Assembly (NCBI GenBank): GCA_016699105.1
Contig: CP064960.1
Location: forward strand, 264,727 to 328,726
Direction of reading: 5' to 3'
Source of the DNA: a bacterium
GTDB lineage: Bacteria; Patescibacteriota; Saccharimonadia; UBA4664
Length of the DNA stretch: 64,000 bases
Numbering within the stretch: position 1 is the first letter of the stretch; each line of letters starts with the position of its first letter. This document shows positions 1 to 64,000 of the stretch, one piece after another. The notes beneath the pieces are model-generated. The model was not told the DNA's origin, did no database searches, and saw nothing but the letters and a program-made list of their open reading frames with translations. Made by a program: the position numbers and the translations under genes.

Positions 1-104
1 CCGTCATTCCATTACTTTTTATCGTATCAGCAATAGCGGTACTAACTAATTACAACGGATGGCGGTGGACGGCCTGCCTATGGACTCTGGGGGCCTTCTT
101 TGGG

Positions 105-842
105 GTGTGGGCGGTGGTAATTGGATATACTGACATCGACACCGATATCACCGGGTACCGGCAAATATTTACCGGGGCTTTAGTGATTGCACCCGTACTT
201 GCACTGACTGGTTTCCTGGTCATGTCCGAGGTAGCGGCCTCCACCGCATCACGGCACCGGCTCAAGCCATTTTGGCCATTCTCATATCTGGGAGACGATT
301 GGACGGAAGCAATTTTGAATCTGGGATTGCTCCTCCTACTGAGTCCGGCCATAATCATCATCTGGTGTTTCACCTTGGCGTGGGCGTGGGTGGCGCTTGT
401 GTTTCGGTTCCCCGAGCCCGAATGTGTACCGGCGGTAGTTCTCGATGATGAACAACCAGCTCAAGCTATTTTTGACCTGTATATCGAAGCTTTTCACGAG
501 GTCGCCGGAAAAATGTCGGCCACCTTCAAGGTTTCTGCGGACAGCGTGGTCGTACGCACCAAAAACGCCAAGGTCGAGTTGTGGCAGATGGATGAGATAG
601 TTGGCATAACGATCGACGGCCTCGACACTGGTTATTGGCATACGGGGGAGGACGGAAATATCGACGAGTATTTCTGGATAGCCATCGGTGCTTTACGTCA
701 TGGCATTAAGCATAAGCGGAATCTTTTATATATGCGCGAGGGTTGGGTGTATTGCGACGAAATGTCGATTTGGGCAGTGTCTTCGGCTCAAGATAGTAGC
801 TTCAGTTATCTCAAATACCGGCGAGATCGTAAAAAGTCCTAA
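105..842 (+). CDS. hypothetical membrane protein; N-terminus may lie outside the window
   Basis: 245-aa ORF with hydrophobic segments in the first ~100 aa; no recognisable motifs. Confidence 0.3.
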   Translation: MWAVVIGYTDIDTDITGYRQIFTGALVIAPVLALTGFLVMSEVAASTASRHRLKPFWPFSYLGDDWTEAILNLGLLLLLSPAIIIIWCFTLAWAWVALVFRFPEPECVPAVVLDDEQPAQAIFDLYIEAFHEVAGKMSATFKVSADSVVVRTKNAKVELWQMDEIVGITIDGLDTGYWHTGEDGNIDEYFWIAIGALRHGIKHKRNLLYMREGWVYCDEMSIWAVSSAQDSSFSYLKYRRDRKKS

Positions 843-1615
843 CGACTTTTACTAGCAGGCTTCTGCGATTCCAAATACTCGCGAACCTCACGAATGAGGA
901 AGAGGCTGACGTCGTCCATCGTGGTGCCAGAAGGATGAAACGGTACACTGATGACCCGGATGAGCAAGAGGATATATACCATCATAAAGGTAATACTGCC
1001 TGTAATGACCAGCTCGCCGGAGGTAGTCGACATATTAGTGAGCACAAGGGTAGTCACAACGATGCCCACGATTAGCCAGACCAGCAATGTAGCTGATGGT
1101 AAGAATTGAATGCGTTGAATGTAATTGATGCGGTATAAATTGTTTGATAATTGCGAAGATTGCGTCTTGAGCTTGGTTACAAAGTTTGGTGGTACCCCGG
1201 CGCGCTCCATTTGACCATACGAACCTTGGAGGTCGGTGATTTCCTGCCGTGCTTGGTGCCGCTCTTGCCGCGTACCCAGGCGAAATTGGGACAACACATT
1301 GAGTAAGCCCAACCGGAACGCTTCTAAGTCAAAATCGGGATAACTGACGTGCAGTTGCTTGGCATCGTGGTACATGTCGTCGATGGTAGACGCAAATTGA
1401 GCCGGTAATCGTTCACTTTCTTTGAAATCGGCAATATTAGCCGATAGCAAGAAGCTGATGACGAATATAGCGCTGGAGACGAGGGCGTTATGAAGAGAAC
1501 TCTGCTCGATGGGCTCGAATTGAAAATAGTAATGCAGCACGAGCTTGATCGTGATTACTACCAGCGTGACGAGTAAAGAAATGAGGAGCAGTTTGGTGCG
1601 GACGAATAGGTTCAT
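839..1615 (-). CDS. bestrophin-like / UPF0187-family membrane protein (tentative)
   Basis: Multi-TM protein; C-terminal 'VPFHPSGTTMDDVSLF' resembles the bestrophin 'NPFG.D.nDL' signature. Confidence 0.35.
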   Translation of the reverse strand: MNLFVRTKLLLISLLVTLVVITIKLVLHYYFQFEPIEQSSLHNALVSSAIFVISFLLSANIADFKESERLPAQFASTIDDMYHDAKQLHVSYPDFDLEAFRLGLLNVLSQFRLGTRQERHQARQEITDLQGSYGQMERAGVPPNFVTKLKTQSSQLSNNLYRINYIQRIQFLPSATLLVWLIVGIVVTTLVLTNMSTTSGELVITGSITFMMVYILLLIRVISVPFHPSGTTMDDVSLFLIREVREYLESQKPASKSR

Positions 1616-1621
1616 GACTTC

Positions 1622-2020
1622 CTATTGTAGCAGCTCGATCTTTAAGCCTGGCACCGTGCAACGAGCTAGGTGCTTGTCATTCGTCATAAATGTATCTGCC
1701 CTGACACTCATTGCCGTGGCGAGGTGAATGGCGTCACCAAGACCGATGAGTGGAGTGTGATGAGCCCGGAGCTTGGCGGCATCGATTAAAATGTGGCGGT
1801 CAATTGGCCTGAAGTTAAACGGCTGATCATCCAGAAAGGCTTGCGCAATTACGCGATGGCGCTCGGTCTGGAGACTTTGGTGTCCTAAAAGTTCGGCATA
1901 CACCAGCTCGCTGGCTGTACCTTGGGCGCCGGCTGCTCGCAGACAGGCGGCAGCGTGACGGCCAAACTCGTTATGGTCCTGCAGTACATAGATGAAGATG
2001 TTGGTGTCAAACGCTACCAT
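1622..2020 (-). CDS. vapC: PIN-domain toxin VapC
   Basis: N-terminal 'VAFDTNIFIY' with acidic residues typical of PIN nucleases; 132 aa; sits directly after a small AbrB-type ORF. Confidence 0.75.
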   Translation of the reverse strand: MVAFDTNIFIYVLQDHNEFGRHAAACLRAAGAQGTASELVYAELLGHQSLQTERHRVIAQAFLDDQPFNFRPIDRHILIDAAKLRAHHTPLIGLGDAIHLATAMSVRADTFMTNDKHLARCTVPGLKIELLQ

Positions 2021-2026
2021 GGCTGG

Positions 2027-2260
2027 CTACGACCGGTCCAGCTCGCGCCTCATGTGACGCTGATGGTCAATGGCGTCTTCCAGCAATACGCCTTTGAGTG
2101 TACCTTGGTACCTGTCGACAGGATCCTGCACAGTAAAGGTAATGCTGTGCTCGTTGACCGATTGGACATAGAGCTGTTGCCCTTTCTCCAGTGACAGTTG
2201 CCGCCGGGCTGCTTTCGGAATGACCACCTGGTAGTTATCTGATAATTTAACGGTATTCAT
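2027..2260 (-). CDS. vapB: AbrB/MazE-type antitoxin VapB
   Basis: 77-aa ORF immediately upstream of vapC with a swapped-hairpin-like N-terminus ('VKLSDNYQVVIPKAARRQL'). Confidence 0.6.
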   Translation of the reverse strand: MNTVKLSDNYQVVIPKAARRQLSLEKGQQLYVQSVNEHSITFTVQDPVDRYQGTLKGVLLEDAIDHQRHMRRELDRS

Positions 2261-2288
2261 ATGTTATATGATACTAAGTTATTGTACG

Positions 2289-2675
2289 TTATGCAAAACG
2301 TTTTAGAGTTTTAGTAGCTAGTCCGGTGGTATATACAGGAGTCGATACGTTCATGTTGCCCGACTTATTGTATTCTTGCGCGCCTATGGCTATGGCAGCT
2401 TCAATGCGATGCCAGTTAATTTGTCCCGTCAGATCGAGGTCATTGACTGGGTCTACCTGGGCGAAGCGGCCTATTTGGGATAGGTCGGTACGGGCTCCCA
2501 TGCTGCCCAACCCATGCCGTTGTCTGCAGCATTGGTGAGAGGGGGCGTAGGTAGTTCTATTTAGGGCGCAGCTAGTTAGACGATTGAGGTTGTCGTACGC
2601 TGGTACTTCGGTGCCCTTTCGGCGAGGACTTAATCTAGCGCACCCTAAGATGCCTGGCGTTTGCTGTCCAGCCAA
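2289..2675 (-). pseudogene. degenerate orphan RHS C-terminal remnant (core-end motif plus short variable tip)
   Basis: Encodes '...GARTDLSQIGRFAQVDPV...' matching RHS '[18 protein letters not shown]'. Nucleotides 2500-2522 (ctgcccaacccatgccgttgtc) are identical to 4901-4922. Confidence 0.45.
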
Positions 2676-3103
2676 GCTTCAAATCTATGCATATTTTTTG
2701 GGGAAGGTAGCGGCATAGTCCACATTGCCGACCAGTGTATGTTCTCGCCCAAATATTTCTTGGCTGCAGCCATAAATCTCATGTGAGCGTAAAAAGACGC
2801 GCAGGAAATCAGTATAATACCATAAATCAGCAATGATTTGACTATGTCACTCAGAATAGGCTGATATCTGAACAAAGTAGTTTCAACTAGAACTACAACC
2901 ACTAAGCATTGAAGCACTCTAAGAAGAATAAAGGCGCGGCGCTCCCAACTAGCAGCATCTCTCCCGAGCAGTTTTGTAAGGAGATTAAATGTCTCATTTC
3001 GCATACTCAAACCCATTTCTTTTAATACGAGGGACACATCTATCAATATACTACTGTTCAACGTTGCGCGATTGCACGCTATCTTATCGCCAATTAACTG
3101 CAA
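2645..3103 (-). CDS. hypothetical membrane protein (candidate immunity gene in the RHS orphan array)
   Basis: 152-aa ORF with a long hydrophobic helix; position only. Confidence 0.25.
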   Translation of the reverse strand: MQLIGDKIACNRATLNSSILIDVSLVLKEMGLSMRNETFNLLTKLLGRDAASWERRAFILLRVLQCLVVVVLVETTLFRYQPILSDIVKSLLIYGIILISCASFYAHMRFMAAAKKYLGENIHWSAMWTMPLPSPKNMHRFEAWLDSKRQAS

Positions 3104-3324
3104 TCAACTTAATAGCCAGCCAGCCGGACACCACGGTGATAAAAAATGATAATACTTGGCATAGCAACTTGAGAATATCGCTTCATAGCATTCGATTGAT
3201 CCAGATTTTTCAGTATCCGATTGCCGTTCTGTATCCAGTAAGCTAAGCAGACTAATGATGCAAGAAAGACCGACATCGATGCTATAAAAATACTCAGCAT
3301 ATCGTTCATTCAACTAACCCTTGT

Positions 3325-3731
3325 TCATTCGGTAAGACTTTGTAATAGCATCGCTATGCCCATGATAATCAATACCACACCAGTTACGGGACCGTATGCC
3401 TTTATTACCCGCTGTCGTTGAGGACTAACCTCAATTGTTTTCAATACTTCTTTTGTCATCCATTCTCTAAATATTATGCTGGCTACTCCGCCAAGGATTA
3501 AGAGGATCGAGTTCATTGTATTCATTAATATGATTCCATTAACTTTGAAATTGCATAGATAGCAAAAGCACTGCCCACAATTCGCAAAAATAAGTGTCCT
3601 TGGCGTATGTCTGCGTCGTAAGTTTTAATGCTTAGCATTGAGTCTCTCATGTCGCTCATTGTTTTTGTCGTTTGATATGGAAAGACGGCGAGAGTAGCTC
3701 CAAAGATAGCTAGTATTAAGTAAAATATCAT
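3325..3731 (-). CDS. two consecutive small membrane proteins (66 and 68 aa)
   Basis: ORFs 3525..3731 and 3325..3525 each carry 1-2 TM helices; function unknown. Confidence 0.25.
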
Positions 3732-3824
3732 AACAATTTCGCCTTACTCTAGAGGCTCCATAGCTTCATTACATAAATAGCTTGGCGTAAAGCTATCACA
3801 ATATATTTAGGCTTCGCTATATGT

Positions 3825-4157
3825 TTAGTGGCTACCTGAATGACTTCGACTCCAAGTATTAAGATGAAGCCATGTCTGAACACATACAATTGCAATAAAT
3901 ATTGCTAGCAGTACGATTGGCCAGCCTAAACCGACAAACGCTTGGCTTTCAAAACTCTTACCTAATTCATCAGCGCGTAAGGCCGCTTTAACAGTATTGC
4001 TTATAATGCCTGCGAAACTCAAATAGAGTAAAATAAGTATCAACTTCAAACCAATTGAGTATTTACCCTTACCAAATATTAATAGTGTTGTGCCCCATAC
4101 AACTACACAAATCATTGTAATTACGGCAATGATAGTTATTACGTCCCCAATGTACAT
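3825..4157 (-). CDS. hypothetical membrane protein (candidate immunity)
   Basis: 110 aa, three hydrophobic helices. Confidence 0.3.
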   Translation of the reverse strand: MYIGDVITIIAVITMICVVVWGTTLLIFGKGKYSIGLKLILILLYLSFAGIISNTVKAALRADELGKSFESQAFVGLGWPIVLLAIFIAIVCVQTWLHLNTWSRSHSGSH

Positions 4158-4180
4158 TATTTTTAATACCTTTCGTTAAA

Positions 4181-4486
4181 TTACGGATTGCAGCCACTTA
4201 ATTGCATACGTACCCAACTGACTTCAGGCGCATTATCATCGAGGTTCCAAGATTCTTTATATTCAGTAAAAAATAAACCTGGGTAGTTGGCATGACACTC
4301 GAATTGGTCATATAAACTCTGCGAGTACGGTGTATGACTTAACTGCAAAGCCTCACTAAATGCTCGTTCAGTATCCTCTCGAGAGTTTGACCTACCATAA
4401 GTTGTAGGTATGACTTCTAAGTAAGGAACGTTTGCTCTTGTTTTCCACTTAGCACTATTGATATATAGCGGCTTTTGGGGTGGCAA
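4181..4486 (-). CDS. hypothetical soluble protein (candidate immunity protein for orphan RHS tip)
   Basis: 101-aa ORF directly downstream of the orphan RHS cassette. Confidence 0.3.
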   Translation of the reverse strand: MPPQKPLYINSAKWKTRANVPYLEVIPTTYGRSNSREDTERAFSEALQLSHTPYSQSLYDQFECHANYPGLFFTEYKESWNLDDNAPEVSWVRMQLSGCNP

Positions 4487-4613
4487 AGGCTTATTAAGTT
4501 GGTTAAACGCATCACTTGCCCTTCGCTTAGATTCAGTTGTTGGTTCCTGCCTTGTATTTTTACAGCCTGGCTAGTAGAGACAGCTGTAGCGATAACACTA
4601 AATCCAAATGTGA

Positions 4614-5723
4614 CTATCGCGATAACCTGCCCTCCCCTGCCTTGATGTCATTATATAGTGCTGCGGCCCCTGCCTTAGCGTCATTGTAAAGCTGACCAGC
4701 CTTCGCTTTCATATCTTCCCACCAACCCCGACCAGAATAATCATTGAAGTTTACAGGATCATTCACATAGCTATATGCATTGTCCGTACCACCTTCTACG
4801 GGGTCGATACTGGTAAAGCGGCCAATGGAAGGTAAGTAGACCCTCGCGCCCATTTCAATGATGGGAATACTAAACATACTCTCGGCTTTGCGGGTGGGAC
4901 TGGCTGCCCAACCCATGCCGTTGTCACTAGCATTGGTGAGGGTAGTTTTGCTAGTACCAAAGGTGTTGCTGTTGAGAACTTGGCCAAAGGGATCGTAGAG
5001 CATGACGCTGGTGCTCGGTAGACCGGTGGCGGCTACTTGGATGGCTGTATCGCCATGGAAGTTTTTGAGGGAGTAGATAGGAGTGCCGTTTTTGACGGTA
5101 AGTGATACGCCTCCTGGAAGGCCAATGTATTTGTCGAGGGTGGTGCAGCTTGATTGGTTACTGGTGCTACATGTCAGCATAACACCACCGGCGTTGCGGT
5201 AGACTTTGTCGAGGACGGAGTTTCGATATTCTCGCTTGATGAGGACGGCACCACCGGCGGATTTGACGTACTCGGTCCAATTGGTGCCCTGCTGGATTTT
5301 GGTGTTTTGATCACTGGCGTCGTAGGTGAACTGGATGGGTGCACCGGCACCAGTAACTTGCGTGATGTTGCCGTGGTCGTCGTATGTGGGAGTGCCAATC
5401 TGAGAGTCAGTGGAGCTGAAGAGCCGGTCGGCCGCCGAGTAGCAGGATGTGGTGGTCGTGTTTTGAGAGTTGAGGGTATTGGTAATGCTCGTACTGGTTC
5501 GGTTGCCATTTTTGTGGGCATTGGCATTGTAGCCTGAGATACTCGTACAAGCAGCCTGTTGGGTACTGAAGCCGTATTGGTACTGCCAGTTGTCGATGGT
5601 CGTCTGAGTGAGCCGGCCGAGGGTGTCGTATTGGTAGGAGGCTCCGGCAGATTGGGCGCCTTTGGTGATGGTGTCTGAGGTAACGAGGCCTTTTTGGACT
5701 GAGAGACCGACAGTTTCGGACAT
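4614..5723 (-). CDS. orphan RHS C-terminal cassette (YD repeats, RHS core end, alternative short C-terminal tip)
   Basis: The 369-aa product is near-identical at protein level to residues ~1880-2230 of the 2446-aa RHS protein (starts '[17 protein letters not shown]', carries '[11 protein letters not shown]...[15 protein letters not shown]'). It then diverges into '[19 protein letters not shown]...'. Confidence 0.75.
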
Positions 5724-5915
5724 AGTGGCGCCATCCTCCTCAGCGCTGGCACGGCTGCTGCTGCATATTTGGTGCCGCTCTTACTACTGCCTGGCTCCAC
5801 ATGCCCTGTCGCTGGTGGTTTTGGCTTGTTTCAACTGGTCGTAGGTTAGCACTTTGTTCAAAGGGAACCTAGTGGCTGGCACCGGCGCCGTTATGCGGCG
5901 AGGCGGAGGCTAGTA

Positions 5916-6128
5916 TTAGGGCCTGATTTCGGCAAGAAGGTAATAGAGACCACCTATTGATAATGCGCTGCCGACAATAACATACATTATTCTTGTTATG
6001 ATACGTTCTCTATCGCCGAACTTTGAACCAAACATGTAATTTTGAGCTTTGATGTAGTAATTACTAATCCTGCCATTAAATATCACGAAGATTAACCCGG
6101 CGCAAATTTGAAGTAGTATCCAGAACAT
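5916..6128 (-). CDS. small two-TM protein, candidate cognate immunity protein of the main RHS toxin
   Basis: 70-aa ORF 28 bp downstream of the RHS stop; two hydrophobic helices. Confidence 0.35.
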   Translation of the reverse strand: MFWILLQICAGLIFVIFNGRISNYYIKAQNYMFGSKFGDRERIITRIMYVIVGSALSIGGLYYLLAEIRP

Positions 6129-6155
6129 ATCCTTATAATCCCACTTTATGTAAAG

Positions 6156-9100
6156 TTAATACAATACAAACGGACTGCCGACGCATTGCGTAAATACAGA
6201 CGCACCTCCAGGCAGCATGAGACCGTACTCTGCTTTCCGCGGATCAAGATCATTTCCTGACGAGACTCCGAAACCTGCACCCGCTGTCCATGAGGTGGTG
6301 CATCCCTCTGTGGGCTCACTAGGGGAATAAGTTATATTTAGGCCTTTTCCGGGTGTTGAAGGACCAGTGCCCCAATATGGCCTTGCGCCTTGGTTATTCA
6401 CCATAACACCTGCCCCCGCACCCCAGGGTATCGGTATGGCGGTACCTGGTACTGGTATAAGAAACCCATATGATACGCCAACATTAATGTAACCCCACCC
6501 AGACTCCCCTGGACTGGGATTGCTAGGTGGTAGAGATCTTACGATAGAGCCGCTTTGTATGTCCCTTGCAGTTTGGCGATTTTGCTGCTGTGTATTTGGT
6601 GCTGCTCGTACCGTTGCCTGTCTCCACACACCCTGGTTGATAGTAGCACTTATCGGAGCAGGAGCAGCATTGACCGTAGTTTTCTGGGGAGCACCTTGAA
6701 GCAGATAGTCTGTGTTGGCTGAGCAATAAACACCAGGGACACATCTGCCTGAATAATCGTTTGAGCTAACAGGGTCGTTTACATAGCTATAGGAGTTTAC
6801 TGAGCCGCCTTCGACTGGATCCACGCTCGTAAACCGGCCCACACTTGGCAGGTATACTCGGGCACCCATCTCCACTACTGGAATTGAAAACATCGATTCA
6901 GATTTACGTGCCGGGTCAGCCGCCCAGCCCATGCCATTGTCACTGGCATTAGTGAGCGATGTCTTACTCGTACCAAACGTATTACTCGCCAGTACCTGCC
7001 CAAACGGGTCATACAACATGACGGCGGTGGAAGGTAGGCCATTGGCACCCACCTGGATGGCAGTATCACCATGGAAGTTTTTGACTGAGTACACGGGTGT
7101 ACCGTTCTTGAGCGTTAAACTCACACCACCCGGAAGGCCGATGTATTTATCCAATGTGGTACATGAGCTCTGATTACTGGTGGAGCAGGTGAGCATGACC
7201 CCACCGGCATTACGATAGACTTTGTCGAGCACCGAGTTGCGGTATTCGCGCTTAATGAGCACGCTGCCGCCAGCACTCTTCACATACTCCGTCCAATTGG
7301 TGCCCTGCTGGATCTTGGTGTTCTGGTCACTGGCATCGTAGGTAAACTGGATGGGAGTACCGGCTCCGGCCAGTTGGGTAATGTTGCCGCGGTCGTCGTA
7401 GGTAGGGGTACCAACCTGGGTGTCGGTAGAACTGGCCAGCCGGTCGGCGGCGGAGTAGCAGTAGTTACTGGTAGTGGTACTGCTGGTAAGTGTGTTCGTG
7501 ACCGCAGTACTCGTCCGGTTGCCGTTCTTGTGAGCATTGGCGTTGTAACCAGGGGTGCTGGTACAAGCGGCTTGTTGCGTCCCAAAGCCGTATTGGTACT
7601 GCCAGTTGTCGACCGTAGCCTGAGTCAATCTCCCGAGGCCGTCGTACAGGTAGCTGGCGCCGGCGGTCTTGCCGCCTTGGGTGAGGCTGTCACTGGTAAC
7701 CAGGCCTTTTTGGACTGACAGGCCGACAGTCTCGGATATGGTGGTATTGTCGGCAAAGGTGAAGACCGAGCCAGTGGTGCGTTGGAGGTTGTCTCGTGTG
7801 ACTTGGGTCAGGCGCAGGGTGTTGGTGCCGTTGGTGGCCTGTGGGTAGTTCACGGTCGCCAAGCGACTGTAGCTGTCGTAGGTCATGGTGGCGTAGGTCG
7901 TGCCATCCAAGGCGTAACTGGTGACTTGGCTGAGGGTGTTGTAGGTAGGAACCTCGGTGCCCTTGAGGCTGGTGGTTTGACTAACCCGTCCGAGTGTATC
8001 GTAGGTGGTAGATGTGGTATAGCCGAAGACATCGGTAGTGTTGGTGGTGCGGCCCAAGAGGTCGATGGTGACGCTTGAAGTACCGGTGACTGAGTCAGTG
8101 GAAGAACCGTTTAGGGGGTTGCCCGAGACAGCATAATCGTAGCTGATTGTCCGGCCAGTCCGGCCTGAAATTGTCGGTGTGATGGTCTGCGAGACGCGGC
8201 CGCGGCTATCGTAAGTGGTACATGACCAGGGGTCGGTTTGATTTGTTGCGCCAATCATCCGCGAGGCCACGATGCGGCCAGCATCGTCGTAGATGACTTC
8301 GGTTTTTCGGCCGCTGAGCGTACCGCCACCATCTGGGTCCTGCTCGGTCTTGAGTTTGCTCATTCCGGCTTGTTTATAGCTTTCGGTGGTGCCTGCGGTA
8401 CACGGGTTGTCGGCTGTGTCGGTGGCGGCATAGTAGCTGTAGGTAGTAGCTGTACCACCAGGGAGCGTTTTACCGGTCTGACGTAGGTATGAGCCGGTGG
8501 CGCCCGGTGTTTCGTAGGTACTCGAACTAGAATAGTTGAGGCCGGTGGGATCGGCGGTTGCGGACGTAAGTAAACCAAGCTCGGGATTGGTGCCATAATT
8601 GTTGGTTGCTGTAGTATTACCTACTTGAGAATCATAGACTTTGTTGGTTGTACTCAAGCCGTAGCCAGGACTCCAGCCCCAGTTTTGGATGGCGCAGTCA
8701 TAGTATGCGTCTGGTCGGGTGACACAGAGGTCGAGGCGGGCGTCACTAAGGGTGCTGGGGGCAGTGTATTTTTCGATCCTGATACGGTGCCAGGAGTCGG
8801 CGGTGTTGACGTAATTGCCTTCAGTAAGCTGACGGTACCCGGTATCACGCCAGTCACCGACGATAAGCTGATCGTCGATATAGAGCAAAAATCCATCATC
8901 GGTATAGGCACGCCATTTGTAAGTACCTGTTTGCATGAGGTGGACCCACCCAGTCACGCGCGCGCCCCACCCTTTGCCGGAGTCGGGGGTGATAGGCTGG
9001 CCAATGCCATAGCCCGGCCAATTAGTGCCCCAAATGGCATATACGCCTTTATCAGCAGGGTTAAGTCCGGTTTGGTGCTTTCTGGGCGTGCCGACTAGGG

Positions 9101-12100
9101 TTTTAGTGGTTGGGTCTTCGTTATAGAAGGCGGCAGCGAGGGTGTTGATGCCTTCATCGTAGGTAGTTTGTGATCGAGGTGTTTGATTGGTATATGTAGC
9201 AAACGGCGCCCGATAGGCATTGCTCGGGTTTGCAGTCGTACTAACCGGAGCTGTTGGTCGCTTCCATACGGGCAGTCCGGCTTCATTGTAAATATTGGCT
9301 TGGCCGGTATTTTCAATGACTGTGCGACAATATGATCCGCCGACAGTATTGCTTGCCCAATAATCGGTAGCTCCGTTGTAGAGTACCAGGTTGCAGTCTG
9401 ATTGCATCAAGAGATGCGTGACAGCATGACCACCTGTCTGGCTACTCCAAACGGGTCCGGATGGTCCATATACTACGAGATTCCCATCGGATTGTAAGGC
9501 GAGACTGAAACGGCCATCTTGCGACATGAGGTAGCCACCCGGATACATAAACGAATTGGTAGACAAGACTCCTTTGGGAAACCACGCTGCTGGCGCGGGT
9601 CCGTATTGGTCAGTCGGCCGGTCGGCATAGTCATAGGCGATGGTGGAGCGCATACCTGTAGGATCGGTGGTAGCGACTACGAGGTCTTTGAGCTGATCCC
9701 ATTCGGTAGTGGTGGTGAGATCGGCAGCAGATGTATCGGATAATGTGCGGTAGATACCATCGTAGGTAATTTTGCGGCTAAAGCCATTTGGTTCCGCTGC
9801 CCCTGTGACGTGGATGCGTGATTCTCCTACTCGGTATTCATACGTGCGAGCCAGGCGGCTAGCACCGGCAGTGGCGGCGGGTAAGGTTGCACTAACAACC
9901 CGACCGAGGACATCGAAGGTATAGTCAGTACGTTCAGTGCCATCTTGGTTTCTGACACTAGCTGTAATTGCATCGTTTGCGAGACTATCACGAATGGAAT
10001 TGATGCGGCCTAAGTTGTCATAGCCATAATCGGTGAGGTCGGTTCCGGGCAATTCTATGCGCGCCAGACGAGGTATACCGCCTGAATCATTTGCATAAAA
10101 GAGTTTGGTTTGACGTCCATCGGAAGTGGCGACGGCACATAACATGCCCGAGGGTGTACTAACGAATCCACCGGGAACTGCCGGGCAGTTGGCATTACCC
10201 TGATAGTATAATTTTGCCCAACGGTCGGTGGAGATCCCGTCTGTTACCTGATCGAGCCGGGCAGGACTACCAGAGTAGGAATACGTTAAAGCTGCTGGAC
10301 GCAAGTCGTCTACTGGCATCGAGGTTGAACGCAACGTGCCATCGGAGCCGAAAATATAGGTTCGCCCATCGGTGTCTTGCAAAGTGATCGTACCGTCACC
10401 GGCGCGTGAGAGCTGTCCTGCTTCCCCGGAAGGCGGCGTAAAAACTGACCCCGAATATTTGTATTCATGCGAATTTCCTGACGTGTCGCGCAGCGTGACA
10501 CTATTGGTGTTGATGACTGCAAAATCGTAATTGACGTTATCGTCGATACCAAGCGTCCAGCCATCAGGTACCACTTGAGCTTTGGGTAAAAGCCAATCGC
10601 TTGGCACTGGCAGACCTTTGTCGATACCAGGGCCATCGACATACAAGCCAACATTGGCGGCTCCGGTGACTTCCTTGTACTCAACGGTAATTTGGGTGGT
10701 GTCACCGGCATTGGCAAATGATACCGTATTTGTTGCCCAGGTGGGCGTAGTGGTGGCGCCGCTCGACCATGTGTCGACCTGAGTTGTGCCGCCAACAATT
10801 ACCTTAGCCCCGTCATCTGATTGGGCGCCAAATTTGTAATTGCCGGCTTGGGGTGCCTTGAAGTAACCAGTCCAGCGCACCACAAAGTTGTCTGTGGGTC
10901 CTCCCGGTAACGGTGAGCCGTTGCCCCAATCTTGACTAGGGCTTGTATCTGATCGGACGAGAAACGTTCCGTTAGTATCAGTGTAGCTGGTAGGTAGGGT
11001 GGCGCCGTTGTAATAGCGTCCGATGAGTCCGTGGGGTGTGGCAACAGACCGGATACCAGTTTGCAACCAGTCAGCCGGTATGGGTCCGGCAGGTACTTTG
11101 CCATCAGTTGACCGCGCCAAGAATTGTACTGAGGCAGAGCCAGTAGTTTCAGCGTACTCGAGCTTTACTTTGACGATCTGTCCGGCAGTTAAGGCAACGT
11201 TACCACCCCACAAGCCGCTTTGTGATGTATTCCAAGAGTCTAGGTACGATTGGTCATCTAGATATAAACGCGCTCCATTGTCGTGGGCGAGCCCGAAATT
11301 ATAGGTTTTAGTTTGAGGCGCTACAAAGTAGCCAGTCCAACGAATTAGAAAATTATCTGTAGTTACAATACCTGGATAGGGACTACTGGATCCCCAATTG
11401 TAGTCGATACCATTATCTATTTTCGTTATTGCGGCTGCGGTACCGGCAGATGGGAATGTCCGAGTAGCTGACGGGTCATTATAGTATTCACCTACAAGGC
11501 CTGCCCGTGAACGCCATGGAGAATTGTAATCTAGGCCAATACCGAGAGTACCGCCTAATGCGGCAATGCCATGGGATTTAGCACTGGTAGTAGCGTTGCC
11601 GGAAGCTAAGTCGACGCTTAGGCCGCCAGCTGAATCATAACTTTGCGTACTATCTTGCCCACTTCGCAGGTCTACCCGAAATGATTGGGTAGGACCATAC
11701 GTTGGTATAACTCCGGTGCGATTATCCCAAGTTTGAACCTGCCAATAGTAGGTTGTGCCATCGCGCAAGATGTTATCGGGTATGGTCCATTTATTTGTGG
11801 TATAACCTGAGTCGGCAATGATTCCGCCAACTGAATTGGTGCCAGTTTTAACGGTGCCAATAACAAAACGGTAATTGACGGGATCTCCATCGGCATCGGT
11901 AGATGTGCTGGCCGTGAAACTCGGCTGCGTGGTAACGACGGTCTGGCCTTCGAGCGGAGCCAGTCCACTGCTGGCTGTGGGCAAGTTGGTGTAGTTGAAC
12001 CACACCTGAGTCTTGTCGTAGGCAAACTGTTTGTATGAGTAATAATTATTCTGATTTTCCTCGCCCCAGACCATAAACCAGGCGTTAGGGTCACCAGAAG

Positions 12101-13496
12101 CTGCCCGTTCCCGGTACATGTCGGTGGTATTGATGTCATAGGCGTTGGTATTCCATTGGGTAGCCGAGGGAGTGTTAGATGCAACACAACTAAAGCAGTT
12201 GCCGGTGTTGAGTTTGGTCGTAATGTAATGGCCATCGCAGTTGCCATATGCGGGATTGCTACAGGTGGGCATTTCAACATGGAAATTGGCTTCTATGAGG
12301 TATTTGGTCGGTGAAACAAATTGCGAGTAATCTACATGGTAGGCAAAGCGCCAATATTTGTTACTAATTGAACCAGTCGAATTACCGCAGCCTTGTCCGG
12401 CATAGCAGATAAATCCGTCAGACTTGTAATTTACGTAATTGTTGCTGGGGCCGCTTTGGACAACAAAGGTTGGATCTACAACCAATGGGAAGTCGGCAGT
12501 TGCACGGTCATTTAACCACTTTGGGTCGACGGTGATTGTCAGCCGTTGGCCTTTGAGTTTTTGACTAACGTATGGCTCAGCACCGATGATACCTTCGGTT
12601 TGAGTAGCAATGGTAGGTGCAGGAATAACGAAATCTTTGAGATTACCGTCGAGTTTGAACCAACCTGCTGGACGGTCAGCAACAGGCGTGAGAGAGGTGC
12701 CTGTTATATCAAAATTGAACGTGTTTGAAGCGAGTCGGCTTTTGATGATGATGTGTTCGCGTAGCTCTGACCCAAGTACGGCATACATGAGATCAATACC
12801 CGGCCAGGCATTGCGATATGTAACAGTTTGAACGCCATCTGATTCTGAGACTACCGGGTCAACGGCTGCTGCTCCAGCGGGTTTTAGGCTAACAGTTTGG
12901 TCGCCTTGAACGAGTTCAAGATTGGTGGCGCTGACTTTGCCGAACCGGACCTGCCACGAGTTCGCTCGACTTTTCCAACGGCCATCAGAACTATCTTGAA
13001 CTAGGGTGGTGTCTACTTTTTGCCAAGACCCTGCAGTGTCACGAAAGTTTGATGCCTGAAACGTTTCAACCGCAGTCTTGGTTCCATCCGCATTCTGATA
13101 AACAGTACGGTGGCCGGTGCGATCTTCGGGGAGCGTGGCTACCCGTGTTAGGTCACGTGGTCGACCTTTCGTGGCTATATCTCGATCTTCATCGAGTTGT
13201 TGCTGCAACGACTTTGAAATGGGCTGGGCTTTGGCGGCTGGTTCGATGGCATCGCTGGCGGTAATTTGGTCGGTAGTGTCTAGAGCGGCTAATGATTGTG
13301 GAGTGCGGGATTGTTGTCGTTGATAATATGACAAGAGCGCCGGGAGGCTCGTACCACTAATGCGAGAATTAGTATTGTGGCAATAAAACGGCGGACAGGG
13401 ACATGGGTGAATTTGAACGACCAATGCCGACGCAGCATAGTACACCTCAACAACACTTATTACTTGCAGCATAAGCTTATTCTCAGAGTGGTGCAA
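6156..13496 (-). CDS. giant RHS/YD-repeat polymorphic toxin with bulb-type lectin and three PA14 domains; C-terminal ~200-aa variable toxin domain
   Basis: Uninterrupted 2446-aa ORF. PA14-like segments at 'GLVGEYYNDPS...IRWTGYF', 'GLIGRYYNGATL...VRWTGYF' and 'WVHLMQTGTYKWRAYTDDGFLLYIDD'. Bulb lectin: 'SQDGRFSLALQSDGNLVVYG...QSDCNLVLYN'. Many YD repeats ('YTYDxxGR'). RHS core end '[34 protein letters not shown]' followed by a Cys-containing unique tail. The N-terminal start is uncertain, because an alternative-frame ATG near 13438 gives a signal-peptide-like start. Confidence 0.85.
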   Translation of the reverse strand: MHHSENKLMLQVISVVEVYYAASALVVQIHPCPCPPFYCHNTNSRISGTSLPALLSYYQRQQSRTPQSLAALDTTDQITASDAIEPAAKAQPISKSLQQQLDEDRDIATKGRPRDLTRVATLPEDRTGHRTVYQNADGTKTAVETFQASNFRDTAGSWQKVDTTLVQDSSDGRWKSRANSWQVRFGKVSATNLELVQGDQTVSLKPAGAAAVDPVVSESDGVQTVTYRNAWPGIDLMYAVLGSELREHIIIKSRLASNTFNFDITGTSLTPVADRPAGWFKLDGNLKDFVIPAPTIATQTEGIIGAEPYVSQKLKGQRLTITVDPKWLNDRATADFPLVVDPTFVVQSGPSNNYVNYKSDGFICYAGQGCGNSTGSISNKYWRFAYHVDYSQFVSPTKYLIEANFHVEMPTCSNPAYGNCDGHYITTKLNTGNCFSCVASNTPSATQWNTNAYDINTTDMYRERAASGDPNAWFMVWGEENQNNYYSYKQFAYDKTQVWFNYTNLPTASSGLAPLEGQTVVTTQPSFTASTSTDADGDPVNYRFVIGTVKTGTNSVGGIIADSGYTTNKWTIPDNILRDGTTYYWQVQTWDNRTGVIPTYGPTQSFRVDLRSGQDSTQSYDSAGGLSVDLASGNATTSAKSHGIAALGGTLGIGLDYNSPWRSRAGLVGEYYNDPSATRTFPSAGTAAAITKIDNGIDYNWGSSSPYPGIVTTDNFLIRWTGYFVAPQTKTYNFGLAHDNGARLYLDDQSYLDSWNTSQSGLWGGNVALTAGQIVKVKLEYAETTGSASVQFLARSTDGKVPAGPIPADWLQTGIRSVATPHGLIGRYYNGATLPTSYTDTNGTFLVRSDTSPSQDWGNGSPLPGGPTDNFVVRWTGYFKAPQAGNYKFGAQSDDGAKVIVGGTTQVDTWSSGATTTPTWATNTVSFANAGDTTQITVEYKEVTGAANVGLYVDGPGIDKGLPVPSDWLLPKAQVVPDGWTLGIDDNVNYDFAVINTNSVTLRDTSGNSHEYKYSGSVFTPPSGEAGQLSRAGDGTITLQDTDGRTYIFGSDGTLRSTSMPVDDLRPAALTYSYSGSPARLDQVTDGISTDRWAKLYYQGNANCPAVPGGFVSTPSGMLCAVATSDGRQTKLFYANDSGGIPRLARIELPGTDLTDYGYDNLGRINSIRDSLANDAITASVRNQDGTERTDYTFDVLGRVVSATLPAATAGASRLARTYEYRVGESRIHVTGAAEPNGFSRKITYDGIYRTLSDTSAADLTTTTEWDQLKDLVVATTDPTGMRSTIAYDYADRPTDQYGPAPAAWFPKGVLSTNSFMYPGGYLMSQDGRFSLALQSDGNLVVYGPSGPVWSSQTGGHAVTHLLMQSDCNLVLYNGATDYWASNTVGGSYCRTVIENTGQANIYNEAGLPVWKRPTAPVSTTANPSNAYRAPFATYTNQTPRSQTTYDEGINTLAAAFYNEDPTTKTLVGTPRKHQTGLNPADKGVYAIWGTNWPGYGIGQPITPDSGKGWGARVTGWVHLMQTGTYKWRAYTDDGFLLYIDDQLIVGDWRDTGYRQLTEGNYVNTADSWHRIRIEKYTAPSTLSDARLDLCVTRPDAYYDCAIQNWGWSPGYGLSTTNKVYDSQVGNTTATNNYGTNPELGLLTSATADPTGLNYSSSSTYETPGATGSYLRQTGKTLPGGTATTYSYYAATDTADNPCTAGTTESYKQAGMSKLKTEQDPDGGGTLSGRKTEVIYDDAGRIVASRMIGATNQTDPWSCTTYDSRGRVSQTITPTISGRTGRTISYDYAVSGNPLNGSSTDSVTGTSSVTIDLLGRTTNTTDVFGYTTSTTYDTLGRVSQTTSLKGTEVPTYNTLSQVTSYALDGTTYATMTYDSYSRLATVNYPQATNGTNTLRLTQVTRDNLQRTTGSVFTFADNTTISETVGLSVQKGLVTSDSLTQGGKTAGASYLYDGLGRLTQATVDNWQYQYGFGTQQAACTSTPGYNANAHKNGNRTSTAVTNTLTSSTTTSNYCYSAADRLASSTDTQVGTPTYDDRGNITQLAGAGTPIQFTYDASDQNTKIQQGTNWTEYVKSAGGSVLIKREYRNSVLDKVYRNAGGVMLTCSTSNQSSCTTLDKYIGLPGGVSLTLKNGTPVYSVKNFHGDTAIQVGANGLPSTAVMLYDPFGQVLASNTFGTSKTSLTNASDNGMGWAADPARKSESMFSIPVVEMGARVYLPSVGRFTSVDPVEGGSVNSYSYVNDPVSSNDYSGRCVPGVYCSANTDYLLQGAPQKTTVNAAPAPISATINQGVWRQATVRAAPNTQQQNRQTARDIQSGSIVRSLPPSNPSPGESGWGYINVGVSYGFLIPVPGTAIPIPWGAGAGVMVNNQGARPYWGTGPSTPGKGLNITYSPSEPTEGCTTSWTAGAGFGVSSGNDLDPRKAEYGLMLPGGASVFTQCVGSPFVLY

Positions 13497-13697
13497 TGAT
13501 AGTATTTGGTATGAAATTTAATCAGAAGTCACGTACGACCAGCCGGGCTGCCAGGCCTTGCGGGGCGCCAGTCTTCGGCGACGGCCTGGGGCCAGGTGCG
13601 GTGGCGGAGGAGGACTTCGAGGGCGAGTTGTGGGGCATGATGACCCATGATGGCGATGTGCTGGCCGTCGTAGTTTTTCTGTAAGAATTCGACGAAA

Positions 13698-14063
13698 CTA
13701 TGGATGCGGTGCTCGACGTCCTGGTAGCTTTCGCCGCCGGGGGAAGGGCGTGGTGAAATAGTCGGCTAGGTTGGCTTTGAAGGTGTCGGGTTGGCCATTA
13801 AAATCGCCGTAGTTGCATTCGCGCAGGCGCTTGTCTTGGATGATGTGATATTGGTAGCCAAAGCCAATTTCGGCTGATTCGACCGCCCGCTTGAGATCGG
13901 AGCTGAAAATAGCGTCAAACTTGATGTGTTTGACTTGCTTGCCGAGATCGTTGGCTTGCTTGCGACCAGTGGGCGACAATTCGCCGGGGAGCCAGCCGGT
14001 GGCTCGGTCTTCTTCGTCATCGAACGTAGTACCGTGAACGAAATAGGTTATGTGGACACTCAT
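13698..14063 (-). CDS. histidine phosphatase (phosphoglycerate mutase-like) family protein, probably C-terminally frameshifted
   Basis: 'YFVHGTTFDDEEDRATGW...SPTGRKQA' resembles the 'RHGE(T/S)xWN' fold, with R replaced by V. The ORF ends in an odd Pro/Arg tail and the downstream frame continues in a plausible phosphatase sequence. Confidence 0.4.
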   Translation of the reverse strand: MSVHITYFVHGTTFDDEEDRATGWLPGELSPTGRKQANDLGKQVKHIKFDAIFSSDLKRAVESAEIGFGYQYHIIQDKRLRECNYGDFNGQPDTFKANLADYFTTPFPRRRKLPGRRAPHP

Positions 14064-14068
14064 AGTAC

Positions 14069-14554
14069 CTATTTTAGGCTACGTGTATCAGGATTCAAGT
14101 CAGATGGGGCTTTCGAGCGCACCAGATCGTCGACGAGGCGGGTAATTTGGGTGAAGGCAGCGGCTACAGCGGCGGTCTTGGCTGACTCAGTAACAGCGAT
14201 CCGGCCCGGTTCGCCCATATCGGCTACGTCCCAGACGAGAGTTGATTTTGGCAAACTGTAGGTATCTTTGGCTTCGGCGCAAACGACGGCGTTTAGGCAG
14301 ACGACCATATCGGCCCAATTGATGTGTGCCTGAGTTAAGGCATCGGCGTAATGATCTTTGGTGAAAGGTCCGAGACCTTGCGCTTGGAGGAAGGTGAAGG
14401 TCCGCTGGTAGCTTTGCTGGTTGAAACCTTTGTGTTCGACCGCCAGTGTGCCGGCTGAGCGACAAGCCACGTCAGGCAGACCTAAAGAATTGGTGTAGGC
14501 TTCGGCGATCAGGCTGCGGAAAGCATTGCCGCGGCAGACATAGAGAATGTTCAT
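14069..14554 (-). CDS. low-molecular-weight protein tyrosine phosphatase / ArsC-like phosphatase
   Basis: N-terminal P-loop 'ILYVCRGNAFRSLIAEA' (CX5R); 161 aa. Confidence 0.6.
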   Translation of the reverse strand: MNILYVCRGNAFRSLIAEAYTNSLGLPDVACRSAGTLAVEHKGFNQQSYQRTFTFLQAQGLGPFTKDHYADALTQAHINWADMVVCLNAVVCAEAKDTYSLPKSTLVWDVADMGEPGRIAVTESAKTAAVAAAFTQITRLVDDLVRSKAPSDLNPDTRSLK

Positions 14555-14565
14555 ATAACCTTAGT

Positions 14566-15690
14566 CTACTGGGTCGGGCATAGCTCGGCCACATCACCGT
14601 GGTAGGCCAGCATGGTCTTGGTGAGGGCGCAGGTGCGAGCACTGATGTCAGATTGTGACGGTTGGGCTGCCGCCTGCGGCCAGCGTCCGTGTTTGATGGC
14701 ACCGAGGAGGCTGGTGATAAAACCAGTTGAGCTGTCGGAGCGGACGACGGTGTAATCGGCACCCACTTGGGCGGCTTCGGCCAGGAGCGAGTAGGCATCG
14801 TCACGGTTGGCGGTGGCATCGATGAGTTTGAGGTCTTTGGCGGTTTTATTGTCGTAGCTGAGGGCGCCAATCTGGTTTTTGATGGTGTCGGCCGTGAGCT
14901 GGCGGCGGGAAGCTACGTAAGCCACAAAGTTTTCGTACTCATTATTGACTTGGCGCTGGAGGAGGGCGACCTCATCACCAGTCAGACGGCGGTAGGGGTT
15001 GCCAATGTCTTTGGAACGGCCGGCGGTGATGTAGGTTTGTTCGACACCGTTCTGGGTGATGACTCCACCCCCGAGCAGACCGCCGTCGGTGGCAATAACT
15101 TTGTTGTAATACTCGAATGGCCCCATGATGACGCCGATGCTGCCGGTGTCTGAACCGTAGTCGGCTAAGATTTTGTCGGTGCTGGCGGCGGCCCAGTAGG
15201 CACCGGAGTCACCCATGCCCGAGATAAAGGCATAGACGGGCTTCTTGGTTTGGGTGCGGTAGTATTCGACACCGTCAGCGATGGCGTGAGAGCCGTAAAT
15301 GGTGCCGCCAGGTGAGTTGATCTCTAAGATTACGCCCTTGATGTCGGGGCTATCGGCGGCGGCTATGAGCTGGTCCTTGATGGCATAGCCCGAGGACAAA
15401 CCGCCAAGTGACCCAAAGAAGGTGTCGGCTTCGGTCTCGCCGGCAATGATGCCCTCGACTTTGATCGACAACAGCTGGTTGAGTCCGTCACCATAGACGG
15501 GCGTCAGGCTAGAGAGGGCGCCACCTTGGCTGGGGGCCGGTGGCGTGCTGGCGGCCAGGCCGATAGCTAAAATTATGAGGAAGAACAACGGGGCGAGTAA
15601 ACACAACATCAGGGTGTGGTAGCCCACAAAGATAAAACCAGCGAACTTAAGTAAATTCTTGTAATAGGGGTGCCGAGTGAAAAATGACAT
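14566..15690 (-). CDS. sppA: signal peptide peptidase SppA (S49 family)
   Basis: N-terminal TM, then 'GVILEINSPGGTIYGS...YAFISGMGDSGAYWAAAS', typical of the SppA/ClpP-crotonase fold. Confidence 0.7.
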   Translation of the reverse strand: MSFFTRHPYYKNLLKFAGFIFVGYHTLMLCLLAPLFFLIILAIGLAASTPPAPSQGGALSSLTPVYGDGLNQLLSIKVEGIIAGETEADTFFGSLGGLSSGYAIKDQLIAAADSPDIKGVILEINSPGGTIYGSHAIADGVEYYRTQTKKPVYAFISGMGDSGAYWAAASTDKILADYGSDTGSIGVIMGPFEYYNKVIATDGGLLGGGVITQNGVEQTYITAGRSKDIGNPYRRLTGDEVALLQRQVNNEYENFVAYVASRRQLTADTIKNQIGALSYDNKTAKDLKLIDATANRDDAYSLLAEAAQVGADYTVVRSDSSTGFITSLLGAIKHGRWPQAAAQPSQSDISARTCALTKTMLAYHGDVAELCPTQ

Positions 15691-15972
15691 GCTTTTATTG
15701 TGGTATAACGCTTACGTTTGTACAAGCGGCAAGATCACAAATGACTCAGTCGTCAAGAATTTGTGTGATAAGCAGAAGCGTTTTGAGCTTAAAACCGATC
15801 GCTCCCGTACGCGTGTTAAGCGCTTTCCCCCATCACTTTCCCCCCGTTGTCCCCAGGGTTTTCCACTGGTTTTATATCTGTTGGCTGATGAGCCTGTGTA
15901 AAAATAGGCTACGAGGATTTGGGTGCAATATCAAGCGTTGTGGATAAGCGGTTTGAGACGTAGTATAGAGGT
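15691..15972. promoter_or_regulatory. candidate oriC / dnaA promoter region with DnaA boxes
   Basis: Perfect DnaA box TTATCCACA (as 'tgtggataa' at ~15939-15947) immediately upstream of dnaA. Degenerate boxes: 'tgtgtgataa' ~15762 and 'ttttccact' ~15860. AT-rich patches are present. Confidence 0.5.
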
Positions 15973-17346
15973 ATGCAAGATGTGAAGGGGTTGTGGCAAT
16001 CTGTGCTGGGGGACTTGGAGACCACCATCTCTGAGGCTATGTTTAAAACCTGGTTTAAGCAGACCGACATTCTGACCAAGGAAGATGGTCATGTTGTAGT
16101 GGCAGTGCCTAATGCCTTTGCGCAAAAGTGGCTGCGGGATAAATTCCATGGTGAAATCAAAACCGCACTGGCCCGGGCTGACCGGACTATTCAGACGGTT
16201 GATTACAAAATCATCCAAGTACCCAAGGAGCCAGTTAAGCCCGGCCGAGTAGCTCCGGCGACTTTCAAAAAAACGACGGTGGAGCAAATCGCCATTCCGA
16301 CGACGCCAGCCCCGAAAACTAATTTGAACCCACGTTATACCTTCGCCACATTTGTGGTGGGCGGCAGCAATGATTTCGCCCATGCGGCCGCTCAAGCTGT
16401 GGCTAAGAATCCGGGGACTAAATATAATCCCCTCTTTATATATGGTGGCGTGGGTCTTGGTAAGACACATCTCATGCAGGCCGTGGGTAATGAAATTGTG
16501 CACAAGGACCCCAGTAAGCGCATCGAGTATGTGAGTATCGAGAGTTTTACGAACGAATTTATTAACGCTATTCAAAAGAAAAAAAATGACGCGTTTGCCG
16601 ACAAGTACCGCGGGGTCGACGTACTCATAATTGATGATATGCAGTTTTTGGCGGGTAAAGAAAAAACCCAGGACGAATTTTTTCATACCTTTAATGCCCT
16701 CCACCAAGCCAACAAGCAGATTATTATCTCCAGCGATAAACCACCTAAACTCCTGACAATGCTCGAAGATCGCTTGATCAGCCGCTTTGAAATGGGTATT
16801 ACGGTGGACATCCAACCGCCCGACCTTGAGACTCGCTCGGCTATTATTCAAAACAAGGCCGCTTCTCAAGGTATGGTGTTGCCGCTCGAAGTCGTTGACT
16901 TCATCGCCCGTCACGCTCAACATAATATCCGAGAACTTGAGGGAACACTCACCAAGGTATTGGCGGAGCTAGAACACAACAAGGGTACGATGTCGCTGGA
17001 GCGGGTACGATCACTATTGGCTCATGATGCGGCAGCCCGGCCCCGACTACGCGTCACCAATGCCAAGACCATCATGGAACGGGTGGCTCGATATTTCGAT
17101 CTGACAGTAGCCGACCTAGAAGGACCAAAACGCGACAAAGAAATCGTGGTGCCGCGGCAAATCGCTATGTACCTGATGCGAACCGATCTCGATTTGAGTT
17201 TTCCCAAAATTGCAGCAGCGGTCGGTGGGCGTGACCATACTACCGCCATGCACTCAGTCCAAAAGCTCGAGAAACTGGTCGACAATGACGATACGTTACG
17301 TAGTGACATAACAGCCATTCGCGAACAACTCGGATTGGTAAATTAG
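15973..17346 (+). CDS. dnaA: chromosomal replication initiator DnaA
   Basis: 457 aa; Walker A 'GGVGLGKTHL'; AAA+ sensor motifs; C-terminal DnaA-box-binding HTH ('IAMYLMRTDLDLSFPKIAAAVGGRDHTTAMHSVQKL'). Confidence 0.95.
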   Translation: MQDVKGLWQSVLGDLETTISEAMFKTWFKQTDILTKEDGHVVVAVPNAFAQKWLRDKFHGEIKTALARADRTIQTVDYKIIQVPKEPVKPGRVAPATFKKTTVEQIAIPTTPAPKTNLNPRYTFATFVVGGSNDFAHAAAQAVAKNPGTKYNPLFIYGGVGLGKTHLMQAVGNEIVHKDPSKRIEYVSIESFTNEFINAIQKKKNDAFADKYRGVDVLIIDDMQFLAGKEKTQDEFFHTFNALHQANKQIIISSDKPPKLLTMLEDRLISRFEMGITVDIQPPDLETRSAIIQNKAASQGMVLPLEVVDFIARHAQHNIRELEGTLTKVLAELEHNKGTMSLERVRSLLAHDAAARPRLRVTNAKTIMERVARYFDLTVADLEGPKRDKEIVVPRQIAMYLMRTDLDLSFPKIAAAVGGRDHTTAMHSVQKLEKLVDNDDTLRSDITAIREQLGLVN

Positions 17347-17621
17347 GTTGGAAATATGGGGGGAGAACTACGTGGAAAAGCCTGAGGATAGAGTGGGGAC
17401 AGTCTGTGGGAGGAATGGTAGTCGTCCACAAGACAGCAACCGACGACTCCAAAATATACACAAGGTTGTGCGCAGGTACTCCCGAGGATATACCCAAGTT
17501 GTACGCAAGTGCTGTGACCATTCCGAGCTTACCGTGAGCCACATTTGGACTTTTACCCAGAATCCACAGGACCTATGATTATGACTATGATTTATAGAGT
17601 AAAAAATAATAGGGTCAGAAC
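17347..17621. promoter_or_regulatory. dnaA-dnaN intergenic region with DnaA-box-like sites
   Basis: 'cgtccacaag' (~17427) and 'gaatccacagg' (~17560) are 7/9 matches to TTATCCACA. Confidence 0.3.
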
Positions 17622-18746
17622 TTGGGGAAAGATTTTATGAAACTTAGCCTAACACAAGAGAATCTTTCGAAGGCCTTGGCAAGCGTTGGTAGAGTGGTAT
17701 CGACGCGAGCAAGTTTGCCCGTGTTATCTCATGTATTACTAGCAACTGACGGGAATCGTTTACGCTTGTCGGCTACAAATTTAGAAATTGGTATCAACTA
17801 TTGGATTGGATCAAAGGTGGAAGAACAAGGTGCCGTGACGGTACCAGCTCGGTTAGTGAGTGAGTTTGTATCCAGTCTGCCTCATAGCACCATTGAGTTG
17901 TCGGCTGAAGATGCCATTTTGGTAGTAAAAGCTCCCAATTATGAATCGAAAATCAACGGTATAGCGGCAGAGGAATTTCCGGAGATTCCGACGATCACCG
18001 CGGATCCAGTTTTGCAGGTCGAAGCGTCGGCGCTGCGGGAGGCTTTGGTTCAGGTGGTAGTGGCAGCTTCCGCGGACGAGGCGCGCCCAGTACTGGCGGG
18101 GGTATATTTATACACCGAAGAGGATAACTTGTACCTAGTGGCAACCGATTCGTATCGTTTGGCGGAAAAAAGACTACCGCTGGCTAAGGTGCCGGACGAG
18201 GAGCTCAAAGTGATTGTGCCAGCCCGAACCATGCAGGAGCTGATGCGCTTATTGGCGGATGTGACGGAGCCGGTCGAGCTGTACATGGATGAAAATCAGG
18301 TAATGTGGCGGCTGGGTGATATTGAATTGGTGTCCCGGTTGATTGAGGGACAATTTCCGCCGTATCGGGGGATTTTACCAGAGCAAGCCGAAACATCGTT
18401 TGAGATAGATGTGTCTGAATTTATGCGTATTACCAAGGTGGCCAGTTTATTTGCCCGGGAAAGTGCTGGCAGTGTGAAGCTCGAAGTGCAAGCTGAGGGA
18501 CAGGTGCGCGTGGTTAGCGGTGATACTGAAGTGGGTGGCAATACGTCGGCGGCTGATTGTGAAGTCAGTGGTGATGACGCCGTGGTTTCCCTGAATGCGC
18601 GCTATTTGACTGACGCTCTGGGGGTGATGAAAAGCCAGGTAGTGATGTTTGCAACCAGTGGTAAAGACAAAGCCTGTGTGTTATCACCGGCTGGTGAAGA
18701 GGCGGCGGACGATTATCTTCACATCATCATGCCGCTGCGAACATAA
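17622..18746 (+). CDS. dnaN: DNA polymerase III beta sliding clamp
   Basis: 374 aa; begins 'MKLSLTQENLSKALASVGRVVSTRASLPVLSHVLL'; three-domain clamp length; gene order after dnaA. Confidence 0.95.
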   Translation: MGKDFMKLSLTQENLSKALASVGRVVSTRASLPVLSHVLLATDGNRLRLSATNLEIGINYWIGSKVEEQGAVTVPARLVSEFVSSLPHSTIELSAEDAILVVKAPNYESKINGIAAEEFPEIPTITADPVLQVEASALREALVQVVVAASADEARPVLAGVYLYTEEDNLYLVATDSYRLAEKRLPLAKVPDEELKVIVPARTMQELMRLLADVTEPVELYMDENQVMWRLGDIELVSRLIEGQFPPYRGILPEQAETSFEIDVSEFMRITKVASLFARESAGSVKLEVQAEGQVRVVSGDTEVGGNTSAADCEVSGDDAVVSLNARYLTDALGVMKSQVVMFATSGKDKACVLSPAGEEAADDYLHIIMPLRT

Positions 18747-18800
18747 GCATAGTTTACGTAGTCGCTTTGCAGTACAATTAAGGCAACGGATGGAGTACAT

Positions 18801-20486
18801 ATGAAGAAGTTTTTTCGTTGCGGCGCGTTGTTTGGGTCGGCAATACTACTGGCTCTGGCACTGGTAATACCAGTACCGGCTGAAGCAGCTAGTAATACTT
18901 GTGTCTGGACAGGCGGGGGTGGTGATACGAAATTTAGTACGCCAGCAAACTGGTCGGGTTGCGGCGGAGCACCGGTCAATGGGGTCGACCTTGTATTTGA
19001 CAGGACTAACCTAGTCTCGGCTGTTACCGTTGAGAATGATGTCCCAGGTCTAAGTGTCGGTACAATTTATAGCCAGCAGCCAGGTAGTGACTATAGTTAT
19101 TATGAAGCGAGCTTTAGTATAGGTGGTACGAACCCTTTGACGATTACTAAAGGTCTCACCGGAAATGCAGTCATTGCTATCCTGACTCCTGTGATATTGG
19201 GCGGAGATGTATCTATTAGCAGTCGTTGGATCTCGCTTGGCAATGTACTCCTCAATGGGAAGGATCTGACTGTAGATGGATCTCTTGGTAGTGACGGTAT
19301 CATTAGTGGACAAGGCAATATAATCGTAAATGGTGGCATGTATCTCGGCGGCAATAGCACCTGGACAGGAAACTTAACTATTAAAAATGGGGCCGGAGTA
19401 GATATTAGTTCTAACTTTAGTACTGCTCTTGGTGCAGCAACCAATAGTGTCGCAGTTGAGTCGGGAGGTACATTATATATTTGTACGCCGAACGGAGCAT
19501 CAATCCCTCAAAATCTGACTTTGGGGGGTGGCGACGAGTTGGCTTGGCAACTGGAAATTTCGAGCTGCTCTCAGAAAGGCAGTGAAATTTCCGAGGTAGA
19601 GGGATCGGTATCGTTTACGGGTCAACTTACTTTGACTGCCGATACTTGGGCATATACTACCGGGAGTACGACGTTTACCAAACCCATTAAGCCGGGATAC
19701 TCGATCTATCTTGTTGAAGGGTATGCTTTGCCGAATAGCCTGCATGTGTCATATGCAGGAGCGAACGGTGCGGCTAACTCTAGCAATGCCTCACCCACTC
19801 CTAGTACGTCTCCAGCTCCTATGGTCGTCACCGACAATCAGCCATCGACTGATGTGGAATTAGCAAGCGGCGAAGTATTGGTGGTTGACGGCGTCCGCGG
19901 CGAAGTTGTCATTGATGGTGGAACCCTCAAAGGTACTGGTAAAGTCGGTACCGTGACCATGCATGCCGGCGCGGTGGCTCCAGGTCACAGTCCGGGTGTG
20001 CTCCAGACTGGTGCGTTGAATTTTGAGGGTGGCACCTATCAGGTTGAATTAGGTGGAACTGCCAGTGGCGCATACGATCAACTGAAAGTAGTTGGAACAG
20101 TGTCGTTGGCCGATGAAGCTGGCCAAGCGGCGCTGTCGGTGGCTCATTGGCTCACGTTTCGGCCCCAGACTGGTGATGAATTTGTGATCATCGATAATGA
20201 TGGTGAAGACGCAATCAATGGAACGTTTAAGGGACTCGCGGAAGAGGCAAAGCTCGTCGTGGGTGATTTGACGTATGAGATTAGCTACGTTGGAGGAGAT
20301 GGTAACGACGTCACACTAACGGCCGCAAACGTACCGGCTGTATTAGGTAGTAGTGTTGGTGCGCCAACGACGGGTGTCGGTTTTGTGAAAACTCACCCGC
20401 TCCAGACGCTGGTTGTGACTTTGATGGTGAGTGCTGGTTTGGCGGCATTCGGTTTTGGTGTACGCCGCCGCTATGGCATCGGCTAA
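18801..20486 (+). CDS. secreted, probably sortase-anchored surface protein (beta-helix/adhesin-like)
   Basis: Signal peptide 'MKKFFRCGALFGSAILLALALVIPVPAEA'; Gly/Thr/Ser-rich repeats. C-terminus carries a hydrophobic helix plus an 'RRRYGIG' tail, i.e. a cell-wall sorting signal architecture. No canonical LPXTG ('...GAPTTGVGFVKTHPLQT...'). Confidence 0.5.
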   Translation: MKKFFRCGALFGSAILLALALVIPVPAEAASNTCVWTGGGGDTKFSTPANWSGCGGAPVNGVDLVFDRTNLVSAVTVENDVPGLSVGTIYSQQPGSDYSYYEASFSIGGTNPLTITKGLTGNAVIAILTPVILGGDVSISSRWISLGNVLLNGKDLTVDGSLGSDGIISGQGNIIVNGGMYLGGNSTWTGNLTIKNGAGVDISSNFSTALGAATNSVAVESGGTLYICTPNGASIPQNLTLGGGDELAWQLEISSCSQKGSEISEVEGSVSFTGQLTLTADTWAYTTGSTTFTKPIKPGYSIYLVEGYALPNSLHVSYAGANGAANSSNASPTPSTSPAPMVVTDNQPSTDVELASGEVLVVDGVRGEVVIDGGTLKGTGKVGTVTMHAGAVAPGHSPGVLQTGALNFEGGTYQVELGGTASGAYDQLKVVGTVSLADEAGQAALSVAHWLTFRPQTGDEFVIIDNDGEDAINGTFKGLAEEAKLVVGDLTYEISYVGGDGNDVTLTAANVPAVLGSSVGAPTTGVGFVKTHPLQTLVVTLMVSAGLAAFGFGVRRRYGIG

Positions 20487-21236
20487 ACGACAGCGGCTTG
20501 ATGGATTAGCTAGTCCGGTTCGTCGAACTCCGATCGAGCTTCCGGTACCTATACCTACATCTCGACGCACACGAAGGTGGCGGCTGGACTATGCTATCTG
20601 GATAGTAGCCTTCGCGATATTGGCAGGAGGTGCTTGGCTCAGCTATGACGCCTGGCGAGTCAACCGGGTGGTTGAACAGCAGGCTGAACAATTGATGGAA
20701 ACACCTAGTGGTAGTGAGTCTAATAATGTGCCAGTGCCCGATGAAGCTTCTCCACCGAGTGATTATTTGCAGTCATATCGAGTAGCGGCCGATCTACCGA
20801 GAGTATTGCGGATTCCTGGATTAAACGTTGAAGCCCGGGTGATGAGGGTAGGTGTAAACTCAACAATGAACTGATTGCCCCAGCATCGATATATGATGCC
20901 GGTTGGTATGAAAATAGTAGCCGCCCAGGTGATGCTGGTGCGGTGTTGATCGACGGGCACGTGGCGGGTCCAACGAAGCCGGGTGTGTTTGCGAAATTGG
21001 CCAATTTGCGACCGGGCGATACGCTCAGCGTGGAAACGGGCGCCGGTCGACTCTATACCTATAAAGTGATTAAACTCCAGTCTTATGGGGCCGATCGGGT
21101 AGATATGGCGGCGGCGTTAGCTCCCGTGACGCCAGCTAAGCCAGGTTTGAATTTGATCACATGTGCCGGCCAACCTGATGCTCGGACGCATCTCTATGAT
21201 AGGCGGCTGGTGGTCTTTACCGAGCAGGTTAATTAG
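20431..21236 (+). CDS. srt: sortase (transpeptidase), interrupted by one frameshift near 20860-20880
   Basis: ORF 20431..20874 gives the TM anchor and N-terminal part. ORF 20943..21236 gives the catalytic part with the TLxTC motif ('LNLITCAG') and 'RLVVF'. The reading frames join as '...VGVNS|NELIAPASIYDAGWY...'. Confidence 0.65.
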
Positions 21237-21267
21237 ATAACGCCGTCTTTTCAGATACAATACCTGT

Positions 21268-22329
21268 ATGGTGTTAACTCGTTTGGAACTGACTAATTTT
21301 CGCTCGTATACAGCGGCCATTTTTGATTTGCATCCCGAAGTAACGCTGGTGGTAGGGCCAAATGCGACGGGTAAAACCAATTTGCTCGAGGGATTGTATG
21401 TATTGGCAGCCACCAAAAGTTTTCGGGCCCGGGATCGCGATGTTGTCCATCACGAAGCTGATTTTTACCGGATAGTTGCCCGGGGAGAGATGGAAATGGC
21501 ATTGGCTGTTAGCATGGCAGCTGGCGTTAGTAAAAAAGTCACGCATGATGGTGTCAAACGGACCTTGGCGGCGCATATCGGCCGATTACAAGTAACACTA
21601 TTCGAACCGGCTGAACTGACTATGTTACAAGGTCCTCCAGATGGACGGCGGCGGTATCTCGATTTTGTGTTGTGCCAAACTGATCGATCATACCTGTTGG
21701 CTTTGATGCAATACCGGCGCGTGCTCAAGCAACGCAATGCTTTGCTCGATAGTAAACAATGGTCAGTCCCTCCCAGAGACCAGTTGTTTGCCTGGAACGT
21801 TAAATTGGCTGAGCTGGCGGTTGATATCTGGAAAAAACGTAGTCGCTTCCTGGAAGTCATCAACAAGCAATTGCCGCAATTGTATCAGGAGATTGCCGGG
21901 GAACCGGTTCCGGTGTCCCTGGAATACCAGCCGAGCGTCACCGGCGATTACGCGGCCAATTTCCTGGATGAGCTTGAGCGTTGTCTGGATCGAGACTTTG
22001 CCGCTGGATTTACGACTATTGGCCCGCATCGAGAGGATTTCGGGGCCAAGTTTAAGACTGGTCAGGTGGTCAATGTGGCATCACGCGGTGAAGTGCGGAC
22101 GGTGGTGCTGGCGCTCAAGCTGGCGGAGTTGGAGTATGCCCAGGCGCAGACCGGAGTGCGTCCCCTCTTGTTGCTCGACGACGTTTTCAGTGAGCTTGAT
22201 AAGCAACGGCGGGCATATTTACTCGACCGGTTGGGTGGTTATCAAACGGTAATTACGACGACCGATGCGGACGCGGTGACCAAAGAATTCCGCACCGATC
22301 ATAGTACGATTTGGACTGGTGAAGTGTGA
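21268..22329 (+). CDS. recF: DNA replication/repair protein RecF
   Basis: 'LTNFRSYTAAIFDLHPEVTLVVGPNATGKTNLLEGL' Walker A; SMC-like signature near the C-terminus ('LLLLDDVFSELD'). Confidence 0.9.
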   Translation: MVLTRLELTNFRSYTAAIFDLHPEVTLVVGPNATGKTNLLEGLYVLAATKSFRARDRDVVHHEADFYRIVARGEMEMALAVSMAAGVSKKVTHDGVKRTLAAHIGRLQVTLFEPAELTMLQGPPDGRRRYLDFVLCQTDRSYLLALMQYRRVLKQRNALLDSKQWSVPPRDQLFAWNVKLAELAVDIWKKRSRFLEVINKQLPQLYQEIAGEPVPVSLEYQPSVTGDYAANFLDELERCLDRDFAAGFTTIGPHREDFGAKFKTGQVVNVASRGEVRTVVLALKLAELEYAQAQTGVRPLLLLDDVFSELDKQRRAYLLDRLGGYQTVITTTDADAVTKEFRTDHSTIWTGEV

Positions 22330-22627
22330 TTGACTCTAGTTATTTTGACCAGAAACGCCAACAGCTGGGCATGGACAGGGTTGATGTCTTGGAGCGGGTG
22401 CAGCAATTGCTCGATGAATGGTATCCAGGACGCGTCAGAGCCCGCCAATGGCATCGGGGGTACTGCGACTGGTTACACCCAGTGCCAGCGTTGCAGGGTC
22501 GTTGAGAATGCGTCAAATGGAACTTATTGAGTTGGCAGGTCTGACCACGGATTCCCCTGCTACCCCTGACGGATTACCAGCCCGGGTGAGAATTATGATA
22601 AGCATAAGTTCAATTTCGGCTCATTGA
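22326..22627 (+). CDS. DUF721-family (recF-associated, YaaA-like) small protein, frameshifted
   Basis: GTG start overlapping the recF stop. The second frame gives 'GVLRLVTPSASVAGSLRMRQMELIELAGL', matching the DUF721 'DGvL.v.v.ssawaqeL...' core. Confidence 0.4.
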
Positions 22628-22628
22628 G

Positions 22629-23386
22629 CTAATTGATTGGCAAATATTTGCCACCAAATTCGGTGACGCCCAGCGACTCGCGGAAGTACAGTTGGTAGCG
22701 CTCACTGGTATAGCCATTGGCATTGAGCCAGACGACAGCCGCGGCGCGACTGGCTCGAATATATCTAAGGTTTGAAGGATCAGTTGCAGTCGCTAATGGG
22801 TTGGTGAGATTGATGAACATGCTCGTGATAGCGAGCGGTATTTTGGTTTCCAGGGGTTTGGCGCCAGATATTCGATTTCGTAATTATCGGTTATGAGTGG
22901 CAATTTAGTGGTCAGACTAAAATTGGTTTTGAGCTCGTCTGGATTCGTAAATTGAGCATGAATGGCATCGGCGGCAATTTGGTTGGCGGCCGCAGTTGGC
23001 GTTAGTTCTTCGGTTTCAACGAGCTTGAGAAGCCAACGGTTGTTTTTGATATCTGATACGCATAGCAAATATCCATTTGTCGTTTGATGCTGTCCACAGA
23101 AATTGTAAGGCCCGAAACTATACTCTTGAAAACCAGATTGGTCATGCGGGTTGATGCGGAAAATGCTTTTGCCTTGGACAACTACTATCTGACCTTGATA
23201 AACCAAAAAATCCGACACTGATTTGATAGTAAATGCATTGTCTAAACCTTCGTCCTGGATCTTGAAGGTTTGAAGGCTATTGTTGAGCGCATTGAATGCA
23301 CATAGCATTTGATTGCCACAAAACAACAATTTGGAGATTTTGCCTGCTGTTGTGAAGTGTCGAGTAGTTTTACCAGGTGATGACAA
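22629..23386 (-). CDS. hypothetical protein (two ORFs, 22793..23386 and 22629..22820, probably one gene with a frameshift; may continue into 23515..24231)
   Basis: Adjacent same-strand ORFs overlap in different frames; no known motifs. Confidence 0.3.
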
Positions 23387-23514
23387 AACTATTTCGGACG
23401 TATTCTTACTATGGTCTTCTTCCGATTTTTCGGAGAAATAAGCTATGGCAACTGATTGCTCAAATGTGGTGATGGCTGCTGGCTTGGCAGCTTTGGTCTG
23501 TGCGGCTTCGAGCG

Positions 23515-24231
23515 TTATGGTCTGAGGGTCTGTACCAAAACCGGTGTAATACTGAACTTGGGAAAATCAGCATTGTGGACCAAGAAACCGGAAAAATATG
23601 GCGATAAGCGATACTCGATGCCAGATCGCAAACCTTTAATGGATTCAGTTTTGGTCGGTTCAATTTTGCCGGTAAATAGATGCAGTAGAGGCCCGCTGTC
23701 GCCAATGGCTTGGCTGAGGACAATTGTACCAATACTGGTATCTAGGCTATCCATAAAGCGACCACGAATGGCGGTGTATTCTTGATTAGTGTTGGCCATG
23801 GTAGCAGTGGCTGGTGTATGGAGTGTCATGTAATTTTGATTGCCGGTGCAGGTGCTAGTCAACGCAATGTTGGCGATGAGATAGGCACAGTTTCCGGGAT
23901 CGTCGGCAATGACATTGCGGGCAATTTGCGACTGGAGGCCAGCCGTGACGTTGGTTGTAGCTAGGAAAGGAGCGGTATCAGCAAGAAAGAAGCGCGATTT
24001 CATGCCCTGAGTGACGACGATGCGATATGAGCCCTTGGGCACAATTTTGCTATACGAGCTAGCAGACGTTTTAACGGTGGTAGCTTTGCCTCCAGCCTGG
24101 TTTTCGATGGTGACAGAATATTCGCCGGAAATATCCGGAATTGAGATACTTAAGCGGGAGTAATTCCAGAGACTGGCGATAGCTGCAACGAAAGTAATGG
24201 CCAGGGCTAAGATGAGAATTTTTGCTTTCAT
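23515..24231 (-). CDS. secreted hypothetical protein
   Basis: Signal peptide 'MKAKILILALAITFVAAIASL'; 238 aa; last gene of the minus-strand T4SS operon. Confidence 0.35.
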   Translation of the reverse strand: MKAKILILALAITFVAAIASLWNYSRLSISIPDISGEYSVTIENQAGGKATTVKTSASSYSKIVPKGSYRIVVTQGMKSRFFLADTAPFLATTNVTAGLQSQIARNVIADDPGNCAYLIANIALTSTCTGNQNYMTLHTPATATMANTNQEYTAIRGRFMDSLDTSIGTIVLSQAIGDSGPLLHLFTGKIEPTKTESIKGLRSGIEYRLSPYFSGFLVHNADFPKFSITPVLVQTLRP

Positions 24232-24255
24232 AGTGGGTACCTTTCTGGAGAATTA

Positions 24256-25539
24256 TTAGACGCCACCGCGGACATCCCAGTGCCAAGGTTCGCGGGGATT
24301 TTTGAGCTCGTAGAAGCCATATTTTTCGCCATTAGCGAGTAGCCACTTATACATACCAGCGCTGGTGTTAGAGCTAAAACTAAAGTCGATGGCTAACCCC
24401 GTTTGGTGATAGGAGTAGCCGGGTCGGCCGGCCATTGGTGGTCCGATTTTGGCCCAGAGATACTCCTGATGAGCCATGGAACGGAATGTAGATGAGGCGG
24501 CTATATCAAAGTTTCCCCAAGTGTTGGCACTACTGTCGCGATACGCGATGGCATCAGTGATCAGTTTGAAAAGCGCTCCAGAGACGCGCGAGTTGACCAC
24601 AGCGTGGCCATCTCCAAACTGATTACACTCTTGATTTGAACATGGGAAATTAGGAATGGCACAAAGACGAATCTTGATTAATTTACCATCATGGTAACCA
24701 TCATGAATACCGGCGTCGGTGGTGCCGTCAGCACAGGCTATGGCTGTGGAATCGTCGTAAATGTGTTCCCAGTCAATTTCGGCTGAAGCTTGACCAGAGG
24801 TAGAGGGGCAATTCGAGGCTGTAGTGCCGGTAGTTTCGCTGGGGATGGAAGCATCTGGCGTAACTGTGCTCGATGGCGGGAATAAATTCTTTTCTTTGAT
24901 ATATTTAATAACTGCTTGCTGGATGGAAATGTTTTTGCTGACGTAATTGGGGTCGGTGGCATAGCCGGCATTGAAAATGGCAGTTATATATTTGGCAGGG
25001 TCTCCGGGGAAATTGAGGGCCGCGGCGTAGCGGCTATTGGCATGGATGAACTGGCCGTAGCCCGCAAAGCCGGCTTCAGCTGTCGGGTACGCCCGAAACT
25101 TAGCCGATACGGTAACTGTTTGACCATTGATGACTTCTTCGGTATTGAGGGTGACGGTATCGCCGGTCCAGTTGCTACCGGCTTTAATGCCAAAGAAGTT
25201 GTTATATTGCCGAGTGAGGAGTGACCGACCATAGCCTGATTCGAGAGCTGCTTGGGCAATAATTGCTTCGTAAGGAATGCCGTATTGTTTGCCGATAGTA
25301 AAGGCTGCCTGAGCATATTTGTCGATAAACTCAGTGAGTGACAGTGTAGCTTCGGCTGCTTCAGTGTTATTTGAGGTTCCTCCAGATGTTGAGCAGGTTT
25401 CTGCTATATAGTTATCGTACCAATAGGTCTCGTTGGTGACTGAGACATCATCGCGATTCCAGATGGCTTGTGCGACGGGCGCTGTGGCTAGTTGGCTCGT
25501 AATAATGAGGGTGAATATGAGGCTGAGGCGTCTGAACAT
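24256..25539 (-). CDS. bifunctional peptidoglycan hydrolase: N-acetylglucosaminidase (FlgJ/LytD-type) plus M15 (VanY-like) D,D-/L,D-peptidase
   Basis: Signal peptide. 'AQAALESGYGRS...NNFFGIK' is the glucosaminidase signature. C-terminal 'GYSYHQTGLAIDF...EPWHWD' is M15 zinc peptidase. Confidence 0.8.
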   Translation of the reverse strand: MFRRLSLIFTLIITSQLATAPVAQAIWNRDDVSVTNETYWYDNYIAETCSTSGGTSNNTEAAEATLSLTEFIDKYAQAAFTIGKQYGIPYEAIIAQAALESGYGRSLLTRQYNNFFGIKAGSNWTGDTVTLNTEEVINGQTVTVSAKFRAYPTAEAGFAGYGQFIHANSRYAAALNFPGDPAKYITAIFNAGYATDPNYVSKNISIQQAVIKYIKEKNLFPPSSTVTPDASIPSETTGTTASNCPSTSGQASAEIDWEHIYDDSTAIACADGTTDAGIHDGYHDGKLIKIRLCAIPNFPCSNQECNQFGDGHAVVNSRVSGALFKLITDAIAYRDSSANTWGNFDIAASSTFRSMAHQEYLWAKIGPPMAGRPGYSYHQTGLAIDFSFSSNTSAGMYKWLLANGEKYGFYELKNPREPWHWDVRGGV

Positions 25540-25542
25540 GGC

Positions 25543-28125
25543 TTAACTTCCCCACTTGAGTGACTGATACATCTCAGACATGCCAGGCACATCGCCGACT
25601 GGGAAGATTTCTATCTTGTAACCACCTTCATCTTCGTTGAAATAGACATCGTAAATGAACTGACCAGGACCAGAGCCGGCGTTCTTTACCATAAATTCAT
25701 TCATTGTTTTGATGTATTCGGAGTTATCTTTGGTTTGACCTTGAGTGTTGTTGGCTCCCCACTCCGGGAAAGCTAACGGCTTGCCATGGCTGAGAGCAAA
25801 TTGACGCCAAGCCTCGATTCCGATTGGGGATCCATCACTGGTTTTGGCATCATGGGGTGTATCCCAATCGTAGGTATCGGGTCCGACTACATCAACGCAG
25901 GCGTCCCCAGGGTAGGCGGCAATAGGTGTGGCTGCACCACCGAGCGTGCCATCATTAAATGACCAAGTCATTTTCAGACCAGCTGCGTGTGCCATGGTGG
26001 CGACGTTACAAAACGTGGTTTTATAAGCAGCTTCTTCGCCTGGCATGACGGCCCATTGGGAGAAATCCATATTAGCTTCGTGAGCAAAGCGGACAAACGA
26101 CAGACCTTTACCGGCGCGATGAGTCTTGATATTGTTGATGGCTTCTTGCCAACGCGCATTGTAAGCACCACTAGCAGCGGCTGACCATGATTCGCCGTTT
26201 TGTTTGAAGATACCACCAATAGCAACATCGACGGCGCCGTTGAAATAATCATAAGCACTAATATTGCTGGCATCGGTGCAGTCAGGAATATCGCACCAGG
26301 TACCAACGATAGTAACAGGTGATTTGCGCCATGTCCCTAGATTGGGATTCAAATCATGCTTTCCATCCTCGAAGCTAGCGCCAGACATCCAGTTGGCGGT
26401 CAGTGGAGCGCTGGTCTGAACTTGTTCGACGAATCCGCACGGGCCTGGTTCGCCACCGGAGCCGATGCCGCCGTCGTCATTGGAATGGCCGCTGCCGGCG
26501 CACATACCTAGGGCCAGGCCGGTGTCAGTCAGGCACTTGTTAACTTTACTGGGGTCGCGGGCGTCGAAAGTGGTGGCGATCATTGATCGGCCGTCAGCTG
26601 AGGGCAATGCCATTTTACCTTCTGGGGTGACGCAATCGTAGATGTCGATGCGCTTATCGGGACCAGGGTAGTTGCCATTAGTATCCGGTGGACCGTTGAT
26701 GTCCTGAACGGCTACGTTTAGGTTGGTGTCGTTGAGTGTCTCTTTGTCGATAGCATAATGGACGACACCCACCGGCGACTTGAGGCTCGGTGGATCGACG
26801 GCTAAGCTGGCCGGGGTAAACGACTGTAACGTATTAGCAAAGTAGTTAACCGGATGTAGAAACAGCGTCGAAGCAAGGCTCGTAAATTTATTGGTGGCCG
26901 AAGCTGGTGTGGCGGGTAGAGCTGCCAGTAATCGCGATCCCATAGAGCCAGGTGTCTCCCAAGCTAGTAAACTGGCAAAGGGTCCCTGGGCGGCCAAATT
27001 GCGCTGGCGTTCAGCGGCAAACTGAGTGGTCTGCTCATAGCTGGCTTCGTACGATACCATGGCAGCACCGAGGTTATCGCGCAGGAAATTATTGGCAATT
27101 ATTTCCCAGCCGCCATCAATGGCATTGCCAAGAGGTGCCCCCCATTCCCCGTTATAGACGAGCCCAAATATTTTTTCGTAGATTACACCTAGCAATTCGG
27201 CTAAATGCTCGCCAACCCAATTGATGGCATCACTCAACCCCGTGATATCAGCAAAAAAGCTCAGAAGTGCGCCTATGCCCGTATTCCTGACGAAGACCAT
27301 AATAGCGTCGGTGATTTTATCGAGAGCTGTGCGGATAGTACATAGACTCGTGTGTTGGAAGCTCAGGCTGGTGAGGCGGCGGTACCACAGGGTCCACTGT
27401 TCGTACTCAGACATGACACGGCCTTCAGCGGGAATGCCTTGAAATTCTGGCGAACCAGCGTAGGTAACACCGCAAAAACCATAATTATTGGCTTTGGAGA
27501 TGAAATTTGAATCGGTACCGACCCGCTTGTCTTCGGGTATTGTGATACCGCCGTCGACATTGTTTGAATTAGTGCGCTGGTAAGCATTAGACTTTTCGAC
27601 GCCATCAATCATCTGCATCAAGACATTGATTTGGCTGGCCGTAAGCTCATCGGCTTTCATTTGGTCTTTGAGGCTAGCCCATGTTTGAGCGACTGTCACA
27701 TATTGGATCGAGCGTAAGGTCACGCCAAGTTTAAACCAGGTGCCATCCCAGATGAAATGGTCGACGTCGGCCGCTAGTGACACCCAGCCAATGATGGGTA
27801 AACCTTTGAGGGCGGCTTTGGCGGCAGTTTCGCCGATCACTTTTGCCAATATACTTTCGATGACTTTGCCAGATTTGGTTTTGAGGTCTGAATACTGTTC
27901 CCGTAGATTCTTTTTACTCTCGTCTTGGACTTCGCGTTGCTCGTCGTTTCTGGGTGCGGCTGCAACTGGCTTAAATGACGGATCACCATTGGGGTCGCGG
28001 CTTCGGACATATGGATCTTCGTCTTGGCAGTCATCTGGGCTTGAAACACAGCCTAGTGACTCGATGGTTTTATCGTTGGGGCCATCGAGCGCCAATGATC
28101 TCGCTTGAGTTTCGGTGTCATGCAT
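25543..28125 (-). CDS. very large secreted protein with a C-terminal GH26-like (mannanase-type) glycoside hydrolase domain; may be fused to the upstream ORFs by frameshifts
   Basis: The C-terminal ~300 aa contain 'VRFAHEANMDFSQW' (GH26 'RFgHEmN' acid/base motif), 'YPGDACVDVVGPDTYDW' (GH26 'yPGddyVDwvGvDvY') and 'LAFPEWGAN' (nucleophile region). 860 aa. Confidence 0.5.
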   Translation of the reverse strand: MHDTETQARSLALDGPNDKTIESLGCVSSPDDCQDEDPYVRSRDPNGDPSFKPVAAAPRNDEQREVQDESKKNLREQYSDLKTKSGKVIESILAKVIGETAAKAALKGLPIIGWVSLAADVDHFIWDGTWFKLGVTLRSIQYVTVAQTWASLKDQMKADELTASQINVLMQMIDGVEKSNAYQRTNSNNVDGGITIPEDKRVGTDSNFISKANNYGFCGVTYAGSPEFQGIPAEGRVMSEYEQWTLWYRRLTSLSFQHTSLCTIRTALDKITDAIMVFVRNTGIGALLSFFADITGLSDAINWVGEHLAELLGVIYEKIFGLVYNGEWGAPLGNAIDGGWEIIANNFLRDNLGAAMVSYEASYEQTTQFAAERQRNLAAQGPFASLLAWETPGSMGSRLLAALPATPASATNKFTSLASTLFLHPVNYFANTLQSFTPASLAVDPPSLKSPVGVVHYAIDKETLNDTNLNVAVQDINGPPDTNGNYPGPDKRIDIYDCVTPEGKMALPSADGRSMIATTFDARDPSKVNKCLTDTGLALGMCAGSGHSNDDGGIGSGGEPGPCGFVEQVQTSAPLTANWMSGASFEDGKHDLNPNLGTWRKSPVTIVGTWCDIPDCTDASNISAYDYFNGAVDVAIGGIFKQNGESWSAAASGAYNARWQEAINNIKTHRAGKGLSFVRFAHEANMDFSQWAVMPGEEAAYKTTFCNVATMAHAAGLKMTWSFNDGTLGGAATPIAAYPGDACVDVVGPDTYDWDTPHDAKTSDGSPIGIEAWRQFALSHGKPLAFPEWGANNTQGQTKDNSEYIKTMNEFMVKNAGSGPGQFIYDVYFNEDEGGYKIEIFPVGDVPGMSEMYQSLKWGS

Positions 28126-29260
28126 TTTGGTCTCTTTATCGACCTCGTCTTCTTTTTGTCGATGCCCCAGCGTTTGACATCGTAGGATTTGGATAGATAA
28201 TAGCGCACCGATCGTCGCTGCAAGATGCGAAAACCCTTATATCGATTTTCGGTAAATCTGGAGATTGTCGCTTCTAGACTGTTCCCAGCTGGGTTGGTTT
28301 TGAAGATTTCTTTTAGTTGACCAATATCATTGGCTTCAATGACTTCACCGCTGCCGCTCGTGAATCTGATGGAGCCGGCTGTACTACCACGCTCGATTTT
28401 AATATTGTGAGCTGTCATCAATTTCTGCTCAAATTGATCTTTGACCATATTACCCCAGAGCATCTTGATGATGTTGGAATTGGTATACATGGGATCGGAC
28501 TCGAGCGTGCCATTGAGGCGAGCAAATAAATATCGGTACACAATGATCTTGGTGCGGTGCTCGGCGTAAGCCTGCATTTTTCTTCTTGATATCCAATTAC
28601 ATTGTTCATGAAAGATTCAAGTTTGAGTGGCAAAAAGGCAATGGTAGAGATAACGAGTGCAATCACAATTCCGAGACCACCACCTCCGGCAATAAGCGAT
28701 TTGCGGTGTTTGCTGGCAAAGTCAAACGTGCGGCCAGCGATACGACGGCCGATAGGACCATTGGCAGCGGCGTTAGCATAGGCATTTCTAGCTCCGGCAT
28801 TATTGGCGAATGAGCCTGGTTTTCCAGGTTGGCTGGGCGTGGCGGTAGTGGTGCCACCTGGCGCCGAGCCACCGGATGCTGCAGCATTGGAATCGGTGGC
28901 GCCGGTGTTTTTGGAACTTGGGCTCGTGGAGTTGGCGTTGTTGATCATCTGATTGCCACGATCATCACCATGGACGGCGTCAAGCGGCTCATTTCTGGCT
29001 GAGGGTATTTCATTGGATCGAGACATTTTGGCTGGCTCATTATCGGCAGCGCCATCGTTTGGGGCTGAAGGTTGGACAATGGTTGCCGGCTTCGGAGCTT
29101 GGTTGCCGTCTATGAGCTGAAATTGTGACCGGCGAGCCTTGGCCTCGGAGTTAACGGCACGGTCGGCGGCCTGCTCGCGGACAGCTTGTAGAAATCGACT
29201 GTCTTTCGGCGGCTCATTATTCGGACTTGATCTGAGGCTGCCAGCAGAACGTAATGCCAT
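28053..29260 (-). CDS. membrane-anchored protein (two overlapping ORFs joined by a probable frameshift in a T/A homopolymer near 28578-28590), possibly the N-terminal part of the 860-aa protein
   Basis: ORF 28418..29260 has a Gly/Asn/Ala-rich low-complexity region and the TM segment 'LIAGGGGLGIVIALVISTIAFL'. ORF 28053..28577 continues in another frame. Both frames stay open across the 28053-28125 overlap with the next gene. Confidence 0.35.
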
Positions 29261-29266
29261 CGCGGA

Positions 29267-31155
29267 TTAAGCTCCTTGCTCCGACGGGGCAACTGCTTCA
29301 TCTGGTGCGGGAGTGGCATTAGCTTTGTCAGCAGGGTTGGTACTGATCAAACTGGCTTCAGTCTCGGAAGCTAGAACTCGGATAATGACGTGGTTGAGTC
29401 CAGCAAAGAACAGGCCTTCACCCACTGGGAATTCGGTAAGCCGAGCTTTTTCCTCATTGGTAAGTTTAAACGTTTCACCAATGATATCGACGGCGGACGG
29501 TGCTTGCTTGAGGAGAAGTTGCAAGGAAGAGTTGGCCACTACCGCCCGCCCCATTTTGTTGCTCAGGAAATCCTCAACGTCTTGCGAGATTGTTGTCAGA
29601 CCCAGGAAATATTTACGAGCCCGTTTGGCTAGACTAAACATGAAGGCTGCTGAATCGTCGTATTTCATGAGCTGCCAAGCTTCGTCAACTATTAAGATGC
29701 GCTTGCGGCGATCAGATTTGACTTTATTCCAGATATAATTGAGTACGATATACATGCCAATGGGGCGAAGTTCGTCTTCTAGGTCGCGGATGTTAAAGAC
29801 GAGGAAGGGGTTGTCAATCTCGACGTTTGATTGTTCAGAGAAGATTCCCGAGAATGTACCGGTAGTAAATTTGCGAAGTCGCATGGCCAGATCTGGACCG
29901 TTGCCAGTCATTGACGCTAATGTGTTGTATAGGTCGTTCATGGTTGGCGGGGTGGCATTGTGTGTGAGTGGATCGCGGGTGATACCGGCACGGGCGTAGG
30001 TGTTGATGATAGCAAGGTCGAGATCAGCGTCTTCACTCGGTGTGAGATTGGTCATGCTGGTGGCACCAGTGGAGTTGGAGACAGTGGCACCACCAATCAT
30101 CAGGCGCAAGAGCCCATGGAGCGTGATGATATTAGCCTGGAGGGCATTGTCGGCTTCGTCTTGATCAAAAACGCGTGGTAAATCAAAAGGGTTGATGCGC
30201 GTCTGACTAGCCAGCGATAAGCGTAAGTACGTTCCACCGACAGCTTCACAAAGGGTTTTATACTCGTTTTCTGGGTCGATCACAATGATCTCGATGCCCA
30301 TCATGAGCGAGCGTAAAGCCTCGAGCTTAATTGAGAACGATTTACCAGCTCCGGATTTGGCGAAGACAACCATATTGGCGTTTTCGAGAGAGAAGCGGTC
30401 GAATAAGACGAGACCATTGTTGTGGCGGTTCAGGCCGTAGAGGATGCCTTCGTTGCGACTAAGTTCGGCAGAAGTGAACGGGAAGCTGGTCGACAAGGCA
30501 CCGGTATCCATGTTGCGGGAGATTTGGAGCTGGTCATTCGCGATGGGGCTGGTAGAATTGAAGCCCTGCTCCATTTGCATGGTAGCCGCTTTGGTGTACA
30601 CCAACGATTGGCCGAAGATACCCTCGATCTTGCGATTGAGGTCGGTCATGGCATCGAGCGAGTCGGCGTACATAGTTAGATACATACCAAATCGAAAGAA
30701 GCGCTCTTCTCCGACTTGGAGCTTGTCACGCAACTCCTCAGCATCCTGGAGTGCAGCCTCGAGACCAGGGTCACGTACTTTGCCCTTCTCTTCATTAATG
30801 GCATAAGACGCTTCCATTTGGGTGACTTTTTACGCAGGTTATCGAGGACTACCCGCGACTCAACGGGGTAAATGTAGAGCGAAATGTCGATAATCTCGTC
30901 GAGGTTGATGATGGGCGATAACCAACCGGTGAATACTTGGCGAGGGTAACCGTAGACGTATAGGGTTTTGCAATAGCGTTTGCCGATGCGGACGTAGTTG
31001 GCATCAATTTCGAGAGACGACGGCGCGATGAGATCGCGCATGGTGATGACGCCCTGACGATAGATGAGCTCAGCTTCGCGTTGTTCTAGAGCCTGCTGGT
31101 AGGCAGCCAGAGCCTGGGGGTCGACTTTGGGTTTGGATGGGCCGAATAATCCCAT
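29267..31155 (-). CDS. virB4: VirB4/TrbE/CagE-family T4SS ATPase (main body), interrupted by one frameshift near 30815-30830
   Basis: ORF 30676..31155 gives 'IDANYVRIGKRYCKTLYVYGYPRQVFTGWLSPIINL' (the CagE_TrbE_VirB region). ORF 29267..30817 gives Walker A 'VVFAKSGAGKSF', Walker B 'ILIVDEAWQL' and 'NMDTGALSTSFPFTSAEL'. Confidence 0.8.
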
Positions 31156-31748
31156 TAGAACGGACCTCCTTCGATAGTACTATGGGGCGCGCGGCCATCG
31201 CCTTTGAGGACGACTGGTCCGGTCAGTTGTTCGGCATCAATCAACTTTTGATTGTGGGCGACGTCGGGGTTGTACCAGGTATAGTACAGATCGACGAGTT
31301 CTTGCGTGCCAAGAGCTAAGGCTCTAATACCAATTTGCCCCAAACCGCTGGTGACCAACGCCATACGCTCAGACAACTCTTGCTTGTAGGCTTTGAAATC
31401 CTCTTCGGTGACCGTGATGTCTGCTGGTGTACTGTAGGCATTTTTGAGGTTTTTCACGAGCGCTGGCGTTTTGCCTGAAACAACTCCAGGGAAATATGGC
31501 ACCACAATGTAGATTTGCTTGTCCATAATGTTGACCTCGTCGACCAACGATTTGACGTTGGCGATGTAGTCGTCCATGAGGGCACCTAATAGTTCGTTAG
31601 CTTGCTCGGTGCGCTTGGTCTGCATACGCTCGATGTAGGCCGAAAGGTCAATACGTTCGGAACGGATAACTATTTGAATCGGGAAATGAAGTGAATTGAG
31701 GAAGCTCTGATACGCCATCTCAATGCCTTGTTGTTCCTGGCTACTCAT
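31155..31748 (-). CDS. VirB4 N-terminal domain encoded as a separate ORF (stop/start overlap TAATG with the next piece)
   Basis: 'FPIQIVIRSERIDLSAYIERMQ...IYIVVPYFPG' matches the VirB4 N-terminal 'lqvhvlRrpvdl...ylt' region that normally precedes the 'IEIDxDYxRIG' segment. Confidence 0.5.
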   Translation of the reverse strand: MSSQEQQGIEMAYQSFLNSLHFPIQIVIRSERIDLSAYIERMQTKRTEQANELLGALMDDYIANVKSLVDEVNIMDKQIYIVVPYFPGVVSGKTPALVKNLKNAYSTPADITVTEEDFKAYKQELSERMALVTSGLGQIGIRALALGTQELVDLYYTWYNPDVAHNQKLIDAEQLTGPVVLKGDGRAPHSTIEGGPF

Positions 31749-31877
31749 GAGCTCGAAGTTGATGGCGCTACCGAGGATGACTCCCGAATGGAACCATCGC
31801 GCAAAATTACGACACCGTCCTTAATCTCTGAGATTAAAAGACTTTGCTGTGTACTTTTTCCGGCTTTGCTGGCGGTA

Positions 31878-32702
31878 TTAGCTGGCACTCGTTGCTGTCT
31901 CCACAGTTGCGCCTGCTGTTGGACTCAAGCGGGTAGCTTGGGCGGCAACAGAGGCAATGCTCATTCCCTCACTCTGGGTGGCTAATCGTAGTATATCGTC
32001 TTGGCCTAAAGCTGTCACGCCGCTTATGCTTTTGGCGGGTGTTTCAAAATGCGATGGCTTGGGCAGGTCGGTTCCAGGTACCATATTAGCGACAGCCGAT
32101 TGTCGAACCTGGCTAGCTGATTGTTGGAGCAATACTGATAGATTTTGAGCTAATGGGCTATTCTTGAGGTCGAGCATGTCGGTATGAGGGGCTGTTATGT
32201 TTGACGGTGTGGCATCTGGTTGGACGATACGAGCGGAACTTGGGGTGCTCGGCATGATGAGATGAGTATTGGTGTCGGAGGATTGAGGAATATTCCAGCC
32301 GCGGGAGTCTATAAGCGTGGCTAGTTTTTCTAGTTCACTAATAACCAACTGGGGATTGCGTTGGGTGATTTCAGCCTTAAGTGCGGTTGGTGTTATATGA
32401 AATGTTTCGAGATTTTCTTCTTTGATCCACAGACGTTTGCGGGGTGCGGCAAAGAAACCAACGACTGCAACTAGCAGATGCTCGAAGTCTTGGCCATCGC
32501 GGCGGAAGAACGCTAGCAACAAGAACAAGATTGCCGGCGGTACACCAATGACAATGAACCCGGCAATCAACTGGCGGAAAATGGCAAAAGTAATAATGAT
32601 CCAGCCTAAACCGATCATCATATAGATGAATTGCCGAAACGTCAGCGGGCCTAGGATATGGTCTTCGGCTTCAACATTTTGGGGAACAGTATATTGACCC
32701 AT
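31878..32702 (-). CDS. PrgI/VirB3-like T4SS membrane protein
   Basis: N-terminus 'MGQYTVPQNVEAEDHILGPLTFRQFIYMMIGLGWIIITFAIF' matches the PrgI-family pattern (M.Y..VP...edkI.g.LT.RQ followed by two TM helices). Located directly upstream of virB4. Confidence 0.5.
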   Translation of the reverse strand: MGQYTVPQNVEAEDHILGPLTFRQFIYMMIGLGWIIITFAIFRQLIAGFIVIGVPPAILFLLLAFFRRDGQDFEHLLVAVVGFFAAPRKRLWIKEENLETFHITPTALKAEITQRNPQLVISELEKLATLIDSRGWNIPQSSDTNTHLIMPSTPSSARIVQPDATPSNITAPHTDMLDLKNSPLAQNLSVLLQQSASQVRQSAVANMVPGTDLPKPSHFETPAKSISGVTALGQDDILRLATQSEGMSIASVAAQATRLSPTAGATVETATSAS

Positions 32703-32807
32703 AGACTACTCTGACTGGGGCATAAATATCCCCTCTCATCCTCACAGTTGATATATAAAGCTTACGCTAAATTAGGTTGCGAGGAAGATAGGACGGTGTG
32801 ATGTCTA

Positions 32808-35800
32808 CTAAAGATTATTGTTAGTCTTGTATCCAAGAACAATTTTTTCGAGTGCTTTTCGATGTTGTTCTTCTGCGCCTGGGGTACTTCCAAATTGTGC
32901 CTTGAATCTGTCAAGTACAGCTTGTCGTGGAGTGCCCATACTTTTGCCATCGGCATTAAACAAGAACCTATACATGGCATCGTAGTCCGCAGGAGTCTGC
33001 TTTGGATTTATATTACCTTCAGTCATTATCTGCTTGATGTTGGATACCGATTCGCCGATCATCTTACTTCTCTTGGAGTCAAGATCTGCGAAATCAGGAT
33101 GTGTTGATGGTACTGGAACAGGCGCCAAAGCGAATTCAAACAAATGCTCTTTAGTCTTGTAATCCATGGCAGCAACTTCACCGGCTTTGGCATTTTCAAA
33201 GGCGGCTGCTGGACCCTTGACGATGTCTGGTCGCTTATCAGCATTCACCGTTGAGACGACCCGCTGGAAAAAGCTGTTGGCTGAAAAGTCAGTATCACCA
33301 GCGGCACGGGCGTCGGCTTCCAGATTGGCAGCGATGGTTCGATCGACGCGTACGTTTCCATCGGTACCGAATGTTTCTTTTAGTAATTCACGAACTTTTT
33401 CAGAACCACTGGTTGTCAGTGCTAGTGCTGAAGTGAGAGCCGTAAACTTTGCCCGGTCGCCCGTTTTGAACGCATCAACCGCTTCAGTGTATATTTTATC
33501 TTTATTTCCACTATTGGGTTTTAGGGTGCTTATCGGAACCTCCATACCTGTACTGGGATCCAGGAACATACTGCGTCCAGCTTCAGCCACGAGGCTTTCA
33601 AACTGTCTTTCGCTCGCTGCTTTTCGGGCTGTATCAACTTTTTCGCCATAAGTTTTATCGGTTTGGCTTAATCGAACTTGTTGATCAGCTTCTTTGGCGG
33701 CAAGCGATGCCTCTGAGTCTCGTCGTGCCATTTCGAGCTGAGCGGTAGCTGCTGCTTTTGTCGGTGATTTATATGCCCGTTCTTGAGCGATTAGTGTTCC
33801 TTGAGCAGCAGCTTCAGATCTTTGTCCTGTGTCAATTCCGGCGAGTGTTGCCGAGCCAATGACATCAGCTTGGGCACTATCGGCCAGGCTTGTTAGAATC
33901 TCGGCTTGAGCTTTTTCACGATTAGCTGATGGGTTTCCAGTTGTCATCCCGCGGAGAGCGGCTTCATTATTCAAGTAGTCTTCCATTGCTTGCTCGTCGC
34001 TCACTCCGGGGGCGAATGCTCTAGCTTGAGCAAGTAAGGCAGCTCCGGCAGTAGCTCCGATAGCGGCTGTTACTGACTGGTTTTTGCCAACTGCTTGTCC
34101 GATAGAACCGGCTTGACCCTGCGCTGCCGTCAAATAGGCGCCTTCTGCGCTTGCGTCATGATAGATACGACTTGCATCGGCATCAGACACAGATCCAGGC
34201 AGGTTGGCAGCAATATTTAATTCTGCCTGTCGCTTGATGGCGTCGTCTGATATACCTGCCAGGCTGTGTTCTTCGGCTTTTTCCCGAGTCATGCCGGTAT
34301 TGCTAGCAAGCCGTTGTTGTATATCCTTTTCACGTATTCTTTCAGATTCTTTGGCAATCCTGATTTCCCTTTACCTTTTTCGAAACCGTCAACTTCACCA
34401 CGAGCTTTGGCGATTTGTAATCGAGTGTTGAAGCCAGCTTCGCCCGATCCTTGATAGCAATTTTTTGCTGATATCAGCACGTACATTAGCTCGATCAGCA
34501 GCCGATGCTGTGCTTGGGTCTATGCCGTTTTTAATTAAGACCCTATCTTCTGCTTCGGTTACTTCTTGCAGTCGTTCACCTACGGCCATGTCTTTGGTGA
34601 GTTGATCATTGGTAGCTTTGAAGGTGGCATCGTCAAGTTGCTCGGCGGTTGACGGCCGAGTAGGACTTTGTCCATTGTATCCACGGACAGATCTGACGGC
34701 ACCAGTACGCTGGGCACTGGTTGCAACGGCCGAATCTTCACCGCGCACACCGGCAGCGATTAAGCGATTTTGAGACTTGGTGTCCGCGAAGTGTCGCCAT
34801 TGTTAGCTGCCAAGATATCGTCATTTTCAATCTGATTTCCTTTCTTTTGGCTCATGACTTGACTGCCAATGCTCTCTTGGGCTTCTCGTCTGGCCGCTTG
34901 TTCAACCTCACGATCGGACATGTGGCCTTCAGTTGTACCTGGATGGCTACTCTGTTTCGACGTGCCTGACGCGCCGCCGATAGATTGCCGCGTTGTTGTA
35001 AGGCAGCTGCATCCATGATGGTAGCAGCTGATTCGTCGCGGTGAGTATTGTAGTCGATTTGACCTTGACGAAGTTTACCGCCTTCATCGAGCACGCCTTC
35101 TCGAGCCGAGACGCGAGCATTGGTTTGACGGTACTGCTGAATCCGATTTTTAGCATTATTGCGTTGATCATCGGTGGCTGTCAGGGGATTAATGCCCATG
35201 TGCAATAACTCAGCATCTTCGAGATGCTTCTGGCCGTTAATCCGACCCTCTGTCTTGCCTTTATCGTCACTGAGACTATCGATCTGGCTTTTGCGGGCAT
35301 CTTCGATAAGATCGCCGGTACTAGGCGCGTTGCCATTATATTTCGATTCAGCAGTTCCTGTCCCTGAGCCATAGAGACTGGCAGCGCTTTTGCGACTAGA
35401 TTCCAAGCCTGCTTGATAGCTGCCTTTGGCAAAATTTACCATTTTTCGGGTAGATCTGCGCCTTCGATGGCATCGACGGTTTCCATTAGTCCAGCTCGAT
35501 CAGATCGGCCTTTCGTAATGCCCTGTAGTGCTGCGGTAGTTTCTGCGTCGACGCGTTGCTTGTTGGTTTCACCGGTACGAGTAGCGCCAGCTAGTTTGGA
35601 AGCATTGATAGCACCTTGGGTTTTAAAATGCAGCGCTCGCAGCTTCTTCAAATTTAAGTTTTTCAGGTCATTACCCTTACCGCCGAGAAAGCCGCCATGG
35701 CCAGCTGATTTCATTGCGACACGCTGCCTGAAATTCTTTGATAATTTTCCGCCAAGGCTAGTTGGCTGTTCTCGATCGATTTCTTTGGCGCGTTGGACAG

Positions 35801-36032
35801 CATTGTGCTGTCGATTAGCTCTGCGACTTTCATAAGCTCCAGCCAGTTGGTTGCCGAGCCTTGCCGTACCTTGTTTGTTGAGGAAGTTTTGGGCTTTGTT
35901 AACTCCCTTTTGTGCAGCAGACATAAATGTTCCAGCGCCCTGTGCTGTTCCTGGTACTAAGAAAAGCGGAATATAGAGACCAGCTAGGGCTACAGCTACT
36001 TGAATTGGTTCGCTTAATAGATCTGAGAGCAT
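32808..36032 (-). CDS. large (~1070 aa) N-terminally membrane-anchored, low-complexity/coiled-coil T4SS-associated protein split into four ORFs by about three frame changes
   Basis: Contiguous same-strand ORFs 35436..36032, 34852..35442, 34395..34748 and 32808..34292 abut or overlap. N-terminal TM 'VAVALAGLYIPLFLVPG'. Ala/Gln/Lys/Arg/Thr-rich repeats. No catalytic motifs. Confidence 0.4.
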
Positions 36033-37189
36033 CAGAATCCTCCCGCTACAGCCGAAAATAACCTACCGGCTTCGAAAAGTAATACGATCAAAGGGTACAT
36101 CAGAATGAGTCGGATGAGATTATCGAGCCACTTGCTGAAATACTTGCTAGTGTTGGGCAAAATGTATGTCAATGCCGCGAGCGGACTAATGACGATAAGC
36201 ACAAGAATTAGCACATTACGAAGAATAAGCGTTGCAAATGTTGCTACTAAGCCGATGAGTATGCCAAGTAATATTGGCCACAGCATGCCCGTGTAAGCAG
36301 TAAAGCCAGTGACGCCGAGCAATACTCCACCGCCTGCTGTGTAGACAAGTTCCGATACCGGCGAAGTAAAATCTATCTTTGGATCAGGGATGAGCGGTGC
36401 AGTTATCGCGACGATACCTTGGCCGAGTATATTGCCTAGATCCACCATGAATACGCATATGTACCATGATAGCGGCATGAGGATTGCAGTTGCGATGAGG
36501 CGTGGCAGGGTTTTCTTGATAGTGTAATTGTCATAGCCAATAGCTGTGCCGAAGATGATAACCAGGAACAAGAGTATCAGAACTACACTGGCAACATTTC
36601 GCATGCCGGACCAGATATCATACAGTGGCTTGATGTCAGCGGCATCTTTATCAAGCGGAGCTTGTTGTAGGAGCGGAATAATTACAGTATTACGAATCCA
36701 ATCAATAACACCTAACGACCATTCAATGGTGCCACAGATAAGCCAAGTGAAGCCTTTGCCAGCATTACACTTGACCGGGTCTTCGTTATCGCCGTCTTCG
36801 CCCTCGTCAACGGCGTTGGCTAATCGTCCCGAGACCTCTTGGCTTCCTAGTGTCAAAGAACCAACTTGCTCGCCATCAACAACATATTGACCGCTGGTAC
36901 CATTGGCACTCACGTTTTCAATCGAAATAGATATATTTGCTTCGGGGTCAGTACCGCCAAGGTACTCTTTCTTGGGCTCTGAATTGTCATTTGGATTGGG
37001 AGTAAAGTCTATGGACAGTGTGGGGTCAGTCGCGAATCCGGTACAGCGGATGGTAGTGGTGTTTACCCAAACACAACTCGTTGGTGGGACGTCAACGGCT
37101 TGAGCCGTGCCTGAAAGCACAGTTAAACCAATCATGGGAGCAAATACTGCCCACGCCATCAGCGCAATGAGAGTCCACCTCGACTTCAT
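36032..37189 (-). CDS. VirB6/TrbL-like polytopic T4SS channel protein
   Basis: Start assigned to 'MKSRWTLIALMAWAVFAPMIGLTVLSGTAQA' (signal peptide). The annotated upstream Met at 37447 is less plausible. Extracellular domain, then at least 5 TM helices at the C-terminus. Confidence 0.55.
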   Translation of the reverse strand: MKSRWTLIALMAWAVFAPMIGLTVLSGTAQAVDVPPTSCVWVNTTTIRCTGFATDPTLSIDFTPNPNDNSEPKKEYLGGTDPEANISISIENVSANGTSGQYVVDGEQVGSLTLGSQEVSGRLANAVDEGEDGDNEDPVKCNAGKGFTWLICGTIEWSLGVIDWIRNTVIIPLLQQAPLDKDAADIKPLYDIWSGMRNVASVVLILLFLVIIFGTAIGYDNYTIKKTLPRLIATAILMPLSWYICVFMVDLGNILGQGIVAITAPLIPDPKIDFTSPVSELVYTAGGGVLLGVTGFTAYTGMLWPILLGILIGLVATFATLILRNVLILVLIVISPLAALTYILPNTSKYFSKWLDNLIRLILMYPLIVLLFEAGRLFSAVAGGF

Positions 37190-37220
37190 GTTCAAAATTG
37201 TAACATGAGCGTTTTGACTT

Positions 37221-37598
37221 TTGCTATTGGTGCTTCCTATAATGTGTCTAATGGAAAGACCAGCTGATGCTGCCGCCGGATCGTGCGGTACAACTACCGG
37301 AGGCCTACCTGGATTATGGGATGGGCTCAATTGTGATGGCGCGGGCAACATTGAGTTGGCTGCTGTGTCCGATGTATTTGTGATTGTGGGAAATGTACTC
37401 CGGATTTTGATTGCACTATCAGGTGCGATTGCCGTGATTATGATCATCGTGGCGGCAATTTACTATGTGACGTCTATGGGTGATCCAGGCAGAGTGAAGA
37501 AAGCTAAGGATATGCTGACAAATCTAGTAATTGGCTTAGTGCTTTTGATAGGCGCCTATGCGGTGGTTGATTTTGTGACGAAAGGAATCGCCGGATGA
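37221..37598 (+). CDS. VirB2/TrbC-like pilin paralog 1
   Basis: Two hydrophobic helices separated by 'SMGDPGRVKKAKDM'; 125 aa; first of four tandem paralogs. Confidence 0.5.
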   Translation: MLLVLPIMCLMERPADAAAGSCGTTTGGLPGLWDGLNCDGAGNIELAAVSDVFVIVGNVLRILIALSGAIAVIMIIVAAIYYVTSMGDPGRVKKAKDMLTNLVIGLVLLIGAYAVVDFVTKGIAG

Positions 37599-37912
37599 AT
37601 TTTGATTGGCTTGTAGCCACGTCCGTATCGGCGGAAGAAATTGGGTTGCCCAATGATGTAGGCACCATCGGTGATGGTTTGAGTAATGTCATATTGCTCT
37701 TGATGGGGCTCATTGGTGGCTTGGCACTCATTGCTCTCATATATGGGGGCGTTCAGTTTACCCTATCGGCCGGTGATCCGGGCCAGACGAAACAAGCTAA
37801 AAATACAATTCTATACGCTGTCGTAGGAATAGTACTGGCAGCTTCGGCTTATATGCTGGTGTGGTTTATAACGCATAATATTGGTGACGGGTTCGATTTC
37901 TTTTCGGGCTAA
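37595..37912 (+). CDS. VirB2/TrbC-like pilin paralog 2
   Basis: 'LIGGLALIALIYGGVQFTLSAGDPGQTKQAKNTILYAVVGIVLAASAYML'. Confidence 0.5.
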   Translation: MNFDWLVATSVSAEEIGLPNDVGTIGDGLSNVILLLMGLIGGLALIALIYGGVQFTLSAGDPGQTKQAKNTILYAVVGIVLAASAYMLVWFITHNIGDGFDFFSG

Positions 37913-37936
37913 CACCGCAATTAAGGAGTAAGGTAC

Positions 37937-38266
37937 ATGGAACAAAGTTTTCAACTCATGTTAGCGAGCGCTTCAGACGTCATTGGTCAGAGTGCGCAAA
38001 ACGCGTGTGGCACATCGTGTAATACCAATCTGTCGGTGACGGCTATTTTGGCGAATATTGCCAACGTTTTGGTGTTTATTGTCGGTTCGGTGTCGGTGAT
38101 TATGATTATCATTGGTGGTTTGCGCTATGTATTGTCGCAGGGTGATACTGGCGCGGTCAGTAAGGCCAAAAATACGATATTGTACTCGGTCGTTGGGGTT
38201 GTGGTAGCTGTAATCGCGTATGCCATTATTCAATTCGTGACAGACATACTCTCAAAAACGGGTTAG
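37937..38266 (+). CDS. VirB2/TrbC-like pilin paralog 3
   Basis: 'VFIVGSVSVIMIIIGGLRYVLSQGDTGAVSKAKNTILYSVVGVVVAVIAYAI'. Confidence 0.55.
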   Translation: MEQSFQLMLASASDVIGQSAQNACGTSCNTNLSVTAILANIANVLVFIVGSVSVIMIIIGGLRYVLSQGDTGAVSKAKNTILYSVVGVVVAVIAYAIIQFVTDILSKTG

Positions 38267-38344
38267 TTTGCGCTTACGCTTAGGCTTATGCTACGCTAAT
38301 TGCAACTTGGAATATCATAAAGGTAGTAAGGAGACAACCTGTCG

Positions 38345-38788
38345 ATGAGTATTATGTCATTAACCCAGAAAACAGCGGTGTCGCTGCAGGCACTAGCCCT
38401 AGTCTTCGGGTTTGGGTTCGGTACAGTAGCGGCCGCGGTAGCGTTGAGCGCTCCGGCACAAGCAGCCTGTTCCGATGGCTTTGATTCGGCGGACCCACTC
38501 AACTCGGGTGCTAGTTGTGCCAAGGCTAACGGTACCAGCAACAATTTGTTCGCTGAAGGCGGCGTGTTCCAAACCGTTGCCAACACCTTGGTGTTCTTGG
38601 TAGGTGCCGTTTCGGTCATCTTCCTGATCATCGGTGGTTTGCGCTATGTCATCTCCCAAGGTGAAAAGAGCAACGTTGAGCAAGCTAAAAACACCATCCT
38701 CTACGCAGTTATTGGTATTGTGGTGGCCGTCATATCCTTTGCTTTGGTGCAGTTCGTGATCAGCGCCTTGGCCAAGAGTAGCGCCTAA
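38345..38788 (+). CDS. VirB2/TrbC-like pilin paralog 4
   Basis: Signal-like N-terminus, Cys-containing mature N-terminus, 'VFLVGAVSVIFLIIGGLRYVISQGEKSNVEQAKNTILYAVIGIVVAVISFAL'. Confidence 0.55.
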   Translation: MSIMSLTQKTAVSLQALALVFGFGFGTVAAAVALSAPAQAACSDGFDSADPLNSGASCAKANGTSNNLFAEGGVFQTVANTLVFLVGAVSVIFLIIGGLRYVISQGEKSNVEQAKNTILYAVIGIVVAVISFALVQFVISALAKSSA

Positions 38789-38815
38789 TTTAAGCCAATC
38801 GTTCGTACTAAAAAA

Positions 38816-38837
38816 CCCCGGGAAACCGGGGCTTTTT
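38816..38837. terminator. bidirectional rho-independent terminator
   Basis: 'aaaaaa-CCCCGG-gaaa-CCGGGG-cttttt' between the convergent pilin gene (+) and hsp20 (-). Confidence 0.6.
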
Positions 38838-38851
38838 AGTAGGGGGCTGGT

Positions 38852-39289
38852 CTAGATGACCGGCTTGACTTTGATTTTCTTGACCTTGTCTTGGGCGACC
38901 TTGGGGATGGTAACTGTCAGTACGCCGTCCTTGAGGGAAGCGGCCGCCTTTTCGGCAATCGTCGAAGTCGGTAAGATGACTGAGCGGCTAAAAGCACCCC
39001 AGTAGCATTCTTGGACGTAGTAGTGCTCGCGGTCGACTTCGCGGTTTTCGACACGCTCGCCCCGGATGGTGACGACGTCTTCGGCGACCTCGATATCAAT
39101 TTTGTCGGGAGTCACACCGGCGATAGGGGCTTTGATAACAACGTTTTCTTTGGTCTGATAAACGTCGACCGCGAGCTGACCCTCGGCTTCGGCCATCCAA
39201 TCGTCTTCACCCTCCATCGGGGCGTCGAGGAAGTCGTCTTGAAGGACGTTGTCTTGTGGTTCGGGGGCGGATTTCTTGCCTGGCATCAC
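38852..39289 (-). CDS. hsp20: Hsp20/alpha-crystallin family small heat-shock protein
   Basis: 'DVYQTKENVVIKAPIAGVTPDKIDIEV...LKDGVLTVTIPK' alpha-crystallin domain; 145 aa. Confidence 0.85.
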   Translation of the reverse strand: MMPGKKSAPEPQDNVLQDDFLDAPMEGEDDWMAEAEGQLAVDVYQTKENVVIKAPIAGVTPDKIDIEVAEDVVTIRGERVENREVDREHYYVQECYWGAFSRSVILPTSTIAEKAAASLKDGVLTVTIPKVAQDKVKKIKVKPVI

Positions 39290-39397
39290 GGCGGGGGGTT
39301 CTCCAAAAATTACTTAGGCTACAAATATGTAGGCGCTGAGTGCGTCTTTGCATTATTATAGTAGGAATCTAAGGGAAAAAGCAAGGTATCTCAAGGT

Positions 39398-40066
39398 ATG
39401 CTCGGTCAGTTGATGAGATTATTGGTGCCGTTGGCCTGCGCTGGTTGCCAGCGTGAGGGTTCGGTGTTGTGTCAGCAGTGTGGTGCGCAGTATCGCTTGA
39501 TGACTCAACAGTGTGGTGGCTGCGGTGTGGCGTCACGGCACGGCCGAACGTGCGAACGTTGCCAAAAGTCGGCTGGCAGTGGCGTACATCAATTGAGGGG
39601 GGTTGGTGTGGCATTGCGCTACGACGGCCCGGTTAAGCAGGCAGTGCTCGACTTGAAATTCAAAGGCCAGCGCTGGGCGGCTGACGATCTAGCTAGTTGG
39701 TATCAGGACTTGATACCGGCAGAGGCATTTGACGTGGTTACGTGTGTACCGATTAGCCCGGAACGCTATCGAGAACGGGGGTATAATCAGAGTGAATTGT
39801 TGGCAAAGGCGGTGGCGCGGCAATTGCATATCCCCTATCGCTCGTGCTTGGGACGTTATTCTAATAGCCATCAGCTGGGACTAGGTCGAACGGACCGATT
39901 GAAACAAGTCGCAGGTGTGTTTTACTCGACGATTCAGAGACCACCCAAGCGAGTGCTGATTGTGGACGATGTGGTGACTACTGGCGCCACGCTCAATGAA
40001 TGCGCCAGGCTGTTGCGGGCGAGCGGCGCGACAGAGGTGTGGGGCTTGGCTTTGGCCCGGCATTAA
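39398..40066 (+). CDS. comFC: ComF family protein (ComFC-type phosphoribosyltransferase with N-terminal double zinc ribbon)
   Basis: Cys pairs 'CAGCQ...CQQCG...CGGCG...CERCQ'; PRTase motif 'VLIVDDVVTTGATLNECA'. Confidence 0.75.
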   Translation: MLGQLMRLLVPLACAGCQREGSVLCQQCGAQYRLMTQQCGGCGVASRHGRTCERCQKSAGSGVHQLRGVGVALRYDGPVKQAVLDLKFKGQRWAADDLASWYQDLIPAEAFDVVTCVPISPERYRERGYNQSELLAKAVARQLHIPYRSCLGRYSNSHQLGLGRTDRLKQVAGVFYSTIQRPPKRVLIVDDVVTTGATLNECARLLRASGATEVWGLALARH

Positions 40067-40088
40067 TGCTATGATGTCAACGTTTTCT

Positions 40089-40178
40089 GGAGAGGTACCC
40101 AAGAGGCTGAAGGGCGGGTTTGCTAAACCTGTAGGGGGCGTAAGCTCTCGCGAGAGTTCGAATCTCTCCTCTCCGCCA
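40089..40178 (+). tRNA. tRNA-Ser (anticodon GCT)
   Basis: Manual fold: acceptor GGAGAGG/CCTCTCC, anticodon stem CGGGT/ACCTG with loop TTGCTAA, long variable arm, T-loop TTCGAAT, 3' CCA encoded. Confidence 0.85.
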
Positions 40179-40400
40179 GGAATTATTGATTTTGTCTGAA
40201 AATACGCGGCCGTTTTCGGAAGCAATATAGTGCAAAAATGGCCGAGATTCTATAAGCGGGGAACTTGCCAAGGTTTTCAGTACCTGAAAGCTCAATAGCG
40301 TTTTTGAGCGCTCGGGTAGTGCCACCGCAACGCACTGGCTGTGCGTTGCGGTGGGTGGTGACGGGTTGTTTCGGTCGGTACATGTTTTCCTTTGATCGAG

Positions 40401-41282
40401 TCAGACCTCGTAGCCCAATGCCAGGAGTCTGAGTACTGTGAAGGCGAATCCCCGTCTCACCCAGATGATTTCTGGGGTTGCGTCCACCATTCTCTCGGAA
40501 TGCGCCCAGGTGGCACTGATCACACTCGGATACTTGCCCGCGATGTCTGCGGGATCAGCCGTCATGATCATGTCGAGTAGCAGGCTACCATTCTGACCAG
40601 ACTGACCAGTGCCGTCTGTCCAATGGTTGAGGTGACCCGAGAACATCCAGAACTTCTGGACGATGTCCGCGGGGTTCATGTTGGCGGCTGTCGCGAGATC
40701 GGTCAGCCGCACCCAGCCGAGATTGCTGCGCCGGCGTTCACGAGGCTTGCGAACATTGGGCTTCTGGCCGGATTCGAAAGCCTGGCGGACGTAATTGATA
40801 CGCGGGATCGGCACTGTCCGGCCAAGTTCGCTCTGGTGGATCTGTCGGGCGCAACTCAGGCGCAGCCTGCCAGATTGGCGGCCGACGCCTGGCGCTACAA
40901 CCACTTCACTGCCATCTGCCGTTACACACCCGAAGGGTTCGGGGTTTATGAACAGTGTGCGAGTGGCACTGTGCTTGTCGATGTACCACAGCTCCCTCAA
41001 CTCATCGGTGACCCCGATGATCGAGTTCTTGCAGTAGGGCGTCTCCATGACCCATAGGCCGTTGGGGACGACGTGCGGGGTTTGAATCAGTGTGACATCA
41101 GACTTCCGGTACCGCCATCCCTGGGTCTGGTAATCCCAGTACATTGTCGCTCCGGGGCGGACAACCCATTCGTGATCGACGTAAGTACGTCCCTTGAGTG
41201 AGTTCGTCATCAGAATCAACTCCATGCGGTAAGCCGGATACCAAGTGAAACTACCGCCATCCCACCTGGCTTGTGTTGTCAA
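40401..41282 (-). CDS. hypothetical protein
   Basis: 293-aa ORF; no recognisable motifs; first gene 3' of tRNA-Ser. Confidence 0.3.
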   Translation of the reverse strand: MTTQARWDGGSFTWYPAYRMELILMTNSLKGRTYVDHEWVVRPGATMYWDYQTQGWRYRKSDVTLIQTPHVVPNGLWVMETPYCKNSIIGVTDELRELWYIDKHSATRTLFINPEPFGCVTADGSEVVVAPGVGRQSGRLRLSCARQIHQSELGRTVPIPRINYVRQAFESGQKPNVRKPRERRRSNLGWVRLTDLATAANMNPADIVQKFWMFSGHLNHWTDGTGQSGQNGSLLLDMIMTADPADIAGKYPSVISATWAHSERMVDATPEIIWVRRGFAFTVLRLLALGYEV

Positions 41283-41370
41283 AAAGCTGTTATATTTTAA
41301 ACTAATTAGTTATAATTGTCAAATCTTGCGGTAAGATTTGAATGATCATGTGTGCTACCATTGAAACACG

Positions 41371-43278
41371 ATGTGGGCTGTGGTGCTGCAAATATTGGCG
41401 GTAGCTGTCGGTTGGCAAGTGGTTCGCCAATTGCCAGTGACTTGGCGAAGATTGGAAGCGGCTGCTGCTAGTGTGGCTGTCGGTTTTGCGTTGTGTGCCT
41501 GGGTGTTTTTCGCCGGGGCGATAACGGTGGGCTGGAATCTGACGATGGCCGTAGTGCCCGCATTGCTGGTGCTGGCGGTGGGCGTGAGCTGGTGGCGGCT
41601 TCCGGCGCGCTGTCAGGTGACGAGTACGCCCTACACCCACAGTCGCTGGGGTATGGTCGTGAGCTGGTTGGTGGTTGTGCCAGTGACGGCTTGGCTGATG
41701 TGGCTGACGGCCGAAAGTTATCAGTTTCCGGCAGCCAATGGCGCCTGGTACGCAAATGGCAATGTCTGGGGGGATGCGCCCTTACATGTGAGTCTGGTAA
41801 ACCAGTTTGCTATCGGTGACAAACTTGATCTGGTATCGCCGGTATATAAGCAAGTCGCACTCACCTACCCGATTATGAGTGATCTATGGTCGGCGGTGAG
41901 CCGGCGGCTGGGCGGCGATTGGGTGGTGAGATTGATGTTGCCCTCGGCGGTTATGTTGTTGGCATTGCTACAGCTATTATTTAGCTTTGCATATCGCCTA
42001 CTTGGATCGGCACGGGGGGCAGGCTTGAGCTGGCTCATGATTGTATTTTCGGGCTCGGCGTTGAGTGGCTGGCGGGTTGGTGGTGTCTTGGTGACTCAAG
42101 GCTATGAAGCCTTTTTGGTTGAGATTCGGCATATTGGCGATAATTATCTCAACTTTATTTACTCTCATCCCCTGCCCCAACGGGCGTATTTGTTTGGTAT
42201 GCCGTTGTTTATTGTGGTGATGACAGTCGCTCTGGAGCTATGGCGGCAGCGGAAACAGCGGGCTGCCCATGCGCGGGCAATTGGTGCGGTGGTGGCAGGT
42301 GTCATTTTGGGCTTAATGCCATTGGTGCACACTCATAGCTTCATGGTGAGTGCGGGAGCGTTTGTGCTGGCTACTGGGGCAATGTGGTGGGCCAGGCGAC
42401 GGGTGCCTGCTGGCTGGTGGCAGATGATAATTGTGGGATTTGGACTGGCCTTGCCGCAGATTTGGTGGCAATTTAGTACCACCTACCACGGTGGGTTTAG
42501 CCGCTGGATCTGGGGTTGGAAAATGGCTGATTTTTATCCTGATCCGACGGCGAACTGGTGGCTGTTTTGGATAGTAAATACCGGATGGCTGTTTGTGGTC
42601 CTGCTGGGTGGATGGTGGTGGCTGCGCCGGCAGCGGGCAAAGGCTGAGCTGTGGATTGTGTATGCGGCGGCAGTAGGCATATTTGCGGTGTGTAACGTGT
42701 ATGTGTTTCAGCCGAGTATGTGGGACAACATGAAGTTTTTCGAATATGCTTTTTGGCTTATTATGATTGTGGCGGCCGGAATTATGGCGCCGTGGCTGAA
42801 AGCGTGGGTGGGTCGGATGATTGTCGGTGGTCTCATGTTAAGCTTAACCATTATGGGTTTTTGCTTGCTGTTTTTGGCGGCACCCCGGCAAACCTATGAG
42901 TTGTTGAGTGCCGATGAAGTGACATTTGGCCAGCATATGCAACGTGATCTACCCGAGAATGCCTATGTGCTCGTCGGAGACCGGCATAATCACCCTATAA
43001 CCATGCTGGCTGACCGCAAGGTATTGATGACGTTTGCTGGCTGGTATAACTTGTACGATGGCAATTGGATTCAAACCTACACTGACCGTGGGATAATGTT
43101 GCGCGGCGAAAGTGGTGCCGAAGATTTGATCGCCACGTATGGGCTAAACTTTGTGGTATTTAGTGACGGCGAGATCTGGTCTAATCAGGTGAATCAACAG
43201 TTTTTTGCTGACCGCTACCGGTTGTTTGCCAATGAAGGGGGTTGGTGGGTGTACGACTTGCGGCCAGCGATTCAATGA
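41371..43278 (+). CDS. polytopic membrane protein, probable GT-C-type (polyprenyl-phosphate-sugar dependent) glycosyltransferase
   Basis: 635 aa with at least 12 predicted TM helices. Immediately followed by, and overlapping, a Ppm1/DPM1-like GT2 gene, as in the Ppm1-PMT pairing. Confidence 0.45.
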   Translation: MWAVVLQILAVAVGWQVVRQLPVTWRRLEAAAASVAVGFALCAWVFFAGAITVGWNLTMAVVPALLVLAVGVSWWRLPARCQVTSTPYTHSRWGMVVSWLVVVPVTAWLMWLTAESYQFPAANGAWYANGNVWGDAPLHVSLVNQFAIGDKLDLVSPVYKQVALTYPIMSDLWSAVSRRLGGDWVVRLMLPSAVMLLALLQLLFSFAYRLLGSARGAGLSWLMIVFSGSALSGWRVGGVLVTQGYEAFLVEIRHIGDNYLNFIYSHPLPQRAYLFGMPLFIVVMTVALELWRQRKQRAAHARAIGAVVAGVILGLMPLVHTHSFMVSAGAFVLATGAMWWARRRVPAGWWQMIIVGFGLALPQIWWQFSTTYHGGFSRWIWGWKMADFYPDPTANWWLFWIVNTGWLFVVLLGGWWWLRRQRAKAELWIVYAAAVGIFAVCNVYVFQPSMWDNMKFFEYAFWLIMIVAAGIMAPWLKAWVGRMIVGGLMLSLTIMGFCLLFLAAPRQTYELLSADEVTFGQHMQRDLPENAYVLVGDRHNHPITMLADRKVLMTFAGWYNLYDGNWIQTYTDRGIMLRGESGAEDLIATYGLNFVVFSDGEIWSNQVNQQFFADRYRLFANEGGWWVYDLRPAIQ

Positions 43279-44012
43279 CAGCTAGCCACAAACCTGAGCT
43301 TGATGTCGTATGCGTAGTACCGGTATATAACGAAGCTATCGTGCTGGCCGAAGCTATTGGTATGTTGGTACACGGTCTGGAGGCAATTCCTGGCATCGGC
43401 ACCTGGAAGATCGTCATTGCCAGCAACGGATGTACTGACAGAACTGATGAAGTCGGTCGTGAACTGGAAAATACCTATAACGGGAATGTGAAGCTGATCG
43501 TGTGCCAATCCAGGGGTCGGGGTTTGGCTTTGCGCGAGGTGTTGGCAGACGTGAAAGCTAAGCATTACATGTACATTGATGTTGATTTGCCCTGCGAAGT
43601 CACCGATTTGGCGGTGGTGTTGGCGCCGTTACACTATGGTGCCGATCTAGTGGTTAGTCACCGGACTGGCTACCGGCCGTGGCACCGGCGCTTGATGACA
43701 TTGGGTCTACGCTCGCTCAACCAGCTGGTATTTGGAGTGCGAGTAAGTGATTCCCAGTGCGCGGTCAAAGCCTTGAGCCCCAAGGCTGTCAAAATATTGG
43801 TCGATGAATGCCGGCAACCGGGTTGGTTTCTCGATACTGAGCTGGTAGTACTAACGCGAACCCTTCAGTTGGAAGTGGCCGAAGTACCGATACATTGGGT
43901 CGAAAAGCGCTTCAAGCAACGTGAGAGTAAGGTAGACAATTGGCGTGACAGCTGGCGGGCGCTCAAGGCGTTGCGTCAGATTCGGAACCGGCAGCGCAGT
44001 CAGCAGACCTAA
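43242..44012 (+). CDS. GT2-family polyprenyl-phosphate glycosyltransferase (DPM1/Ppm1-like)
   Basis: 'VVCVVPVYNEAIVL' N-terminal GT2 signature; 'IDVDL' DxD-like motif; 256 aa. Confidence 0.7.
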   Translation: MVGVRLAASDSMTASHKPELDVVCVVPVYNEAIVLAEAIGMLVHGLEAIPGIGTWKIVIASNGCTDRTDEVGRELENTYNGNVKLIVCQSRGRGLALREVLADVKAKHYMYIDVDLPCEVTDLAVVLAPLHYGADLVVSHRTGYRPWHRRLMTLGLRSLNQLVFGVRVSDSQCAVKALSPKAVKILVDECRQPGWFLDTELVVLTRTLQLEVAEVPIHWVEKRFKQRESKVDNWRDSWRALKALRQIRNRQRSQQT

Positions 44013-44022
44013 CCGAGAATAT

Positions 44023-45308
44023 TTAAGCTGTAGGCAATTTACTCCAACTGTGATGGCGCGGGCGCAAGGCGATCGTCCAGTTTGAGTCTAAGTGTTCGTA
44101 GGGCGGTCTCACTGGATAGTTTCTTTTGTCGCTGGTACCTTCCCAGAGGTCTTCGGGTAAGCCGCCGTTTTGGACAAGAAGCTGATGTATGAGCTCTCGA
44201 ATCATAACCGGATTCTCTTGTAGCTCAGACTCTAATTCACCGGCGACCGATTCCGGTATGAGAATACGACTATGTAAGAAATTGCCAAGTCGACCGTCAC
44301 TGCATTTATACCCAATTTCGCTGGCGACTTCACTAGTTGGCCTGAAATGATAGTCAAGATAGACACCAGGTTCTGTGTTGCCGGTTTTGGGGTTAACAGC
44401 TTCTATGGGTTTTTGACCCGTCACGACTGTATTATAAACAATTTGCTTTCGTCCGAATAATCCGCCTAATCCGCCGGCTCGCACTTTTTTAGTTGTAGTT
44501 TCGGTGATATCCTCGGTGGCCATCGTGAAAAGTACGGCTTCTGCAGGAGGAGACGGTAGTTCACGGCTAACACGATTGAATGTGTTGAGGAGATTTAGCC
44601 GAATTGCCCGTTCGTTTGCTAAACCGCCAAAATTTTGAAAGCCAACATTGGTACGTCTGGACTGCGAACCTTCGCTCATGTTCAACTCAACGCCACCAAC
44701 CATATCGGTATTTATGAGTGTGTAGTCTTTGGCTGCAATTACTGTCTCGTTGATTATGGCGCTGTCGGTATACTTTATGGTCTCAGGTGTAGCTGGTAAT
44801 GGTGCTTCGTATAGGAATTCGCGGGCGGCATCAACTCTATCCGCTTGTTCAACCTGAGCATTGGCTGTGTTTTTTTCAGCTTGAAGCCTCTGAAAGTGAG
44901 CTGTTATTAGACTATACATAGTACGTTGTATGCGTGAACGTTCTGTCAGCAGGTTGTGTAGTTCTAGAGAAATATCGGATGGCTTATGGATAGCAGACAA
45001 ATCACCAAAAGGTATATTTTGTTTGTCATGAAAATCGCTTGGACCCCCGGGTATTAAGGAGCCCAGATAATCTTGCAAACATGATTTTACCTGCAGTTTA
45101 AATTTTCAAATTGTAGCCGCGTTGTATTTGGCGGTAAGTCGAACGCTTTTAGTGCTGCTGGAGTAATTGAACCGAGCTCAGTTTGAGCCAGCCAGATGTC
45201 GTCGACTGTAATCGGATCCATCGATTGCTGTCGAGTTCGTAAATCATTATCCGTGCCCGACGCGAGATATGAATTTAGACTATCTTGCCAATCTGCTTGA
45301 GCTTCCAT
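44023..45308 (-). CDS. hypothetical protein (351-aa ORF plus upstream 73-aa ORF, possibly one frameshifted gene extending towards ~45600)
   Basis: ORFs 44023..45078 and 45087..45308 lie on the same strand 9 bp apart. The upstream reading frame stays open without an ATG. No known motifs. Confidence 0.3.
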
Positions 45309-45618
45309 AACTTCAACAAACGGTCGTTCGTTCTCCAGAATATCGGGTTTTGGCTGATAGATTCCGCCTTCACGGGTGTGGGTCGCCGCGATGATATGTT
45401 GGGTAGTGAGCTGACGTAAGAGGTTCAGACCGGGGTAGCGTCTATCGTGGCTTGCTTTTCGGCATCATCGACTTCTCCCCCGCTTCACTCGTGAGCGCTA
45501 TGTTCTGCTGAACGCCATCTTGGAGTCGGTTGGCAATTAATGCATAGTCAACTTGAGGTTGTGGATTTTTTTTCGGTTTGCTCGTGTTCAGGATTATGAT
45601 TCAAGTTAAGCCTGTAGT

Positions 45619-47125
<1,507 letters not shown>

Positions 47126-47129
<4 letters not shown>

Positions 47130-47728
47130 GCATTTAGCTTAGCATGGAGAGGCTTTCGATTGGGTGAGCCAAGGATACTATATGCTAATACGATATTGAT
47201 TATCACGAGATACGCTGGAAAAGCGAACGCCGAAAATGTCCACGCAGTTATCGCGGTAAAGCCAGTCAAAGCGTTAAAAGTTGATAACACAAACGGTGTG
47301 GCGGACTCGGTATGAGGGTGATACCAAGCTTTAATTATGGTTGGAGCAGCGGCTAAAGCGTCGCTAGCAATCGCAAAAATAATAGCAACTTCAGGGTTTT
47401 TAGTTATGCCCCAGAGTACGAGCGCCAATACTGCTAGGAGTCCACAACTATAGTCTAGTCGTCCAAGTTTCCAATATGCTTGGCGATCGATAAATGAGGC
47501 CAATAGCACTAATAATGGACCAAAGCCAGATATAAATACCGGTAATACAGCCCAAGTGACACCATTTGAAATTGCAGCAAAGGTTGCAATGAGAGGGGCT
47601 ACTGACCACAAAAGCCAGGTCATTCGATTAGGCCTGGTTTGTCCCCGTAATGTATCGCGGATGTAGATGGAGATGGCCGCGAGCTGGATAATTGCTCCGA
47701 TGATCACCAATATTGGACCATAGATCAT
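47126..47728 (-). CDS. hypothetical membrane protein (5-6 TM helices)
   Basis: 200 aa, strongly hydrophobic. Confidence 0.3.
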
Positions 47729-47767
47729 GGCTTTTCCTTATTTGCGAGTTGTAAGTAAATAATTCCT

Positions 47768-47855
47768 TGGCGGAGGGTGGGATTCGAACCCACGGAACCC
47801 TTGCGGGCTCTCCTGTTTTCAAGACAGGTGCACTCGGCCACTATGCGACCCCTCC
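47768..47855 (-). tRNA. tRNA-Ser (anticodon TGA)
   Basis: The reverse complement folds as acceptor GGAGGGG, anticodon stem CCTGT/ACAGG with loop CTTGAAA, long variable arm, T-loop TTCGAAT, CCA. Confidence 0.85.
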
Positions 47856-47901
47856 AGGTCTAATATGCAGGCTCGCTCCATAGTGTACACTCCTCGGGTA
47901 G

Positions 47902-48528
47902 TTGCCGCCAAGAGTGAGATGGCGCATAATGACAAGCACAAGAGGTACACAAATGCCAGAGTTTTTGGGTAAGGCCGTACAAGAGACGCAAATTTCACCG
48001 GTGGAACCGGAGCCATTGACTGCGCCGGATGACGAAATGACGGCAGAGCAGCTGGAGTATCTGAGATCACATGAAGCAGTTTTCAAATGGCAGGCATCGG
48101 AGTTCGTTCATCACCGTAAAAGTATCGTCTGGTACGGTGTTCTTGCTTTGATAGCAGTTGGGTTACTGGCAGTGGCAATTTGGCTCCATTATTGGCTAGA
48201 GATTGGCCTAATTAGCGTGATGGTGGTGGCAATTATTGTATATGCACGAAAACCACCCAGAACTCTAGCTTACGAGGTGTCGCCACAGGGAATTACTATA
48301 GACGGTAAATTGCACTCATATGATGTGTTTCGGTCTTTTGGAGTGTTACCTGATCAGTCTTGGCATACGATTGACCTAGAGCCGGCGCAGCGATTGATGC
48401 CCCGGATGGCTATACTATTTGATGAGCAAGATTTTGATCAGATAATTGGTCATTTGGAGCTGCATTTACCACGAGTAGACCGAATGCCGGATTTGATCGA
48501 GCGTGTTACTCGGCTCGTGCGGTTTTAA
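47902..48528 (+). CDS. hypothetical membrane protein (possible bacterial PH-domain protein)
   Basis: Two adjacent TM helices followed by a ~100-aa soluble domain. Confidence 0.3.
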   Translation: MPPRVRWRIMTSTRGTQMPEFLGKAVQETQISPVEPEPLTAPDDEMTAEQLEYLRSHEAVFKWQASEFVHHRKSIVWYGVLALIAVGLLAVAIWLHYWLEIGLISVMVVAIIVYARKPPRTLAYEVSPQGITIDGKLHSYDVFRSFGVLPDQSWHTIDLEPAQRLMPRMAILFDEQDFDQIIGHLELHLPRVDRMPDLIERVTRLVRF

Positions 48529-48573
48529 GCTTGGTCTTTGAAGCTGAATGTGGTACAGTATTCAGGTTCATAA

Positions 48574-48650
48574 GCGCCTGTAGCTCAGTGGATTAGAGCA
48601 TCAGCTTGCGGTGCTGGGGGTCGCAGGTTCGAATCCTGCCAGGCGCACCA
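48574..48650 (+). tRNA. tRNA-Arg (anticodon read as GCG)
   Basis: Cloverleaf: acceptor GCGCCTG/CAGGCGC, D-arm GCTC..GAGC, anticodon stem TCAGC/GCTGG with loop TTGCGGT, T-arm GCAGG-TTCGAAT-CCTGC, discriminator A, CCA. Position 34 is G where bacterial tRNA-Arg usually has A, so the fold should be verified. Confidence 0.65.
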
Positions 48651-48808
48651 GGAATTATTCTAGCGAAACGGCCATGTAGGTCGTTTTTTGGTCTGACATT
48701 GTGGAAAACAACCGTTGTTTCATACTTAAAAGTATATAGGTTTTGGAACGAAAGAGGTTTGGCGCTTGAGCTGCAGGCGATTTTTGTGCTAATCTGGGCT
48801 AGCTATGG

Positions 48809-48899
<91 letters not shown>

Positions 48900-49047
48900 T
48901 AATTATTTGGGGATATAATCCCCGTTTGTGGCTTGGGAATCGGTTTTGAAATTTTTGGCTAAAATCGTTTTCAAACTTCTTTTGGTTAAAACCGTTCGGC
49001 GGTGATCAAGGGTGCCCGACCGCACTAGCTGTTGTATAGTTTGAACT

Positions 49048-49923
49048 ATGCTACAAGATCCAATTTTAGACCAATTTGTGCGTCAAACTTTTGCTGAAAC
49101 GTTTCAATTTATCAATGGCTATCTGATTAATTATCAAGAATTTAATCAACAGCTCAATAATCGTATCAAGATTAAAGCTGGTGAAAATGAACAATTCGAA
49201 TTTGATGTAGCGTTGGATGAAATATATCTTTCAAGTTTACATGGCCTATCGAAACGAGTGCGCGTCTTCTCGGAAGAGAGCGCTTGGTCGGGTCCAGAAA
49301 CTGCGGATTATACGGTGATTTATGATCCCTTATGCAACAGTTCTTTGGCTGCGCGAACTTTCTTGGATGCAGCGGTTGGCATGACGTTTTTTGATTCACA
49401 GAAACAATGGTTGGCATCGCTTATCATGGATTATCAAACTGGAATATTAGGTGTGGCGCAAGCTAACGGGACGTGTTTTTGGCAGATTCAGTCTGAATCT
49501 ACAGTGTCATTCGAAAGGATGGCGGCGACTGATCTAAGTCAAGCTTGGGTAGTTCTGACGCTCGAAGCGGTCGATGAAAGGCTCCGACGCCATGAAGCGG
49601 ATGAGGTGCTTGATACTGCTAAGCGCGTGATATCGAGTAGCGGACATATTTATTGGTTACGATTAGCAGAAGGCACGATTGATGCCTATGCCGATCCTTT
49701 TGGCGGTGAAGAATTGTACGAGATGTTTGCGTGTATGGTAGCGATTCAAGCTGGTTGTATGGTGACTGATATGACGGGGCAACCTTTTAACCCTGACGAA
49801 ATGCTCGGTAATTTCGAGCATGACCGACATTATCGGTTTTATCCGGTAGCAGCTAGAACCGCTTCATTGCACCAACAGCTGTTGGCGGGATTACGGTCGG
49901 CCGGAAGTAAGTCGGTCGATTAG
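49048..49923 (+). CDS. inositol monophosphatase / FBPase-family phosphatase (tentative)
   Basis: 'FSEESA', 'IYDPLCNSS' (DPIDGT-like) and C-terminal 'MVAIQAGCMVTD' (WDxAAG-like) motifs; 291 aa. Confidence 0.5.
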   Translation: MLQDPILDQFVRQTFAETFQFINGYLINYQEFNQQLNNRIKIKAGENEQFEFDVALDEIYLSSLHGLSKRVRVFSEESAWSGPETADYTVIYDPLCNSSLAARTFLDAAVGMTFFDSQKQWLASLIMDYQTGILGVAQANGTCFWQIQSESTVSFERMAATDLSQAWVVLTLEAVDERLRRHEADEVLDTAKRVISSSGHIYWLRLAEGTIDAYADPFGGEELYEMFACMVAIQAGCMVTDMTGQPFNPDEMLGNFEHDRHYRFYPVAARTASLHQQLLAGLRSAGSKSVD

Positions 49924-50721
49924 TTCGGACTGGGTAGCGGCGCCGTTGAGGTCGTCTAGATCTTGATATACCATCCTGAGAAGTTGGCGGGCTTCGAGGC
50001 TGGCTGGGTTGAGATTCGTGGCCGTGATCAAGAGATCGCGCGCTGATTGAAGACTTGTTTGCGTGTGCAAATCATAGTGAATACGGGCGAGAAGTAGGTT
50101 GCGAACTGGTGATACTGGTTCGTTAGAAAGAATTCTCTGTGTGCTTAAATGAAGCCCGTTGGCGTAGAGAGCAGTTGCTAACGTAATTGGGTCACCTTGA
50201 GCTCTCAAAATGCTTGTGATAGCCTCTGGTGAGCTCACACGGCCTGCTAATGGCCCGCATGCTGGTGCTTGACCCATGACAGCTTGAGCTAAACAAGCTG
50301 TAACGATAGTGGGCTCGGAAGCCAGAGGGTCTATTGTAATTGGTGTAATTGTTTCGACAGCCGCGCTCGGTTGGTTGTCTTCGAGTAAGAGTTGGGCTTT
50401 GAGGGTGACAGTGGTTGGATTGGCGGGTAAAAATTTGAGTTGGTTTAATCCGGTGACTGGATCATGTAGTTTGAGACTAGCCTGGGCAATACTTAGGTGA
50501 GCTTCGGGGTTGTCGTGGTCGAACCATGTGGCAAATCGGTTGAGCAGTAGTTGTTCATCGACTGAAGCGGTTTGGGCAAGGTGGCGCAAGTAAGACGCTT
50601 GCGTCTGCGGGAGGTGCGACCACCACGGCATTGATGTTGCCAACATACCGGCAGCAGCCAATAGCGTCAAAGCACACAAGGTGATAAACGCTGGCAAGCC
50701 TTGAGTCTCGTTATTGGTCAT
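49891..50721 (-). CDS. membrane-anchored TPR-like hypothetical protein
   Basis: N-terminal TM 'AFITLCALTLLAAAGMLA'; C-terminal helical-repeat-like segments. Confidence 0.3.
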   Translation of the reverse strand: MTNNETQGLPAFITLCALTLLAAAGMLATSMPWWSHLPQTQASYLRHLAQTASVDEQLLLNRFATWFDHDNPEAHLSIAQASLKLHDPVTGLNQLKFLPANPTTVTLKAQLLLEDNQPSAAVETITPITIDPLASEPTIVTACLAQAVMGQAPACGPLAGRVSSPEAITSILRAQGDPITLATALYANGLHLSTQRILSNEPVSPVRNLLLARIHYDLHTQTSLQSARDLLITATNLNPASLEARQLLRMVYQDLDDLNGAATQSELIDRLTSGRP

Positions 50722-50750
50722 GCCTGAATCGTAGTTGGTATGATGGCCTC

Positions 50751-52280
50751 ATGCAATGGCTTATACAGGCTGGCCGCTGGGCGTATCGGTGGGGTCCTTT
50801 GGTGGGAACTTTTGCCCTATTGGTCTTTATTTGTATCAATCGCGTTGACCCGGATTTTGGTTGGCATTATGCGACTGGGCAGTACATCTGGAGTTTGGCG
50901 TGCCACAGCACGACATATTTACCTATACCGCCCGGGATTTTGCTTGGGTCAATCATGAATGGGCTTACAGCGCCTTAGTCTACTTGGTAGCCAGCACTTG
51001 GAGCTATACCTGGCTGGGGTGCTATTTGCGGGACTATGGCTGGGAGCATTGTGGCTGGCTGTGGGGCGCCGGCCATCCTGGATCACCATGAGTCTGGCGG
51101 TAGGTGCCGTCATTCAATACGTGGGGATTAGAGGTATAACATGGTCTGCTGTAGGGCTGGCAATTACGCTGTGGTTGCTGCGGCGTCGCCGCGGATATTG
51201 GTTGCTGGTGCCGCTGGCCGCAATCTGGGCCAACGTCCATGGCGGGTTTGTGATCGGGTTAGCCATTACGAGCCTGGCGGCGGTTTGGCGGCGGGAGTGG
51301 TATTTGGGTGGCTGGATCGGTATCGCGGGACTGGCTGCAATGCTCAACCCCTATGGTTGGCGGGTCTATGAGGAAATTTGGCGGACGATGAGCGATGGAA
51401 AGCTGGCCGGGCGAATCGTGGAGTGGGCTCCCTTGTCACCCACGCCCGCGACTGCACCTTATGTGGTACTGATAATCGTGCTTGTGTTGACGATGCATGG
51501 CTGGGGATTTGACCGAGTCCGGGCCATAGGATTGATTGTGGCGGCACTATGGTCGAACCGGCATATGCCTATGTTGGTGGTAGGTACGATTGGATTATTC
51601 GATCAAACTGTCTGGCGAATCCTAACTTTGTGGCAATCAGGATGGGTAAACGTGGTGTGGGCATAGTGCCAGTGGTAGTAGTTGCTATTGGTATCACGTA
51701 TCCCTTTGTTGCTGCTTTTTGGCGGTGGCCGTTGTCGACCAGCCCGCAAACATTGGATCGTCCGACGCAGGCTTTGGCAGCGCTACGCGACTTCCCTTGC
51801 CGGGGAAACGTGTTTAACGATTATACCTATGGTGGACTGATGATTATGAGCTTGCCGGGTGTGCCTGTATACATTGATGGGCGTATGCCGAGTTGGCACG
51901 GACTCGAAGGCAGCTACTTGGATCGATATGTGCAAGTACTCAAAGGTGAAGAGATTATGCAGACAGAATTTGCGCGCTATGATGTGCAATGCGTGCTATT
52001 GAGTGATTTTGATACCAAATTGAGCGATGCATTGGCTAATGATCCACAGTGGCGGCGGACGATCAAAGCTCAGAACGCCGAGTTGTGGCGACGGGACTCA
52101 GTGGGCGACAGAGTTCCGGATTTAGCCAATAACCTTGGAGTAAATGGTACCAGAAGGAAACTGACGGCAGTCAACGCGGCCCAAAACATCATGATGTGTG
52201 ACTGCCGTTGGGTGATGATTGACGACGCCAGCAAGACGAGCGCCGAGCCGCCAATCACAAAGTGCGGAGCAAAGAGCTGA
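50751..52280 (+). pseudogene. polytopic membrane protein, probable GT-C-type glycosyltransferase, broken into at least 3 frames
   Basis: Consecutive overlapping + ORFs (50751..50978, 50861..51091, 50959..51666, 51549..52280) read through as one hydrophobic protein ('...DFAWVNHEWAYSALVYLV...', 'IWANVHGGFVIGLAI...'). Confidence 0.4.
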
Positions 52281-53650
52281 TTAGAGACGGGTCTTTTTTT
52301 GGTTTTGTGGCCTTTCGGGTGACCTTATAACCAAGTTTGCGGCGCCTGAAGAGTGCGAAAAAGGCCATCAGAAAGGTCGGCCAAACTGCAATGTTGATGA
52401 TGATAGCGCTCCATAAAACACCGCGCTCCAGATAGGGTCTAATATTGAAATTTTGGAGCCATAAGTCGATGGCTTCGAGTACCACCATCAACCCGAGGTA
52501 GGCACACAAGAACGGTATGAGCGTGAGGTTGGCTGTTTGGAGACCAAAGCCAAAATAGCAGGTCAAACCGACCAGGCTGACCAACATGGCAAGACCAGAG
52601 AAGTAATGTTGCTGGATCCAAAGGTAATAAAACCGCTGGCGCCAACTCAAATGCCGTAAATATTTAGGAGTGTAATGAAACAAGATATGCATGCAGCCGT
52701 AGGCCCAGCGCTTTTGCTGATCGAAAAAGCTTTCCATGAGGAGGACCTTCACCGATAGCTAATACTTCGGGTACATACCGGCTGGTCCAGCCATGGGCAT
52801 GTAATTTCATACCAGTTAGCAGATCTTCGGTAATGTGGGCGCTATAGTAACCAACGCTTTTGAGGGCGTCGACTCGAATGACGTGATTGGCGCCAATGAG
52901 CAATGTCGCGCCAAAGCCATGTAATCCCGCATGAGCGGTCCGTAGAAGTTGTAAGTCTGTTCGGCGGCGCCTTTGGCGACCAGCGAATGGGCGGTATTAC
53001 CATAGATCTGAGGCGTGCCGACGAAACCAACATGTGGATCCTGAAAGTACCCGAGTGTTCGCTCCAGAAAGTATCGGCTGGGTACAAAATCGGTGTCAAT
53101 TTGAGCGACAAAATCATAATTTTGACCGTACAGATCATACCAGGCATTGTGATTGCCACCCTTAGTCTTGCGCGCGAATTGGCCTTCGGGCTGATTGTAG
53201 CGCTGGCGGCCAGACCGGCTAAAGTGACGCACACCGAGCTGGGCACACAAAATACGGGCCGTGTCATCATTGCCTTCATCAAGCAACCACGTATCGTGGG
53301 GATAGTGGGTGGCGAGCATTGCCGGTAGGGTTTGTTTGAGTAGTTCTATAGGTTCAGAGTTCGGTACGTAGGTCGTAATGAATGCGACGCGTAAACCTCG
53401 CGCCGGCTTTGGCGGTGGTGTCGAGATACCTCGGGAATATGACGCGACACTTGCCACATCAACATTTTCATAATGATTGGCAGCCAGACGACATATGAAG
53501 TCAGTCCAAACAACGTGTAGTCGGCGAGGTGGCCCCAGCCTTTAAAGTTTTGGGGAAGGTTTCCGGAGCCCACCAAAACAGACCAAACATGACGACCGCA
53601 AAATATCCGATGAGGGTGATGAGTTGGTGCTGAGCCGAATGTCGTGGTGT
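52255..53650 (-). pseudogene. processive GT2 glycosyltransferase (cellulose-synthase/CESA-like), broken into at least 4 frames
   Basis: Pieces 52816..53457 ('WLLDEGNDD...QIDTDFVPS' D,D,D motifs), 52664..52903 ('HITEDLLTG') and 52255..52752 ('FFDQQKRWAYGCMHI', the Q(Q/R)xRW motif, plus C-terminal TM helices). N-terminal TM piece ~53460-53650. Confidence 0.6.
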
Positions 53651-53783
53651 CATAAGCGAAAGTGGATAGGTATAATTTAACGGAGTAAGCAGTCTATATT
53701 TTCTTCATGAATCTTACACCGGTCAAGCTTCCAATATTGCGACGGTTCCTCTGGCGACTATTACGCGGATACAATTACATTTT

Positions 53784-55305
53784 TTGGTAACGGCGGCTTT
53801 ACTATCTGTCATCGTAGCGGTGGTGCCGGCCGAACACAAATTTCATTTGTTTGGGCCGACGTTATCAATCTCTATCTGTGCTGCGCTGATAGTGGCAGTA
53901 TTGGCCGTGCGATTGAATCGTTATCCTCACGTCTGGCGACCGTGGCAGACGGTGGCGGTATTTGGCGGACTACTGGTGATCCAGTTATTGGCATGGTCGC
54001 TGACTTCGACTGGTTCTGCTGGGATAGCCAGATTGTACTTGATCAAGCGGTGCGCTACGCCCAGACTGGCGCCATCGATCCAGCCCTGCGGACTATTTTC
54101 GAACGTATCCCAATAACGTCGCTCTCTTGAGTATTTTGGCAACGCTCTTCCGAGGACTGAGTACGATAGGCATTACCGATTTTGCCACAGCCGCAACATT
54201 CATGAATGCGCTTGTGCTGTGGTTAAGTCTGGTGATGCTGTATCTGGTGGCGCGACGGTTGTATGGGGCAGCGGTAGCGCGCCTGACCTGGCCTTTGGGA
54301 TTGTTGCTCTTGGTGCTGAGTCCGCAAATTTCGACCGTGTATACCGACACGTTGGCGATGATTTTTCCAATTAGTTTGTGGTATGTAGCGCTCAAAATAG
54401 CGGCAGCAGAACAAGGTCGACGACGGTTTGCGGCTGATGCTGGCGGCAGTGCTATCGGTTATTGGTATTTTGATCAAACCGACGGTGATTATGGCGACAC
54501 TAGCGGCACTGATTGCTTTTGGGGTCTGGGTTATGTTGAGCCCAGCACCGTCTGCGCAATGGCGTCATCGTCGGCGCATCACGATCGGCGGCACTATCGT
54601 CCTGGGATTGGTGAGTCTTTGCACCTATGCGTTGTATATCAAAAGCGTCGATACGCTGGCGATATTGCCTTATCCGGCAGCTCAAAATGAATCAAGAAGC
54701 GATGCCAGCCGAGCACTATATGGCAATTGGTATGAAGGCCAGTCTGCAAGATGGTATTCCCGCCTACGGAGTGATATTCGGCCCAAGCGCTCGCGAACAT
54801 GACTGCCCTACCTGATCGACAGTCGCGCGTGGAGTATGCCCGTAACGACATTTGGCAGCAGCTGAGTGAGTATGGCGTTTTTGGCTACGCTGATTTTTTG
54901 TTGAAAAAGATGGTGTGGATTTTGTCTGATGGCACTTTTTATGCCTATGGTGAGGGCAATACTCAACTCGAGTTTTATCACCATGATCCGCTGAGTCAGT
55001 GGATCCGGCAGTTTCTTTACGTCGGGGGCTGGGGCTATGGCGGCTATTCAAACATGGCGCAAGCCGTGTGGTTGGCAGTATTGCTGTTGGTGGCATTACC
55101 AGTGGCGCGATTACGCAATGCCCGGCGCAACAGTTTTGGGTTTACGACGTTGGTGCCGCGCCTCATGCTGACCGGTTTGGTGATCTTTATTTTGCTATTT
55201 GAGGGTCGGGCGCGCTATTTATTTTTGTATGTGCCGGTGATTATTGGTTTGGGTTTGTATACGCTGAAAATTTTTGAAGCCGACGAGGCGTCCAGGGTTA
55301 AATAA
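53784..55305 (+). pseudogene. PMT_2/ArnT-like (GT-C) membrane glycosyltransferase, broken into 4 ORFs
   Basis: ORFs 53784..54116, 54127..54690, 54428..54802 and 54799..55305 are all highly hydrophobic and read consecutively. The C-terminal soluble part is 'GTFYAYGEGNTQLEFYHHDP'. Confidence 0.45.
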
Positions 55306-55602
55306 TTGCACACGGAGCGAGAACCGTTCGCGAATATCATACATATCGCCGGCGTTAAGTCGGGCTAAGACGGGGTTTTAAATTGTTTATGACTATGGCA
55401 TTCTTGATCATTCATACCGCCAATGGGATTATGATTACAGGAAAGGGATACCACCATTGCCGAATATACTGAGCACGTTCCGAAAGATCAGCTGGGTTCA
55501 TCGACGGGAGAGACACTAGCTGAAGATCTGACCGAGCAATTAAAGACGCGGCCAGGACTGGAGTTATCTTTAGAGTCAACTTCTCATGGAATTGATGAAG
55601 TT

Positions 55603-57003
55603 TTGGGACAAAAACAAAGAGCAGACGAGGCACGAGCACAATTGGGTTTGGAAGCGCCCTCTGAAATAAAGCCGACAATATATATTATCGAACGCGATTT
55701 AGCTAAGAACGCAGAATCTTACGACGCTAGCGGGCGACTTCGACCGGAATTCTCGATTGCAGGTAGACGAGTTGTCTTTAAAAATCGCATGGAGAAGGTA
55801 GCCCTCGATAATAGAGCGGTCACGATTGTTGGTGCAGAATCTACTGCGCCGGTTCAATTAAAGAAAATGTATGCTGGTACCGAAGCAGTTTTAGATAATA
55901 ACAGTGTCGTTTCCGAAGAAGCACAACTACAGATCCATGGCCAGTTGGTAGAGGATGATTTGCGCGAAGAACAAGTTATACATGATCTTGACGAGTACAA
56001 TAGAGCGCATAGTGAAAAAGCCGATGAGCCCGAGAACGTTCTGGTAGTTACGAATACTCCACTCGGTTTAATCGAAGCGGCAATTATTCTCGGTAATTCG
56101 GATTTGCAGCCAATTGCTGACCTTATGAAGTCGGGAAAGTACAGTGATCCTGATTGTATTGAGATTATCGACAACATGATTGCTGCAATGGCAATATCTG
56201 ATGAGGGTACAGCTTCTGAGAAATATGATACTGACGGCCTTGCACTTGCACTCGCTGCAATGACAGGCAATGCTGATGCCCGGGCGGTAATCGCACTAAA
56301 ACGTGGTGGACTTGAATCAGTTGAAAAAAGTCGCTTACAGGCAATCCAGGAGCAGAGTCTCAAAGCAAAAGCGGGCTATGAGATTCAGGGTATTGAACCC
56401 TTGCCACTTGATCATATGTTCCTAGTACACTCCACGGCATTCATGCCCGAAATTCAAGATGACGGCTCATTAGCTATCTACCCTACCGGCCGGTATGTCG
56501 GAGACGTGCCGAGGGCCTCAGTACATTTTACAATTAATAGTAATGTCTTTCCGCATGCACAAGCTAACGGTGCGTGGGGAGCTGAAAACTCCATCATAAT
56601 TGCTCCAGTAAATGAAACAATACAACAAAATGGCAAACCTCGAGCGCTTGAGGGTGTAGATACATGGTTTACCGTTAATCCTGGTGAACCATTACGTATA
56701 CCAGAGTCGACATTAGTTGTTCCCGTATCGGAATCAGAGCATTTGGTGGAGCAAACGGGCAATGTAGTCCGGGTACTTACGCGGGCAGAATATACTCCTC
56801 AAGAGCAAGCTCAGATAGTAGACATTATGCGTCAGGTTGGCATGGTTGAAGCCGGACCTGAGAATCAGGTGTCTCGGGGTATAACGGCTAAAGAATTGCG
56901 TGAAGCGGTAGTGCGCCAAGTGTTGCAAGCGCTTGGGGTTCAGCAATCGGAATGCGACTCGCCTTCACAAGATGGGCATGGTATGACCAACAGCATGGGC
57001 TAA
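55603..57003 (+). CDS. hypothetical protein (466 aa; TTG start as listed; the frame is open upstream to ~55435)
   Basis: Long acidic ORF with no recognisable motifs; start codon uncertain. Confidence 0.35.
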   Translation: MGQKQRADEARAQLGLEAPSEIKPTIYIIERDLAKNAESYDASGRLRPEFSIAGRRVVFKNRMEKVALDNRAVTIVGAESTAPVQLKKMYAGTEAVLDNNSVVSEEAQLQIHGQLVEDDLREEQVIHDLDEYNRAHSEKADEPENVLVVTNTPLGLIEAAIILGNSDLQPIADLMKSGKYSDPDCIEIIDNMIAAMAISDEGTASEKYDTDGLALALAAMTGNADARAVIALKRGGLESVEKSRLQAIQEQSLKAKAGYEIQGIEPLPLDHMFLVHSTAFMPEIQDDGSLAIYPTGRYVGDVPRASVHFTINSNVFPHAQANGAWGAENSIIIAPVNETIQQNGKPRALEGVDTWFTVNPGEPLRIPESTLVVPVSESEHLVEQTGNVVRVLTRAEYTPQEQAQIVDIMRQVGMVEAGPENQVSRGITAKELREAVVRQVLQALGVQQSECDSPSQDGHGMTNSMG

Positions 57004-57311
57004 TCGTATCCATGTTACCTGTCGGCGAACCCTCGGTGGTTGGTGAACTCAGGTACGGCATTTTAATTTTCCTGGTGAAGCCGATTAGAGAAGTTTCCAG
57101 TTACGCGTTGTTGAAGCATATGATTAGCCCCAATCCCAGAGAGGCAGCATTTAGTGATGGACGTATGAGCGCCCAAGATTCAGCAGCGGTCAAGCTTGCC
57201 CACAGATGATTCTGGACAAGATTCGTAAGCGGTAGCTTGAAGCGACGCCACCAAATCGCGCTAAACCGCTAGATACGAGCAAGTTATGCCTCCCGTATAA
57301 AATACGAGTGT

Positions 57312-60045
57312 TCATGTTCTAAAATATTTGTCCCCTAGTTTTGGAGTGCTTTGAGTTGTTTCGCCTAGGGACGCTCTGCTTTGCTGACGGGTATTGATGA
57401 GGCGGTCGCGGGTTTCGGCGACGACAGCTTCAGGAGCGTTTTGAACATATGCTTTGTTGTCGAGTTTGGCGGTCAAACCTTTGGTATACGATTGTTTTTC
57501 GTCGAGTTGGAGCTTGAAGCCGGTGCTGACGGGCGGCAATGAGAGTATCGTCGGCTTCGATCCAGGCGGGAACGCTCGTGCCAAGGTAGAGGCCAGTCCC
57601 CTTTGCTCGCGAACTCGACTTTGCCAAGCTTACCCAAGCGGATGAGGAGTTCGGTGGAATCGGTGAGTTGTTTGGCGGTGGTGATGAGCGTAGGTTTGCA
57701 AGTTGTTCTTCGCCGCAATGGTACGGGTTTTTTGGACTAGATCTTTGATGGTTTCAAATCGTTCAGATAGTTTGGTTTGTGTTCTTGTAGTGTCCACAAC
57801 AGTTGGCCAGGCAGTTGTAATGAGTAAATCGTGGCTGTGCCAAGGCATTTCTGACCAAATACCGGTGACGAACGGCGCGATTGGGTGAGCCAATTTGAGG
57901 ATAGTCTCGGAGTGCAGCAACGAGCAAGTCATGGTTGGGGGACACTTTGAGGCTTCGATATACCAGTCGGCAAAATCATCCCAGAGCAGTGAGTACACGG
58001 TCTGGCCAGCTTCGGAGAAGCGATAGTCTTCGATAGCTTGAGCAACCGAGAGCGTGGCGGCATCCGTCTTAGTTGCAACCAGTGATCAGCAGGGGAGTTG
58101 AGCTGGGGCGTAGCGGGGAGCAATCATCGGGCAACTGACCCAAGATGAAGCGGGCAACATTCCAGAGCTTGTTTACAGAAATTGCGATAGCCCCTGATTT
58201 TGCGCGCTCGGACAACGGTCCGTCATTGCCGGCGGTAATACCGATAGTAGCGGGCAAGGCGAACAGCGTCGGTACCATATTTGGCGGTTACCGCGAGGTT
58301 GAGGACATTTGCTCTTGGACATTTCTTGCCGTGGCACGGCATTCATGCCGTGGAGATAGACGGTCCGGAAGGACTTCGTCTGGTGTTCATGACTTGGTTT
58401 TAAACATGCCAAACATGATCATGCGAGTGACCCATAGGTATAAAATGTCGCGCCGGTCCTTATGACGCTGGTGGGGTAGAAGCTGGGCTGCCCATTCGTG
58501 GGGTCAAAGTCGCCGGTGGCCAGCGGGAGGGTGGCGTAGGGCCATCACGGAGCTAAAACCAGGTATCGAAATTACCGGTTTCAGCCTTCGTAGCCGTTTG
58601 GTCCATACAGGGCTTTGGCGTCAGCTTCGGTGCCGATGATGTACTCGGGCAATGATTGATCGATGGAGCGGTTGTATGACCGGCACGCGGATGCCCCACC
58701 AGTTTTGGCGGAGATATTCCACCGCGTAAGTTTTCGAGCCAGTCGAGGGCCGACTTGGTAAACCGCTCGGGAACAAATGTGATCTCGCCGATTTGATGGC
58801 GGCAATGGCCGGTTTTTGAGCTCATCGGACACGCAACCACCATTGTTCGACGGTGAGCGGCCTCATGAGGGCGCGCAACGATCGTGGAAGCCTGGCGGAG
58901 TGTGTGTGTAATCGAATCTTCGACATGATCGACTCAGCCCGCGGAACTTCGAGGTCGCGGAAAGACCTGTGTGCGCGTCGGGCCACTGGCATGTTGGCGT
59001 AGCGACCAGCGAAAGTTCGGTGAGGAGGCAGCCGTCGGTGCCGATAACCTGTTTAACTACCAAGTTGTGGCGGAGGCCACTTGGCCGTTGGGGCCGTGGG
59101 CGGGGTTATTCATGGCGCCGGTGCCAAAGGCCGGGTCGATGTGGTGGTCGCCAATGACGTTGAGCTTGATGGGTCCATTGAGGTCTTCGGCTTCGATGGT
59201 GGTACCAATGAGGTGCTGGCAGCGCCTGTCTTCGGGTGGACGGCAATGGCGGTGTCGCCGAACTTGGTTTCAGGCCGGACGGTGGGCTGTGCACGAAGGG
59301 GACCGTACTTGACGTAGTAGAGCGGGTCGGTTTGTTCGCGATATTTGACCTCAATATCGGCGAAGGCAGAGAGCGGCAGAAGGGACACCAGTTGACGATG
59401 CGGGTTACCGCGGTAGATATAGCCGGCGTCATGTAACTCTTTGAAGGTTTCGTAGACGGTTTTTACAATCTTGTCGTCAAGGGTGTAGGTAAGGTGCGAC
59501 CTAACTCACCCAGAAGCCCAGCGATTTAACCTGAGCGATCATGTTGCTCATGTTGTCTTTGGTAAATTGGTCGACTTGACGGTAGAATTCATCGCGGCCG
59601 AGATCGAAGCGATTTCCGGCTCTGCTTTTCGAGGAGGCGCTCGTAGACGACTTGGGTTTCGATGCCGGTACGGTCAGCGCCAGGAGCCAGAGGTGGGGTG
59701 ACCTTACGTGGCGGTAACGGATCATCAGATCCTCGATGACGAAACATAGCGTGGCCCATGTGGAGGTTACCATTGGCGTTGGGCGGTGGCATGATGATGG
59801 TAAATGGTCTTTGCGGGTAGTAGAATCTCTCGAAACGCCTCCCCTCACGCTGGCGAACGTCGTCTTCTCTTCGAGGAGCTTAACTATCAGAACCCACACC
59901 CGCTTGTTCGGTCGGCATTTCCTTCGACGCTACTCGCAAATGCGCATTGCCGTCTGTGGTGAAGGCGCTGGCGTCCTCCCACTTGGTGTAGAGTTTGGAT
60001 TCGTATTTTTGCGGATCGTAGGCTTTATCGAGCTGGTGGCTCATG
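57312..60045 (-). pseudogene. valS: valyl-tRNA synthetase, interrupted by at least 8 frameshifts (essential gene, so assembly errors are more likely than true decay)
   Basis: Pieces in order: 'MSHQLDKAYDPQKYESKLYTKWE' (start 60045); 'PPPNANGNLHMGHA' (HIGH region, 59589..59792); 'TTRPETKFGDTAIAVHP' (59110..59388); 'FDTWF' and 'LDWLENL' (58553..58843); 'NKLWNVARF' (58069..58278); 'DDFADWYIE...KLAHPIAPFVTGIWSEMP' (57630..57998); C-terminal coiled coil (57312..57584). Good SD 'gaggaaa' before the ATG. Confidence 0.8.
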
Positions 60046-60204
60046 AGTATTTCCTCTCAAACGTTAGCGTTATGTGGTGAGAGATTCACTTGTAAAGGCG
60101 GCTGGGCCGGATGGCGAGACCGCCGGGGGAGCGATATCTGAGGATATTTTAGCGCGCGGGAGGCGATTGCGCCAGGTTAAGCGGAATGAACGTCGAAAAT
60201 ATAG

Positions 60205-60290
60205 TCAATTCCGGGATTTCCGGAAAGACAAATAATTACCGGGAATCCCGGTCAGATTGACTTTTACCGATTCCCGGTAAATTCTATGTA
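60205..60290. promoter_or_regulatory. promoter region with three spaced palindromic operator-like sites (core CCGGGAWTCCCGG)
   Basis: 'ttCCGGGAtttCCGGaa' (~60210-60226), 'aCCGGGAATCCCGGt' (60238-60252) and 'taCCGATTCCCGGta' (~60265-60279) have centres ~27-28 bp apart. They overlap a TTGACT...TAAATT/TATGTAT promoter-like sequence upstream of the 60312 gene. Confidence 0.4.
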
Positions 60291-60311
60291 TGAAGATACA
60301 TATCCCAAATA

Positions 60312-61060
60312 GTGCCTTCCTTGGCAACCTCGATGCGTTTTTTGATGGGATTTGACCCAACTGATCCTGGCTATTTACAGATCACAACGAATGACCGTTG
60401 GATAGCGGTACACCCAGTTGTGTTATCGATGATTGGAGCGCTTGGTCTTACTGTCGCCCCTGAACGGATCCAATTTGACGATATTGGTCACAAATCAGGA
60501 CATTATTTGGAGGCTATGGGGCTCTTCAGCCTGCTTAACGTGCCTTCCCCGATGCAGATTGAACGCCATGAACCTGTGGGCCGATTCATCCCGTTAGCTG
60601 AAATTAACAATTCTGATGACTTACAACGCTTCATGACCGACATGGTTCCCTTTGCTTCATCTACCTTCGCATCAGGCCGACTCGATTCGCTATATTGTGA
60701 GGAACTTGTGCGAAATGTATTTGAACATTCTCTGTCCACCCATGGCGCGGTTGTTTCGGCTCAATATTTTAAGAAACCAACAGTTCAATTGAGTGGCGGA
60801 CACCGGGTCGGAATCTGAAAACCATGAATTCCCATCCCGCCCATACTGACCTAGATGCAATTAAATTAGCGCTTACGCCGGGTATTACGGGGTACAACCT
60901 CTCGAGAGGGCGGCACTGAGACAAATGCTGGTGCTGGATTGTTTTCGGTCAGGTCTACAGCCAAGATTAATCGAGATTTTTTTGTTTCGCCATTCTGGTC
61001 GCGGTTTTTAAGGTTGCTTCAACCTGCTAAGGAGCTCAAGGAATGACGCTTTATGCGGAT
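60312..61060 (+). CDS. GHKL-type (HATPase_c-like) ATP-binding protein, frameshifted
   Basis: The 168-aa ORF contains the N-box-like 'EELVRNVFEHS'. After its stop another frame gives 'TNAGAGLFSVRSTAKINRDFF' (a G2-box-like GxGL). Confidence 0.35.
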
Positions 61061-61245
61061 CCGAGCCGTGAGGCATACTGAAAGAGAAGATATGCCTCTG
61101 GTTAGGACGGCTGGTAGGAATAGACTTGTCACTAGACGCAACAAGCGAACTGGACGTATTTGCTCGACCTTATTGGTGATGTGTATGCTACGGCACAGCT
61201 GAGAGACGCAGAGCTCGATTTAAGCAACCGAGGTTTTTATAGCCT

Positions 61246-61561
61246 ATGCAAGAACAGCCACGTATTGTCATCAATATTCTTCAAGAAGTTGGCGCGTTTG
61301 CTGAAAATATGATGTCGCCGCACAGCTAAGGAGCAGCAAATAATGCCCGCATTAAAGCTGCATAAAATAGTGCGTTTGAATTTTCAAGGTGTTACGTCGG
61401 CGACCCAATCTGTGCATGCACTAATAAGTGAAGCGATGAGGGTGTATACGGCAAAACGTATTGACCAGATCGAGTTTAAGGAATGTAACGATAAGGTTCG
61501 TAAAATCATCATTATCGTCACCGATTATAGCGCAAAGCGATGCGGCGTAAGACTGGTATAA
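61246..61561 (+). CDS. DUF4325 (STAS-like) domain protein, one frameshift
   Basis: 'MQEQPRIVINILQEVGAFAENMMSP' (61246..61329) then 'KIVRLNFQGVTSATQSVHALISEAMRVY...KIIIIVTDY' (61343..61561). Fits the DUF4325 pattern 'v.ldF.gV..itsSF.del.g'. Confidence 0.4.
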
Positions 61562-61605
61562 GCATGAACTTAGCGCGATTTGGGCCGTACCTAATCTCTC
61601 CTGAA

Positions 61606-62470
61606 TTACCTCAAACCCATTCACGCTGCGCGACGATAGCGAACCCGATAATCGCTGTCTCAATGCTCGGGTTCGCGAACAAAAGTTTCTTGGCAATTTC
61701 GTTGAAGGTGGCGCCGGAGCCGACTGCGTCATCAATCAGCAATAGCTTTTGTAATGTGCGTATTAGGGGAGATTTGAGATAGATGGTCTCTGGGCGTTGG
61801 TGATCTTTTCCGAAGCCCTGAAAGCGACTTCTGGGGAACGATCACGTCGCCGCGATATGATTTCACGAGGTTGGCTTTGGGTAGATTGAGCCTGGAGTTT
61901 GTCGGCAAACTCATGCATGAATTGGAGCTTGCGGGGAACGCTCGGTGGGACAACAAGATTGCATCGATGCCATAGGTGGCAATAATTTGATGGATGATTG
62001 GTTTTACCTGGCCGACGGCGGAATTTATTAACTGCCGGTTTTGCGATTGTTTGGCGTAGAGGACAAGGTTACCCAGCTTGGCTTTGCCAAATTTGGGAAT
62101 GCTGTAGAAGTCTCCATAGAGGAGCCACAGGACATTGTCCGTGAAGGTTGTAGTTACTTGGTGGCGTCAATCCAGCCCTCCGGTGACCGGTTCTTTCCCA
62201 GGCACTGTGCAAGCCTCGATACTTCGTCCGAGAGGGCTACAAACTGGGCATCTTGCTTGGTGGCGTGCCCAAGCTTGGAACCCAGTCATGCCATAGAGCA
62301 GTTGACCCTGTGGTGAGACGTAGAGATAGTGTTTATCAATATAGTTGATGTGCCGGCGGACAGATCTGCTGTGTGGGTAGCGGGCGTGGCTGCGCTGTGC
62401 GAGCATGTAAACACGAGCGGGGGTTTGCCAACCTGTTGAAGTTTGCCCTGCGCAACCAACTTATTTAGCT
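61606..62470 (-). pseudogene. degraded ComF/phosphoribosyltransferase-family paralog
   Basis: Minus-strand translation around 61620-61760 gives 'LLLIDDAVGSGATFNEIAKKLLFANPSIETAIIGFAIVAQREWV*' (PRTase C-terminus). Upstream segments change frame repeatedly. Confidence 0.4.
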
Positions 62471-62792
62471 GCCGGTGGACCGCGGTTTGGCTAATACCAA
62501 AATTTTGCCTATATCATGCGCCCGCGCTTGATGGTTTGCGGCTATGTATTCGATTATTCGGATCTGGCAGGTATCAAGCCATCTATAGTGCATAGTATAT
62601 AGTGCACTATGCAATTATGTCATTATTGAAGATCTTGAGATGGATCGGATCAGAGACCGTCCCCGGTAATATGAGGATATAAAAGTAGCTGACGATTCCC
62701 TATCTGGGTTTGTTTGCGAGATAAGCATTACTGTGTTTATCCCGGGCTGCGGTGGCGCAGCTCGGGATAGGTTGGTTCGATGGTGGCGCTTG

Positions 62793-63185
62793 TTAGAGGA
62801 CCGTTTGATAATTAGGCCCGAAGAGACGTGTGGCGGCTGATGGATCACGGTCTAGAGTCCGTTTTACGCTTGAGAGGCTCACATGGACACCATGTTCGAG
62901 CAGCTCTGCGTGGACAACCTCAGCGCATCTGTTGTGCTTGAGACGCTCGGCGATGATGGCTTGGACGATTGCCTTGGAGAGCGCTTTCGGATGAGACTGA
63001 GGCCGCGAGGACTCGGTTGGAATATTCATCCGGCCGTCGGCCGGAGCTTTAGCGACCCAGCGCACAATGGTGGACTGGTTGTACCCGAAATGAAGGGCGA
63101 CTGCACGAGTAGTCCACCCTTTTCTTACAAGTTTGACCGCTTCCATGCGGAGTTTAGGGAGCTTTTCGTTAGATGTGTAGGCCAT
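62793..63185 (-). mobile_element. IS481-like transposase N-terminal (HTH) fragment; DDE core absent or decayed
   Basis: 'LVRKGWTTRAVALHFGYNQSTIVRWV' HTH, followed by 'SRPQSHPKALSKAIVQAIIAERLKHNRCAEVVHAELLEHGVHVSLSSVKRTL', which matches the IS481 'RPhrSP...g.kia..L...g...s.stV.riL' region. The ORF stops after 130 aa. Confidence 0.4.
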
Positions 63186-63313
63186 GGTTCATTGTAGCGT
63201 TACTTTGATGCAAAGCTATTGAACCATTACGGATGATTGGAAACAAACATAATTTATGGTATAACCTGTTTACTCGTAATCCGAGAGTACCTCGAGTGAA
63301 CTGGAGCTTCGCT

Positions 63314-64000
63314 GTGTCTGATAAATCTGAAGTGCAACGGCCAAAGTTGACACCGACTGAAAGGCTCGTAGTTGATTTAGTGAGTCAAGGCTTGACCAAT
63401 AAGGAAGTGGCAGCAAGGTTGGGTAGATCGCCATTGACAATAAAATCGCACCTGAATCGGATATCGGGTAAATGTGGTGGACGACATGGACGAGCTGACA
63501 TTATTTTGGCATTTGGAACATCAGTTTCAAGTTTGCAAGTTCATTTGTTTAAGCAGTCGTGGGACAGTTTGAACAGATATGCTTACATAATTGCGTCGTT
63601 GGCTGCACAGGGTATGACGAATCAGCAGATAAGTAGTCGAATAGGTATTTCTGTGGATTCGGTCAAGTATCGTTTGCGAAAGATATTTCAGCAATTGGGT
63701 GTCAGTAGACGATTTGAGCTTGTTGAACAGTGGCGAGTTATGAATACTATTGCACACCAATCCGAATATGATGAGAGCCCATTCGGCCGATTGCGAAATT
63801 GGTTTTTAAATCAGCAGCAACCGCTGGATCAGTCTGAACTGTTGACGCTCATACAAATAGCCTTGAATGGTGATTCCGAGGATTCTGAGTTGTTGGCTAT
63901 TCGGTCGGAGCGAGTTCGAACTTTGATCGAAGATATCTTGCGCAATCAATTGTCGTTTGCACCAGTATTACTGATGCGACTCTGGCTTGAAAGTGGTTGG
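63314..64000 (+). CDS. regulator with two tandem LuxR/GerE-type HTH domains (GTG start; runs off the window end)
   Basis: 'LTPTERLVVDLVSQGLTNKEVAARLGRSPLTIKSHLNRI' and 'LNRYAYIIASLAAQGMTNQQISSRIGISVDSVKYRLRKIFQQLGV'. Not in the ATG-ORF track because of the GTG start and the open end. Confidence 0.5.
   Translation, partial: MSDKSEVQRPKLTPTERLVVDLVSQGLTNKEVAARLGRSPLTIKSHLNRISGKCGGRHGRADIILAFGTSVSSLQVHLFKQSWDSLNRYAYIIASLAAQGMTNQQISSRIGISVDSVKYRLRKIFQQLGVSRRFELVEQWRVMNTIAHQSEYDESPFGRLRNWFLNQQQPLDQSELLTLIQIALNGDSEDSELLAIRSERVRTLIEDILRNQLSFAPVLLMRLWLESGW

Follow-up and report, generated by a model that had tools for sequence, protein, structure and literature searches.

The WapA protein of Bacillus subtilis is a Sec-exported YD-repeat toxin of Gram-positive bacteria. 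WapA-type toxins more generally, including that of Streptococcus suis (PMC12704120), are large YD-repeat proteins of monoderm-type producers; they carry an N-terminal signal sequence, involve no T6SS and end in a polymorphic C-terminal toxin, beside which an immunity gene is encoded. The enterobacterial Rhs loci carry orphan modules and are the basis of a C-terminal displacement model (PMC3150448, PMC4436062). A further described case is the soil Saccharibacteria genome 'T. rhizospherense', in which a 2487-aa RHS/PA14 'polymorphic toxin' adjoins an immunity gene (PMC6031116); this 'possible secreted toxin' receives a one-sentence mention, which describes no orphan cassette or tip family and neither an immunity island nor a comparison of strains.

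The locus described here lies in a window that is the whole 64,000-nucleotide stretch of DNA analysed (GCA_016699105.1 CP064960.1:264727-328726). Like the enterobacterial loci, it has a YD shell ending in an RHS core, a tail that becomes variable immediately past the core motif, a small gene just 3' of it, an orphan that lacks the 5' part and retains the 3' shell with another tip, additional putative immunity genes without a toxin, and the scar of a displaced allele. In contrast to those loci, it has no PAAR, VgrG or T6SS context in the window and a Sec-type signal anchor instead, its core ends in ...NDPxxxNDYSG(R/Q) rather than the usual ...DPxGL, its protein carries inserted PA14 and lectin domains, its orphan is only 73% identical to the main gene in DNA, and its host is, in all likelihood, a reduced-genome CPR bacterium. 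It shares with the WapA-type toxins all of the features listed above, the toxin and the immunity gene being candidates here; unlike WapA, the window protein bears PA14 and lectin modules and shows no detectable wall-binding repeats, and the tip is a predicted β-barrel without a Pfam match, whereas the WapA tips described are nucleases. Likened by description, the 'T. rhizospherense' protein resembles it in phylum-level group, size class, the combination of RHS/YD with PA14, and a neighbouring immunity gene.

We conclude that this Rhs polymorphic-toxin locus is real and essentially ordinary, consisting of a giant gene for toxin delivery, a cassette left behind with another tip and surplus putative immunity genes, and both the domain searches and the relatives agree with the preliminary description of a full-length gene with an orphan C-terminal cassette and immunity-type ORFs. 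Building on directly observed anatomy, homologies, synteny, strain differences and assembly errors, we consider it highly probable that the whole is explained as an Rhs toxin and immunity island with an orphan cassette, spare immunity ORFs and the scar of a sister allele, in which entire alleles are replaced. Its features are as follows.

near 13448 (-): second assembly deletion, which destroys the GGAGG Shine-Dalgarno sequence
13355..13360 (-): 1-nt deletion in the window assembly (near 13358), GCATT-AGTGG versus GCATTAAGTGG, which cuts the signal anchor from rhs
6156..13438 (-): full-length rhs (QQR52836.1), corrected ATG at 13438, about 2427 aa
10620..11507 (-): two tandem PA14 (GLEYA-like) carbohydrate-binding domains, aa 664-791 and 822-959 (E 3e-20 and 2e-18)
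9213..9578 (-): bulb-type (B-)lectin-like insert, ORF aa ~1307-1428
8706..9002 (-): third PA14, inside the repeat region, aa ~1499-1597 (E 5e-6, 26.8 bits against a 24-bit cut-off)
6747..7013 (-): RHS-associated core domain TIGR03696, aa 2162-2250 (E 6.5e-11, 42.6 bits, cut-off 32.5)
6549..6743 (-): Cys-containing linker CVPGVYCSANTDYLLQGAPQKTTVNAAPAP..., also in P0003, whose tail differs
6159..6548 (-): main tip, putative toxin, Gly-rich, ~115 aa, no Pfam match, predicted 8-stranded β-barrel
5916..6128 (-): candidate cognate immunity gene, 70-aa two-TM hairpin, not annotated at NCBI
5756..5808 (-): 53-nt relic directly upstream of the orphan, matching the main-tail linker at 6583-6635 with 81% identity
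4614..5723 (-): orphan rhs C-terminal cassette (QQR52835.1), 369 aa, comprising 332 of shell and core end and a 37-aa linker-like tail, then a stop
4557..4637 (-): G4 run (4634-4637) and A5 run (4557-4561); one base more in each makes the orphan and the DUF2599 ORF a single 514-aa ORF
4181..4486 (-): DUF2599 domain ORF (QQR52834.1), PF10783 (E 7.5e-17)
3825..4157 (-): ORF of 110 aa, predicted to span the membrane three times, 24 nt past the DUF2599 stop, positional immunity candidate for the orphan tip
3525..3731 and 3325..3525 (-): two abutting small membrane ORFs (68 and 66 aa) with weak likeness to the two-TM immunity family
2645..3016 (-): putative orphan immunity gene, 123 aa, ATG at 3016, homologue of the ORF right after the rhs stop in relatives L005 and L001
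~2289-2675 (-): composite recombination scar (third copy), a frame-shifted mosaic without a usable tip

The full-length rhs gene

A protein of 2446 aa had been described, of which the ORF and the RHS domains hold but the start does not. As assembled, the ORF runs over 6156..13496 (-) with 2446 codons, and the NCBI annotation of QQR52836.1 begins at 13472; the start at 13496 is an artefact because of the 1-nt deletion in the assembly, and the true start is the ATG at 13438. This is seen in Logan contig L041, assembled from short reads of the same strain, which aligns to the window over 1.45 kb with no mismatch and four single-base gaps and brings back the Shine-Dalgarno sequence, ATG and signal anchor of rhs along with an intact His phosphatase. 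The locus as a whole is partly garbled through sequencing errors. The corrected protein begins MLRRHWSFKFTHVPVRRFIATILILALSGTSLPALL..., a signal anchor whose hydrophobic stretch was judged by eye, and its N-terminus is similar to that of relative L005. It carries the N-terminal Sec signal or anchor by which a YD-repeat toxin is classed as WapA-like, and the Rhs protein and its neighbours in the window have no match to PAAR, VgrG or DUF1795, the mark of T6SS effectors.

PF05593, TIGR01643 and TIGR03696 match both the main gene and the orphan in domain searches, the YD/RHS repeats of PF05593 with E values of 5.7e-9 and 6.1e-7, respectively, and the orphan core domain with 45.3 bits (TIGR03696, cut-off 32.5). 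In the main gene the core domain ends in ...NDYSGR, the border of the conserved shell and the variable tip. The lectin-like insert matches NF033557 (E 5e-14) and PF01453 (E 0.004), both below cut-off, and the aligned relatives and the sister allele have a gap at the same position. We propose that the Rhs protein leaves the cell via its N-terminal signal anchor and that the three PA14 domains and the lectin-like insert may bind glycans on the target cell; the YD-repeat shell, closed by the RHS core, would be expected to encapsulate and then release the C-terminal tip.

The orphan cassette and the third copy

As previously described, the orphan re-encodes the last ~330 residues of the shell and then switches tail. 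Its aa 1-332 align without gaps to aa 1920-2251 of the main protein (85% aa identity), similarity stops right after ...NDYSGR, and it has the form of an orphan cassette, a 5'-truncated copy with 3' shell, core end and another tail. Nucleotide similarity to the core end of the main gene is indeed present, but the identity taken to be very high measures 73% (4732-5728 versus 6748-7744), at an offset of 2016 nt that places the partner of 4901-4935 at 6917-6951 and not at 6925-6960. Third codon positions are 45% identical, pS is 0.76 (saturated) versus a pN of 0.12, and the longest identical run is 28 nt. The saturated synonymous sites and the 73% DNA identity indicate that the orphan arose long ago or was imported, and make it a poor substrate for redeploying its tip by homologous recombination; the values of pS and pN indicate that its shell was under purifying selection in a working gene.

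The 37-aa tail of the orphan is only the start of a linker of the type found in relatives. The DUF2599 ORF starts with TTG, lacks a Shine-Dalgarno sequence and matches PF10783 with 62.1 bits (gathering cut-off 25) over profile positions 1-93 of 94. In the reconstructed orphan a weak linker similarity to L004 and L005 extends across the G-run, and the DUF2599 domain is probably the orphan's own tip, apparently split off by two homopolymer indels of the long-read assembly. None of the independent contigs spans 4467-5294, the reconstructed 514-aa protein is absent from a collection of 15 billion proteins, and our searches found no Rhs with a DUF2599 tip. DUF2599 is described as an accessory C-terminal domain of HvnA and not a known toxin (PMC3510237, the sole published mention that we found on that point), and one comparative study counts it with the Pfam families that have expanded most in mycobacteria (PMC3388012). 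The HvnA to which it is appended is from P. aeruginosa.

The third, degraded copy of the core end is also present, as is the 22-mer that it was said to share with the orphan (CTGCCCAACCCATGCCGTTGTC, with exactly two occurrences, at 2503 and 4904, and accompanied by a 38-nt repeat, 92% identical, at 2502-2539 and 4903-4940), but it is a frame-shifted scar and not a usable cassette. Its pieces are a shell fragment (2600-2675), an orphan-like stretch (2502-2539, 92%), a core end of the sister type that has lost an internal part (2445-2501) and the 3' end of a 92-aa ORF of the sister strains (2289-2397). It is the scar of a displaced ancestral rhs allele that the sister strains retain at the site. 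These strains have a different rhs allele here and no orphan array, and what they show is that entire rhs alleles or islands have been replaced, not that tips have been swapped; two hybrid contigs, L034 and L040, may be chimeras created during metagenome assembly.

These observations bear on the proposal, made in the preliminary description, of a working reservoir in which the silent orphan and the third copy regularly recombine into the main gene via the shared shell and thereby change the toxin. The architecture does fit the orphan model of Rhs/CDI systems (PMC3150448), and there is ~1 kb of collinear homology with identical runs of 28 and 23 bases, but we judge such a reservoir to be distinctly unlikely given the low DNA identity and saturated synonymous sites, a third copy that is tipless and frame-shifted, sister strains that differ through whole-allele or island replacement rather than exchange between resident copies, and the fact that no contig was found joining the orphan tip to the full-length gene. 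Diversification would instead proceed mainly via the import of foreign shell-end, tip and immunity modules and whole-allele replacement between strains, with recombination between resident copies an unlikely main route.

We likewise see little chance that the orphan is translated alone from the ATG at 5723 and forms with a downstream partner an intracellular toxin-antitoxin-like module, not a spare part. A GAGGAGG lies ~12 nt 5' of that ATG, which sits exactly at the homology boundary, pN is far under pS in the shell part, and an orphan rhs of Salmonella acting as a type II toxin-antitoxin-like module provides a precedent (PMC7043789). However, divergence inside full-length genes of different lineages accounts equally well for the low pN/pS, a promoter scan at the orphan was not enriched versus shuffles, and the assembled ORF stops after its 37-aa tail with no toxin domain.

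The main tip and the immunity-type ORFs

The tail of the main protein had been noted as lacking any recognised motif, and it has no Pfam match, but it is not wholly novel, being one of a small family that recurs in association with RHS. The family is rare, with only 7 real relatives identified when 1.84 billion representative proteins were searched exhaustively with HMMER and 2 more from a profile search, and the domain lies 3' of the RHS core end in every relative of sufficient length. A Pfam search of 8 members gave no match at E<=1 except one weak MspA, and for the main tip no catalytic motif, known toxin homologue or PDB sequence match was detectable. The AF2 model (pLDDT 68) has 8 β-strands, and its closest folds are the COG5400 barrel and the R. 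equi Vap proteins (Foldseek E 5e-3 for Vap). VapA/B/D/G of R. equi are small 8-stranded β-barrels, a likeness drawn via a model of moderate confidence; membership of the Vap family (PF05526) was rejected, as there was no R_equi_Vir match at E<=1 and the likeness is at the level of fold only. Rather than forming Rhs tips, Vap proteins are secreted as virulence proteins in their own right.

Each main-tip homologue with readable context is followed by a two-TM ORF of 74-97 aa (two cases in L008, one in L012, an Omnitrophota, and two in L013), compared with 70 aa in the window. A two-TM ORF stands 3' of this tip family in 4 independent contexts with weak sequence similarity, at 16-21% identity to 5916..6128 and a profile E of ~1e-3, for which the database size was arbitrary and similarity scores of TM proteins are biased. 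The barrel domain and its two-TM partner co-occur across phyla, also in orphan-cassette form. We regard 5916..6128 as a good candidate for the immunity gene of the main tip, which may act as a toxin on the membrane.

Of the four ORFs previously proposed as immunity genes, 5916..6128 is thus retained and 2645..3103 is retained as 2645..3016, the latter with 37% identity to the L005 ORF (E 1e-23) and 28% to that of L001 (E 1e-6); these two small ORFs have homologues directly after rhs tips elsewhere. No matching Gly-zipper toxin is present in the window, and 2645..3016 reads as a clear, though putative, orphan immunity gene. The case for 3825..4157, identical in short-read contigs, is positional only, as no homologue was found beside other tips, and 4181..4486 was rejected because of its DUF2599 domain, which is more likely a toxin tip. 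The ORFs at 3525..3731 and 3325..3525 are possible orphan immunity genes.

A comparison with relatives for tip replacement, as had been suggested, included the window protein, 8 relatives and the sister allele, and the tails are mostly unrelated after DYSG (DFDLTG in the sister allele), with the unrelated sequence beginning exactly at this motif. It is very improbable that the Rhs protein is mainly an epibiont adhesin or host-attachment factor, teneurin-like, with the barrel as a structural part or anchor and the small TM ORFs unrelated, even though it has three PA14 domains, a lectin-like insert and a tip without a toxin motif and Saccharibacteria, living as epibionts, require adhesins (PMC13622651), because close relatives carry unrelated domains in place of the tip exactly from the RHS core end, the barrel and its two-TM partner travel together across phyla, also as an orphan cassette, and an orphan immunity homologue is retained without its toxin, all hallmarks of toxin/immunity polymorphism and not of an anchor.

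The island and its host

The region ~2398-13527 of the window is a polymorphic-toxin island that varies between strains. It lies about 2.4 kb from dnaA, and the other genes around it encode a His phosphatase, LMWPc and an S49 peptidase. The source contig is 1.32 Mb, and all 7 rhs relatives from genome collections are Saccharibacteria/Saccharimonadia MAGs (1 labelled Parcubacteria), with tips different from that of the window. Judged by the rhs relatives and the genome size, the host, whose phylum had been called unclear, is most likely a member of the Saccharimonadia (Patescibacteria/CPR), with a tiny genome of the epibiotic Saccharibacteria type.

Taking the toxin and immunity island as the preferred reading, we infer toxicity, immunity, a membrane target, glycan binding and the DUF2599 fusion. 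A more specific scenario, which we offer as speculative and rather doubtful, is that an obligate CPR epibiont uses a Sec-exported, lectin-decorated and T6SS-free Rhs protein to deliver a hitherto undescribed Vap-like β-barrel membrane toxin that is neutralised by a two-TM protein, with DUF2599 as a second tip. If this were true, the targets would be rival epibionts or the actinobacterial host, the toxin would be neutralised by a two-TM protein of only 70 aa, both the barrel-tip family and DUF2599 would gain a function, and strain-level competition would be tied to a hypervariable island beside oriC.

The main rhs gene, its start and its relatives

The locus is built around one large rhs gene, which appears in the ORF listing as 2446 codons at 6156..13496(-) and encodes RHS repeats and three PA14 stretches (Pfam) followed, at aa 2162-2250, by the RHS-associated core domain TIGR03696 (NCBIfam; 42.6 bits, cut-off 32.5). 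The genome consists of one contig (1,322,297 bp), and the locus tags have the form IPG36_017xx-018xx.

Annotated genes of the locus (window positions)
6156..13438 (-), main rhs gene; QQR52836.1, 'hypothetical', 2438 aa in the NCBI annotation
4614..5723 (-), orphan rhs C-terminal cassette; QQR52835.1, 369 aa
4181..4486 (-), DUF2599 ORF; QQR52834.1

The Logan short-read contig L041 (SRR28062882), from the same strain, aligns to 13121-14570 with no mismatches and four single-base gaps. The gap at ~13448 marks the loss of a GGAGG Shine-Dalgarno sequence from the window assembly, and that at ~13358 cuts off the N-terminal signal anchor from the remainder of the protein. Because the gene in L041 reads intact from ATG 13438 (MLRRHWSFKFTHVPVRRFIATILILALSGTSLPALLSYYQRQQSRTPQ...), with an N-terminus like that of the relative L005, the true product is predicted to be a protein of ~2427 aa with a Sec-type anchor. 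The preliminary description of a 2446-aa RHS protein was right as to the large RHS ORF, but the start at 13496 is an artefact of an assembly indel. A genuine 5' pseudogene is ruled out, as the zero-mismatch short-read contig has an intact frame. The adjacent His-phosphatase gene, 13530-14063(-), is split by an insertion (C5 versus C4) near 13743 and a deletion near 13565, and it is truncated to 121 aa at NCBI (QQR52837.1) where short-read assemblies give 180-181 aa. Two of the four L041 indels fall in C4/C5 runs within the 1.45 kb compared, and more false frameshifts are to be expected elsewhere in the 64-kb window. The stretches 5295-6951 (L037, L038) and 3665-4466 (L035, L036) agree base for base with independent contigs. 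A cluster of large ORFs at 25543-31155(-), including a TraG/VirB4-like P-loop ATPase (29267..30817), has same-strand overlaps (28053..28577 with 28418..29260; 30676..31155 with 29267..30817), and these may be additional assembly frameshifts within genes for a type IV secretion or pilus-like system.

When GTDB genomes, one for each species, were scanned with the final 331 residues of the shell, seven loci were recovered (50-76% identity), all from Candidatus Saccharibacteria/Saccharimonadia MAGs, one of them labelled Parcubacteria; JGI metagenome contigs reached 78%. On the strength of these rhs relatives and of its size, the genome itself most likely belongs to the Saccharimonadia (CPR). Full-length alignment holds at 33-50% identity in the N-terminal 1300 residues and 45-71% in the shell, which indicates that these rhs genes form one vertically related family. 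A bulb-lectin-like segment of ~120 aa at 9213-9578(-) is missing from all aligned relatives and from the sister allele; this putative receptor-binding module looks like an insertion specific to the lineage.

The locus shows the features by which Rhs polymorphic toxins can be recognised in sequence, with a candidate for the cognate immunity gene after the tip. The T6SS hallmarks PAAR and VgrG are absent from it, and in having a signal anchor the protein is like the WapA-type Sec-dependent YD toxins. An account of a soil Saccharibacteria genome mentions an RHS/PA14 protein of 2487 aa as a 'possible secreted toxin' and an immunity gene next to it (PMC6031116), and the occurrence of such genes in the phylum is therefore already known.

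The main tip family and its two-TM partner

In agreement with the preliminary description, which recognised no motif in the tail, the C-terminal HMM check found no match in Pfam or NCBIfam for the 195 residues after the core end. A word-indexed homologue search with the 203-aa tail likewise gave no match, and the tip profile had only chance-level matches to PDB sequences (tail fibres, E 0.05). An exhaustive HMMER search of 1.84 billion representative proteins returned seven genuine relatives of the last ~115 residues, to which a profile search added two further members, none with a Pfam match; the top HMMER match, P0002 (756 aa, 8 repeated stretches), was discarded as a low-complexity repeat protein. 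In every relative of sufficient length the tip domain directly follows the RHS core end (...NNPxNxxDPSG, then xYI(D/N)xGVS...). Linker and tip are exchangeable separately, because the Saccharimonadia-type rhs genes of loci L013 and L014 have the same tip domain after a different linker, while the protein P0003 has the Cys-containing linker of the window with another tail.

The genomic context of the tip is readable at four loci. In the window the main tip is followed by the 70-aa two-TM ORF 5916..6128; the ORF in this place in L012, an Omnitrophota MAG, has 74 aa and likewise two TM segments. The L013 tip precedes two such ORFs of 89 and 97 codons (stop to stop). In L008 a full-length RHS protein ending in the tip domain is followed by an 83-aa two-TM ORF, and a downstream orphan of the same β-barrel tip family (P0007, at 4001-4719 of that locus) by a 78-aa one. 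We infer that the tip would act on the membrane as a β-barrel toxin and that the immunity protein which neutralises it would itself be a membrane protein.

The orphan cassette, the third copy and the small ORFs

The orphan aligns gap-free to main rhs residues 1920-2251 at 85% identity, has its own TIGR03696 match and loses all similarity right after DYSGR; the repeat search finds the two shell copies as a repeat offset by 2016 nt. The preliminary description ascribed very high nucleotide identity to this pair, with an example at 6925-6960 that is 8 nt out of register. That claim did not hold at the DNA level, where identity is 73% over 1 kb, third-position identity is 45%, the longest identical run is 28 nt and pS is 0.76 (saturated), with a pN of 0.12. 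From so low a pN/pS in the shell part it follows that most of the divergence accrued while both copies belonged to working genes, and we take one of the two modules to have been imported from a distant lineage. Orphan cassettes downstream of a full-length rhs gene are also found in the relatives L003 (11882-12517) and L008. The cassette agrees with the model of C-terminal displacement (PMC3150448, PMC4436062) except in its DNA, which has diverged too far to be redeployed easily. The GAGGAGG that precedes its ATG would allow independent translation; a scan for promoters and terminators showed no enrichment relative to shuffles and gave no information. Between the 70-aa ORF and the orphan ATG lies a 53-nt relic (5756-5808), 81% identical to the main-tail linker at 6583-6635, a probable vestige of the donor locus or of some past rearrangement.

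As assembled, the orphan tail ends in a stop after 37 aa, which resemble the start of the A/V/K-rich linkers found in front of the toxin domains in relatives. The ORF that comes next, 4181..4486, is matched over its full extent by DUF2599 (Pfam, E 7.5e-17); it begins with TTG, lacks a Shine-Dalgarno sequence and has a frame open upstream to ~4573. If the G4 run at 4634-4637 is lengthened by one G and the A5 run at 4557-4561 by one A, a single ORF of 514 aa results that comprises shell, ~80-aa linker and DUF2599. We lean slightly towards the two being one fused ORF split by homopolymer indels, because of the four indels that L041 proves elsewhere in the assembly, three are deletions of the same kind. 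The span 4467-5294 lies outside every independent contig found. An exact look-up of the reconstructed protein in a collection of 15 billion proteins was negative, a metagenome scan with the reconstructed linker and DUF2599 found no relative, tblastn detected no DUF2599 in any of the fetched loci, neither of the two revealing a DUF2599-tipped Rhs protein, and a homologue search with the ORF returned only itself. Matches to PDB sequences were at chance level (β2-microglobulin, E 0.24), and a single-sequence AF2 model (pLDDT 49.5) was too poor for a fold search. The literature that we found mentions DUF2599 only in passing: it forms the C-terminus of HvnA in P. aeruginosa (PMC3510237), and it is listed with the Pfam families that have expanded most strongly in mycobacteria (PMC3388012). 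The ORF 3825..4157, with three TM segments and 24 nt downstream of the DUF2599 ORF, is a candidate immunity gene by its position only.

The repeat search and alignments bear out the existence of three copies of the core end, which share a 38-nt element (2502-2539, 4903-4940 and 6919-6956), and the reported shared 22-mer has exact copies at 2503 and 4904. The third copy is indeed degraded, as described, but comparison with the sister locus resolves it as a mosaic rather than a cassette with a tip, and rules it out as a usable orphan.

Composition of the third copy, 2289..2675 (-)
2289-2397, 3' end of the 92-aa ORF of the sister strains
2445-2501, 86% identical to the sister rhs core end (IGRFAQVDPV...NDLDLTG), with an internal deletion
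2502-2539, orphan-like
2600-2675, shell fragment from further upstream

We regard this stretch as a scar that holds no spare tip. The ORF 2645..3016 (123 aa from ATG, in agreement with the short-read gene call) has homologues in L005 (37% identity, E 1e-23) and L001 (E 1e-6), in both of which the homologous ORF comes immediately after the stop of rhs and the rhs tip is hydrophobic and Gly-zipper-like. Since its homologues follow these tips and the window contains no Gly-zipper-like toxin, 2645..3016 is classed as a putative orphan immunity gene. The small-ORF stretch 3000-4500 has 37-40% GC, and the rhs and housekeeping genes on either side ~50-55%, which is consistent with foreign origin or with membrane-protein composition.

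A strain-variable island and its meaning

In short-read contigs of sister strains (L042-L045) the flanks are 94-96% identical to the window. The locus there consists of dnaN-dnaA, S49 peptidase-LMWPc-His phosphatase and one rhs gene of 2259 aa, followed by a 113-aa soluble ORF, a 73/92-aa ORF and an AbrB-PIN-258-aa gene set. Homology with the window ends at 13528 and returns at 2397, and these limits therefore place the variable island at 2398-13527, nearly the same span as the locus first noted. The sister rhs is a different allele, of which only the PA14/lectin-flanking segments match the window (76-77%), and it has another tip and no orphan array. Two contigs have the look of hybrid haplotypes, their joins falling at the island boundaries (2397-2676 and 13528): L040 (13528-16154 plus 575 nt) connects a window-type left flank (99.8%) to a sister-type rhs start, and in L034 (1053-4282) a right flank of the sister type (100%) is attached to small-ORF sequence of the window type (100% over 2676-4282). 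Whether these contigs are real recombinants or chimeras of metagenome assembly, it is the whole allele or island that varies between strains. In the window and the sister strains dnaA and dnaN (15973-18746(+)) lie ~2.4 kb from the island, and hence the hypervariable toxin locus adjoins the probable replication origin. A PIN-domain (VapC-like) and AbrB/MazE antitoxin pair at 1622-2260(-) adjoins the island downstream and is kept in sister strains.

The locus adds modestly to what is known: a rare family of tips without Pfam match and its conserved two-TM partner, together with the recorded strain variability of the island and a corrected public annotation; a role for DUF2599 is a possible addition. 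Homopolymer indels have distorted that annotation, with a wrong rhs start, a truncated His phosphatase and a probable split of the orphan, and it lacks several small ORFs of the immunity type. The locus offers a defined putative toxin/immunity pair, a predicted β-barrel tip without Pfam match and a two-TM protein, that is conserved across phyla, and it points to a function that DUF2599 may have. Bacteria of the CPR, Saccharibacteria among them, combine very small genomes with a life attached to host bacteria, and to our knowledge it is poorly known how they compete with one another or harm their hosts. That a 1.3-Mb genome devotes ~11 kb to an Rhs toxin island which varies between strains speaks for the importance of contact-dependent antagonism even to organisms as reduced as these.

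Follow-up and report, generated by a model that had tools for sequence, protein, structure and literature searches.

Solved Rhs cocoons (RhsA 7q97, Rhs1 7pq5, Tse5 8cp6, and Salmonella bongori Rhs 8qjd) share with the protein described here a YD cocoon, an RHS core, a variable C-terminal toxin, a downstream immunity gene, and orphan modules. In contrast to the T6SS Rhs proteins, our protein, which is encoded in a 64,000-nt stretch of bacterial DNA (the window), has no PAAR, VgrG, or T6SS link and appears to be exported by means of an N-terminal Sec signal-anchor. Moreover, folded PA14 and lectin domains break up the wall of its cocoon, which is preceded by a PA14 dyad and, further upstream, by a long beta-sandwich region. 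Shells carrying a large folded insert are known from TcB-TcC and from mosquito SGS1 (6h6g, 4igl, 8fjp); the insert is a beta-propeller in TcB and consists of receptor-type domains in SGS1. Fold matches liken our protein to these shells. However, the TcB insert is a gate that docks onto TcA, whereas the inserts in the family of our protein are carbohydrate-binding folds that vary between alleles.

WapA and other Gram-positive Rhs toxins are wall-associated. WapA of Bacillus subtilis and Streptococcus suis (PMC12704120) resembles our protein as a Sec-dependent, surface-associated Rhs toxin of monoderms whose C-terminus is polymorphic and which comes with an immunity gene, but it bears N-terminal wall-binding repeats and lacks a PA14 dyad and shell-inserted domains. 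The lectin-like bacteriocins (LlpA/putidacin L1 and pyocins L1 and L2) have the same MMBL beta-prism-II fold and QxDxNxVxY sites as our lectin (PDB matches at E 1e-18 to 1e-15), and they bind a surface glycan of the target via that fold. They are tandem-lectin proteins of ~270 aa, and the lectin makes up the entire toxin, whereas the window protein has a single lectin as an accessory of an Rhs cocoon. The umbrella toxins of Streptomyces (PMC11062931, PMC13274773) are likewise secreted, polymorphic actinobacterial toxins, whose swappable UmbA lectins set the target range on hypervariable surface glycopolymers; their diversified lectins give species-specific targeting (PMC13274773). They lack an Rhs shell, however, and assemble from several proteins, with the lectins as subunits of their own, whereas our protein has its lectin fused in one polypeptide. 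The PA14 dyad of RsgI3 from Clostridium thermocellum (6qe7), an extracellular polysaccharide-binding unit (PMC6852018), matches our PA14a and PA14b, although RsgI3 is an anti-sigma factor sensor and not a toxin. Finally, the saccharibacterium "T. rhizospherense" encodes a 2,487-aa RHS/YD/PA14/galactose-binding protein with an adjacent immunity gene (Starr et al. 2018, PMC6031116). It matches the window protein in phylum, size, domain list, and neighboring immunity gene, and almost certainly belongs to the same family. That protein received a single-sentence mention, beyond which we found nothing in the literature on PA14-bearing Rhs toxins; a lectin, an in-shell placement, or a comparative analysis did not form part of it.

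Architecture of the Rhs Protein

The host genome is a 1.32-Mb saccharibacterial (TM7) MAG whose DnaA is 78% identical to that of Ca. Saccharimonadia, and on this basis the producer is an epibiont-type organism, as had been proposed. The gene and its parts are as follows (window coordinates; amino acids of the ORF).

6156-13496, minus strand: Rhs toxin ORF, ~2,400 residues (C-terminal domain to aa 2446)
13330..13438, minus strand: true start and N-terminal signal-anchor, ATG 13438, MLRRHWSFKFTHVPVRRFIATILILAL(S)GTSLPALLSYYQ
13358..13359, minus strand: 1-nt deletion, window GCATT-AGTGG versus GCATTAAGTGG, N-terminus split in two frames
11517..13214, minus strand: chain of beta-sandwich/FN3-like domains, aa 95-660, family-specific
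10617..11507, minus strand: tandem PA14 dyad, PA14a and PA14b (Pfam)
11124-11507, minus strand: PA14a, aa 664-791, PF07691 E 2.1e-20, 73.4 bits
10617-11033, minus strand: PA14b, aa 822-960, PF07691 E 7.9e-19, 68.3 bits
9585..10556, minus strand: first third of the YD/Rhs shell, aa 981-1304, Pfam RHS_repeat E 1.8e-5
9246..9581, minus strand: bulb-type (beta-prism II, monocot-mannose-binding) lectin, aa ~1306-1417, shell insert
8706-9176, minus strand: PA14c, aa ~1441-1597, PF07691 E 3.8e-6, 27.2 bits, embedded in the shell
6747..8669, minus strand: second part of the YD shell, the other two thirds (aa ~1610-2160), plus RHS-associated core (aa 2162-2250)
6156..6746, minus strand: polymorphic C-terminal toxin domain, aa 2251-2446, Gly-rich, rare family

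The protein thus runs from a hydrophobic signal-anchor through a beta-sandwich region of ~550 residues, the PA14 dyad, the Rhs/YD cocoon with its excursion, and the RHS core to a Gly-rich C-terminal toxin. We consider it fairly probable that the protein is a polymorphic Rhs toxin which is exported by Sec and anchored in the membrane, has glycan-recognition modules that can be swapped and a C-terminal toxin of a rare type, and is paired with a two-TM immunity protein. Searches of Pfam and NCBIfam found no PAAR, VgrG, LXG, or WXG domain in it, and a T6SS-type N-terminus (PAAR, VgrG-binding, or clade domain) is replaced by the signal-anchor, which has a positively charged n-region and then a hydrophobic helix (Kyte-Doolittle maximum 2.08, residues 18-36). 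The original prediction had regarded the N-terminus as ambiguous, with a signal-peptide-like start at ATG 13438 in another frame. This is the true start: in L084, a short-read contig of a near-identical strain, the ORF runs uninterrupted from there and includes the signal-anchor. In homologs, too, a TM segment precedes the motif LPxLxxYxxQQ(A/S)R(I/T)P; the N-terminus is a TM anchor in some and a cleavable signal peptide in others.

The region between the signal-anchor and the PA14 dyad was modeled well by AlphaFold (model m32a02d58f002, pLDDT 87.7, pTM 0.82). Foldseek matched it weakly to FN3 arrays and to the Epf adhesin and to nothing else, and the two Pfam hits (DUF7948 and Ig_Rha78A_N) were sub-threshold; neither search recognized an enzymatic fold in aa 95-660. 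Nor did Pfam and NCBIfam find any cell-wall-binding family in the window protein, whose N-terminal region folds as generic beta-sandwiches. All three predicted PA14 domains were recovered near the positions proposed for them, with scores above the Pfam gathering threshold of 24 bits. The family profile matched the RsgI3 dyad over its entire length (6qe7, E 2.9e-50). PA14c is kept by nearly all family members, and in the otherwise divergent allele L082 it is 82.5% identical.

A Cocoon Interrupted by Lectin and PA14 Domains

The lectin and all three PA14 domains had been placed before the YD-repeat shell. For PA14a and PA14b this is correct, and they are the only ones of the four that precede it. 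The lectin and PA14c, on the other hand, lie ~320 residues into the shell, with RHS_repeat matches on either side: Pfam found RHS_repeat in three segments, with hits at aa ~1180-1210, ahead of the lectin, and past aa 1812. The second part of the shell (RHS_repeat E 1.4e-7) and the RHS-associated core that follows it (TIGR03696, 42.6 bits against a cut-off of 32.5) together end in ...GRFTSVDPVEGG...NDPVSSNDYSGR. In the model, the first third of the shell (aa 981-1304) consists of beta-hairpins throughout.

No Rhs core was found at E <= 0.001 when the whole protein was compared with the PDB by phmmer, and the family profile gave marginal matches to Tse5 and RhsA; a fold search was therefore needed. 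The shell model (aa 981-2170; pLDDT 86.5, pTM 0.76) aligned over its full length with T6SS Rhs cores (8qjd at E 9e-33, 7q97, and 8cp6), teneurins, and TcB-TcC. The first part (~320 aa) and the second part with the core (~650 aa) together approximate the length of Rhs cores (chains of 964-1084 residues). As modeled, this is a single cocoon of normal size, interrupted past its first third by an excursion of ~290 residues that comprises the bulb lectin and PA14c. According to the model and fold comparison the insert has PA14 and lectin folds, and there is no beta-propeller in the Rhs protein. From sterics and the optional nature of the lectin, we infer that both domains sit on the cocoon exterior.

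The Bulb Lectin

The original prediction was right about the existence of the lectin and about both motifs that it quoted, while its coordinates (9350-9700) were ~100 nt too high. The Pfam B_lectin profile (PF01453), by which the domain was to be checked, did not recover it: the lectin fragment scored 18.1 bits against a gathering threshold of 32.4, and the whole protein gave no match. NCBIfam putidacin LLB (NF033557) matched partially, over profile positions 8-51 (E 5e-14; 52.3 bits against a cut-off of 275). In the PDB, phmmer matched many MMBL lectins (E 1.2e-19 to 1e-13), including the SCAfet lectin (1.2e-19), pyocin L1 (1.6e-18), and the M. smegmatis lectin 4oit (1.7e-16), and the AlphaFold model superposed on 4pdt and 1xd5 with TM scores of 0.81 and 0.86 (rmsd 1.6 A). 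Two of its QxDxNxVxY sugar-site motifs are exact and the third is degenerate. Based on these matches, the superposition, and the motifs, the domain is identified, from sequence and model, as a bulb lectin despite its sub-threshold Pfam score. By analogy with pyocin L1, its ligand could be rhamnose or another sugar.

C-Terminal Toxin and Neighboring Modules

Downstream of the Rhs gene lie a candidate immunity gene and a region of orphan modules (2289..5723, minus strand):

5916..6128, minus strand: candidate immunity protein, 70 aa, two predicted TM helices, directly downstream of the toxin
4614-5723, minus strand: orphan Rhs C-terminal fragment with a different tip
4181-4486, minus strand: DUF2599 ORF
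3825-4157, minus strand: TM ORF
2289-2675, minus strand: further Rhs remnant

Neither Pfam nor a word-index search gave a match to the C-terminal toxin domain, and an exhaustive search of 1.84 billion representatives found seven weak relatives. It aligns with the C-termini of the homologs P0001, P0006, and L059, and across the family the C-termini are variable past the conserved core. In L059 the related toxin is followed by a homologous 73-aa two-TM ORF; the two-TM ORF thus co-occurs with this type of toxin. The orphan fragment is 73% identical to the main Rhs gene at the DNA level over 1 kb. The predicted autoproteolysis motif, NDPVSSNDYSGR, is a variant (NDYSGR versus DPxGL), although its D and G hardly vary across the family. 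Our guess, from the Gly-rich sequence and the TM immunity candidate, is that the toxin may act on membranes.

These features bear on whether the protein is a weapon at all. Its topology, with an N-terminal TM segment and an extracellular YD shell, is teneurin-like; teneurins and a "teneurin-like protein" were among the fold matches, and the PA14 dyad is nearest to the polysaccharide sensor RsgI3 (PMC6852018). Accordingly, it might be an adhesin or sensor that attaches to a host as teneurins do or binds environmental polysaccharides as RsgI3 does, its toxin tip being secondary or vestigial. We consider this improbable, because the conserved cleavage residues of the core, the C-termini that vary past it, the immunity-like gene conserved with the toxin type, and the orphan C-terminal modules typify an active polymorphic toxin locus.

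Family and Allelic Variation

A scan of GTDB representative genomes, seeded with a 15-sequence alignment (a 34-sequence alignment was too divergent as a seed), found no fewer than 105 related loci, the majority of them in Saccharimonadia and Actinomycetota. The architecture had been called unusual, but it is not unique: one member of this family had already been noted by Starr et al. 2018 (PMC6031116). The family is widespread and uncharacterized, with sugar-binding modules plugged into the cocoon wall. One homolog, P0003, was not placed on any contig. The lectin occurs in ~10 of the ~70 loci that span the insert site, at three different positions relative to PA14c and in different lineages, and every lectin-bearing member has two or three intact QxDxNxVxY motifs. 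The type-1 insertion is common to Saccharibacteria and Actinomycetota. Other members carry FG-GAP, DUF346, DUF1349, CBM11-like, or Laminin_G_3 (LamG) modules in the shell, and at the locus of our gene a sister strain with 97-99% identity has a different, lectin-less allele.

Judged by sequence, glycan docking by the PA14 and lectin modules, as first proposed, is plausible. It is strengthened by the swapping of modules between alleles, by the three independent gains of the lectin with its sugar motifs kept, and by the other carbohydrate-binding folds that occupy equivalent sites. Probably, the sugar-binding modules serve to pick the target cell. It is unlikely, in our view, that they instead bind the producer's own wall glycans and retain the toxin on its surface, with no part in target recognition. 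The wall-binding repeats of Bacillus WapA and the wall association of Gram-positive Rhs toxins offer a precedent for such retention, and homologs with cleavable signal peptides require some means of it; however, the window protein and most Saccharimonadia homologs already have a TM anchor, and alleles with and without the lectin in near-identical strains, together with the wide variety of modules, fit diversifying target recognition better than a constant own wall.

Proposed Mode of Action

Under target recognition, the Rhs protein would be exported by Sec and held on the producer surface by its N-terminal helix, while the stalk and the PA14 dyad would push the cocoon outward. The PA14 domains and the mannose-type lectin, on the cocoon exterior, would bind surface glycans of a neighboring monoderm cell, the likely targets being actinobacterial hosts or competitors. 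Actinobacterial envelopes are rich in mannose-containing lipoglycans. The encapsulated toxin, released by autoproteolysis, would then be delivered and damage the target membrane, and the two-TM protein would shield the producer. The variant cleavage motif, a C-terminal domain that matches no recognizable fold or family, and a lectin ligand that could be rhamnose or another sugar count against this scheme. The site embedded in the shell would be a swappable recognition cassette. More tentatively, we hypothesize that the wall excursion (PA14c, with or without a lectin, propeller, ConA-like domain, or CBM) may be a dedicated recombining receptor-binding cassette, which determines the targets or hosts that Sec-exported Rhs toxins reach and is exchanged between Saccharibacteria and their host phylum Actinomycetota, the type-1 lectin insertion being found in both groups; we regard this as a possibility that we would not yet favor.

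If true, the epibionts own a glycan-addressed weapon or attachment device against actinobacterial envelopes, and this would be the first description of receptor-binding domains within a bacterial Rhs shell. The family offers a testable handle on how monoderm Rhs toxins find and enter their targets and on how Saccharibacteria recognize and exploit actinobacterial hosts: one polypeptide with exposed, naturally swapped glycan-binding modules, and natural pairs of alleles, one with and one without the lectin, in near-identical strains. As homologs exist in culturable Streptomyces and Kribbella, genetics, glycan arrays, and lectin swaps are feasible, as with the umbrella toxins.

The Frameshift in the Deposited Sequence

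A frameshift had been suspected at ~13340-13360, and blastn of L084 against the window bore this out: the window is one base short between 13359 and 13358, where L084 has one base more and a single frame throughout. Two homopolymer indels in the adjacent gene do not occur in a 99.84% identical short-read contig, and two further large proteins of the same genome are each in three pieces but whole in other assemblies. Because of the indels in the neighboring gene, the likeliest source of the frameshift, as far as the sequences tell, is an error of assembly and not biology, and therefore the Rhs gene is probably intact in the source organism. Programmed -1 frameshifting was rejected: the site is without a slippery heptamer, and the related strain is simply one base longer.

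A genuine frameshift in a decaying locus would agree with the N-terminus split in two frames and with the absence of the protein from the protein database, where its neighbors are present. Yet the other 2,400 codons are open, the related strain shows no break at this position, and the indels and fragmented proteins just described likewise speak against decay; we regard a pseudogene as very improbable. As deposited, the Rhs gene in the window is frameshifted, and this was counted against our best explanation. Homopolymer indels damage the gene calls of this MAG, and its apparent pseudogenes should not be taken at face value.

Domain Composition of the Rhs Protein

The locus is organised as is usual for polymorphic Rhs toxins, with the following features.

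Features of the Rhs locus in the window
13522-14063, minus strand, histidine-phosphatase gene immediately upstream of the Rhs gene, in three frames
6156-13496, minus strand, Rhs gene, a single ORF of 2,446 codons
6156-6746, minus strand, C-terminal toxin, the last ~196 residues, Gly-rich (GYINVGVSYG...GAGAGVMV...GCTTS...)
5916-6128, minus strand, two-TM ORF of 70 aa
4614-5723, minus strand, orphan Rhs C-terminal fragment of 369 aa with a short alternative tip
4181-4486, minus strand, DUF2599 ORF (E 7.5e-17)
3825-4157 and 2645-3103, minus strand, small TM-protein ORFs downstream of the toxin
2289-2675, minus strand, degenerate Rhs remnant, part of the orphan array 2289-5723

Residue i of the Rhs ORF corresponds to window position 13496-3(i-1). 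We found that three PA14 domains exceeded the Pfam gathering score of 24 bits, namely PA14a (aa 664-791, 73 bits), PA14b (aa 822-960, 68 bits), and PA14c (aa about 1441-1597, 27 bits). PA14a and PA14b also matched GLEYA above its 26.2-bit threshold, while the match of PA14c was weak (15.3 bits). RHS_repeat was detected by Pfam in three separate segments of the protein, and the RHS-associated core model of NCBIfam matched aa 2162-2250 (42.6 bits against a cut-off of 32.5). The lectin reached only 18 bits with the Pfam B_lectin model. Despite this score, sequence comparison leaves no doubt about its identity: in a phmmer search of PDB sequences it matched the SCAfet lectin (E 1.2e-19), pyocin L1 (E 1.6e-18), the Mycobacterium smegmatis lectin 4oit (E 1.7e-16), and some thirty more monocot-type lectins, and the putidacin lectin-like bacteriocin model of NCBIfam matched partially at aa 1310-1353. 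Its QxDxNxVxY motif is perfect in two sites (QSDGNLVVY and QSDCNLVLY), and the third subdomain is degenerate. The modelled lectin superposed on 4pdt and 1xd5 with TM-scores of 0.81 and 0.86, respectively (rmsd 1.6 A). Thus, all four domains of the original prediction, three PA14 domains and a bulb-type lectin, are real according to Pfam, PDB phmmer, and fold superposition, and their coordinates had been placed correctly within about 100 nt.

Together, PA14a and PA14b make up a dyad like the one in the solved structure of RsgI3, a polysaccharide sensor of Clostridium thermocellum (Grinberg et al. 2019, PMC6852018); the family profile spanned both domains of 6qe7 (E 2.9e-50). The 550 residues upstream of the dyad were confidently modelled as a chain of beta-sandwiches (pLDDT 87.7, pTM 0.82), which in fold comparison resembled, weakly, only FN3/Ig arrays and the Epf adhesin.

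Insertion of the Lectin and PA14c into the Cocoon Wall

The four domains had been thought to precede the YD-repeat shell (cocoon). This holds for PA14a and PA14b and fails for the lectin and PA14c, since Pfam RHS repeats occur at aa ~1180-1210, N-terminal to the lectin. We modelled aa 981-2170 with AlphaFold on the basis of 34 family sequences (mean pLDDT 86.5, pTM 0.76). The model ran from a beta-hairpin block (990 to 1302) through the lectin, a short disordered linker, and PA14c to a second hairpin block starting at about 1615. Complete Rhs cocoons aligned across the entire model (~1,260 columns), including Salmonella bongori Rhs 8qjd (E 9e-33), Pseudomonas protegens RhsA 7q97, Tse5 8cp6, Photorhabdus laumondii Rhs1 7pq5, teneurins, and TcB-TcC. 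The hairpin blocks comprise about 320 and 650 residues, which sum to one ordinary Rhs core length. Because RHS repeats lie upstream, cocoons align end to end, and the two blocks add up to a single core, the lectin and PA14c are a roughly 290-residue excursion that leaves the cocoon wall after about its first third. This excursion would face outward, because the cavity must house the ~196-residue toxin, the ligand has to be able to reach the lectin, and most relatives do without a lectin.

The N-Terminal Frameshift and the State of the Assembly

The N-termini of homologues consist of a basic stretch, a hydrophobic helix, and then the motif LPxLxxY(N/Q)xxQ(A/S)R(I/T)PxAL. In the window, the helix is encoded in the frame of the ATG at 13438, and the main frame encodes the motif (SLPALLSYYQRQQSRTPQSL). 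Independent short-read contigs of the same population were retrieved via the adjacent S49-peptidase gene. Contig L084 was 97.5% identical to the window overall and near-identical at the Rhs N-terminus, which it encodes without interruption (MLRRHWSFKFAHVPVRRFIAAILILALSGTSLPALLSYYQ...). It reads GCATTAAGTGG where the window reads GCATT-AGTGG, and one base is absent from the window between 13359 and 13358. The frameshift suspected here was therefore correctly called. The repaired N-terminus had a Kyte-Doolittle maximum of 2.08 (residues 18-36), and it is therefore a signal-anchor.

The lesion could belong to a genuine pseudogene, but the indel evidence makes this unlikely. The histidine-phosphatase gene is broken twice, near 13742 and 13565, each time by a single-base error in a homopolymer run (C5 and C4); short-read contig L085, 99.84% identical to the window, differs by exactly these two homopolymer indels and encodes an intact histidine phosphatase of 180 aa. 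Moreover, two large hypothetical proteins on the minus strand are each split into three ORFs, at 25543-29260 (860, 121, and 280 aa) and at 32808-~36030 (494, 117, and 198 aa), while their cluster-mates in other assemblies (at least 90% identity) are unbroken, with lengths of 1,239 and 1,076 aa. On these sequence comparisons, the Rhs lesion very probably arose during assembly. Frameshift errors are widespread in this MAG, and its 'pseudogenes' are therefore suspect. The Rhs protein was not found in the protein collection while its neighbours were, suggesting that the gene was annotated as a pseudogene. An additional G-run indel was seen in the intergenic region near 13448, just upstream of the Rhs start.

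The juxtamembrane motif, in the form LPxL(I/L)xxY(N/Q)xxQ(A/S)R(I/T)PxAL, follows the helix at window ~13270-13340 (minus strand). It is conserved in Saccharimonadia and several actinobacterial members (P0002-P0013, L007, L009, and L010) and may be a sorting or processing signal; in other members, helix and motif are replaced by an ordinary cleavable signal peptide. In a Saccharimonadales homologue (L005, 104-4594), the N-terminal ~60 residues are Pro/Arg-rich where relatives show the TM helix and QQARIP, which from the sequence looks like another frameshift.

Toxin Tip and Putative Immunity Gene

The core residues VDP...DPxxxxD(Y/L)xG are kept in the family alignment. The C-terminal toxin domain matched no Pfam family, and a search of 1.84 billion representative proteins gave just seven weak relatives, so it represents a very rare, unnamed family. 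It could be aligned with the C-termini of family members P0001, P0006, and L059. At L059, a two-TM ORF of 73 aa comes after the Rhs gene and is a homologue of the 70-aa ORF in the window. That such a rare toxin travels with a conserved ~70-aa two-TM protein suggests that the toxin acts on the membrane and that its partner is a membrane immunity protein. Farther downstream, the orphan Rhs fragment shares 73% DNA identity with the main gene across 1 kb, and the tips differ. The orphan tip and the DUF2599 ORF may be halves of a single toxin that another indel has divided.

Taxonomic Distribution and Module Exchange

A protein search returned 33 full-length relatives with identical module order, including proteins of Kribbella, Streptomyces, Nocardia, and Dactylosporangium and one paralogue in the MAG of the window. 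A scan of one genome per species confirmed 105 loci, from which 79 distinct loci were retained, mostly from Saccharimonadales/Saccharimonadia MAGs, with others from Actinomycetota (Streptomyces, Kribbella, Rhizocola, Lentzea, and Acidimicrobiales). Homologues occur in the culturable Streptomyces sp. SID13031 and Kribbella caucasensis. Starr et al. 2018 (PMC6031116) mentioned a rhizosphere saccharibacterium in which an immunity gene adjoins the gene for a 2,487-aa RHS/YD/PA14/galactose-binding protein. Given these relatives, loci, and the published mention, the architecture is no one-off; it is a recognisable, unnamed, and uncharacterised family. The lectin-bearing homologue at L001 (11300-20288, on the contig of P0005) lies in an actinobacterial-type context with HTH_31/DUF5753/DUF397 regulators (61.5% GC). 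It adjoins TrwB-like, Replic_Relax, and DUF932 genes of a conjugative element, through which the family may be transferred.

Nearly every member has PA14c, and few have the lectin. The spacing from GPAPxxWF to YDExIxxLAAAYY is about 16 residues in most members, and about ten loci carry a lectin-sized insert. Relative to PA14c, the lectin occupies three positions: before the PA14c linker in the window protein, in L007 (its closest relative, 69% identity), and in P0005, P0006, and P0014 from actinobacterial contexts; after the first PA14c strand in L004b, L006, L008, L011, and L013; and deeper within PA14c in L025. Every lectin copy retains two or three exact QxDxNxVxY motifs. In other members the shell holds different folds, among them an FG-GAP propeller, DUF346 repeats, DUF1349 (ConA-like) units in twos or threes, a Laminin_G_3 domain, and three CBM11-like units whose weak match stays below the threshold (18.1 bits, cut-off 27). 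These alternative folds use the lectin/PA14c site and at least two more insertion points.

Variation was also found between alleles. The flanks of L082, a contig of a sister strain, are 96.8% and 99.3% identical to those of the window, and its Rhs allele (2,259 aa) lacks the lectin and begins with a cleavable signal peptide. In this allele, PA14c is 82.5% identical to that of the window protein and the remainder 27-44%. In the paralogue P0003 (IPG36_05275, same MAG, outside the window), PA14c and the shell part following it (YDb) were 78% and 80% identical to the window protein, and the remainder 38-54%. This contrast with the N-terminal half suggests, at the sequence level, that the paralogues recombined. 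Repeated independent acquisition, kept binding residues, substitution by other carbohydrate-binding folds, and allele-level swapping argue that the modules are recognition devices, variable and under selection, carried by a delivery scaffold that is otherwise conserved.

The Rhs cassette is a strain-variable island (window 2398-13527, L082 4157-12073) with conserved flanks, His_Phos on one side and a MazE/PIN pair on the other, and the L082 island has a different toxin tip and different small downstream ORFs. P0003 has no lectin and stops at 2,007 aa within the shell, possibly cut off by another assembly indel.

Proposed Mode of Action

The protein is a polymorphic toxin of the Rhs type with swappable carbohydrate-binding modules built into its cocoon wall, and its family is common to Saccharibacteria and Actinomycetota. 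Domain inventory, domain order, split shell, signal-anchor, and the toxin/immunity-like gene pair are established. Beyond these, the toxin would be exported by Sec and retained by its N-terminal helix, with the PA14 and lectin modules displayed outward to dock onto glycans of a neighbouring monoderm cell; the toxin would then be freed by autoproteolysis and act at the membrane. WapA is held on the producer's own wall, and the main rival is that the modules likewise tether the toxin to the producer. The presence of a TM anchor and the variability at the allele level make such tethering the less probable reading. Considering its hallmarks of a polymorphic toxin, the protein is less likely to serve for adhesion alone, as a teneurin would. 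The delivery and targeting role originally proposed was supported in part. Lectin-like bacteriocins are a near functional precedent for such docking, and the nearest are the Streptomyces umbrella toxins, whose species specificity is determined by diversified lectins that bind hypervariable surface glycopolymers (PMC11062931, PMC13274773). The protein adds no new principle to toxin biology and offers a clean, testable system in which to study how the Rhs toxins of monoderm and CPR bacteria recognise their targets.

Organism and Genomic Setting

The DnaA of the window was closest to proteins of Ca. Saccharimonadia/Saccharibacteria (78% and below), with which the epibiotic lifestyle guessed from the lectin and PA14 domains is consistent as far as the taxon goes. 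The distance from the Rhs gene to dnaA and dnaN (15973-18746, plus strand) is 2.5 kb, which places the Rhs locus beside the replication origin region. The window also encodes a TraG/VirB4-like ATPase (29267-30817, minus strand), and the MazE/PIN pair (VapBC-like) is at 1622-2260 (minus strand).

Follow-up and report, generated by a model that had tools for sequence, protein, structure and literature searches.

A chromosomal, origin-proximal type IV secretion system cluster in an uncultivated Saccharibacterium, with a GH26 domain in the protein downstream of virB4

A 64,000-nucleotide stretch of chromosome (hereafter the window) from an uncultivated Saccharibacterium (TM7/Patescibacteria) carries genes for a type IV secretion system (T4SS) in which VirB2-like pilins are present and no relaxase or coupling protein is seen. 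Is this the transfer part of a conjugative element, a DNA-uptake machine, a decaying relic, or a device that serves the cell in another way? Our analysis indicates that it is very probably a vertically inherited, chromosomal T4SS of the Patescibacteria type, orthologous to SEML1_0004-0019 of Southlakia epibionticum, with frameshifts that are errors of the assembly.

Components of the cluster and its surroundings

The cluster lies ~300 bp from recF, within the dnaA-dnaN-recF origin region (Table 1); by Pfam, the three replication genes lie 0.3-6 kb from it. At the far flank, Hsp20, ComFC and tRNA-Ser follow in the order of SEML1_0020-0022. The GC content of the cluster is continuous with its surroundings. 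An earlier note, made from the letters of the window, had described a Gram-positive-type T4SS-like cluster with tandem pilins, and the parts were indeed found at or near the places it gave. In HMM searches, the pilins, PrgI/VirB3, VirB4 and the glucosaminidase-VanY hydrolase all exceeded curated thresholds.

Table 1. Features of the T4SS locus and its flanks (window coordinates)
Feature	Position	Strand	Length	Remarks
dnaA	15973-17346	+		Pfam; same-species gene calls
dnaN	17622-18746	+		Pfam; same-species gene calls
561-aa protein and sortase	18801-21236	+		Frameshifted; Pfam; same-species gene calls
recF	21268-22329	+		Pfam; same-species gene calls
Secreted or anchored protein	22629-24231	-	534 aa	Frameshifts at ~22853 and 23563
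Secreted peptidoglycan hydrolase	24256-25539	-	427 aa	N-acetylglucosaminidase/FlgJ-like and VanY/M15 D,D-carboxypeptidase
Bitopic membrane protein, PrgK position	25543-29260	-	1239 aa	Two frameshifts, 28153 and 28577
VirB4 ATPase	29267-31155	-	629 aa	Walker A GAGKS, Walker B DEAW
TrsD/TraC-like	31155-31888	-	244 aa	Resembles VirB4 N-terminal domain
PrgI/VirB3-like	31878-32702	-	274 aa	Intact; PF12666, E = 2.2e-12
Ala/Gly/Ser/Glu/Arg-rich protein	32808-36032	-	1076 aa	One N-terminal TM
VirB6-like polytopic membrane protein	36032-37159	-	375 aa	385 aa if started at 37189
VirB2-like pilin paralogue 1	37205-37598	+	125-129 aa	PF18895, E = 3.1e-8
VirB2-like pilin paralogue 2	37595-37912	+	105 aa	PF18895, E = 2.5e-12
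VirB2-like pilin paralogue 3	37937-38266	+	109 aa	PF18895, E = 1.9e-9; two-TM hairpin
VirB2-like pilin paralogue 4	38345-38788	+	147 aa	PF18895, E = 5.8e-9
Hsp20	38852-39289	-		Conserved far flank
ComFC/GntX	39398-40066	+		Conserved far flank
tRNA-Ser(GCT)	40088-40177	+		Conserved far flank

The VirB4 ATPase matched Pfam P-loop_TraG (E = 6e-26) and AAA_10, scored above the cut-off of NCBIfam NF045971 (CD1110-family VirB4; 358.7 bits versus 325) and matched the VirB4 of PDB entry 4ag5 (E = 2e-49). The start of its gene is overlapped by the TrsD/TraC-like gene, whose product matched NCBIfam TrsD at E = 1e-8, below the cut-off, and whose same-species orthologue has a precomputed PF26593 (TraC-like) assignment. 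VirB4 had been taken to be split. This holds in that TrsD and VirB4 are two genes in all relatives; the single frameshift that each carries in the window, at ~31783 in trsD (a tblastn frame switch) and at ~30830 in virB4 (in an A5/T5 run), is an artefact. The assignment of the adjoining gene to PrgI/VirB3 stands.

The VirB6-like protein has about five to six TM segments, and its same-species orthologue has a precomputed match to PF19590 (TrbL_3); its own match to Pfam TrbL is sub-threshold (E = 0.004-0.008), so that the VirB6-like call is weaker than the others. An ATGA overlap joins virB6 to the start of the next gene, first described as encoding a low-complexity protein of ~1070 aa. The protein is present, at 1076 aa, but its gene is broken by eight single-base indels in the window and intact in same-species contigs L085-L090. 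Some relatives fuse VirB6 to a counterpart of this protein ("extended VirB6"; 1463 aa in L091 and 2221 aa in L005). The 1076-aa protein matched no Pfam or NCBIfam family and gave no tblastn relatives among 80 surveyed loci. No VirB8-like (NTF2) gene was recognized in the cluster.

The four divergently transcribed pilins named in the earlier note all exceed the gathering score for PF18895 (T4SS_pilin) and each contains the two-TM hairpin of VirB2; identity among them is 29%-35%. Pilin 2 also scored above the cut-off of NCBIfam NF045849, a Mycoplasma-ICE pilin-like family (41.5 versus 40 bits). Indels at 37228-37257 leave the N terminus of pilin 1 (ORF 37221-37598) uncertain; the gene was mapped from a 129-aa same-species gene. 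A promoter scan placed a promoter-like site at pilin 1 (37214-37243), and a terminator scan placed a terminator-like hairpin (38816-38831) 3' of pilin 4, the final gene of the divergent operon, which encodes a signal peptide followed by two TM helices.

At the other end of the cluster, the combination of glucosaminidase and M15 domains proposed for the peptidoglycan hydrolase was recovered by Pfam (PF01832 Glucosaminidase, E = 5.8e-33; PF02557 VanY, E = 1e-9), and the protein matched the NCBIfam FlgJ-type muramidase at E = 2e-36; it is predicted to be a functional analogue of VirB1. The "secreted 238-aa protein" beyond it (23515-24231) proved to be the N-terminal fragment of a 534-aa protein, which is intact in same-species L084-L089, begins with a hydrophobic segment and matches no Pfam or NCBIfam family.

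The C-terminal ORF of VirB4 has more than 565 relatives among GTDB species genomes, nearly all of which carry a Saccharibacteria/Saccharimonadia label. We surveyed the surroundings of 80 of these loci with tblastn, up to 10 kb from virB4. Relatives of TrsD were found in 77 loci, of PrgI in 67, of VirB6 in 59 and of the pilins in about 38; dnaA/dnaN/recF lay near virB4 in 41-46 of the 80, and ComFC in 19.

Relation to known systems

The closest described counterpart is the T4SS of S. epibionticum ML1 (SEML1_0004-0019), from the same class, Saccharimonadia, and likewise located after dnaA-dnaN-recF. There, the replication genes are followed by two small exported proteins, a lysozyme-type hydrolase, a 1113-aa protein with a C-terminal DD-peptidase, VirB4, a TrsD-like protein, PrgI, a 998-aa protein, (an NTF2-like protein), VirB6, six pilins, Hsp20, ComFC and tRNA-Ser. 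The gene order of the window, including the Hsp20, ComFC and tRNA-Ser flank, is colinear with SEML1_0003-0022, a comparison made on the published annotation table rather than by aligning the sequences. Nearly all of the colinear S. epibionticum genes were classed as essential by Tn-seq (PMC10633639). The two loci share one or more exported proteins, a peptidoglycan hydrolase, a membrane protein of roughly 1100-1240 aa before VirB4, a hydrophilic protein of roughly 1000 aa between PrgI and VirB6, a divergent array of PF18895 pilins, and the absence of a relaxase or T4CP. They differ in detail. There are four pilins here versus six in S. epibionticum; the non-essential NTF2/VirB8-like gene of the latter has no recognized counterpart; and VirB6 is short (375 aa), its hydrophilic extension being the separate 1076-aa gene. 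The post-virB4 protein ends in a GH26 glycosidase instead of a DD-peptidase, the DD-peptidase (VanY) domain residing in the next gene, and a single 534-aa gene takes the place of the two small terminal exported proteins. The earlier view that this repertoire fits no known set is hence outdated, as the Saccharibacteria set matches gene for gene; the cluster is already described in the literature. Saccharibacteria, tiny bacteria that live on other bacteria, nearly all have it beside the replication origin, and the window supplies a further orthologous example, from a species not yet in culture.

With the Gram-positive conjugative MPF_FATA systems (pCF10 prgH-prgL, the CTn2/CD1110 family, pGO1 trs, ICEBs1 and pCW3), the cluster has in common a VirB3-like PrgI followed by VirB4 and then by a large membrane-anchored protein in the PrgK position, here a putative wall hydrolase, a VirB6-like PrgH/TcpH, and no outer-membrane core; TrsD is common to pGO1 and this cluster. 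In contrast to these systems, the locus has no relaxase, T4CP, oriT or integrase, and it is chromosomal, origin-proximal and vertically conserved, without a PrgB-type adhesin. It also encodes VirB2-like pilins, whereas MPF_FATA systems are described as pilus-less. Comparison with Mycoplasma ICE genes (Mbov_0395, pilin-like, NF045849; Mbov_0397, VirB4, NF045975) showed that one pilin exceeds the NF045849 cut-off; VirB4 matched NF045975 with E = 1.5e-73 but with 248 bits against a cut-off of 590. Mycoplasma and Saccharibacteria are both wall-poor or monoderm, and in both a small VirB2-like protein is encoded beside VirB4. The Mycoplasma ICEs are mobile and bring a DDE recombinase of their own; the locus studied here is not mobile. 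Bordetella Ptl, a comparison made earlier for TM7x (McLean 2020), and Brucella VirB, both T4CP-less exporters of effectors or toxins, resemble the cluster as VirB4-driven systems with VirB2-type pilins and a locus without a coupling protein. Both are diderm MPF_T systems with VirB7/9/10/11, and no counterparts of the ptx toxin genes were identified in the cluster.

Frameshifts, mobility genes and competing explanations

The window contains at least 14 frame-disrupting indels inside cluster genes, while no break is seen in the long housekeeping ORFs (dnaA, dnaN, recF, pgi and one for a 2446-aa RHS protein), as could be the case if the cluster were a decaying, pseudogenized T4SS relic and its frameshifts real mutations. 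Short-read contigs of the same species from independent samples (95.6%-98.6% nucleotide identity) speak against this. Every cluster gene is intact in them, and each indel is a window-specific single-base difference: at the same sites, the window is one base short compared with five to six mutually agreeing contigs. Shortening affected 1 of 482 homopolymers of three bases, 2 of 134 of four, 2 of 31 of five, 4 of 11 of six and the only one of seven, the rate thus climbing with homopolymer length. Errors of this type also hit genes outside the cluster, breaking those for the sortase, His-phosphatase and ValRS, and three bases are missing within tRNA-Ser; the assembly has about one homopolymer indel per kb. 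With the orthologous cluster essential in a cultured relative, we consider decay very improbable. The fragmented ORFs are instead homopolymer undercalls of an error-prone assembly, not pseudogenes, and such indels will yield false "split gene" findings elsewhere in it. An alternative genetic code was rejected as a cause of the broken ORFs, since translation switches frame at homopolymers and does not run into in-frame stops. The ORF-poor region at 53-64 kb contains frameshifted fragments of ValRS and membrane proteins; an rRNA operon was dismissed as its cause, as Rfam detected four tRNAs only and no rRNA.

The earlier note had also reported that no coupling ATPase, relaxase or integrase is present in the 64 kb. 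Pfam scans agree: no relaxase, VirD4/TcpA or integrase was found among the plausible ORFs and most remaining frames of at least 85 aa (some frames antisense to annotated genes stood outside the scan), and precomputed Pfam calls of the same-species contigs contain no relaxase or coupling ATPase. The only mobility-related item in the window is an IS630-like HTH fragment (62796-63188). A distant VirD4 homologue may be encoded elsewhere in the genome, as in many Patescibacteria (Quinonero-Coronel et al. 2025, PMC12102498). Could the cluster nevertheless be the transfer module of an ordinary ICE, with relaxase, coupling protein and integrase just beyond the window? VirB4 does fall in a conjugative family, above the CD1110 (CTn2-type) cut-off, and matches the Mycoplasma-ICE VirB4; a tRNA-Ser, a typical ICE target, adjoins the cluster; and relaxases do occur in a few Patescibacteria genomes (PMC12102498). 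Yet the flanks, recF on one side and Hsp20-ComFC-tRNA-Ser on the other, are found in the same order in a different genus, and dnaA/dnaN/recF are adjacent in about half of the 80 surveyed species loci, which together indicate vertical inheritance. Att repeats, which would have pointed to an ICE, were looked for and not found: no att-like direct repeats flank the cluster within 21.0-41.5 kb, pilin paralogy aside, there is no att site around tRNA-Ser, and the tRNA end is not repeated. Composition shows no break, the mobility genes are missing from the whole 64 kb, and a survey with 2,474 virB4 genes found only 109 relaxases, 15 of them near virB4 (PMC12102498). We thus regard an ICE as extremely improbable. 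A machine for DNA uptake or competence, comparable to H. pylori ComB or archaeal Ced and working with the adjacent ComFC, is improbable too. Such a role, raised in the earlier note, would suit these organisms, which are unable to make nucleotides; ComFC adjoins the cluster here, in S. epibionticum, in TM7x (as "GntX") and in 19 of the 80 loci, comF/recG/radA and the T4SS co-localize in class ABY1 (PMC12102498), and VirB4 gives weak CedB and CedD matches. These matches, however, score far below the cut-offs (CedB, 50 versus 700 bits; CedD, 21 versus 600) and reflect the shared P-loop, and the cluster contains no DNA-binding or DNA-processing component. Competence relies on type IV pili, and deletion of comEC ends it with viability unaffected. 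The S. epibionticum T4SS is essential but its ComFC (SEML1_0021) is dispensable, which counts against the proposal.

The protein downstream of virB4 and the role of the machine

The 1239-aa protein, whose gene is intact in same-species contigs, has a disordered N terminus and a single TM at residues ~196-214. A conserved, all-alpha domain occupies the middle (about 380-930) and is followed by the C-terminal domain (about 940-1239; 25546-26472) that had been called GH26-like. The Pfam GH26 match alone is sub-threshold (E = 0.019), and phmmer against the PDB gave E = 6e-4. Homologues of the domain at E = 8e-45 and 3e-31 bear PF02156, and a family profile matched GH26 crystal structures at E = 1e-20. 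As diagnostic features we took the (beta/alpha)8 GH-A fold, an acid/base Glu in HE-x-N and a nucleophilic Glu close to where strand 7 ends. In Foldseek searches with an AF2 model (pLDDT 82), the top matches were all GH26 (CtLic26, E = 4e-13; TM 0.67-0.75), and, in the family alignment, the predicted catalytic residues E1062 (HEAN) and E1167 (PEWG) are conserved to at least 90%. Homologues, profile and modelled fold agree, confirming at the level of sequence and predicted structure that the C terminus of this very large membrane-anchored protein belongs to GH26. To our knowledge, GH26 is not a peptidoglycan hydrolase family.

A HMMER search with the middle domain found 156 representative relatives, which lie directly downstream of virB4 in 44 of the 80 loci; no likeness to PrgK was detected for this domain, nor did it match a solved fold. 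Longer relatives of the 1239-aa protein bear M23 or CHAP peptidoglycan hydrolase domains together with Exo_endo_phos. What is mildly new is a conserved post-virB4 family with interchangeable C-terminal hydrolase modules, GH26 being the one in this lineage. The best independent GH26 match is on an actinobacterial-looking contig, and another comes from Frankia. As other close relatives occur in planctomycete-like and EPS-cluster contexts, acquisition of the domain from an actinobacterial host is left as weak speculation.

According to Tn-seq, S. epibionticum needs the orthologous cluster to grow on its host (Wang et al. 2023, Cell, PMC10633639). Its subunits are closest to those of Gram-positive conjugative T4SSs, its pilin series is essential, and no coupling protein or relaxase is recognizable (Wang et al. 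2023, PMC10633639). Across Patescibacteria, a survey reported TrsD, arrays of 2-11 pilins, absence of a relaxase and proximity to dnaA (Quinonero-Coronel et al. 2025, PMC12102498). The suggestion, already made from the window, that the apparatus may not be conjugative and may serve another role is in line with the view published for the orthologous cluster in both papers. Orthology and a single Tn-seq study, made in another genus, are the whole basis on which function is deduced here. By this analogy, the machine is most likely a host-contact conduit for protein export or for import of host material and not a conjugation apparatus, because the locus lacks all DNA processing (no relaxase, coupling protein, integrase or att sites). 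The VirB4 ATPase and its TrsD partner, held at the membrane by PrgI/VirB3, would power a translocon with the VirB6-like polytopic protein and its hydrophilic extension of 1076 aa at its core. After Sec export, the four VirB2-like pilins would polymerize into a pilus or tube reaching the actinobacterial host. The wall would be breached by two enzymes, the membrane-anchored 1239-aa protein, whose GH26 domain has both catalytic glutamates, and the secreted glucosaminidase with its M15 peptidase. Such a conduit would be needed for epibiotic growth.

The locus is neither a new secretion system, nor an ICE, nor a pseudogene relic, and the importance of the Patescibacteria T4SS has already been published (2020, 2023, 2025): it is the first T4SS reported to be essential to its own bearer, and the only monoderm-type system so far described with an essential VirB2-like pilin array. 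The swappable hydrolase module after virB4, GH26 here, is the one lead worth retaining. A speculative reading, which we think rather unlikely, is that the post-virB4 protein is a modular "host-envelope drill", in which a conserved anchor and all-alpha stalk would bear lineage-specific, swappable hydrolase heads (GH26 here, Exo_endo_phos with M23 or CHAP in others, a DD-peptidase in S. epibionticum), each fitted to the chemistry of its particular host's envelope, for example to mannan, glucan or arabinogalactan-type polymers of Actinobacteria. If this were true, the drill head would be a host-range determinant, setting the range of hosts for T4SS-mediated attachment or for the feeding site.

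The T4SS cluster in its chromosomal setting

The window carries dnaA, dnaN and recF, and its VirB4-like ORF has more than 565 relatives confirmed by tblastn in GTDB species genomes; nearly all of these bear the label Candidatus Saccharibacteria/Saccharimonadia, and identity reaches 85-87% in the best. We therefore conclude that the window covers the region around the origin in a chromosome of the Saccharibacteria (TM7, Patescibacteria/CPR). Between dnaN and recF (18801-21236, plus strand) it has an insertion coding for a 561-aa protein with no Pfam match and, after it, a sortase (254-268 aa in intact contigs), whereas in S. epibionticum recF directly follows dnaN.

Replication and T4SS genes of the window (protein lengths from intact same-species contigs)
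Feature	Position	Strand	Length (aa)	Remark
dnaA	15973-17346	+		Pfam; upstream of cluster
dnaN	17622-18746	+		Pfam; upstream of cluster
recF	21268-22329	+		Pfam; just upstream of cluster
Small protein			100	between 534-aa gene and recF
Terminal cluster protein		-	534	
Glucosaminidase + VanY		-	427	
Protein after virB4	25543-29260	-	1239	
VirB4		-	629	
TraC-like		-	244	
PrgI		-	274	
Low-complexity hydrophilic protein		-	1076	
TrbL_3 (VirB6)		-	375	
Pilins		+	147, 109, 105, 129	

Every component named in the earlier note was borne out. The four tandem ORFs it had called VirB2-like pilins all match PF18895 (T4SS_pilin) above the gathering score, share a leader and the two-TM hairpin typical of VirB2/TrbC, and are 29-35% identical to one another. 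Its PrgI/VirB3-like protein matched PrgI/VirB3 at E 2e-12, and its peptidoglycan hydrolase is the 427-aa protein. The proposed split VirB4 is indeed an ATPase, matching P-loop_TraG/AAA_10, exceeding the NCBIfam cut-off of the CD1110 (CTn2-type) VirB4 family and aligning with the VirB4 domain structure 4ag5 (E 2e-49); the split, however, is genuine only as a conserved two-gene arrangement of TrsD and VirB4, and the other breaks are not. Support for VirB6 was weaker in the window protein itself (TrbL at E 0.004-0.008), but the protein is polytopic and its same-species orthologue carries a precomputed TrbL_3 match. A secreted 238-aa protein, listed as a gene of its own, turned out to be the N-terminus of a longer, 534-aa product.

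As had been claimed, no relaxase, VirD4/TcpA coupling protein or integrase, nor any recombinase, was found in the 64 kb by Pfam scans, which covered the plausible ORFs and, beyond these, most open frames of at least 85 aa, apart from some antisense to annotated genes. Since the T4SS locus shows no compositional break and no flanking direct repeats were found, it is not an island. The sole mobile-element trace in the window is an HTH_23/HTH_32 fragment (62796-63188, minus strand), the N-terminal part typical of IS630-family transposases; the adjoining ORF (63209-64000, plus strand), which has two HTH domains of the LuxR/GerE type, is cut short by the end of the window.

One pilin (37595-37912) passes the NCBIfam cut-off of the "Mbov_0395 pilin-like" family of Mycoplasma ICEs. 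VirB4 (same-species contig L085, 11549-13438) reached E 1.5e-73 against the VirB4 model for these ICEs, short of that model's cut-off. These matches suggest a pilin-bearing ancestor common to wall-less or monoderm T4SSs, and the pilin match hints that VirB2-like proteins in such systems are not restricted to Patescibacteria.

Homopolymer undercalls and broken reading frames

In the ORF map several genes were split across frames, and proteins of relatives aligned to the window with frame switches located in A5/T5/G-runs. Same-species contigs, found via exact matches to the window DnaA and PrgI proteins, were assembled independently from short reads (ENA MEGAHIT/SPAdes, Logan); their DNA identity is 95.6-98.6%, and the T4SS cluster is intact in all of them. 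Compared site by site with all these contigs, the window is one base short at identical positions (including 22853, 23563, 28153, 28577, ~30830 and ~31783); between 34367 and 35659 it lacks seven bases and has one extra. Shortening became steeply more frequent in longer runs, affecting 1 of 482 3-mers, 2 of 134 4-mers, 2 of 31 5-mers, 4 of 11 6-mers and the single 7-mer. Further undercalls lie at 13561, 20858, 22456 and 40112-40168, the last comprising three missing bases inside tRNA-Ser, and the rate is about 1 per kb wherever the window is comparable to these contigs. Genes outside the cluster are broken likewise: a His-phosphatase (13698-14063), the sortase (20431-21236) and ValRS (~57.3-60 kb).

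We conclude that the broken ORFs are assembly errors, namely single-base homopolymer undercalls. The gene models of the earlier note, which continued across the breaks, were thus correct in essence. Any other split gene or pseudogene reported from this window is to be regarded with suspicion.

DNA alignment to the same-species contigs ends at 13528; hence the neighboring RHS gene is strain-variable. This locus (4184-13496, minus strand) encodes a 2446-aa RHS/YD-repeat protein (2259 aa with PA14 and TEN_YD-shell in the same-species version) and, after it, an RHS-repeat fragment (4614-5723) and an ORF with DUF2599 (4184-4570); it looks like a polymorphic-toxin locus. Near the window start, a PIN-domain protein (toxin-antitoxin-type nuclease; 1622-2020, minus strand) lies beside ORFs without family matches.

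The protein encoded after virB4

The earlier note had proposed a GH26-like ending for the large protein. Pfam alone left this doubtful (E 0.019), but the assignment is solid: the HE-x-N and E-W-G catalytic motifs align to CtLic26 lichenase (phmmer against PDB), homologues at E 8e-45 and 3e-31 carry PF02156, and the family profile matched GH26 crystal structures at E 1e-20. The top structural matches to its AF2 model (pLDDT 82, pTM 0.83) are all GH26 enzymes (E 4e-13, TM 0.67-0.75), and each of the two catalytic glutamates shows at least 90% conservation across the family alignment.

The whole 1239-aa protein is rare (3 clusters among 5.8 billion proteins). Its middle domain, which models as all-alpha and resembles no solved fold in the PDB at a significant level, has 156 representative relatives of 800-1500 aa. 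In 44 of 80 loci these are encoded by the gene right after virB4, and the protein is therefore a conserved cluster component; in pCF10 the same position is occupied by PrgK. Between the window protein and its relatives (P0052-P0173) in other Saccharibacteria the C-terminal module varies: it is GH26 in the window lineage, whereas the longer members have Exo_endo_phos together with Peptidase_M23 or CHAP, and it is a DD-peptidase in the S. epibionticum counterpart (Wang et al., 2023, PMC10633639).

Relation to the known Saccharibacteria system and proposed role

Across 80 loci from Saccharibacteria species the neighbourhood is conserved: TrsD lies no more than 10 kb from virB4 in 77, PrgI in 67, VirB6 in 59, pilins in ~38 and dnaA/dnaN/recF in 41-46. 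The window is colinear, flanks included, with the T4SS region of S. epibionticum ML1, whose order in the published supplementary gene table is dnaA, dnaN, recF, two small exported proteins, a lysozyme-type hydrolase, a 1113-aa protein ending in DD-peptidase, VirB4, a TrsD-like protein, PrgI, a 998-aa protein, an NTF2-like protein, VirB6, six opposite-strand PF18895 pilins, Hsp20, ComFC (K02242) and tRNA-Ser (Wang et al., 2023). About 8 kb past the T4SS flank, the window has three more tRNA genes (47769-48898): Ser-TGA (minus), Arg-GCG and Ser-CGA (plus).

The feature is thus real and already known, being the well-described Patescibacteria/Saccharibacteria T4SS. Across Saccharibacteria, a VirB4/VirB6/VirB2 region was reported that also has "GntX" and a series of small secreted proteins, 4-6 in number (McLean et al., 2020). 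In S. epibionticum, the nearest kin of the cluster are Gram-positive conjugative T4SSs, the pilin series is essential, and no coupling protein or relaxase is recognisable; protein export or another role was proposed (Wang et al., 2023). A survey of 2,474 Patescibacteria virB4 genes defined a monophyletic VirB4 clade related to MPF_FATA and described TrsD, PrgI, VirB6 and 441 VirB2 arrays, which comprise 2-11 genes and have a mean identity of 25%. Relaxases numbered only 109, most T4CP homologues were distant from virB4, and T4SS genes lay near dnaA/dnaN (Quinonero-Coronel et al., 2025, PMC12102498). The interpretation offered earlier, a Gram-positive-type T4SS that may not be conjugative, is therefore correct and had previously appeared in the literature. 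A 2025 review names the Patescibacteria systems as the single exception among monoderms in having VirB2 pilins; its authors speculate about a pilus acting as conduit to the host. What retains value here is the variable hydrolase module (GH26) on a conserved post-virB4 protein, together with the warning on assembly quality.

The 1076-aa and 534-aa proteins and the GH26 part have no tblastn relatives in the 80 loci, including those with VirB4 85-87% identical. The accessory surface of the T4SS evolves fast, consistent with host interaction. VirB6 and the ~1000-aa low-complexity protein have separate genes with an ATGA overlap in the window species (32808-37159) and are fused in loci of related species (1463 aa in L091, 2063-6454; 2221 aa in L005, 1477-8142), so the 1076-aa protein is probably a detached VirB6 extension.

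Gene content, domain identities, intactness within the species and a conserved, non-mobile chromosomal position are observed directly. By analogy with these families, VirB4 with TrsD, anchored by PrgI/VirB3, would energise a VirB6-based membrane channel, the pilins would form an extracellular filament, and the two downstream hydrolase genes may serve to breach the wall of the organism itself or of its host. In S. epibionticum co-culture Tn-seq, nearly all T4SS genes were essential and ComFC was non-essential (Wang et al., 2023). Judging by this phenotype of the orthologue, the machine would be required when the organism grows on an actinobacterial host, and it would not be a DNA-transfer device.

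Follow-up and report, generated by a model that had tools for sequence, protein, structure and literature searches.

What does a GH26 glycanase domain do at the end of a large protein encoded in a T4SS cluster? The window of 64,000 nucleotides, the whole stretch of DNA analysed here, raises this question. Conserved across the class and located beside oriC, the Saccharibacterial T4SS is required for epibiotic growth; what it does has been described as completely unknown (PMC11665869). The window gene, from a Saccharimonadales (TM7) genome, directly follows virB4 in a PrgI/TraC-like/VirB4 cluster beside dnaA/dnaN/recF. The 860-aa ORF that carries the GH26 domain at its C-terminus, already noted in an earlier sequence-only reading of this DNA, lies at 25543..28125 on the minus strand. 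It is one of three ORFs that stand for the whole gene (29260–28418, 28577–28053 and 28125–25543, all minus strand), entered at NCBI as IPG36_01890, IPG36_01885 and IPG36_01880, each a "hypothetical protein". The uninterrupted 1,239-aa orthologue P0001, with 97% identity, aligns to all three ORFs in three frames. The earlier estimate of more than 1,200 aa, once the ORF was fused with the TM-anchored ORFs upstream, is borne out by this comparison, which gives about 1,239 aa.

25543..29260, minus strand: whole gene, about 1,239 aa as it should read (comparison with P0001)
28576..28581, minus strand: frameshift site 1, A5 here and A6 in intact orthologues (GAAGAAAAA-TG; DNA alignment with L007)
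28152..28157, minus strand: frameshift site 2, A5 here and A6 in intact orthologues (GACAAAAA-GAAGAC; DNA alignment with L007)

The two frameshifts, and the annotation of three separate proteins by NCBI, could mean that this genome carries a pseudogene in decay, whose GH26 domain is not expressed here. The nature of the indels speaks against decay. Compared with a 98.6%-identical contig there are four indels, and each of them removes one base from a homopolymer. Deletions of this kind disrupt the TraC-like gene and VirB4 too, two genes with essential counterparts in S. epibionticum, and further frameshifts break the VirB6-like gene, a 495-aa downstream gene and others. Orthologues of 1,239–1,265 aa are uninterrupted, and in eight cluster members from other samples the full 1,239 aa can be read without a break. 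Within its frames the gene shows neither premature stops nor other signs of decay. The homopolymer pattern and the uninterrupted orthologues led us to reject the pseudogene reading, which is scarcely credible. The full gene is instead hidden by long-read homopolymer errors.

The reconstructed protein is laid out from the N-terminus as follows.

28697..29260, minus strand: low-complexity, poorly conserved N-terminal region of about 188 aa, probably cytoplasmic (30–39% identity within the clade)
28625..28696, minus strand: single strong TM helix LIAGGGGLGIVIALVISTIAFLPL, aa 189–212 (Kyte-Doolittle peak 2.34; kept in P0003 and P0082)
26482..28624, minus strand: juxtamembrane segment and conserved, mostly alpha-helical core (156 representative homologues)
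26434..26481, minus strand: conserved linker NDDGGIGSGGEPGPCG (consensus DDGGLGGxGDPGPCG in the family alignment)
25546..26403, minus strand: GH26 catalytic domain, aa 575–860 of the 860-aa ORF, about 290 residues (sequence and fold searches)

A basic KHRK stretch stands directly before the TM helix. The core, which probably lies outside the cytoplasm, contains conserved Cys residues and defines the protein family. Its AF2 model (pLDDT 75, pTM 0.77) consists almost entirely of helices, with no significant fold match in PDB or BFVD, and the core has no Pfam match. The linker is the junction beyond which the C-terminal module varies by lineage; in the tails of P0082, P0084, P0089 and P0093 the same linker motif comes first and LAS-type peptidase motifs follow. 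Searches of the whole protein with Pfam, NCBIfam and PHROGs returned nothing except a sub-threshold match to GH26. The sequence-only reading had described a large TM-anchored protein with GH26 at its C-terminus in a T4SS cluster, and the reconstruction gives such a protein of about 1,240 aa.

The sub-threshold match is to the Pfam GH26 model PF02156, which scores 13.4 bits (E 0.049) where the gathering cut-off is 20.2 bits, and which aligns only aa 680–755. The clade members P0001–P0003 have no precomputed Pfam match either. A threshold-only HMM scan could thus have called the domain negative. Nevertheless, when the single sequence was compared with the PDB by phmmer, the 19 best of 20 matches were GH26 chains (best E 2.5e-4). 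Nearly all of the 78 database homologues carry a precomputed PF02156 match, and the best homologue aligns with the window domain at E 1e-47 with 38% identity over 91% coverage. The family profile matched 41 entries in the PDB, 41 of 41 being GH26, and it aligned with the lichenase CtLic26A at E 5.8e-21 over residues 6–284 of 290. The AF2 model of the domain (pLDDT 85.8, pTM 0.86) alternates strand and helix in the pattern of a (beta/alpha)8-barrel. Foldseek also placed CtLic26A first (E 7e-15, TM 0.68/0.76); its top 27 PDB matches are GH26 structures or constructs derived from them, and other clan GH-A families appear at E values of at least 1e-6. For this subgroup the curated PF02156 model is drawn too narrowly, and its result is outweighed by the remaining family tests. 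These searches confirm that the domain is a real GH26 (clan GH-A) glycoside hydrolase. A GH26 domain had been claimed for this C-terminus, with HMM and structure comparisons named as the way to check it; in spite of the low Pfam score, the PDB and profile searches and the AF2/Foldseek comparison agree on GH26. With a score below the Pfam cut-off and the GenBank label "hypothetical protein", the domain is missed by curated-threshold annotation.

The alignment with CtLic26A places the residues that would carry out catalysis.

26077..26079, minus strand: Glu683 (GAA), predicted acid/base, in R679-F-A-H682-E683 (aligns with CtLic26A E109)
25762..25764, minus strand: Glu788 (GAG), predicted nucleophile, in KPLAFPEWG (aligns with CtLic26A E222)
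25870..25878, minus strand: Asp750-Thr-Tyr752, the conserved GH26 D-x-Y motif of the +1 and -1 subsites (CtLic26A alignment)

H682-E683 aligns with H108-E109 of CtLic26A, and E683 and E788 are nearly invariant in a 28-sequence alignment. Both Glu, the Arg and His of RxxHE, and D-x-Y are kept in all three clade members, which share 59–97% overall identity. The two motifs quoted in the earlier reading are present, RFAHEAN as aa 679–685 (26071–26091) and YPGDACVDVVGPDTYDW as aa 738–754 (25864–25914). The first holds the acid/base Glu; the nucleophile, E788 in KPLAFPEWG, had not been named. A loss of the catalytic Glu residues, which would have spoken against the assignment, is not seen, since E683 and E788 align with E109 and E222 of CtLic26A. 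From these residues the domain is predicted to be catalytically competent, a retaining beta-glycanase.

The residues conserved at the -1 and +1 subsites of GH26 are, in BoMan26B numbering, R197, G204, W206, D261, Y263 and W314 (PMC6556568). R679, D750 and Y752 are present, and D750/Y752 would correspond by motif position to BoMan26B D261/Y263. Matched to BoMan26B by motif spacing, the clade differs from most GH26 at the +1 subsite, with Met for G204 and Phe for W206; matched by motif position, the equivalent of W314, near beta-8, is Tyr. The motif positions gave no reliable placement for the equivalent of BoMan26B His136. These Gly to Met, Trp to Phe and Trp to Tyr changes, together with the Pfam score below threshold, would suit a catalytically dead GH26 fold that only binds, as a lectin-like glycan anchor. 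Such a module is very improbable, however, seeing that both Glu, the RxxHE Arg and His and D-x-Y are all conserved in three clade members and that no other part of the protein is as well conserved as the GH26 domain.

The substrate is harder to read than the family. GH26 also includes beta-1,3-xylanases and a branch of unknown activity (PMC6556568), and because the family holds such varied activities, the substrate is not readable from family membership. The domain had been called beta-mannanase-type, a label that the comparisons do not support: the closest characterised enzyme by profile and fold is the lichenase CtLic26A, at 18–20% identity. Judged against the criteria for mannanases (branches A/B, Bagenholm et al. 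2019), CtLic26A is the best and only full-length match, whereas mannanases match over the central 100–160 residues only in the PDB profile search and reach TM 0.4–0.6 in Foldseek. At only 18–20% identity the substrate of CtLic26A is not transferable either. The alternative of a GH113-type enzyme also fell away, with no GH113 among the Pfam results, the PDB sequence matches or the Foldseek top 50. Assignment to GH113 or another clan GH-A family was rejected, since GH79, GH1, GH5 and GH17 structures fall far behind GH26 in the fold search.

CtLic26A (the beta-1,3-1,4-glucanase module of Clostridium thermocellum CelH; PDB 2bv9, 2vi0, 2cip) resembles the window domain in being a compact barrel of some 280 residues, and shares RxxHE, YPGD and D-x-Y with it. 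It differs in belonging to a secreted cellulosomal degrader of plant glycans, whereas in the window a membrane-anchored protein encoded in a T4SS locus has the domain at its end. The sequence following the acid/base is ANGDWYPW in CtLic26A and ANMDFSQW here, and beta-8 has WF there and YF here. By sequence, the window domain sits in an uncharacterised GH26 subgroup made up mostly of high-GC secreted proteins. Its closest relatives are the lipoprotein-like P0244 and secreted GH26 proteins encoded in high-GC Actinomycetota MAGs (e.g. Kineosporiaceae P0017), with 36–51% identity over 85–99% of the domain. These relatives share GESWSAAASGAY, RFAHE, YPGDxxVDVVGPD, GKPLAFPEWG and IYDVYFN with it. 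They differ in being free-standing proteins of 350–540 aa with signal peptides, encoded on contigs of 62–73% GC without linkage to T4SS genes, and in the residues following the acid/base their Gly and Trp stand in place of the clade's Met and Phe. The genomic context of the actinobacterial relatives gave no clue to substrate. Some relatives of the domain are secreted enzymes with dockerin, NPCBM or fn3 modules, which would fit just as well with a domain that arose in ordinary polysaccharide foraging.

The neighbouring genes place the protein in a secretion locus. The TraC-like, PrgI, VirB6/TrbL-like and pilin genes listed here were assigned by Pfam, L001 synteny and tblastn.

24256..25539, minus strand: adjacent peptidoglycan hydrolase, 427 aa, Glucosaminidase/lysozyme-like plus VanY (M15) (Pfam E 5.8e-33 and 1e-9)
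29267..31155, minus strand: VirB4-like ATPase, 629 aa when intact (NCBIfam conju_CD1110 E 3.5e-94; intact in L007)
31155-31890: TraC-like gene, frameshifted
31878-32702: PrgI
32808-37447: VirB6/TrbL-like giant gene, in pieces
37595-38788, plus strand: three VirB2-type pilins

The VirB4-like gene is split here by a homopolymer deletion at 30832. The order PrgI, TraC-like, VirB4, big protein, second hydrolase and recF-dnaN-dnaA recurs in five lineages (L001, L007, L009, L010 and L011). The second hydrolase is the conventional glucosaminidase plus M15 enzyme that the sequence-only reading had seen in it. The VanY half of this enzyme finds matches in the C-terminal tails of remote relatives of the big protein (P0139, E 9e-39, 41% identity). 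This homology implies that the peptidoglycan-cleaving set is kept and that GH26 is an addition.

An exhaustive HMMER search was needed to find the core family. Word-indexed searches with the 860-aa ORF or the core alignment returned the clade's three members only, low-complexity words having filled the candidates, and a scan of a genome collection with an 8-sequence alignment found two loci only. The exhaustive search gave 156 representative core homologues, up to E 1e-95 outside the clade; the named members are labelled "Candidatus Saccharibacteria", "Patescibacteria group" or Saccharimonadales. Among 152 family representatives, GH26 occurs only in the window clade, and the others carry M23, VanY/LAS, CHAP, EEP, SGNH, GH43 or glucosaminidase modules. 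The window polypeptide has no peptidoglycan peptidase (DD-peptidase/M15, M23) and has GH26 in that place. The module is indeed unusual at this place, as had been claimed, about 150 relatives having M15/LAS, M23 or CHAP peptidoglycan peptidases in its stead. Within the clade, the GH26 domain is 92% and 73% identical and the core 69% and 54%; the higher conservation of the enzyme argues for selection on its function. A close parallel is P0136, of a sister lineage, in which the same core is followed by EEP, GH43 and M23. P0136 thus also has a non-peptidoglycan glycoside hydrolase in its C-terminal region, and its gene is flanked in the same way, with recF downstream and, upstream, a likely VirB4 gene that is truncated and lacks annotation on that contig. 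It differs in that GH43 is an inverting five-bladed propeller and the terminal M23 is kept, while GH26 is the only enzymatic module of the window protein.

The combined data suggest a working model. The single N-terminal TM helix would anchor the protein in the parasite membrane, with about 1,000 residues predicted to lie outside: the helical Cys-containing core, the DDGG...PGPCG linker and then an enzymatic "warhead". Most lineages have a peptidoglycan peptidase (M15/LAS, M23 or CHAP) as the warhead, at times with EEP, SGNH or GH43 modules in front of it; in this clade the predicted GH26 beta-glycanase (E683, E788) takes that place, and M15 comes with the neighbouring lysozyme-like gene. GH26 would cut a non-peptidoglycan, beta-linked envelope or capsule polysaccharide where the T4SS and pilus cross the cell envelopes, most plausibly in the envelope of the bacterial host on which the epibiont sits. 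It would work beside the muramidase/glucosaminidase and DD-peptidase, which would handle peptidoglycan. We consider it probable that this is a bitopic T4SS-locus protein whose GH26 warhead hydrolyses such a polysaccharide, most plausibly the host's. The topology, the activity, the substrate and whose envelope is cut are all inferred in this model. That GH26 might remove a secondary wall polysaccharide, whether from the producer or from a host, as the earlier reading suggested, is plausible by inference.

Whose polysaccharide is cut is the point at which the readings diverge. GH26 may trim the producer's own wall polysaccharide or capsule for assembly of the T4SS and pilus, as a VirB1-type "space-maker". 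The protein is anchored in the producer's membrane, Gram-positive T4SS-associated hydrolases act on the donor's own wall (reviewed in PMC12102498), and the several pilins of the cluster must cross the producer's envelope. This is nonetheless rather unlikely. The nearest lineages have no glycanase at this position, so a lineage-specific self-polymer must be assumed, and the roughly 700 presumably extracellular residues before the enzyme would allow it to reach beyond the producer's wall. It is still less probable that the domain is a nutritional or matrix glycanase, freeing oligosaccharides from beta-glucan, mannan or xylan, with the T4SS fusion serving as a mere surface anchor. Patescibacteria are thought to live on the products of many glycoside hydrolases (PMC11665869), dockerin, NPCBM or fn3 modules as in the domain relatives are typical of polysaccharide degraders, the source of the genome is a large set of MAGs, and genes resembling P0001 are found in many metagenomes. 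However, the module fills the slot of a peptidoglycan peptidase behind the same linker, in an essential T4SS operon beside oriC; the other modules of that slot (M23, CHAP, SGNH, EEP) are envelope-directed; and no sugar transporter or downstream catabolic gene is adjacent to the GH26 gene.

A broader extension of the host-envelope reading is possible, if tentative. The swappable C-terminal module (M15, M23, CHAP, SGNH, EEP, GH43, GH26) may be a host-envelope "key" matched to the host of each lineage. GH26 would then have come from a high-GC (actinobacterial, host-like) donor, and by cutting a specific beta-glycan of the host wall or capsule it would open the way for the T4SS and pilus to the host membrane. 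On this view host range would be predictable from the module type, and the essential Saccharibacterial T4SS would serve to penetrate the host.

The big protein after virB4 emerges as a modular carrier of envelope-degrading enzymes, and in one environmental clade a clan GH-A glycanase fills the position that peptidoglycan peptidases usually occupy. This suggests that, besides peptidoglycan, the secretion machine of the parasite attacks a different sugar polymer. The substrate of the 290-residue soluble domain can be found by screening, and should reveal which envelope layer has to be breached, and whose. The literature searched contained no link between GH26 and a Saccharibacterial or any other T4SS.

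Among described systems, SEML1_0007 of Candidatus Southlakia epibionticum ML1 has 1,113 aa with a DD-peptidase domain at 951–1105 (Wang et al. 2023, Cell; PMC10633639). Together with the lysozyme-like SEML1_0006, it is encoded just downstream of virB4 and is essential for epibiotic growth (PMC10633639; PMC12102498). Like the window gene, it encodes a large "hypothetical" protein right after virB4 in an oriC-proximal Saccharibacterial T4SS cluster, with a lysozyme-like hydrolase gene next and an enzymatic domain at the extreme C-terminus. It differs in ending in a Hedgehog/DD-peptidase (M15/LAS) domain, whereas the window protein ends in GH26 and M15 lies on the next gene. By position and architecture, the window gene appears to be the counterpart of SEML1_0007, the comparison using the length, position, domain call and Tn-seq class of the latter; the relatives of SEML1_0007-like architecture compared by sequence were P0082–P0089 and P0155. 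The VirB1-like hydrolases of Gram-positive (MPF-FATA) conjugation systems (PrgK of pCF10, TraG of pIP501, CwlT of ICEBs1, TcpG) are alike in having an N-terminal anchor and extracellular hydrolase modules, in being encoded in the T4SS operon and in being needed to pass the machine through a thick wall. Their modules are SLT/muramidase, CHAP/NlpC-P60 or LytM, directed against peptidoglycan; Pfam and NCBIfam gave no SLT/lysozyme-like or CHAP/NlpC-P60 match, and Pfam no LytM match, on the 1,239-aa window protein, whose neighbouring gene has the lysozyme-like domain and which differs from them in its family-specific helical core of about 700 aa and its clan GH-A glycanase.

The assignment of the C-terminal domain of the T4SS-linked protein to GH26 is secure by sequence and model comparisons, despite a sub-threshold Pfam score, because several independent tests agree: phmmer, the homologue set, a profile, an AlphaFold2 model and Foldseek. 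A sequence-only reading had placed this domain at the 3′ end of the 860-aa ORF (25543..28125, minus strand). The only Pfam evidence for GH26 in this ORF is a PF02156 match over aa 680-755 that, with 13.4 bits (E 0.049), stays below the gathering score of 20.2. When the last 345 aa were compared with all PDB sequences by phmmer, GH26 chains were the best 19 of 20 matches, headed by CtLic26A, the Clostridium thermocellum lichenase, and Cellulomonas fimi Man26A (E about 2.5e-4). Database searching with the last 310 aa gave 78 homologues (E up to 1e-47, 34-41% identity, 85-99% coverage), nearly all with a precomputed PF02156 match. A 28-sequence profile of domain homologues matched 41 PDB sequences, all 41 being GH26, and covered CtLic26A over its full length (E 5.8e-21, residues 6-284 of 290). 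Structure prediction, suggested in the reading as a check, gave an AlphaFold2 model (pLDDT 85.8, pTM 0.86) with the strand/helix alternation of a (beta/alpha)8 barrel. In Foldseek against the PDB, CtLic26A structures were best (E 7e-15, TM 0.68/0.76), followed by the mixed-linkage xylanase AlXyn26A, GH26 mannanases and a beta-1,3-xylanase; clan GH-A families other than GH26 reached only E 6e-6 or worse. The alternative family named in the reading, GH113, drops out, as no similarity to it was seen in Pfam, the PDB sequence searches or Foldseek of the domain model.

In the HMMER alignments, H682-E683 (RFAHEAN, 26071-26091) pairs with H108-E109 of CtLic26A and E788 (KPLAFPEWG, 25756-25782) with E222, the residue numbers being counted off the printed alignments. 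We take E109 to be the acid/base and E222 the nucleophile, roles reportedly described by Taylor and colleagues in 2005, and E683 and E788 presumably act likewise. Both show almost no variation among the 28 aligned sequences, and the conservation of the catalytic Glu residues thus stands. The two motifs quoted earlier are both real and the first contains the acid/base, but the second is a conserved strand-6 motif and not the nucleophile. Further conserved GH26 residues are listed by Bagenholm et al. (PMC6556568); these were placed by motif spacing only, BoMan26B itself lying outside the alignment. By this placement R679 of RxxHE and D750 and Y752 of D-x-Y are present, the Gly and Trp usual after the acid/base are Met and Phe in the window's clade, and the Trp near strand 8 is Tyr. 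Actinobacterial relatives of the domain retain the Gly and Trp.

GH26 comprises two mannanase branches, one xylanase branch, one lichenase branch and one of unknown activity (PMC6556568). The label "mannanase-type" could not be kept, the best match being a lichenase at only 18-20% identity and the domain's own subgroup being uncharacterised. Most of its members are secreted proteins encoded on contigs of 71-73% GC that carry the names Kineosporiaceae and Acidimicrobiales. The closest GH26 relative outside the clade, P0244 (locus L008), belongs to the same subgroup; this stand-alone, lipoprotein-like protein of 415 aa is 51% identical and comes from a contig of 62% GC. In a Kineosporiaceae MAG (L005), the subgroup is represented by two adjacent paralogous GH26 genes. 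The genomic contexts of two actinobacterial subgroup members yielded no substrate clue.

The GH26 domain follows four other parts of the protein, all on the minus strand:

about 188 aa, minus strand, N-terminal low-complexity, weakly conserved stretch
28625-28696, minus strand, single strong TM helix (aa 189-212), with KHRK just ahead
26482-28624, minus strand, largely helical core of ~700-740 aa (AlphaFold2 pLDDT 75, pTM 0.77)
26434-26481, minus strand, conserved linker NDDGGIGSGGEPGPCG between core and GH26 domain

The core has no Pfam domain, and neither the PDB nor BFVD gave a significant match to its fold. It contains Cys residues invariant among relatives, and may be a new fold or an assembly domain specific to the Patescibacterial T4SS. 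The basic residues, together with the conserved cysteines, suggest an N-in, C-out topology.

The guess that the protein would exceed 1200 aa when joined to the upstream ORFs proved right. Its intact homologue P0001 has 1,239 aa, is 97% identical, and starts exactly as the 280-aa ORF 29260-28418 does, continuing through ORF 28577-28053 and the 860-aa ORF. Eight other members of the 90% cluster are likewise intact at 1,239 aa. The window's three records, QQR52850.1, QQR52851.1 and QQR52852.1 (IPG36_01880, IPG36_01885 and IPG36_01890), on a 1.32-Mb MAG contig, are each named "hypothetical protein". A 7.1-kb contig from a different sample (L007, 98.6% identical) served as reference for DNA comparison. 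Against it the window has four unpaired single-base deletions, 4/4 within homopolymers. The frame is preserved across a divergent stretch near 27.3-27.4 kb, where a few gaps cancel one another out. The deletions and the other broken genes are:

31782, deletion G4 to G3, TraC-like gene
30832, deletion in an A-run, VirB4
28576, deletion A6 to A5, target gene
28152, deletion A6 to A5, target gene
32808-37447, VirB6-like gene, frameshift-broken into five pieces
23003-24231, 495-aa downstream gene, frameshift-broken
22326-22591, 98-aa gene, frameshift-broken
20431-21236, sortase gene, two ORFs, probably frameshift-split

Single-base homopolymer deletions are typical of long-read consensus errors, and we read the frameshifts as such errors and not as decay. 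The target gene is probably intact in nature at about 1,239 aa. Since many genes are split by frameshifts, ORF-based annotation of the window's genome is unreliable.

Searched exhaustively with HMMER, the core region has 156 representative relatives of 650-1,586 aa. Only the members of the window's own clade, P0001-P0003, were positive with a GH26 HMM; past the same linker, the other relatives run into different modules:

LAS/M15-type peptidase motifs (H..G.A.D ... H.H), in the nearest relatives, P0082-P0089 and P0093
VanY
M23, alone or behind one or two Exo_endo_phos (EEP) domains
CHAP
SGNH/GDSL plus VanY
Glucosaminidase plus C39-like peptidase
EEP + GH43 + M23, in one lineage

EEP modules, of nuclease/phosphodiesterase type, are frequent among the further family members P0082-P0230. 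The gene following the big protein forms a second variable hydrolase slot, with lysozyme-like + VanY or M23, GH3 or transglycosylase-like products. The VanY half of the window's neighbour gene is homologous to the C-terminal tails of distant members (P0139, E 9e-39, 41% identity). GH26 is therefore an addition, in a clade that retains a muramidase/glucosaminidase and a DD-peptidase. It is the most conserved segment in the clade: its identity is 92% with P0002 and 73% with P0003, where the core reaches 69% and 54%. The window's lysozyme-like + VanY gene is only 36% identical to its counterpart in the P0003 genome (L001 13807-15081). Identity to P0003 is 59% for the big protein as a whole and 73% for its GH26 domain, so the hydrolase next door evolves much faster than either.

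The surrounding genes are arranged as follows:

15973-17346, plus strand, dnaA
17622-18746, plus strand, dnaN
between dnaN and recF, plus strand, surface protein, then sortase gene
21268-22329, plus strand, recF
23003-24231, minus strand (opposite to recF), 495-aa gene
24256-25539, minus strand, Glucosaminidase+VanY hydrolase
after the target gene, minus strand, VirB4, TraC-like, PrgI and a giant VirB6/TrbL-like gene, in that order
37595-38788, plus strand, three VirB2-type pilins (VirB2/T4SS_pilin), divergent from the cluster

The Glucosaminidase and VanY domains at 24256-25539 agree with the earlier view of the adjacent gene as glucosaminidase plus M15. VirB4 is of the CD1110 family (E 3.5e-94). 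The pilin genes adjoin the VirB6-like gene, which fits the pilin arrays reported for Saccharimonadia. The same gene order recurs in five other loci (L001, L007, L009, L010, L011), and the cluster is the oriC-proximal Patescibacterial T4SS of Quinonero-Coronel et al. (PMC12102498). Among species-representative genomes with the big protein, the closest bears the label "uncultured Candidatus Saccharimonadales bacterium", while "Patescibacteria group" and "Candidatus Saccharibacteria" are the labels of members further away. Between dnaN and recF lie two genes, one for a secreted protein of 561 aa that has a hydrophobic anchor at its C-terminus, the other for the sortase. This pair appears to be an insertion in the origin region specific to the lineage, because recF, dnaN and dnaA directly adjoin in L001 and L011, apart from one small ORF that separates dnaN and dnaA in L011. 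On the minus strand, 6156-13496 is an intact ORF of 2,446 aa. Its product combines RHS repeats and a GLEYA domain with three PA14 domains (E 3e-42), and may be a surface protein, either a giant adhesin or polymorphic-toxin-like.

These facts fit a model in which the big protein would be a membrane-anchored, surface-exposed carrier of envelope-cleaving enzymes, working with the T4SS. For its GH26 version the most likely substrate is a beta-linked, non-peptidoglycan polysaccharide, which might belong to the host or to the producer. Saccharibacteria live on Actinobacteria, and the nearest relatives of the GH26 domain are high-GC. The broken reading frames could mark a pseudogene, which is unlikely because of the error pattern, and a module that binds without cleaving is unlikely because the catalytic set is intact. 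A purely nutritional glycanase is a less likely alternative. The GH26 domain offers a tractable soluble domain whose substrate would tell what the essential Saccharibacterial T4SS must get through.

Southlakia epibionticum cannot do without its oriC-proximal T4SS for epibiotic growth (PMC10633639). In that genome virB4 is followed by SEML1_0007, which encodes an essential 1,113-aa protein with a Hedgehog/DD-peptidase domain at 951-1105, and then by SEML1_0006, which encodes an essential lysozyme-like + cysteine protease protein (PMC10633639). SEML1_0007 ends in a Hedgehog/DD-peptidase, whereas the window protein ends in GH26, with the VanY (M15) domain on the neighbouring gene. GH26 itself is known, as is the Saccharibacterial T4SS-linked "peptidase", the latter through a structural annotation and through its phenotype in Tn-seq. 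The literature searched appears to describe neither a clan GH-A glycanase serving as the big protein's only enzymatic module nor the wider idea of an exchangeable warhead.
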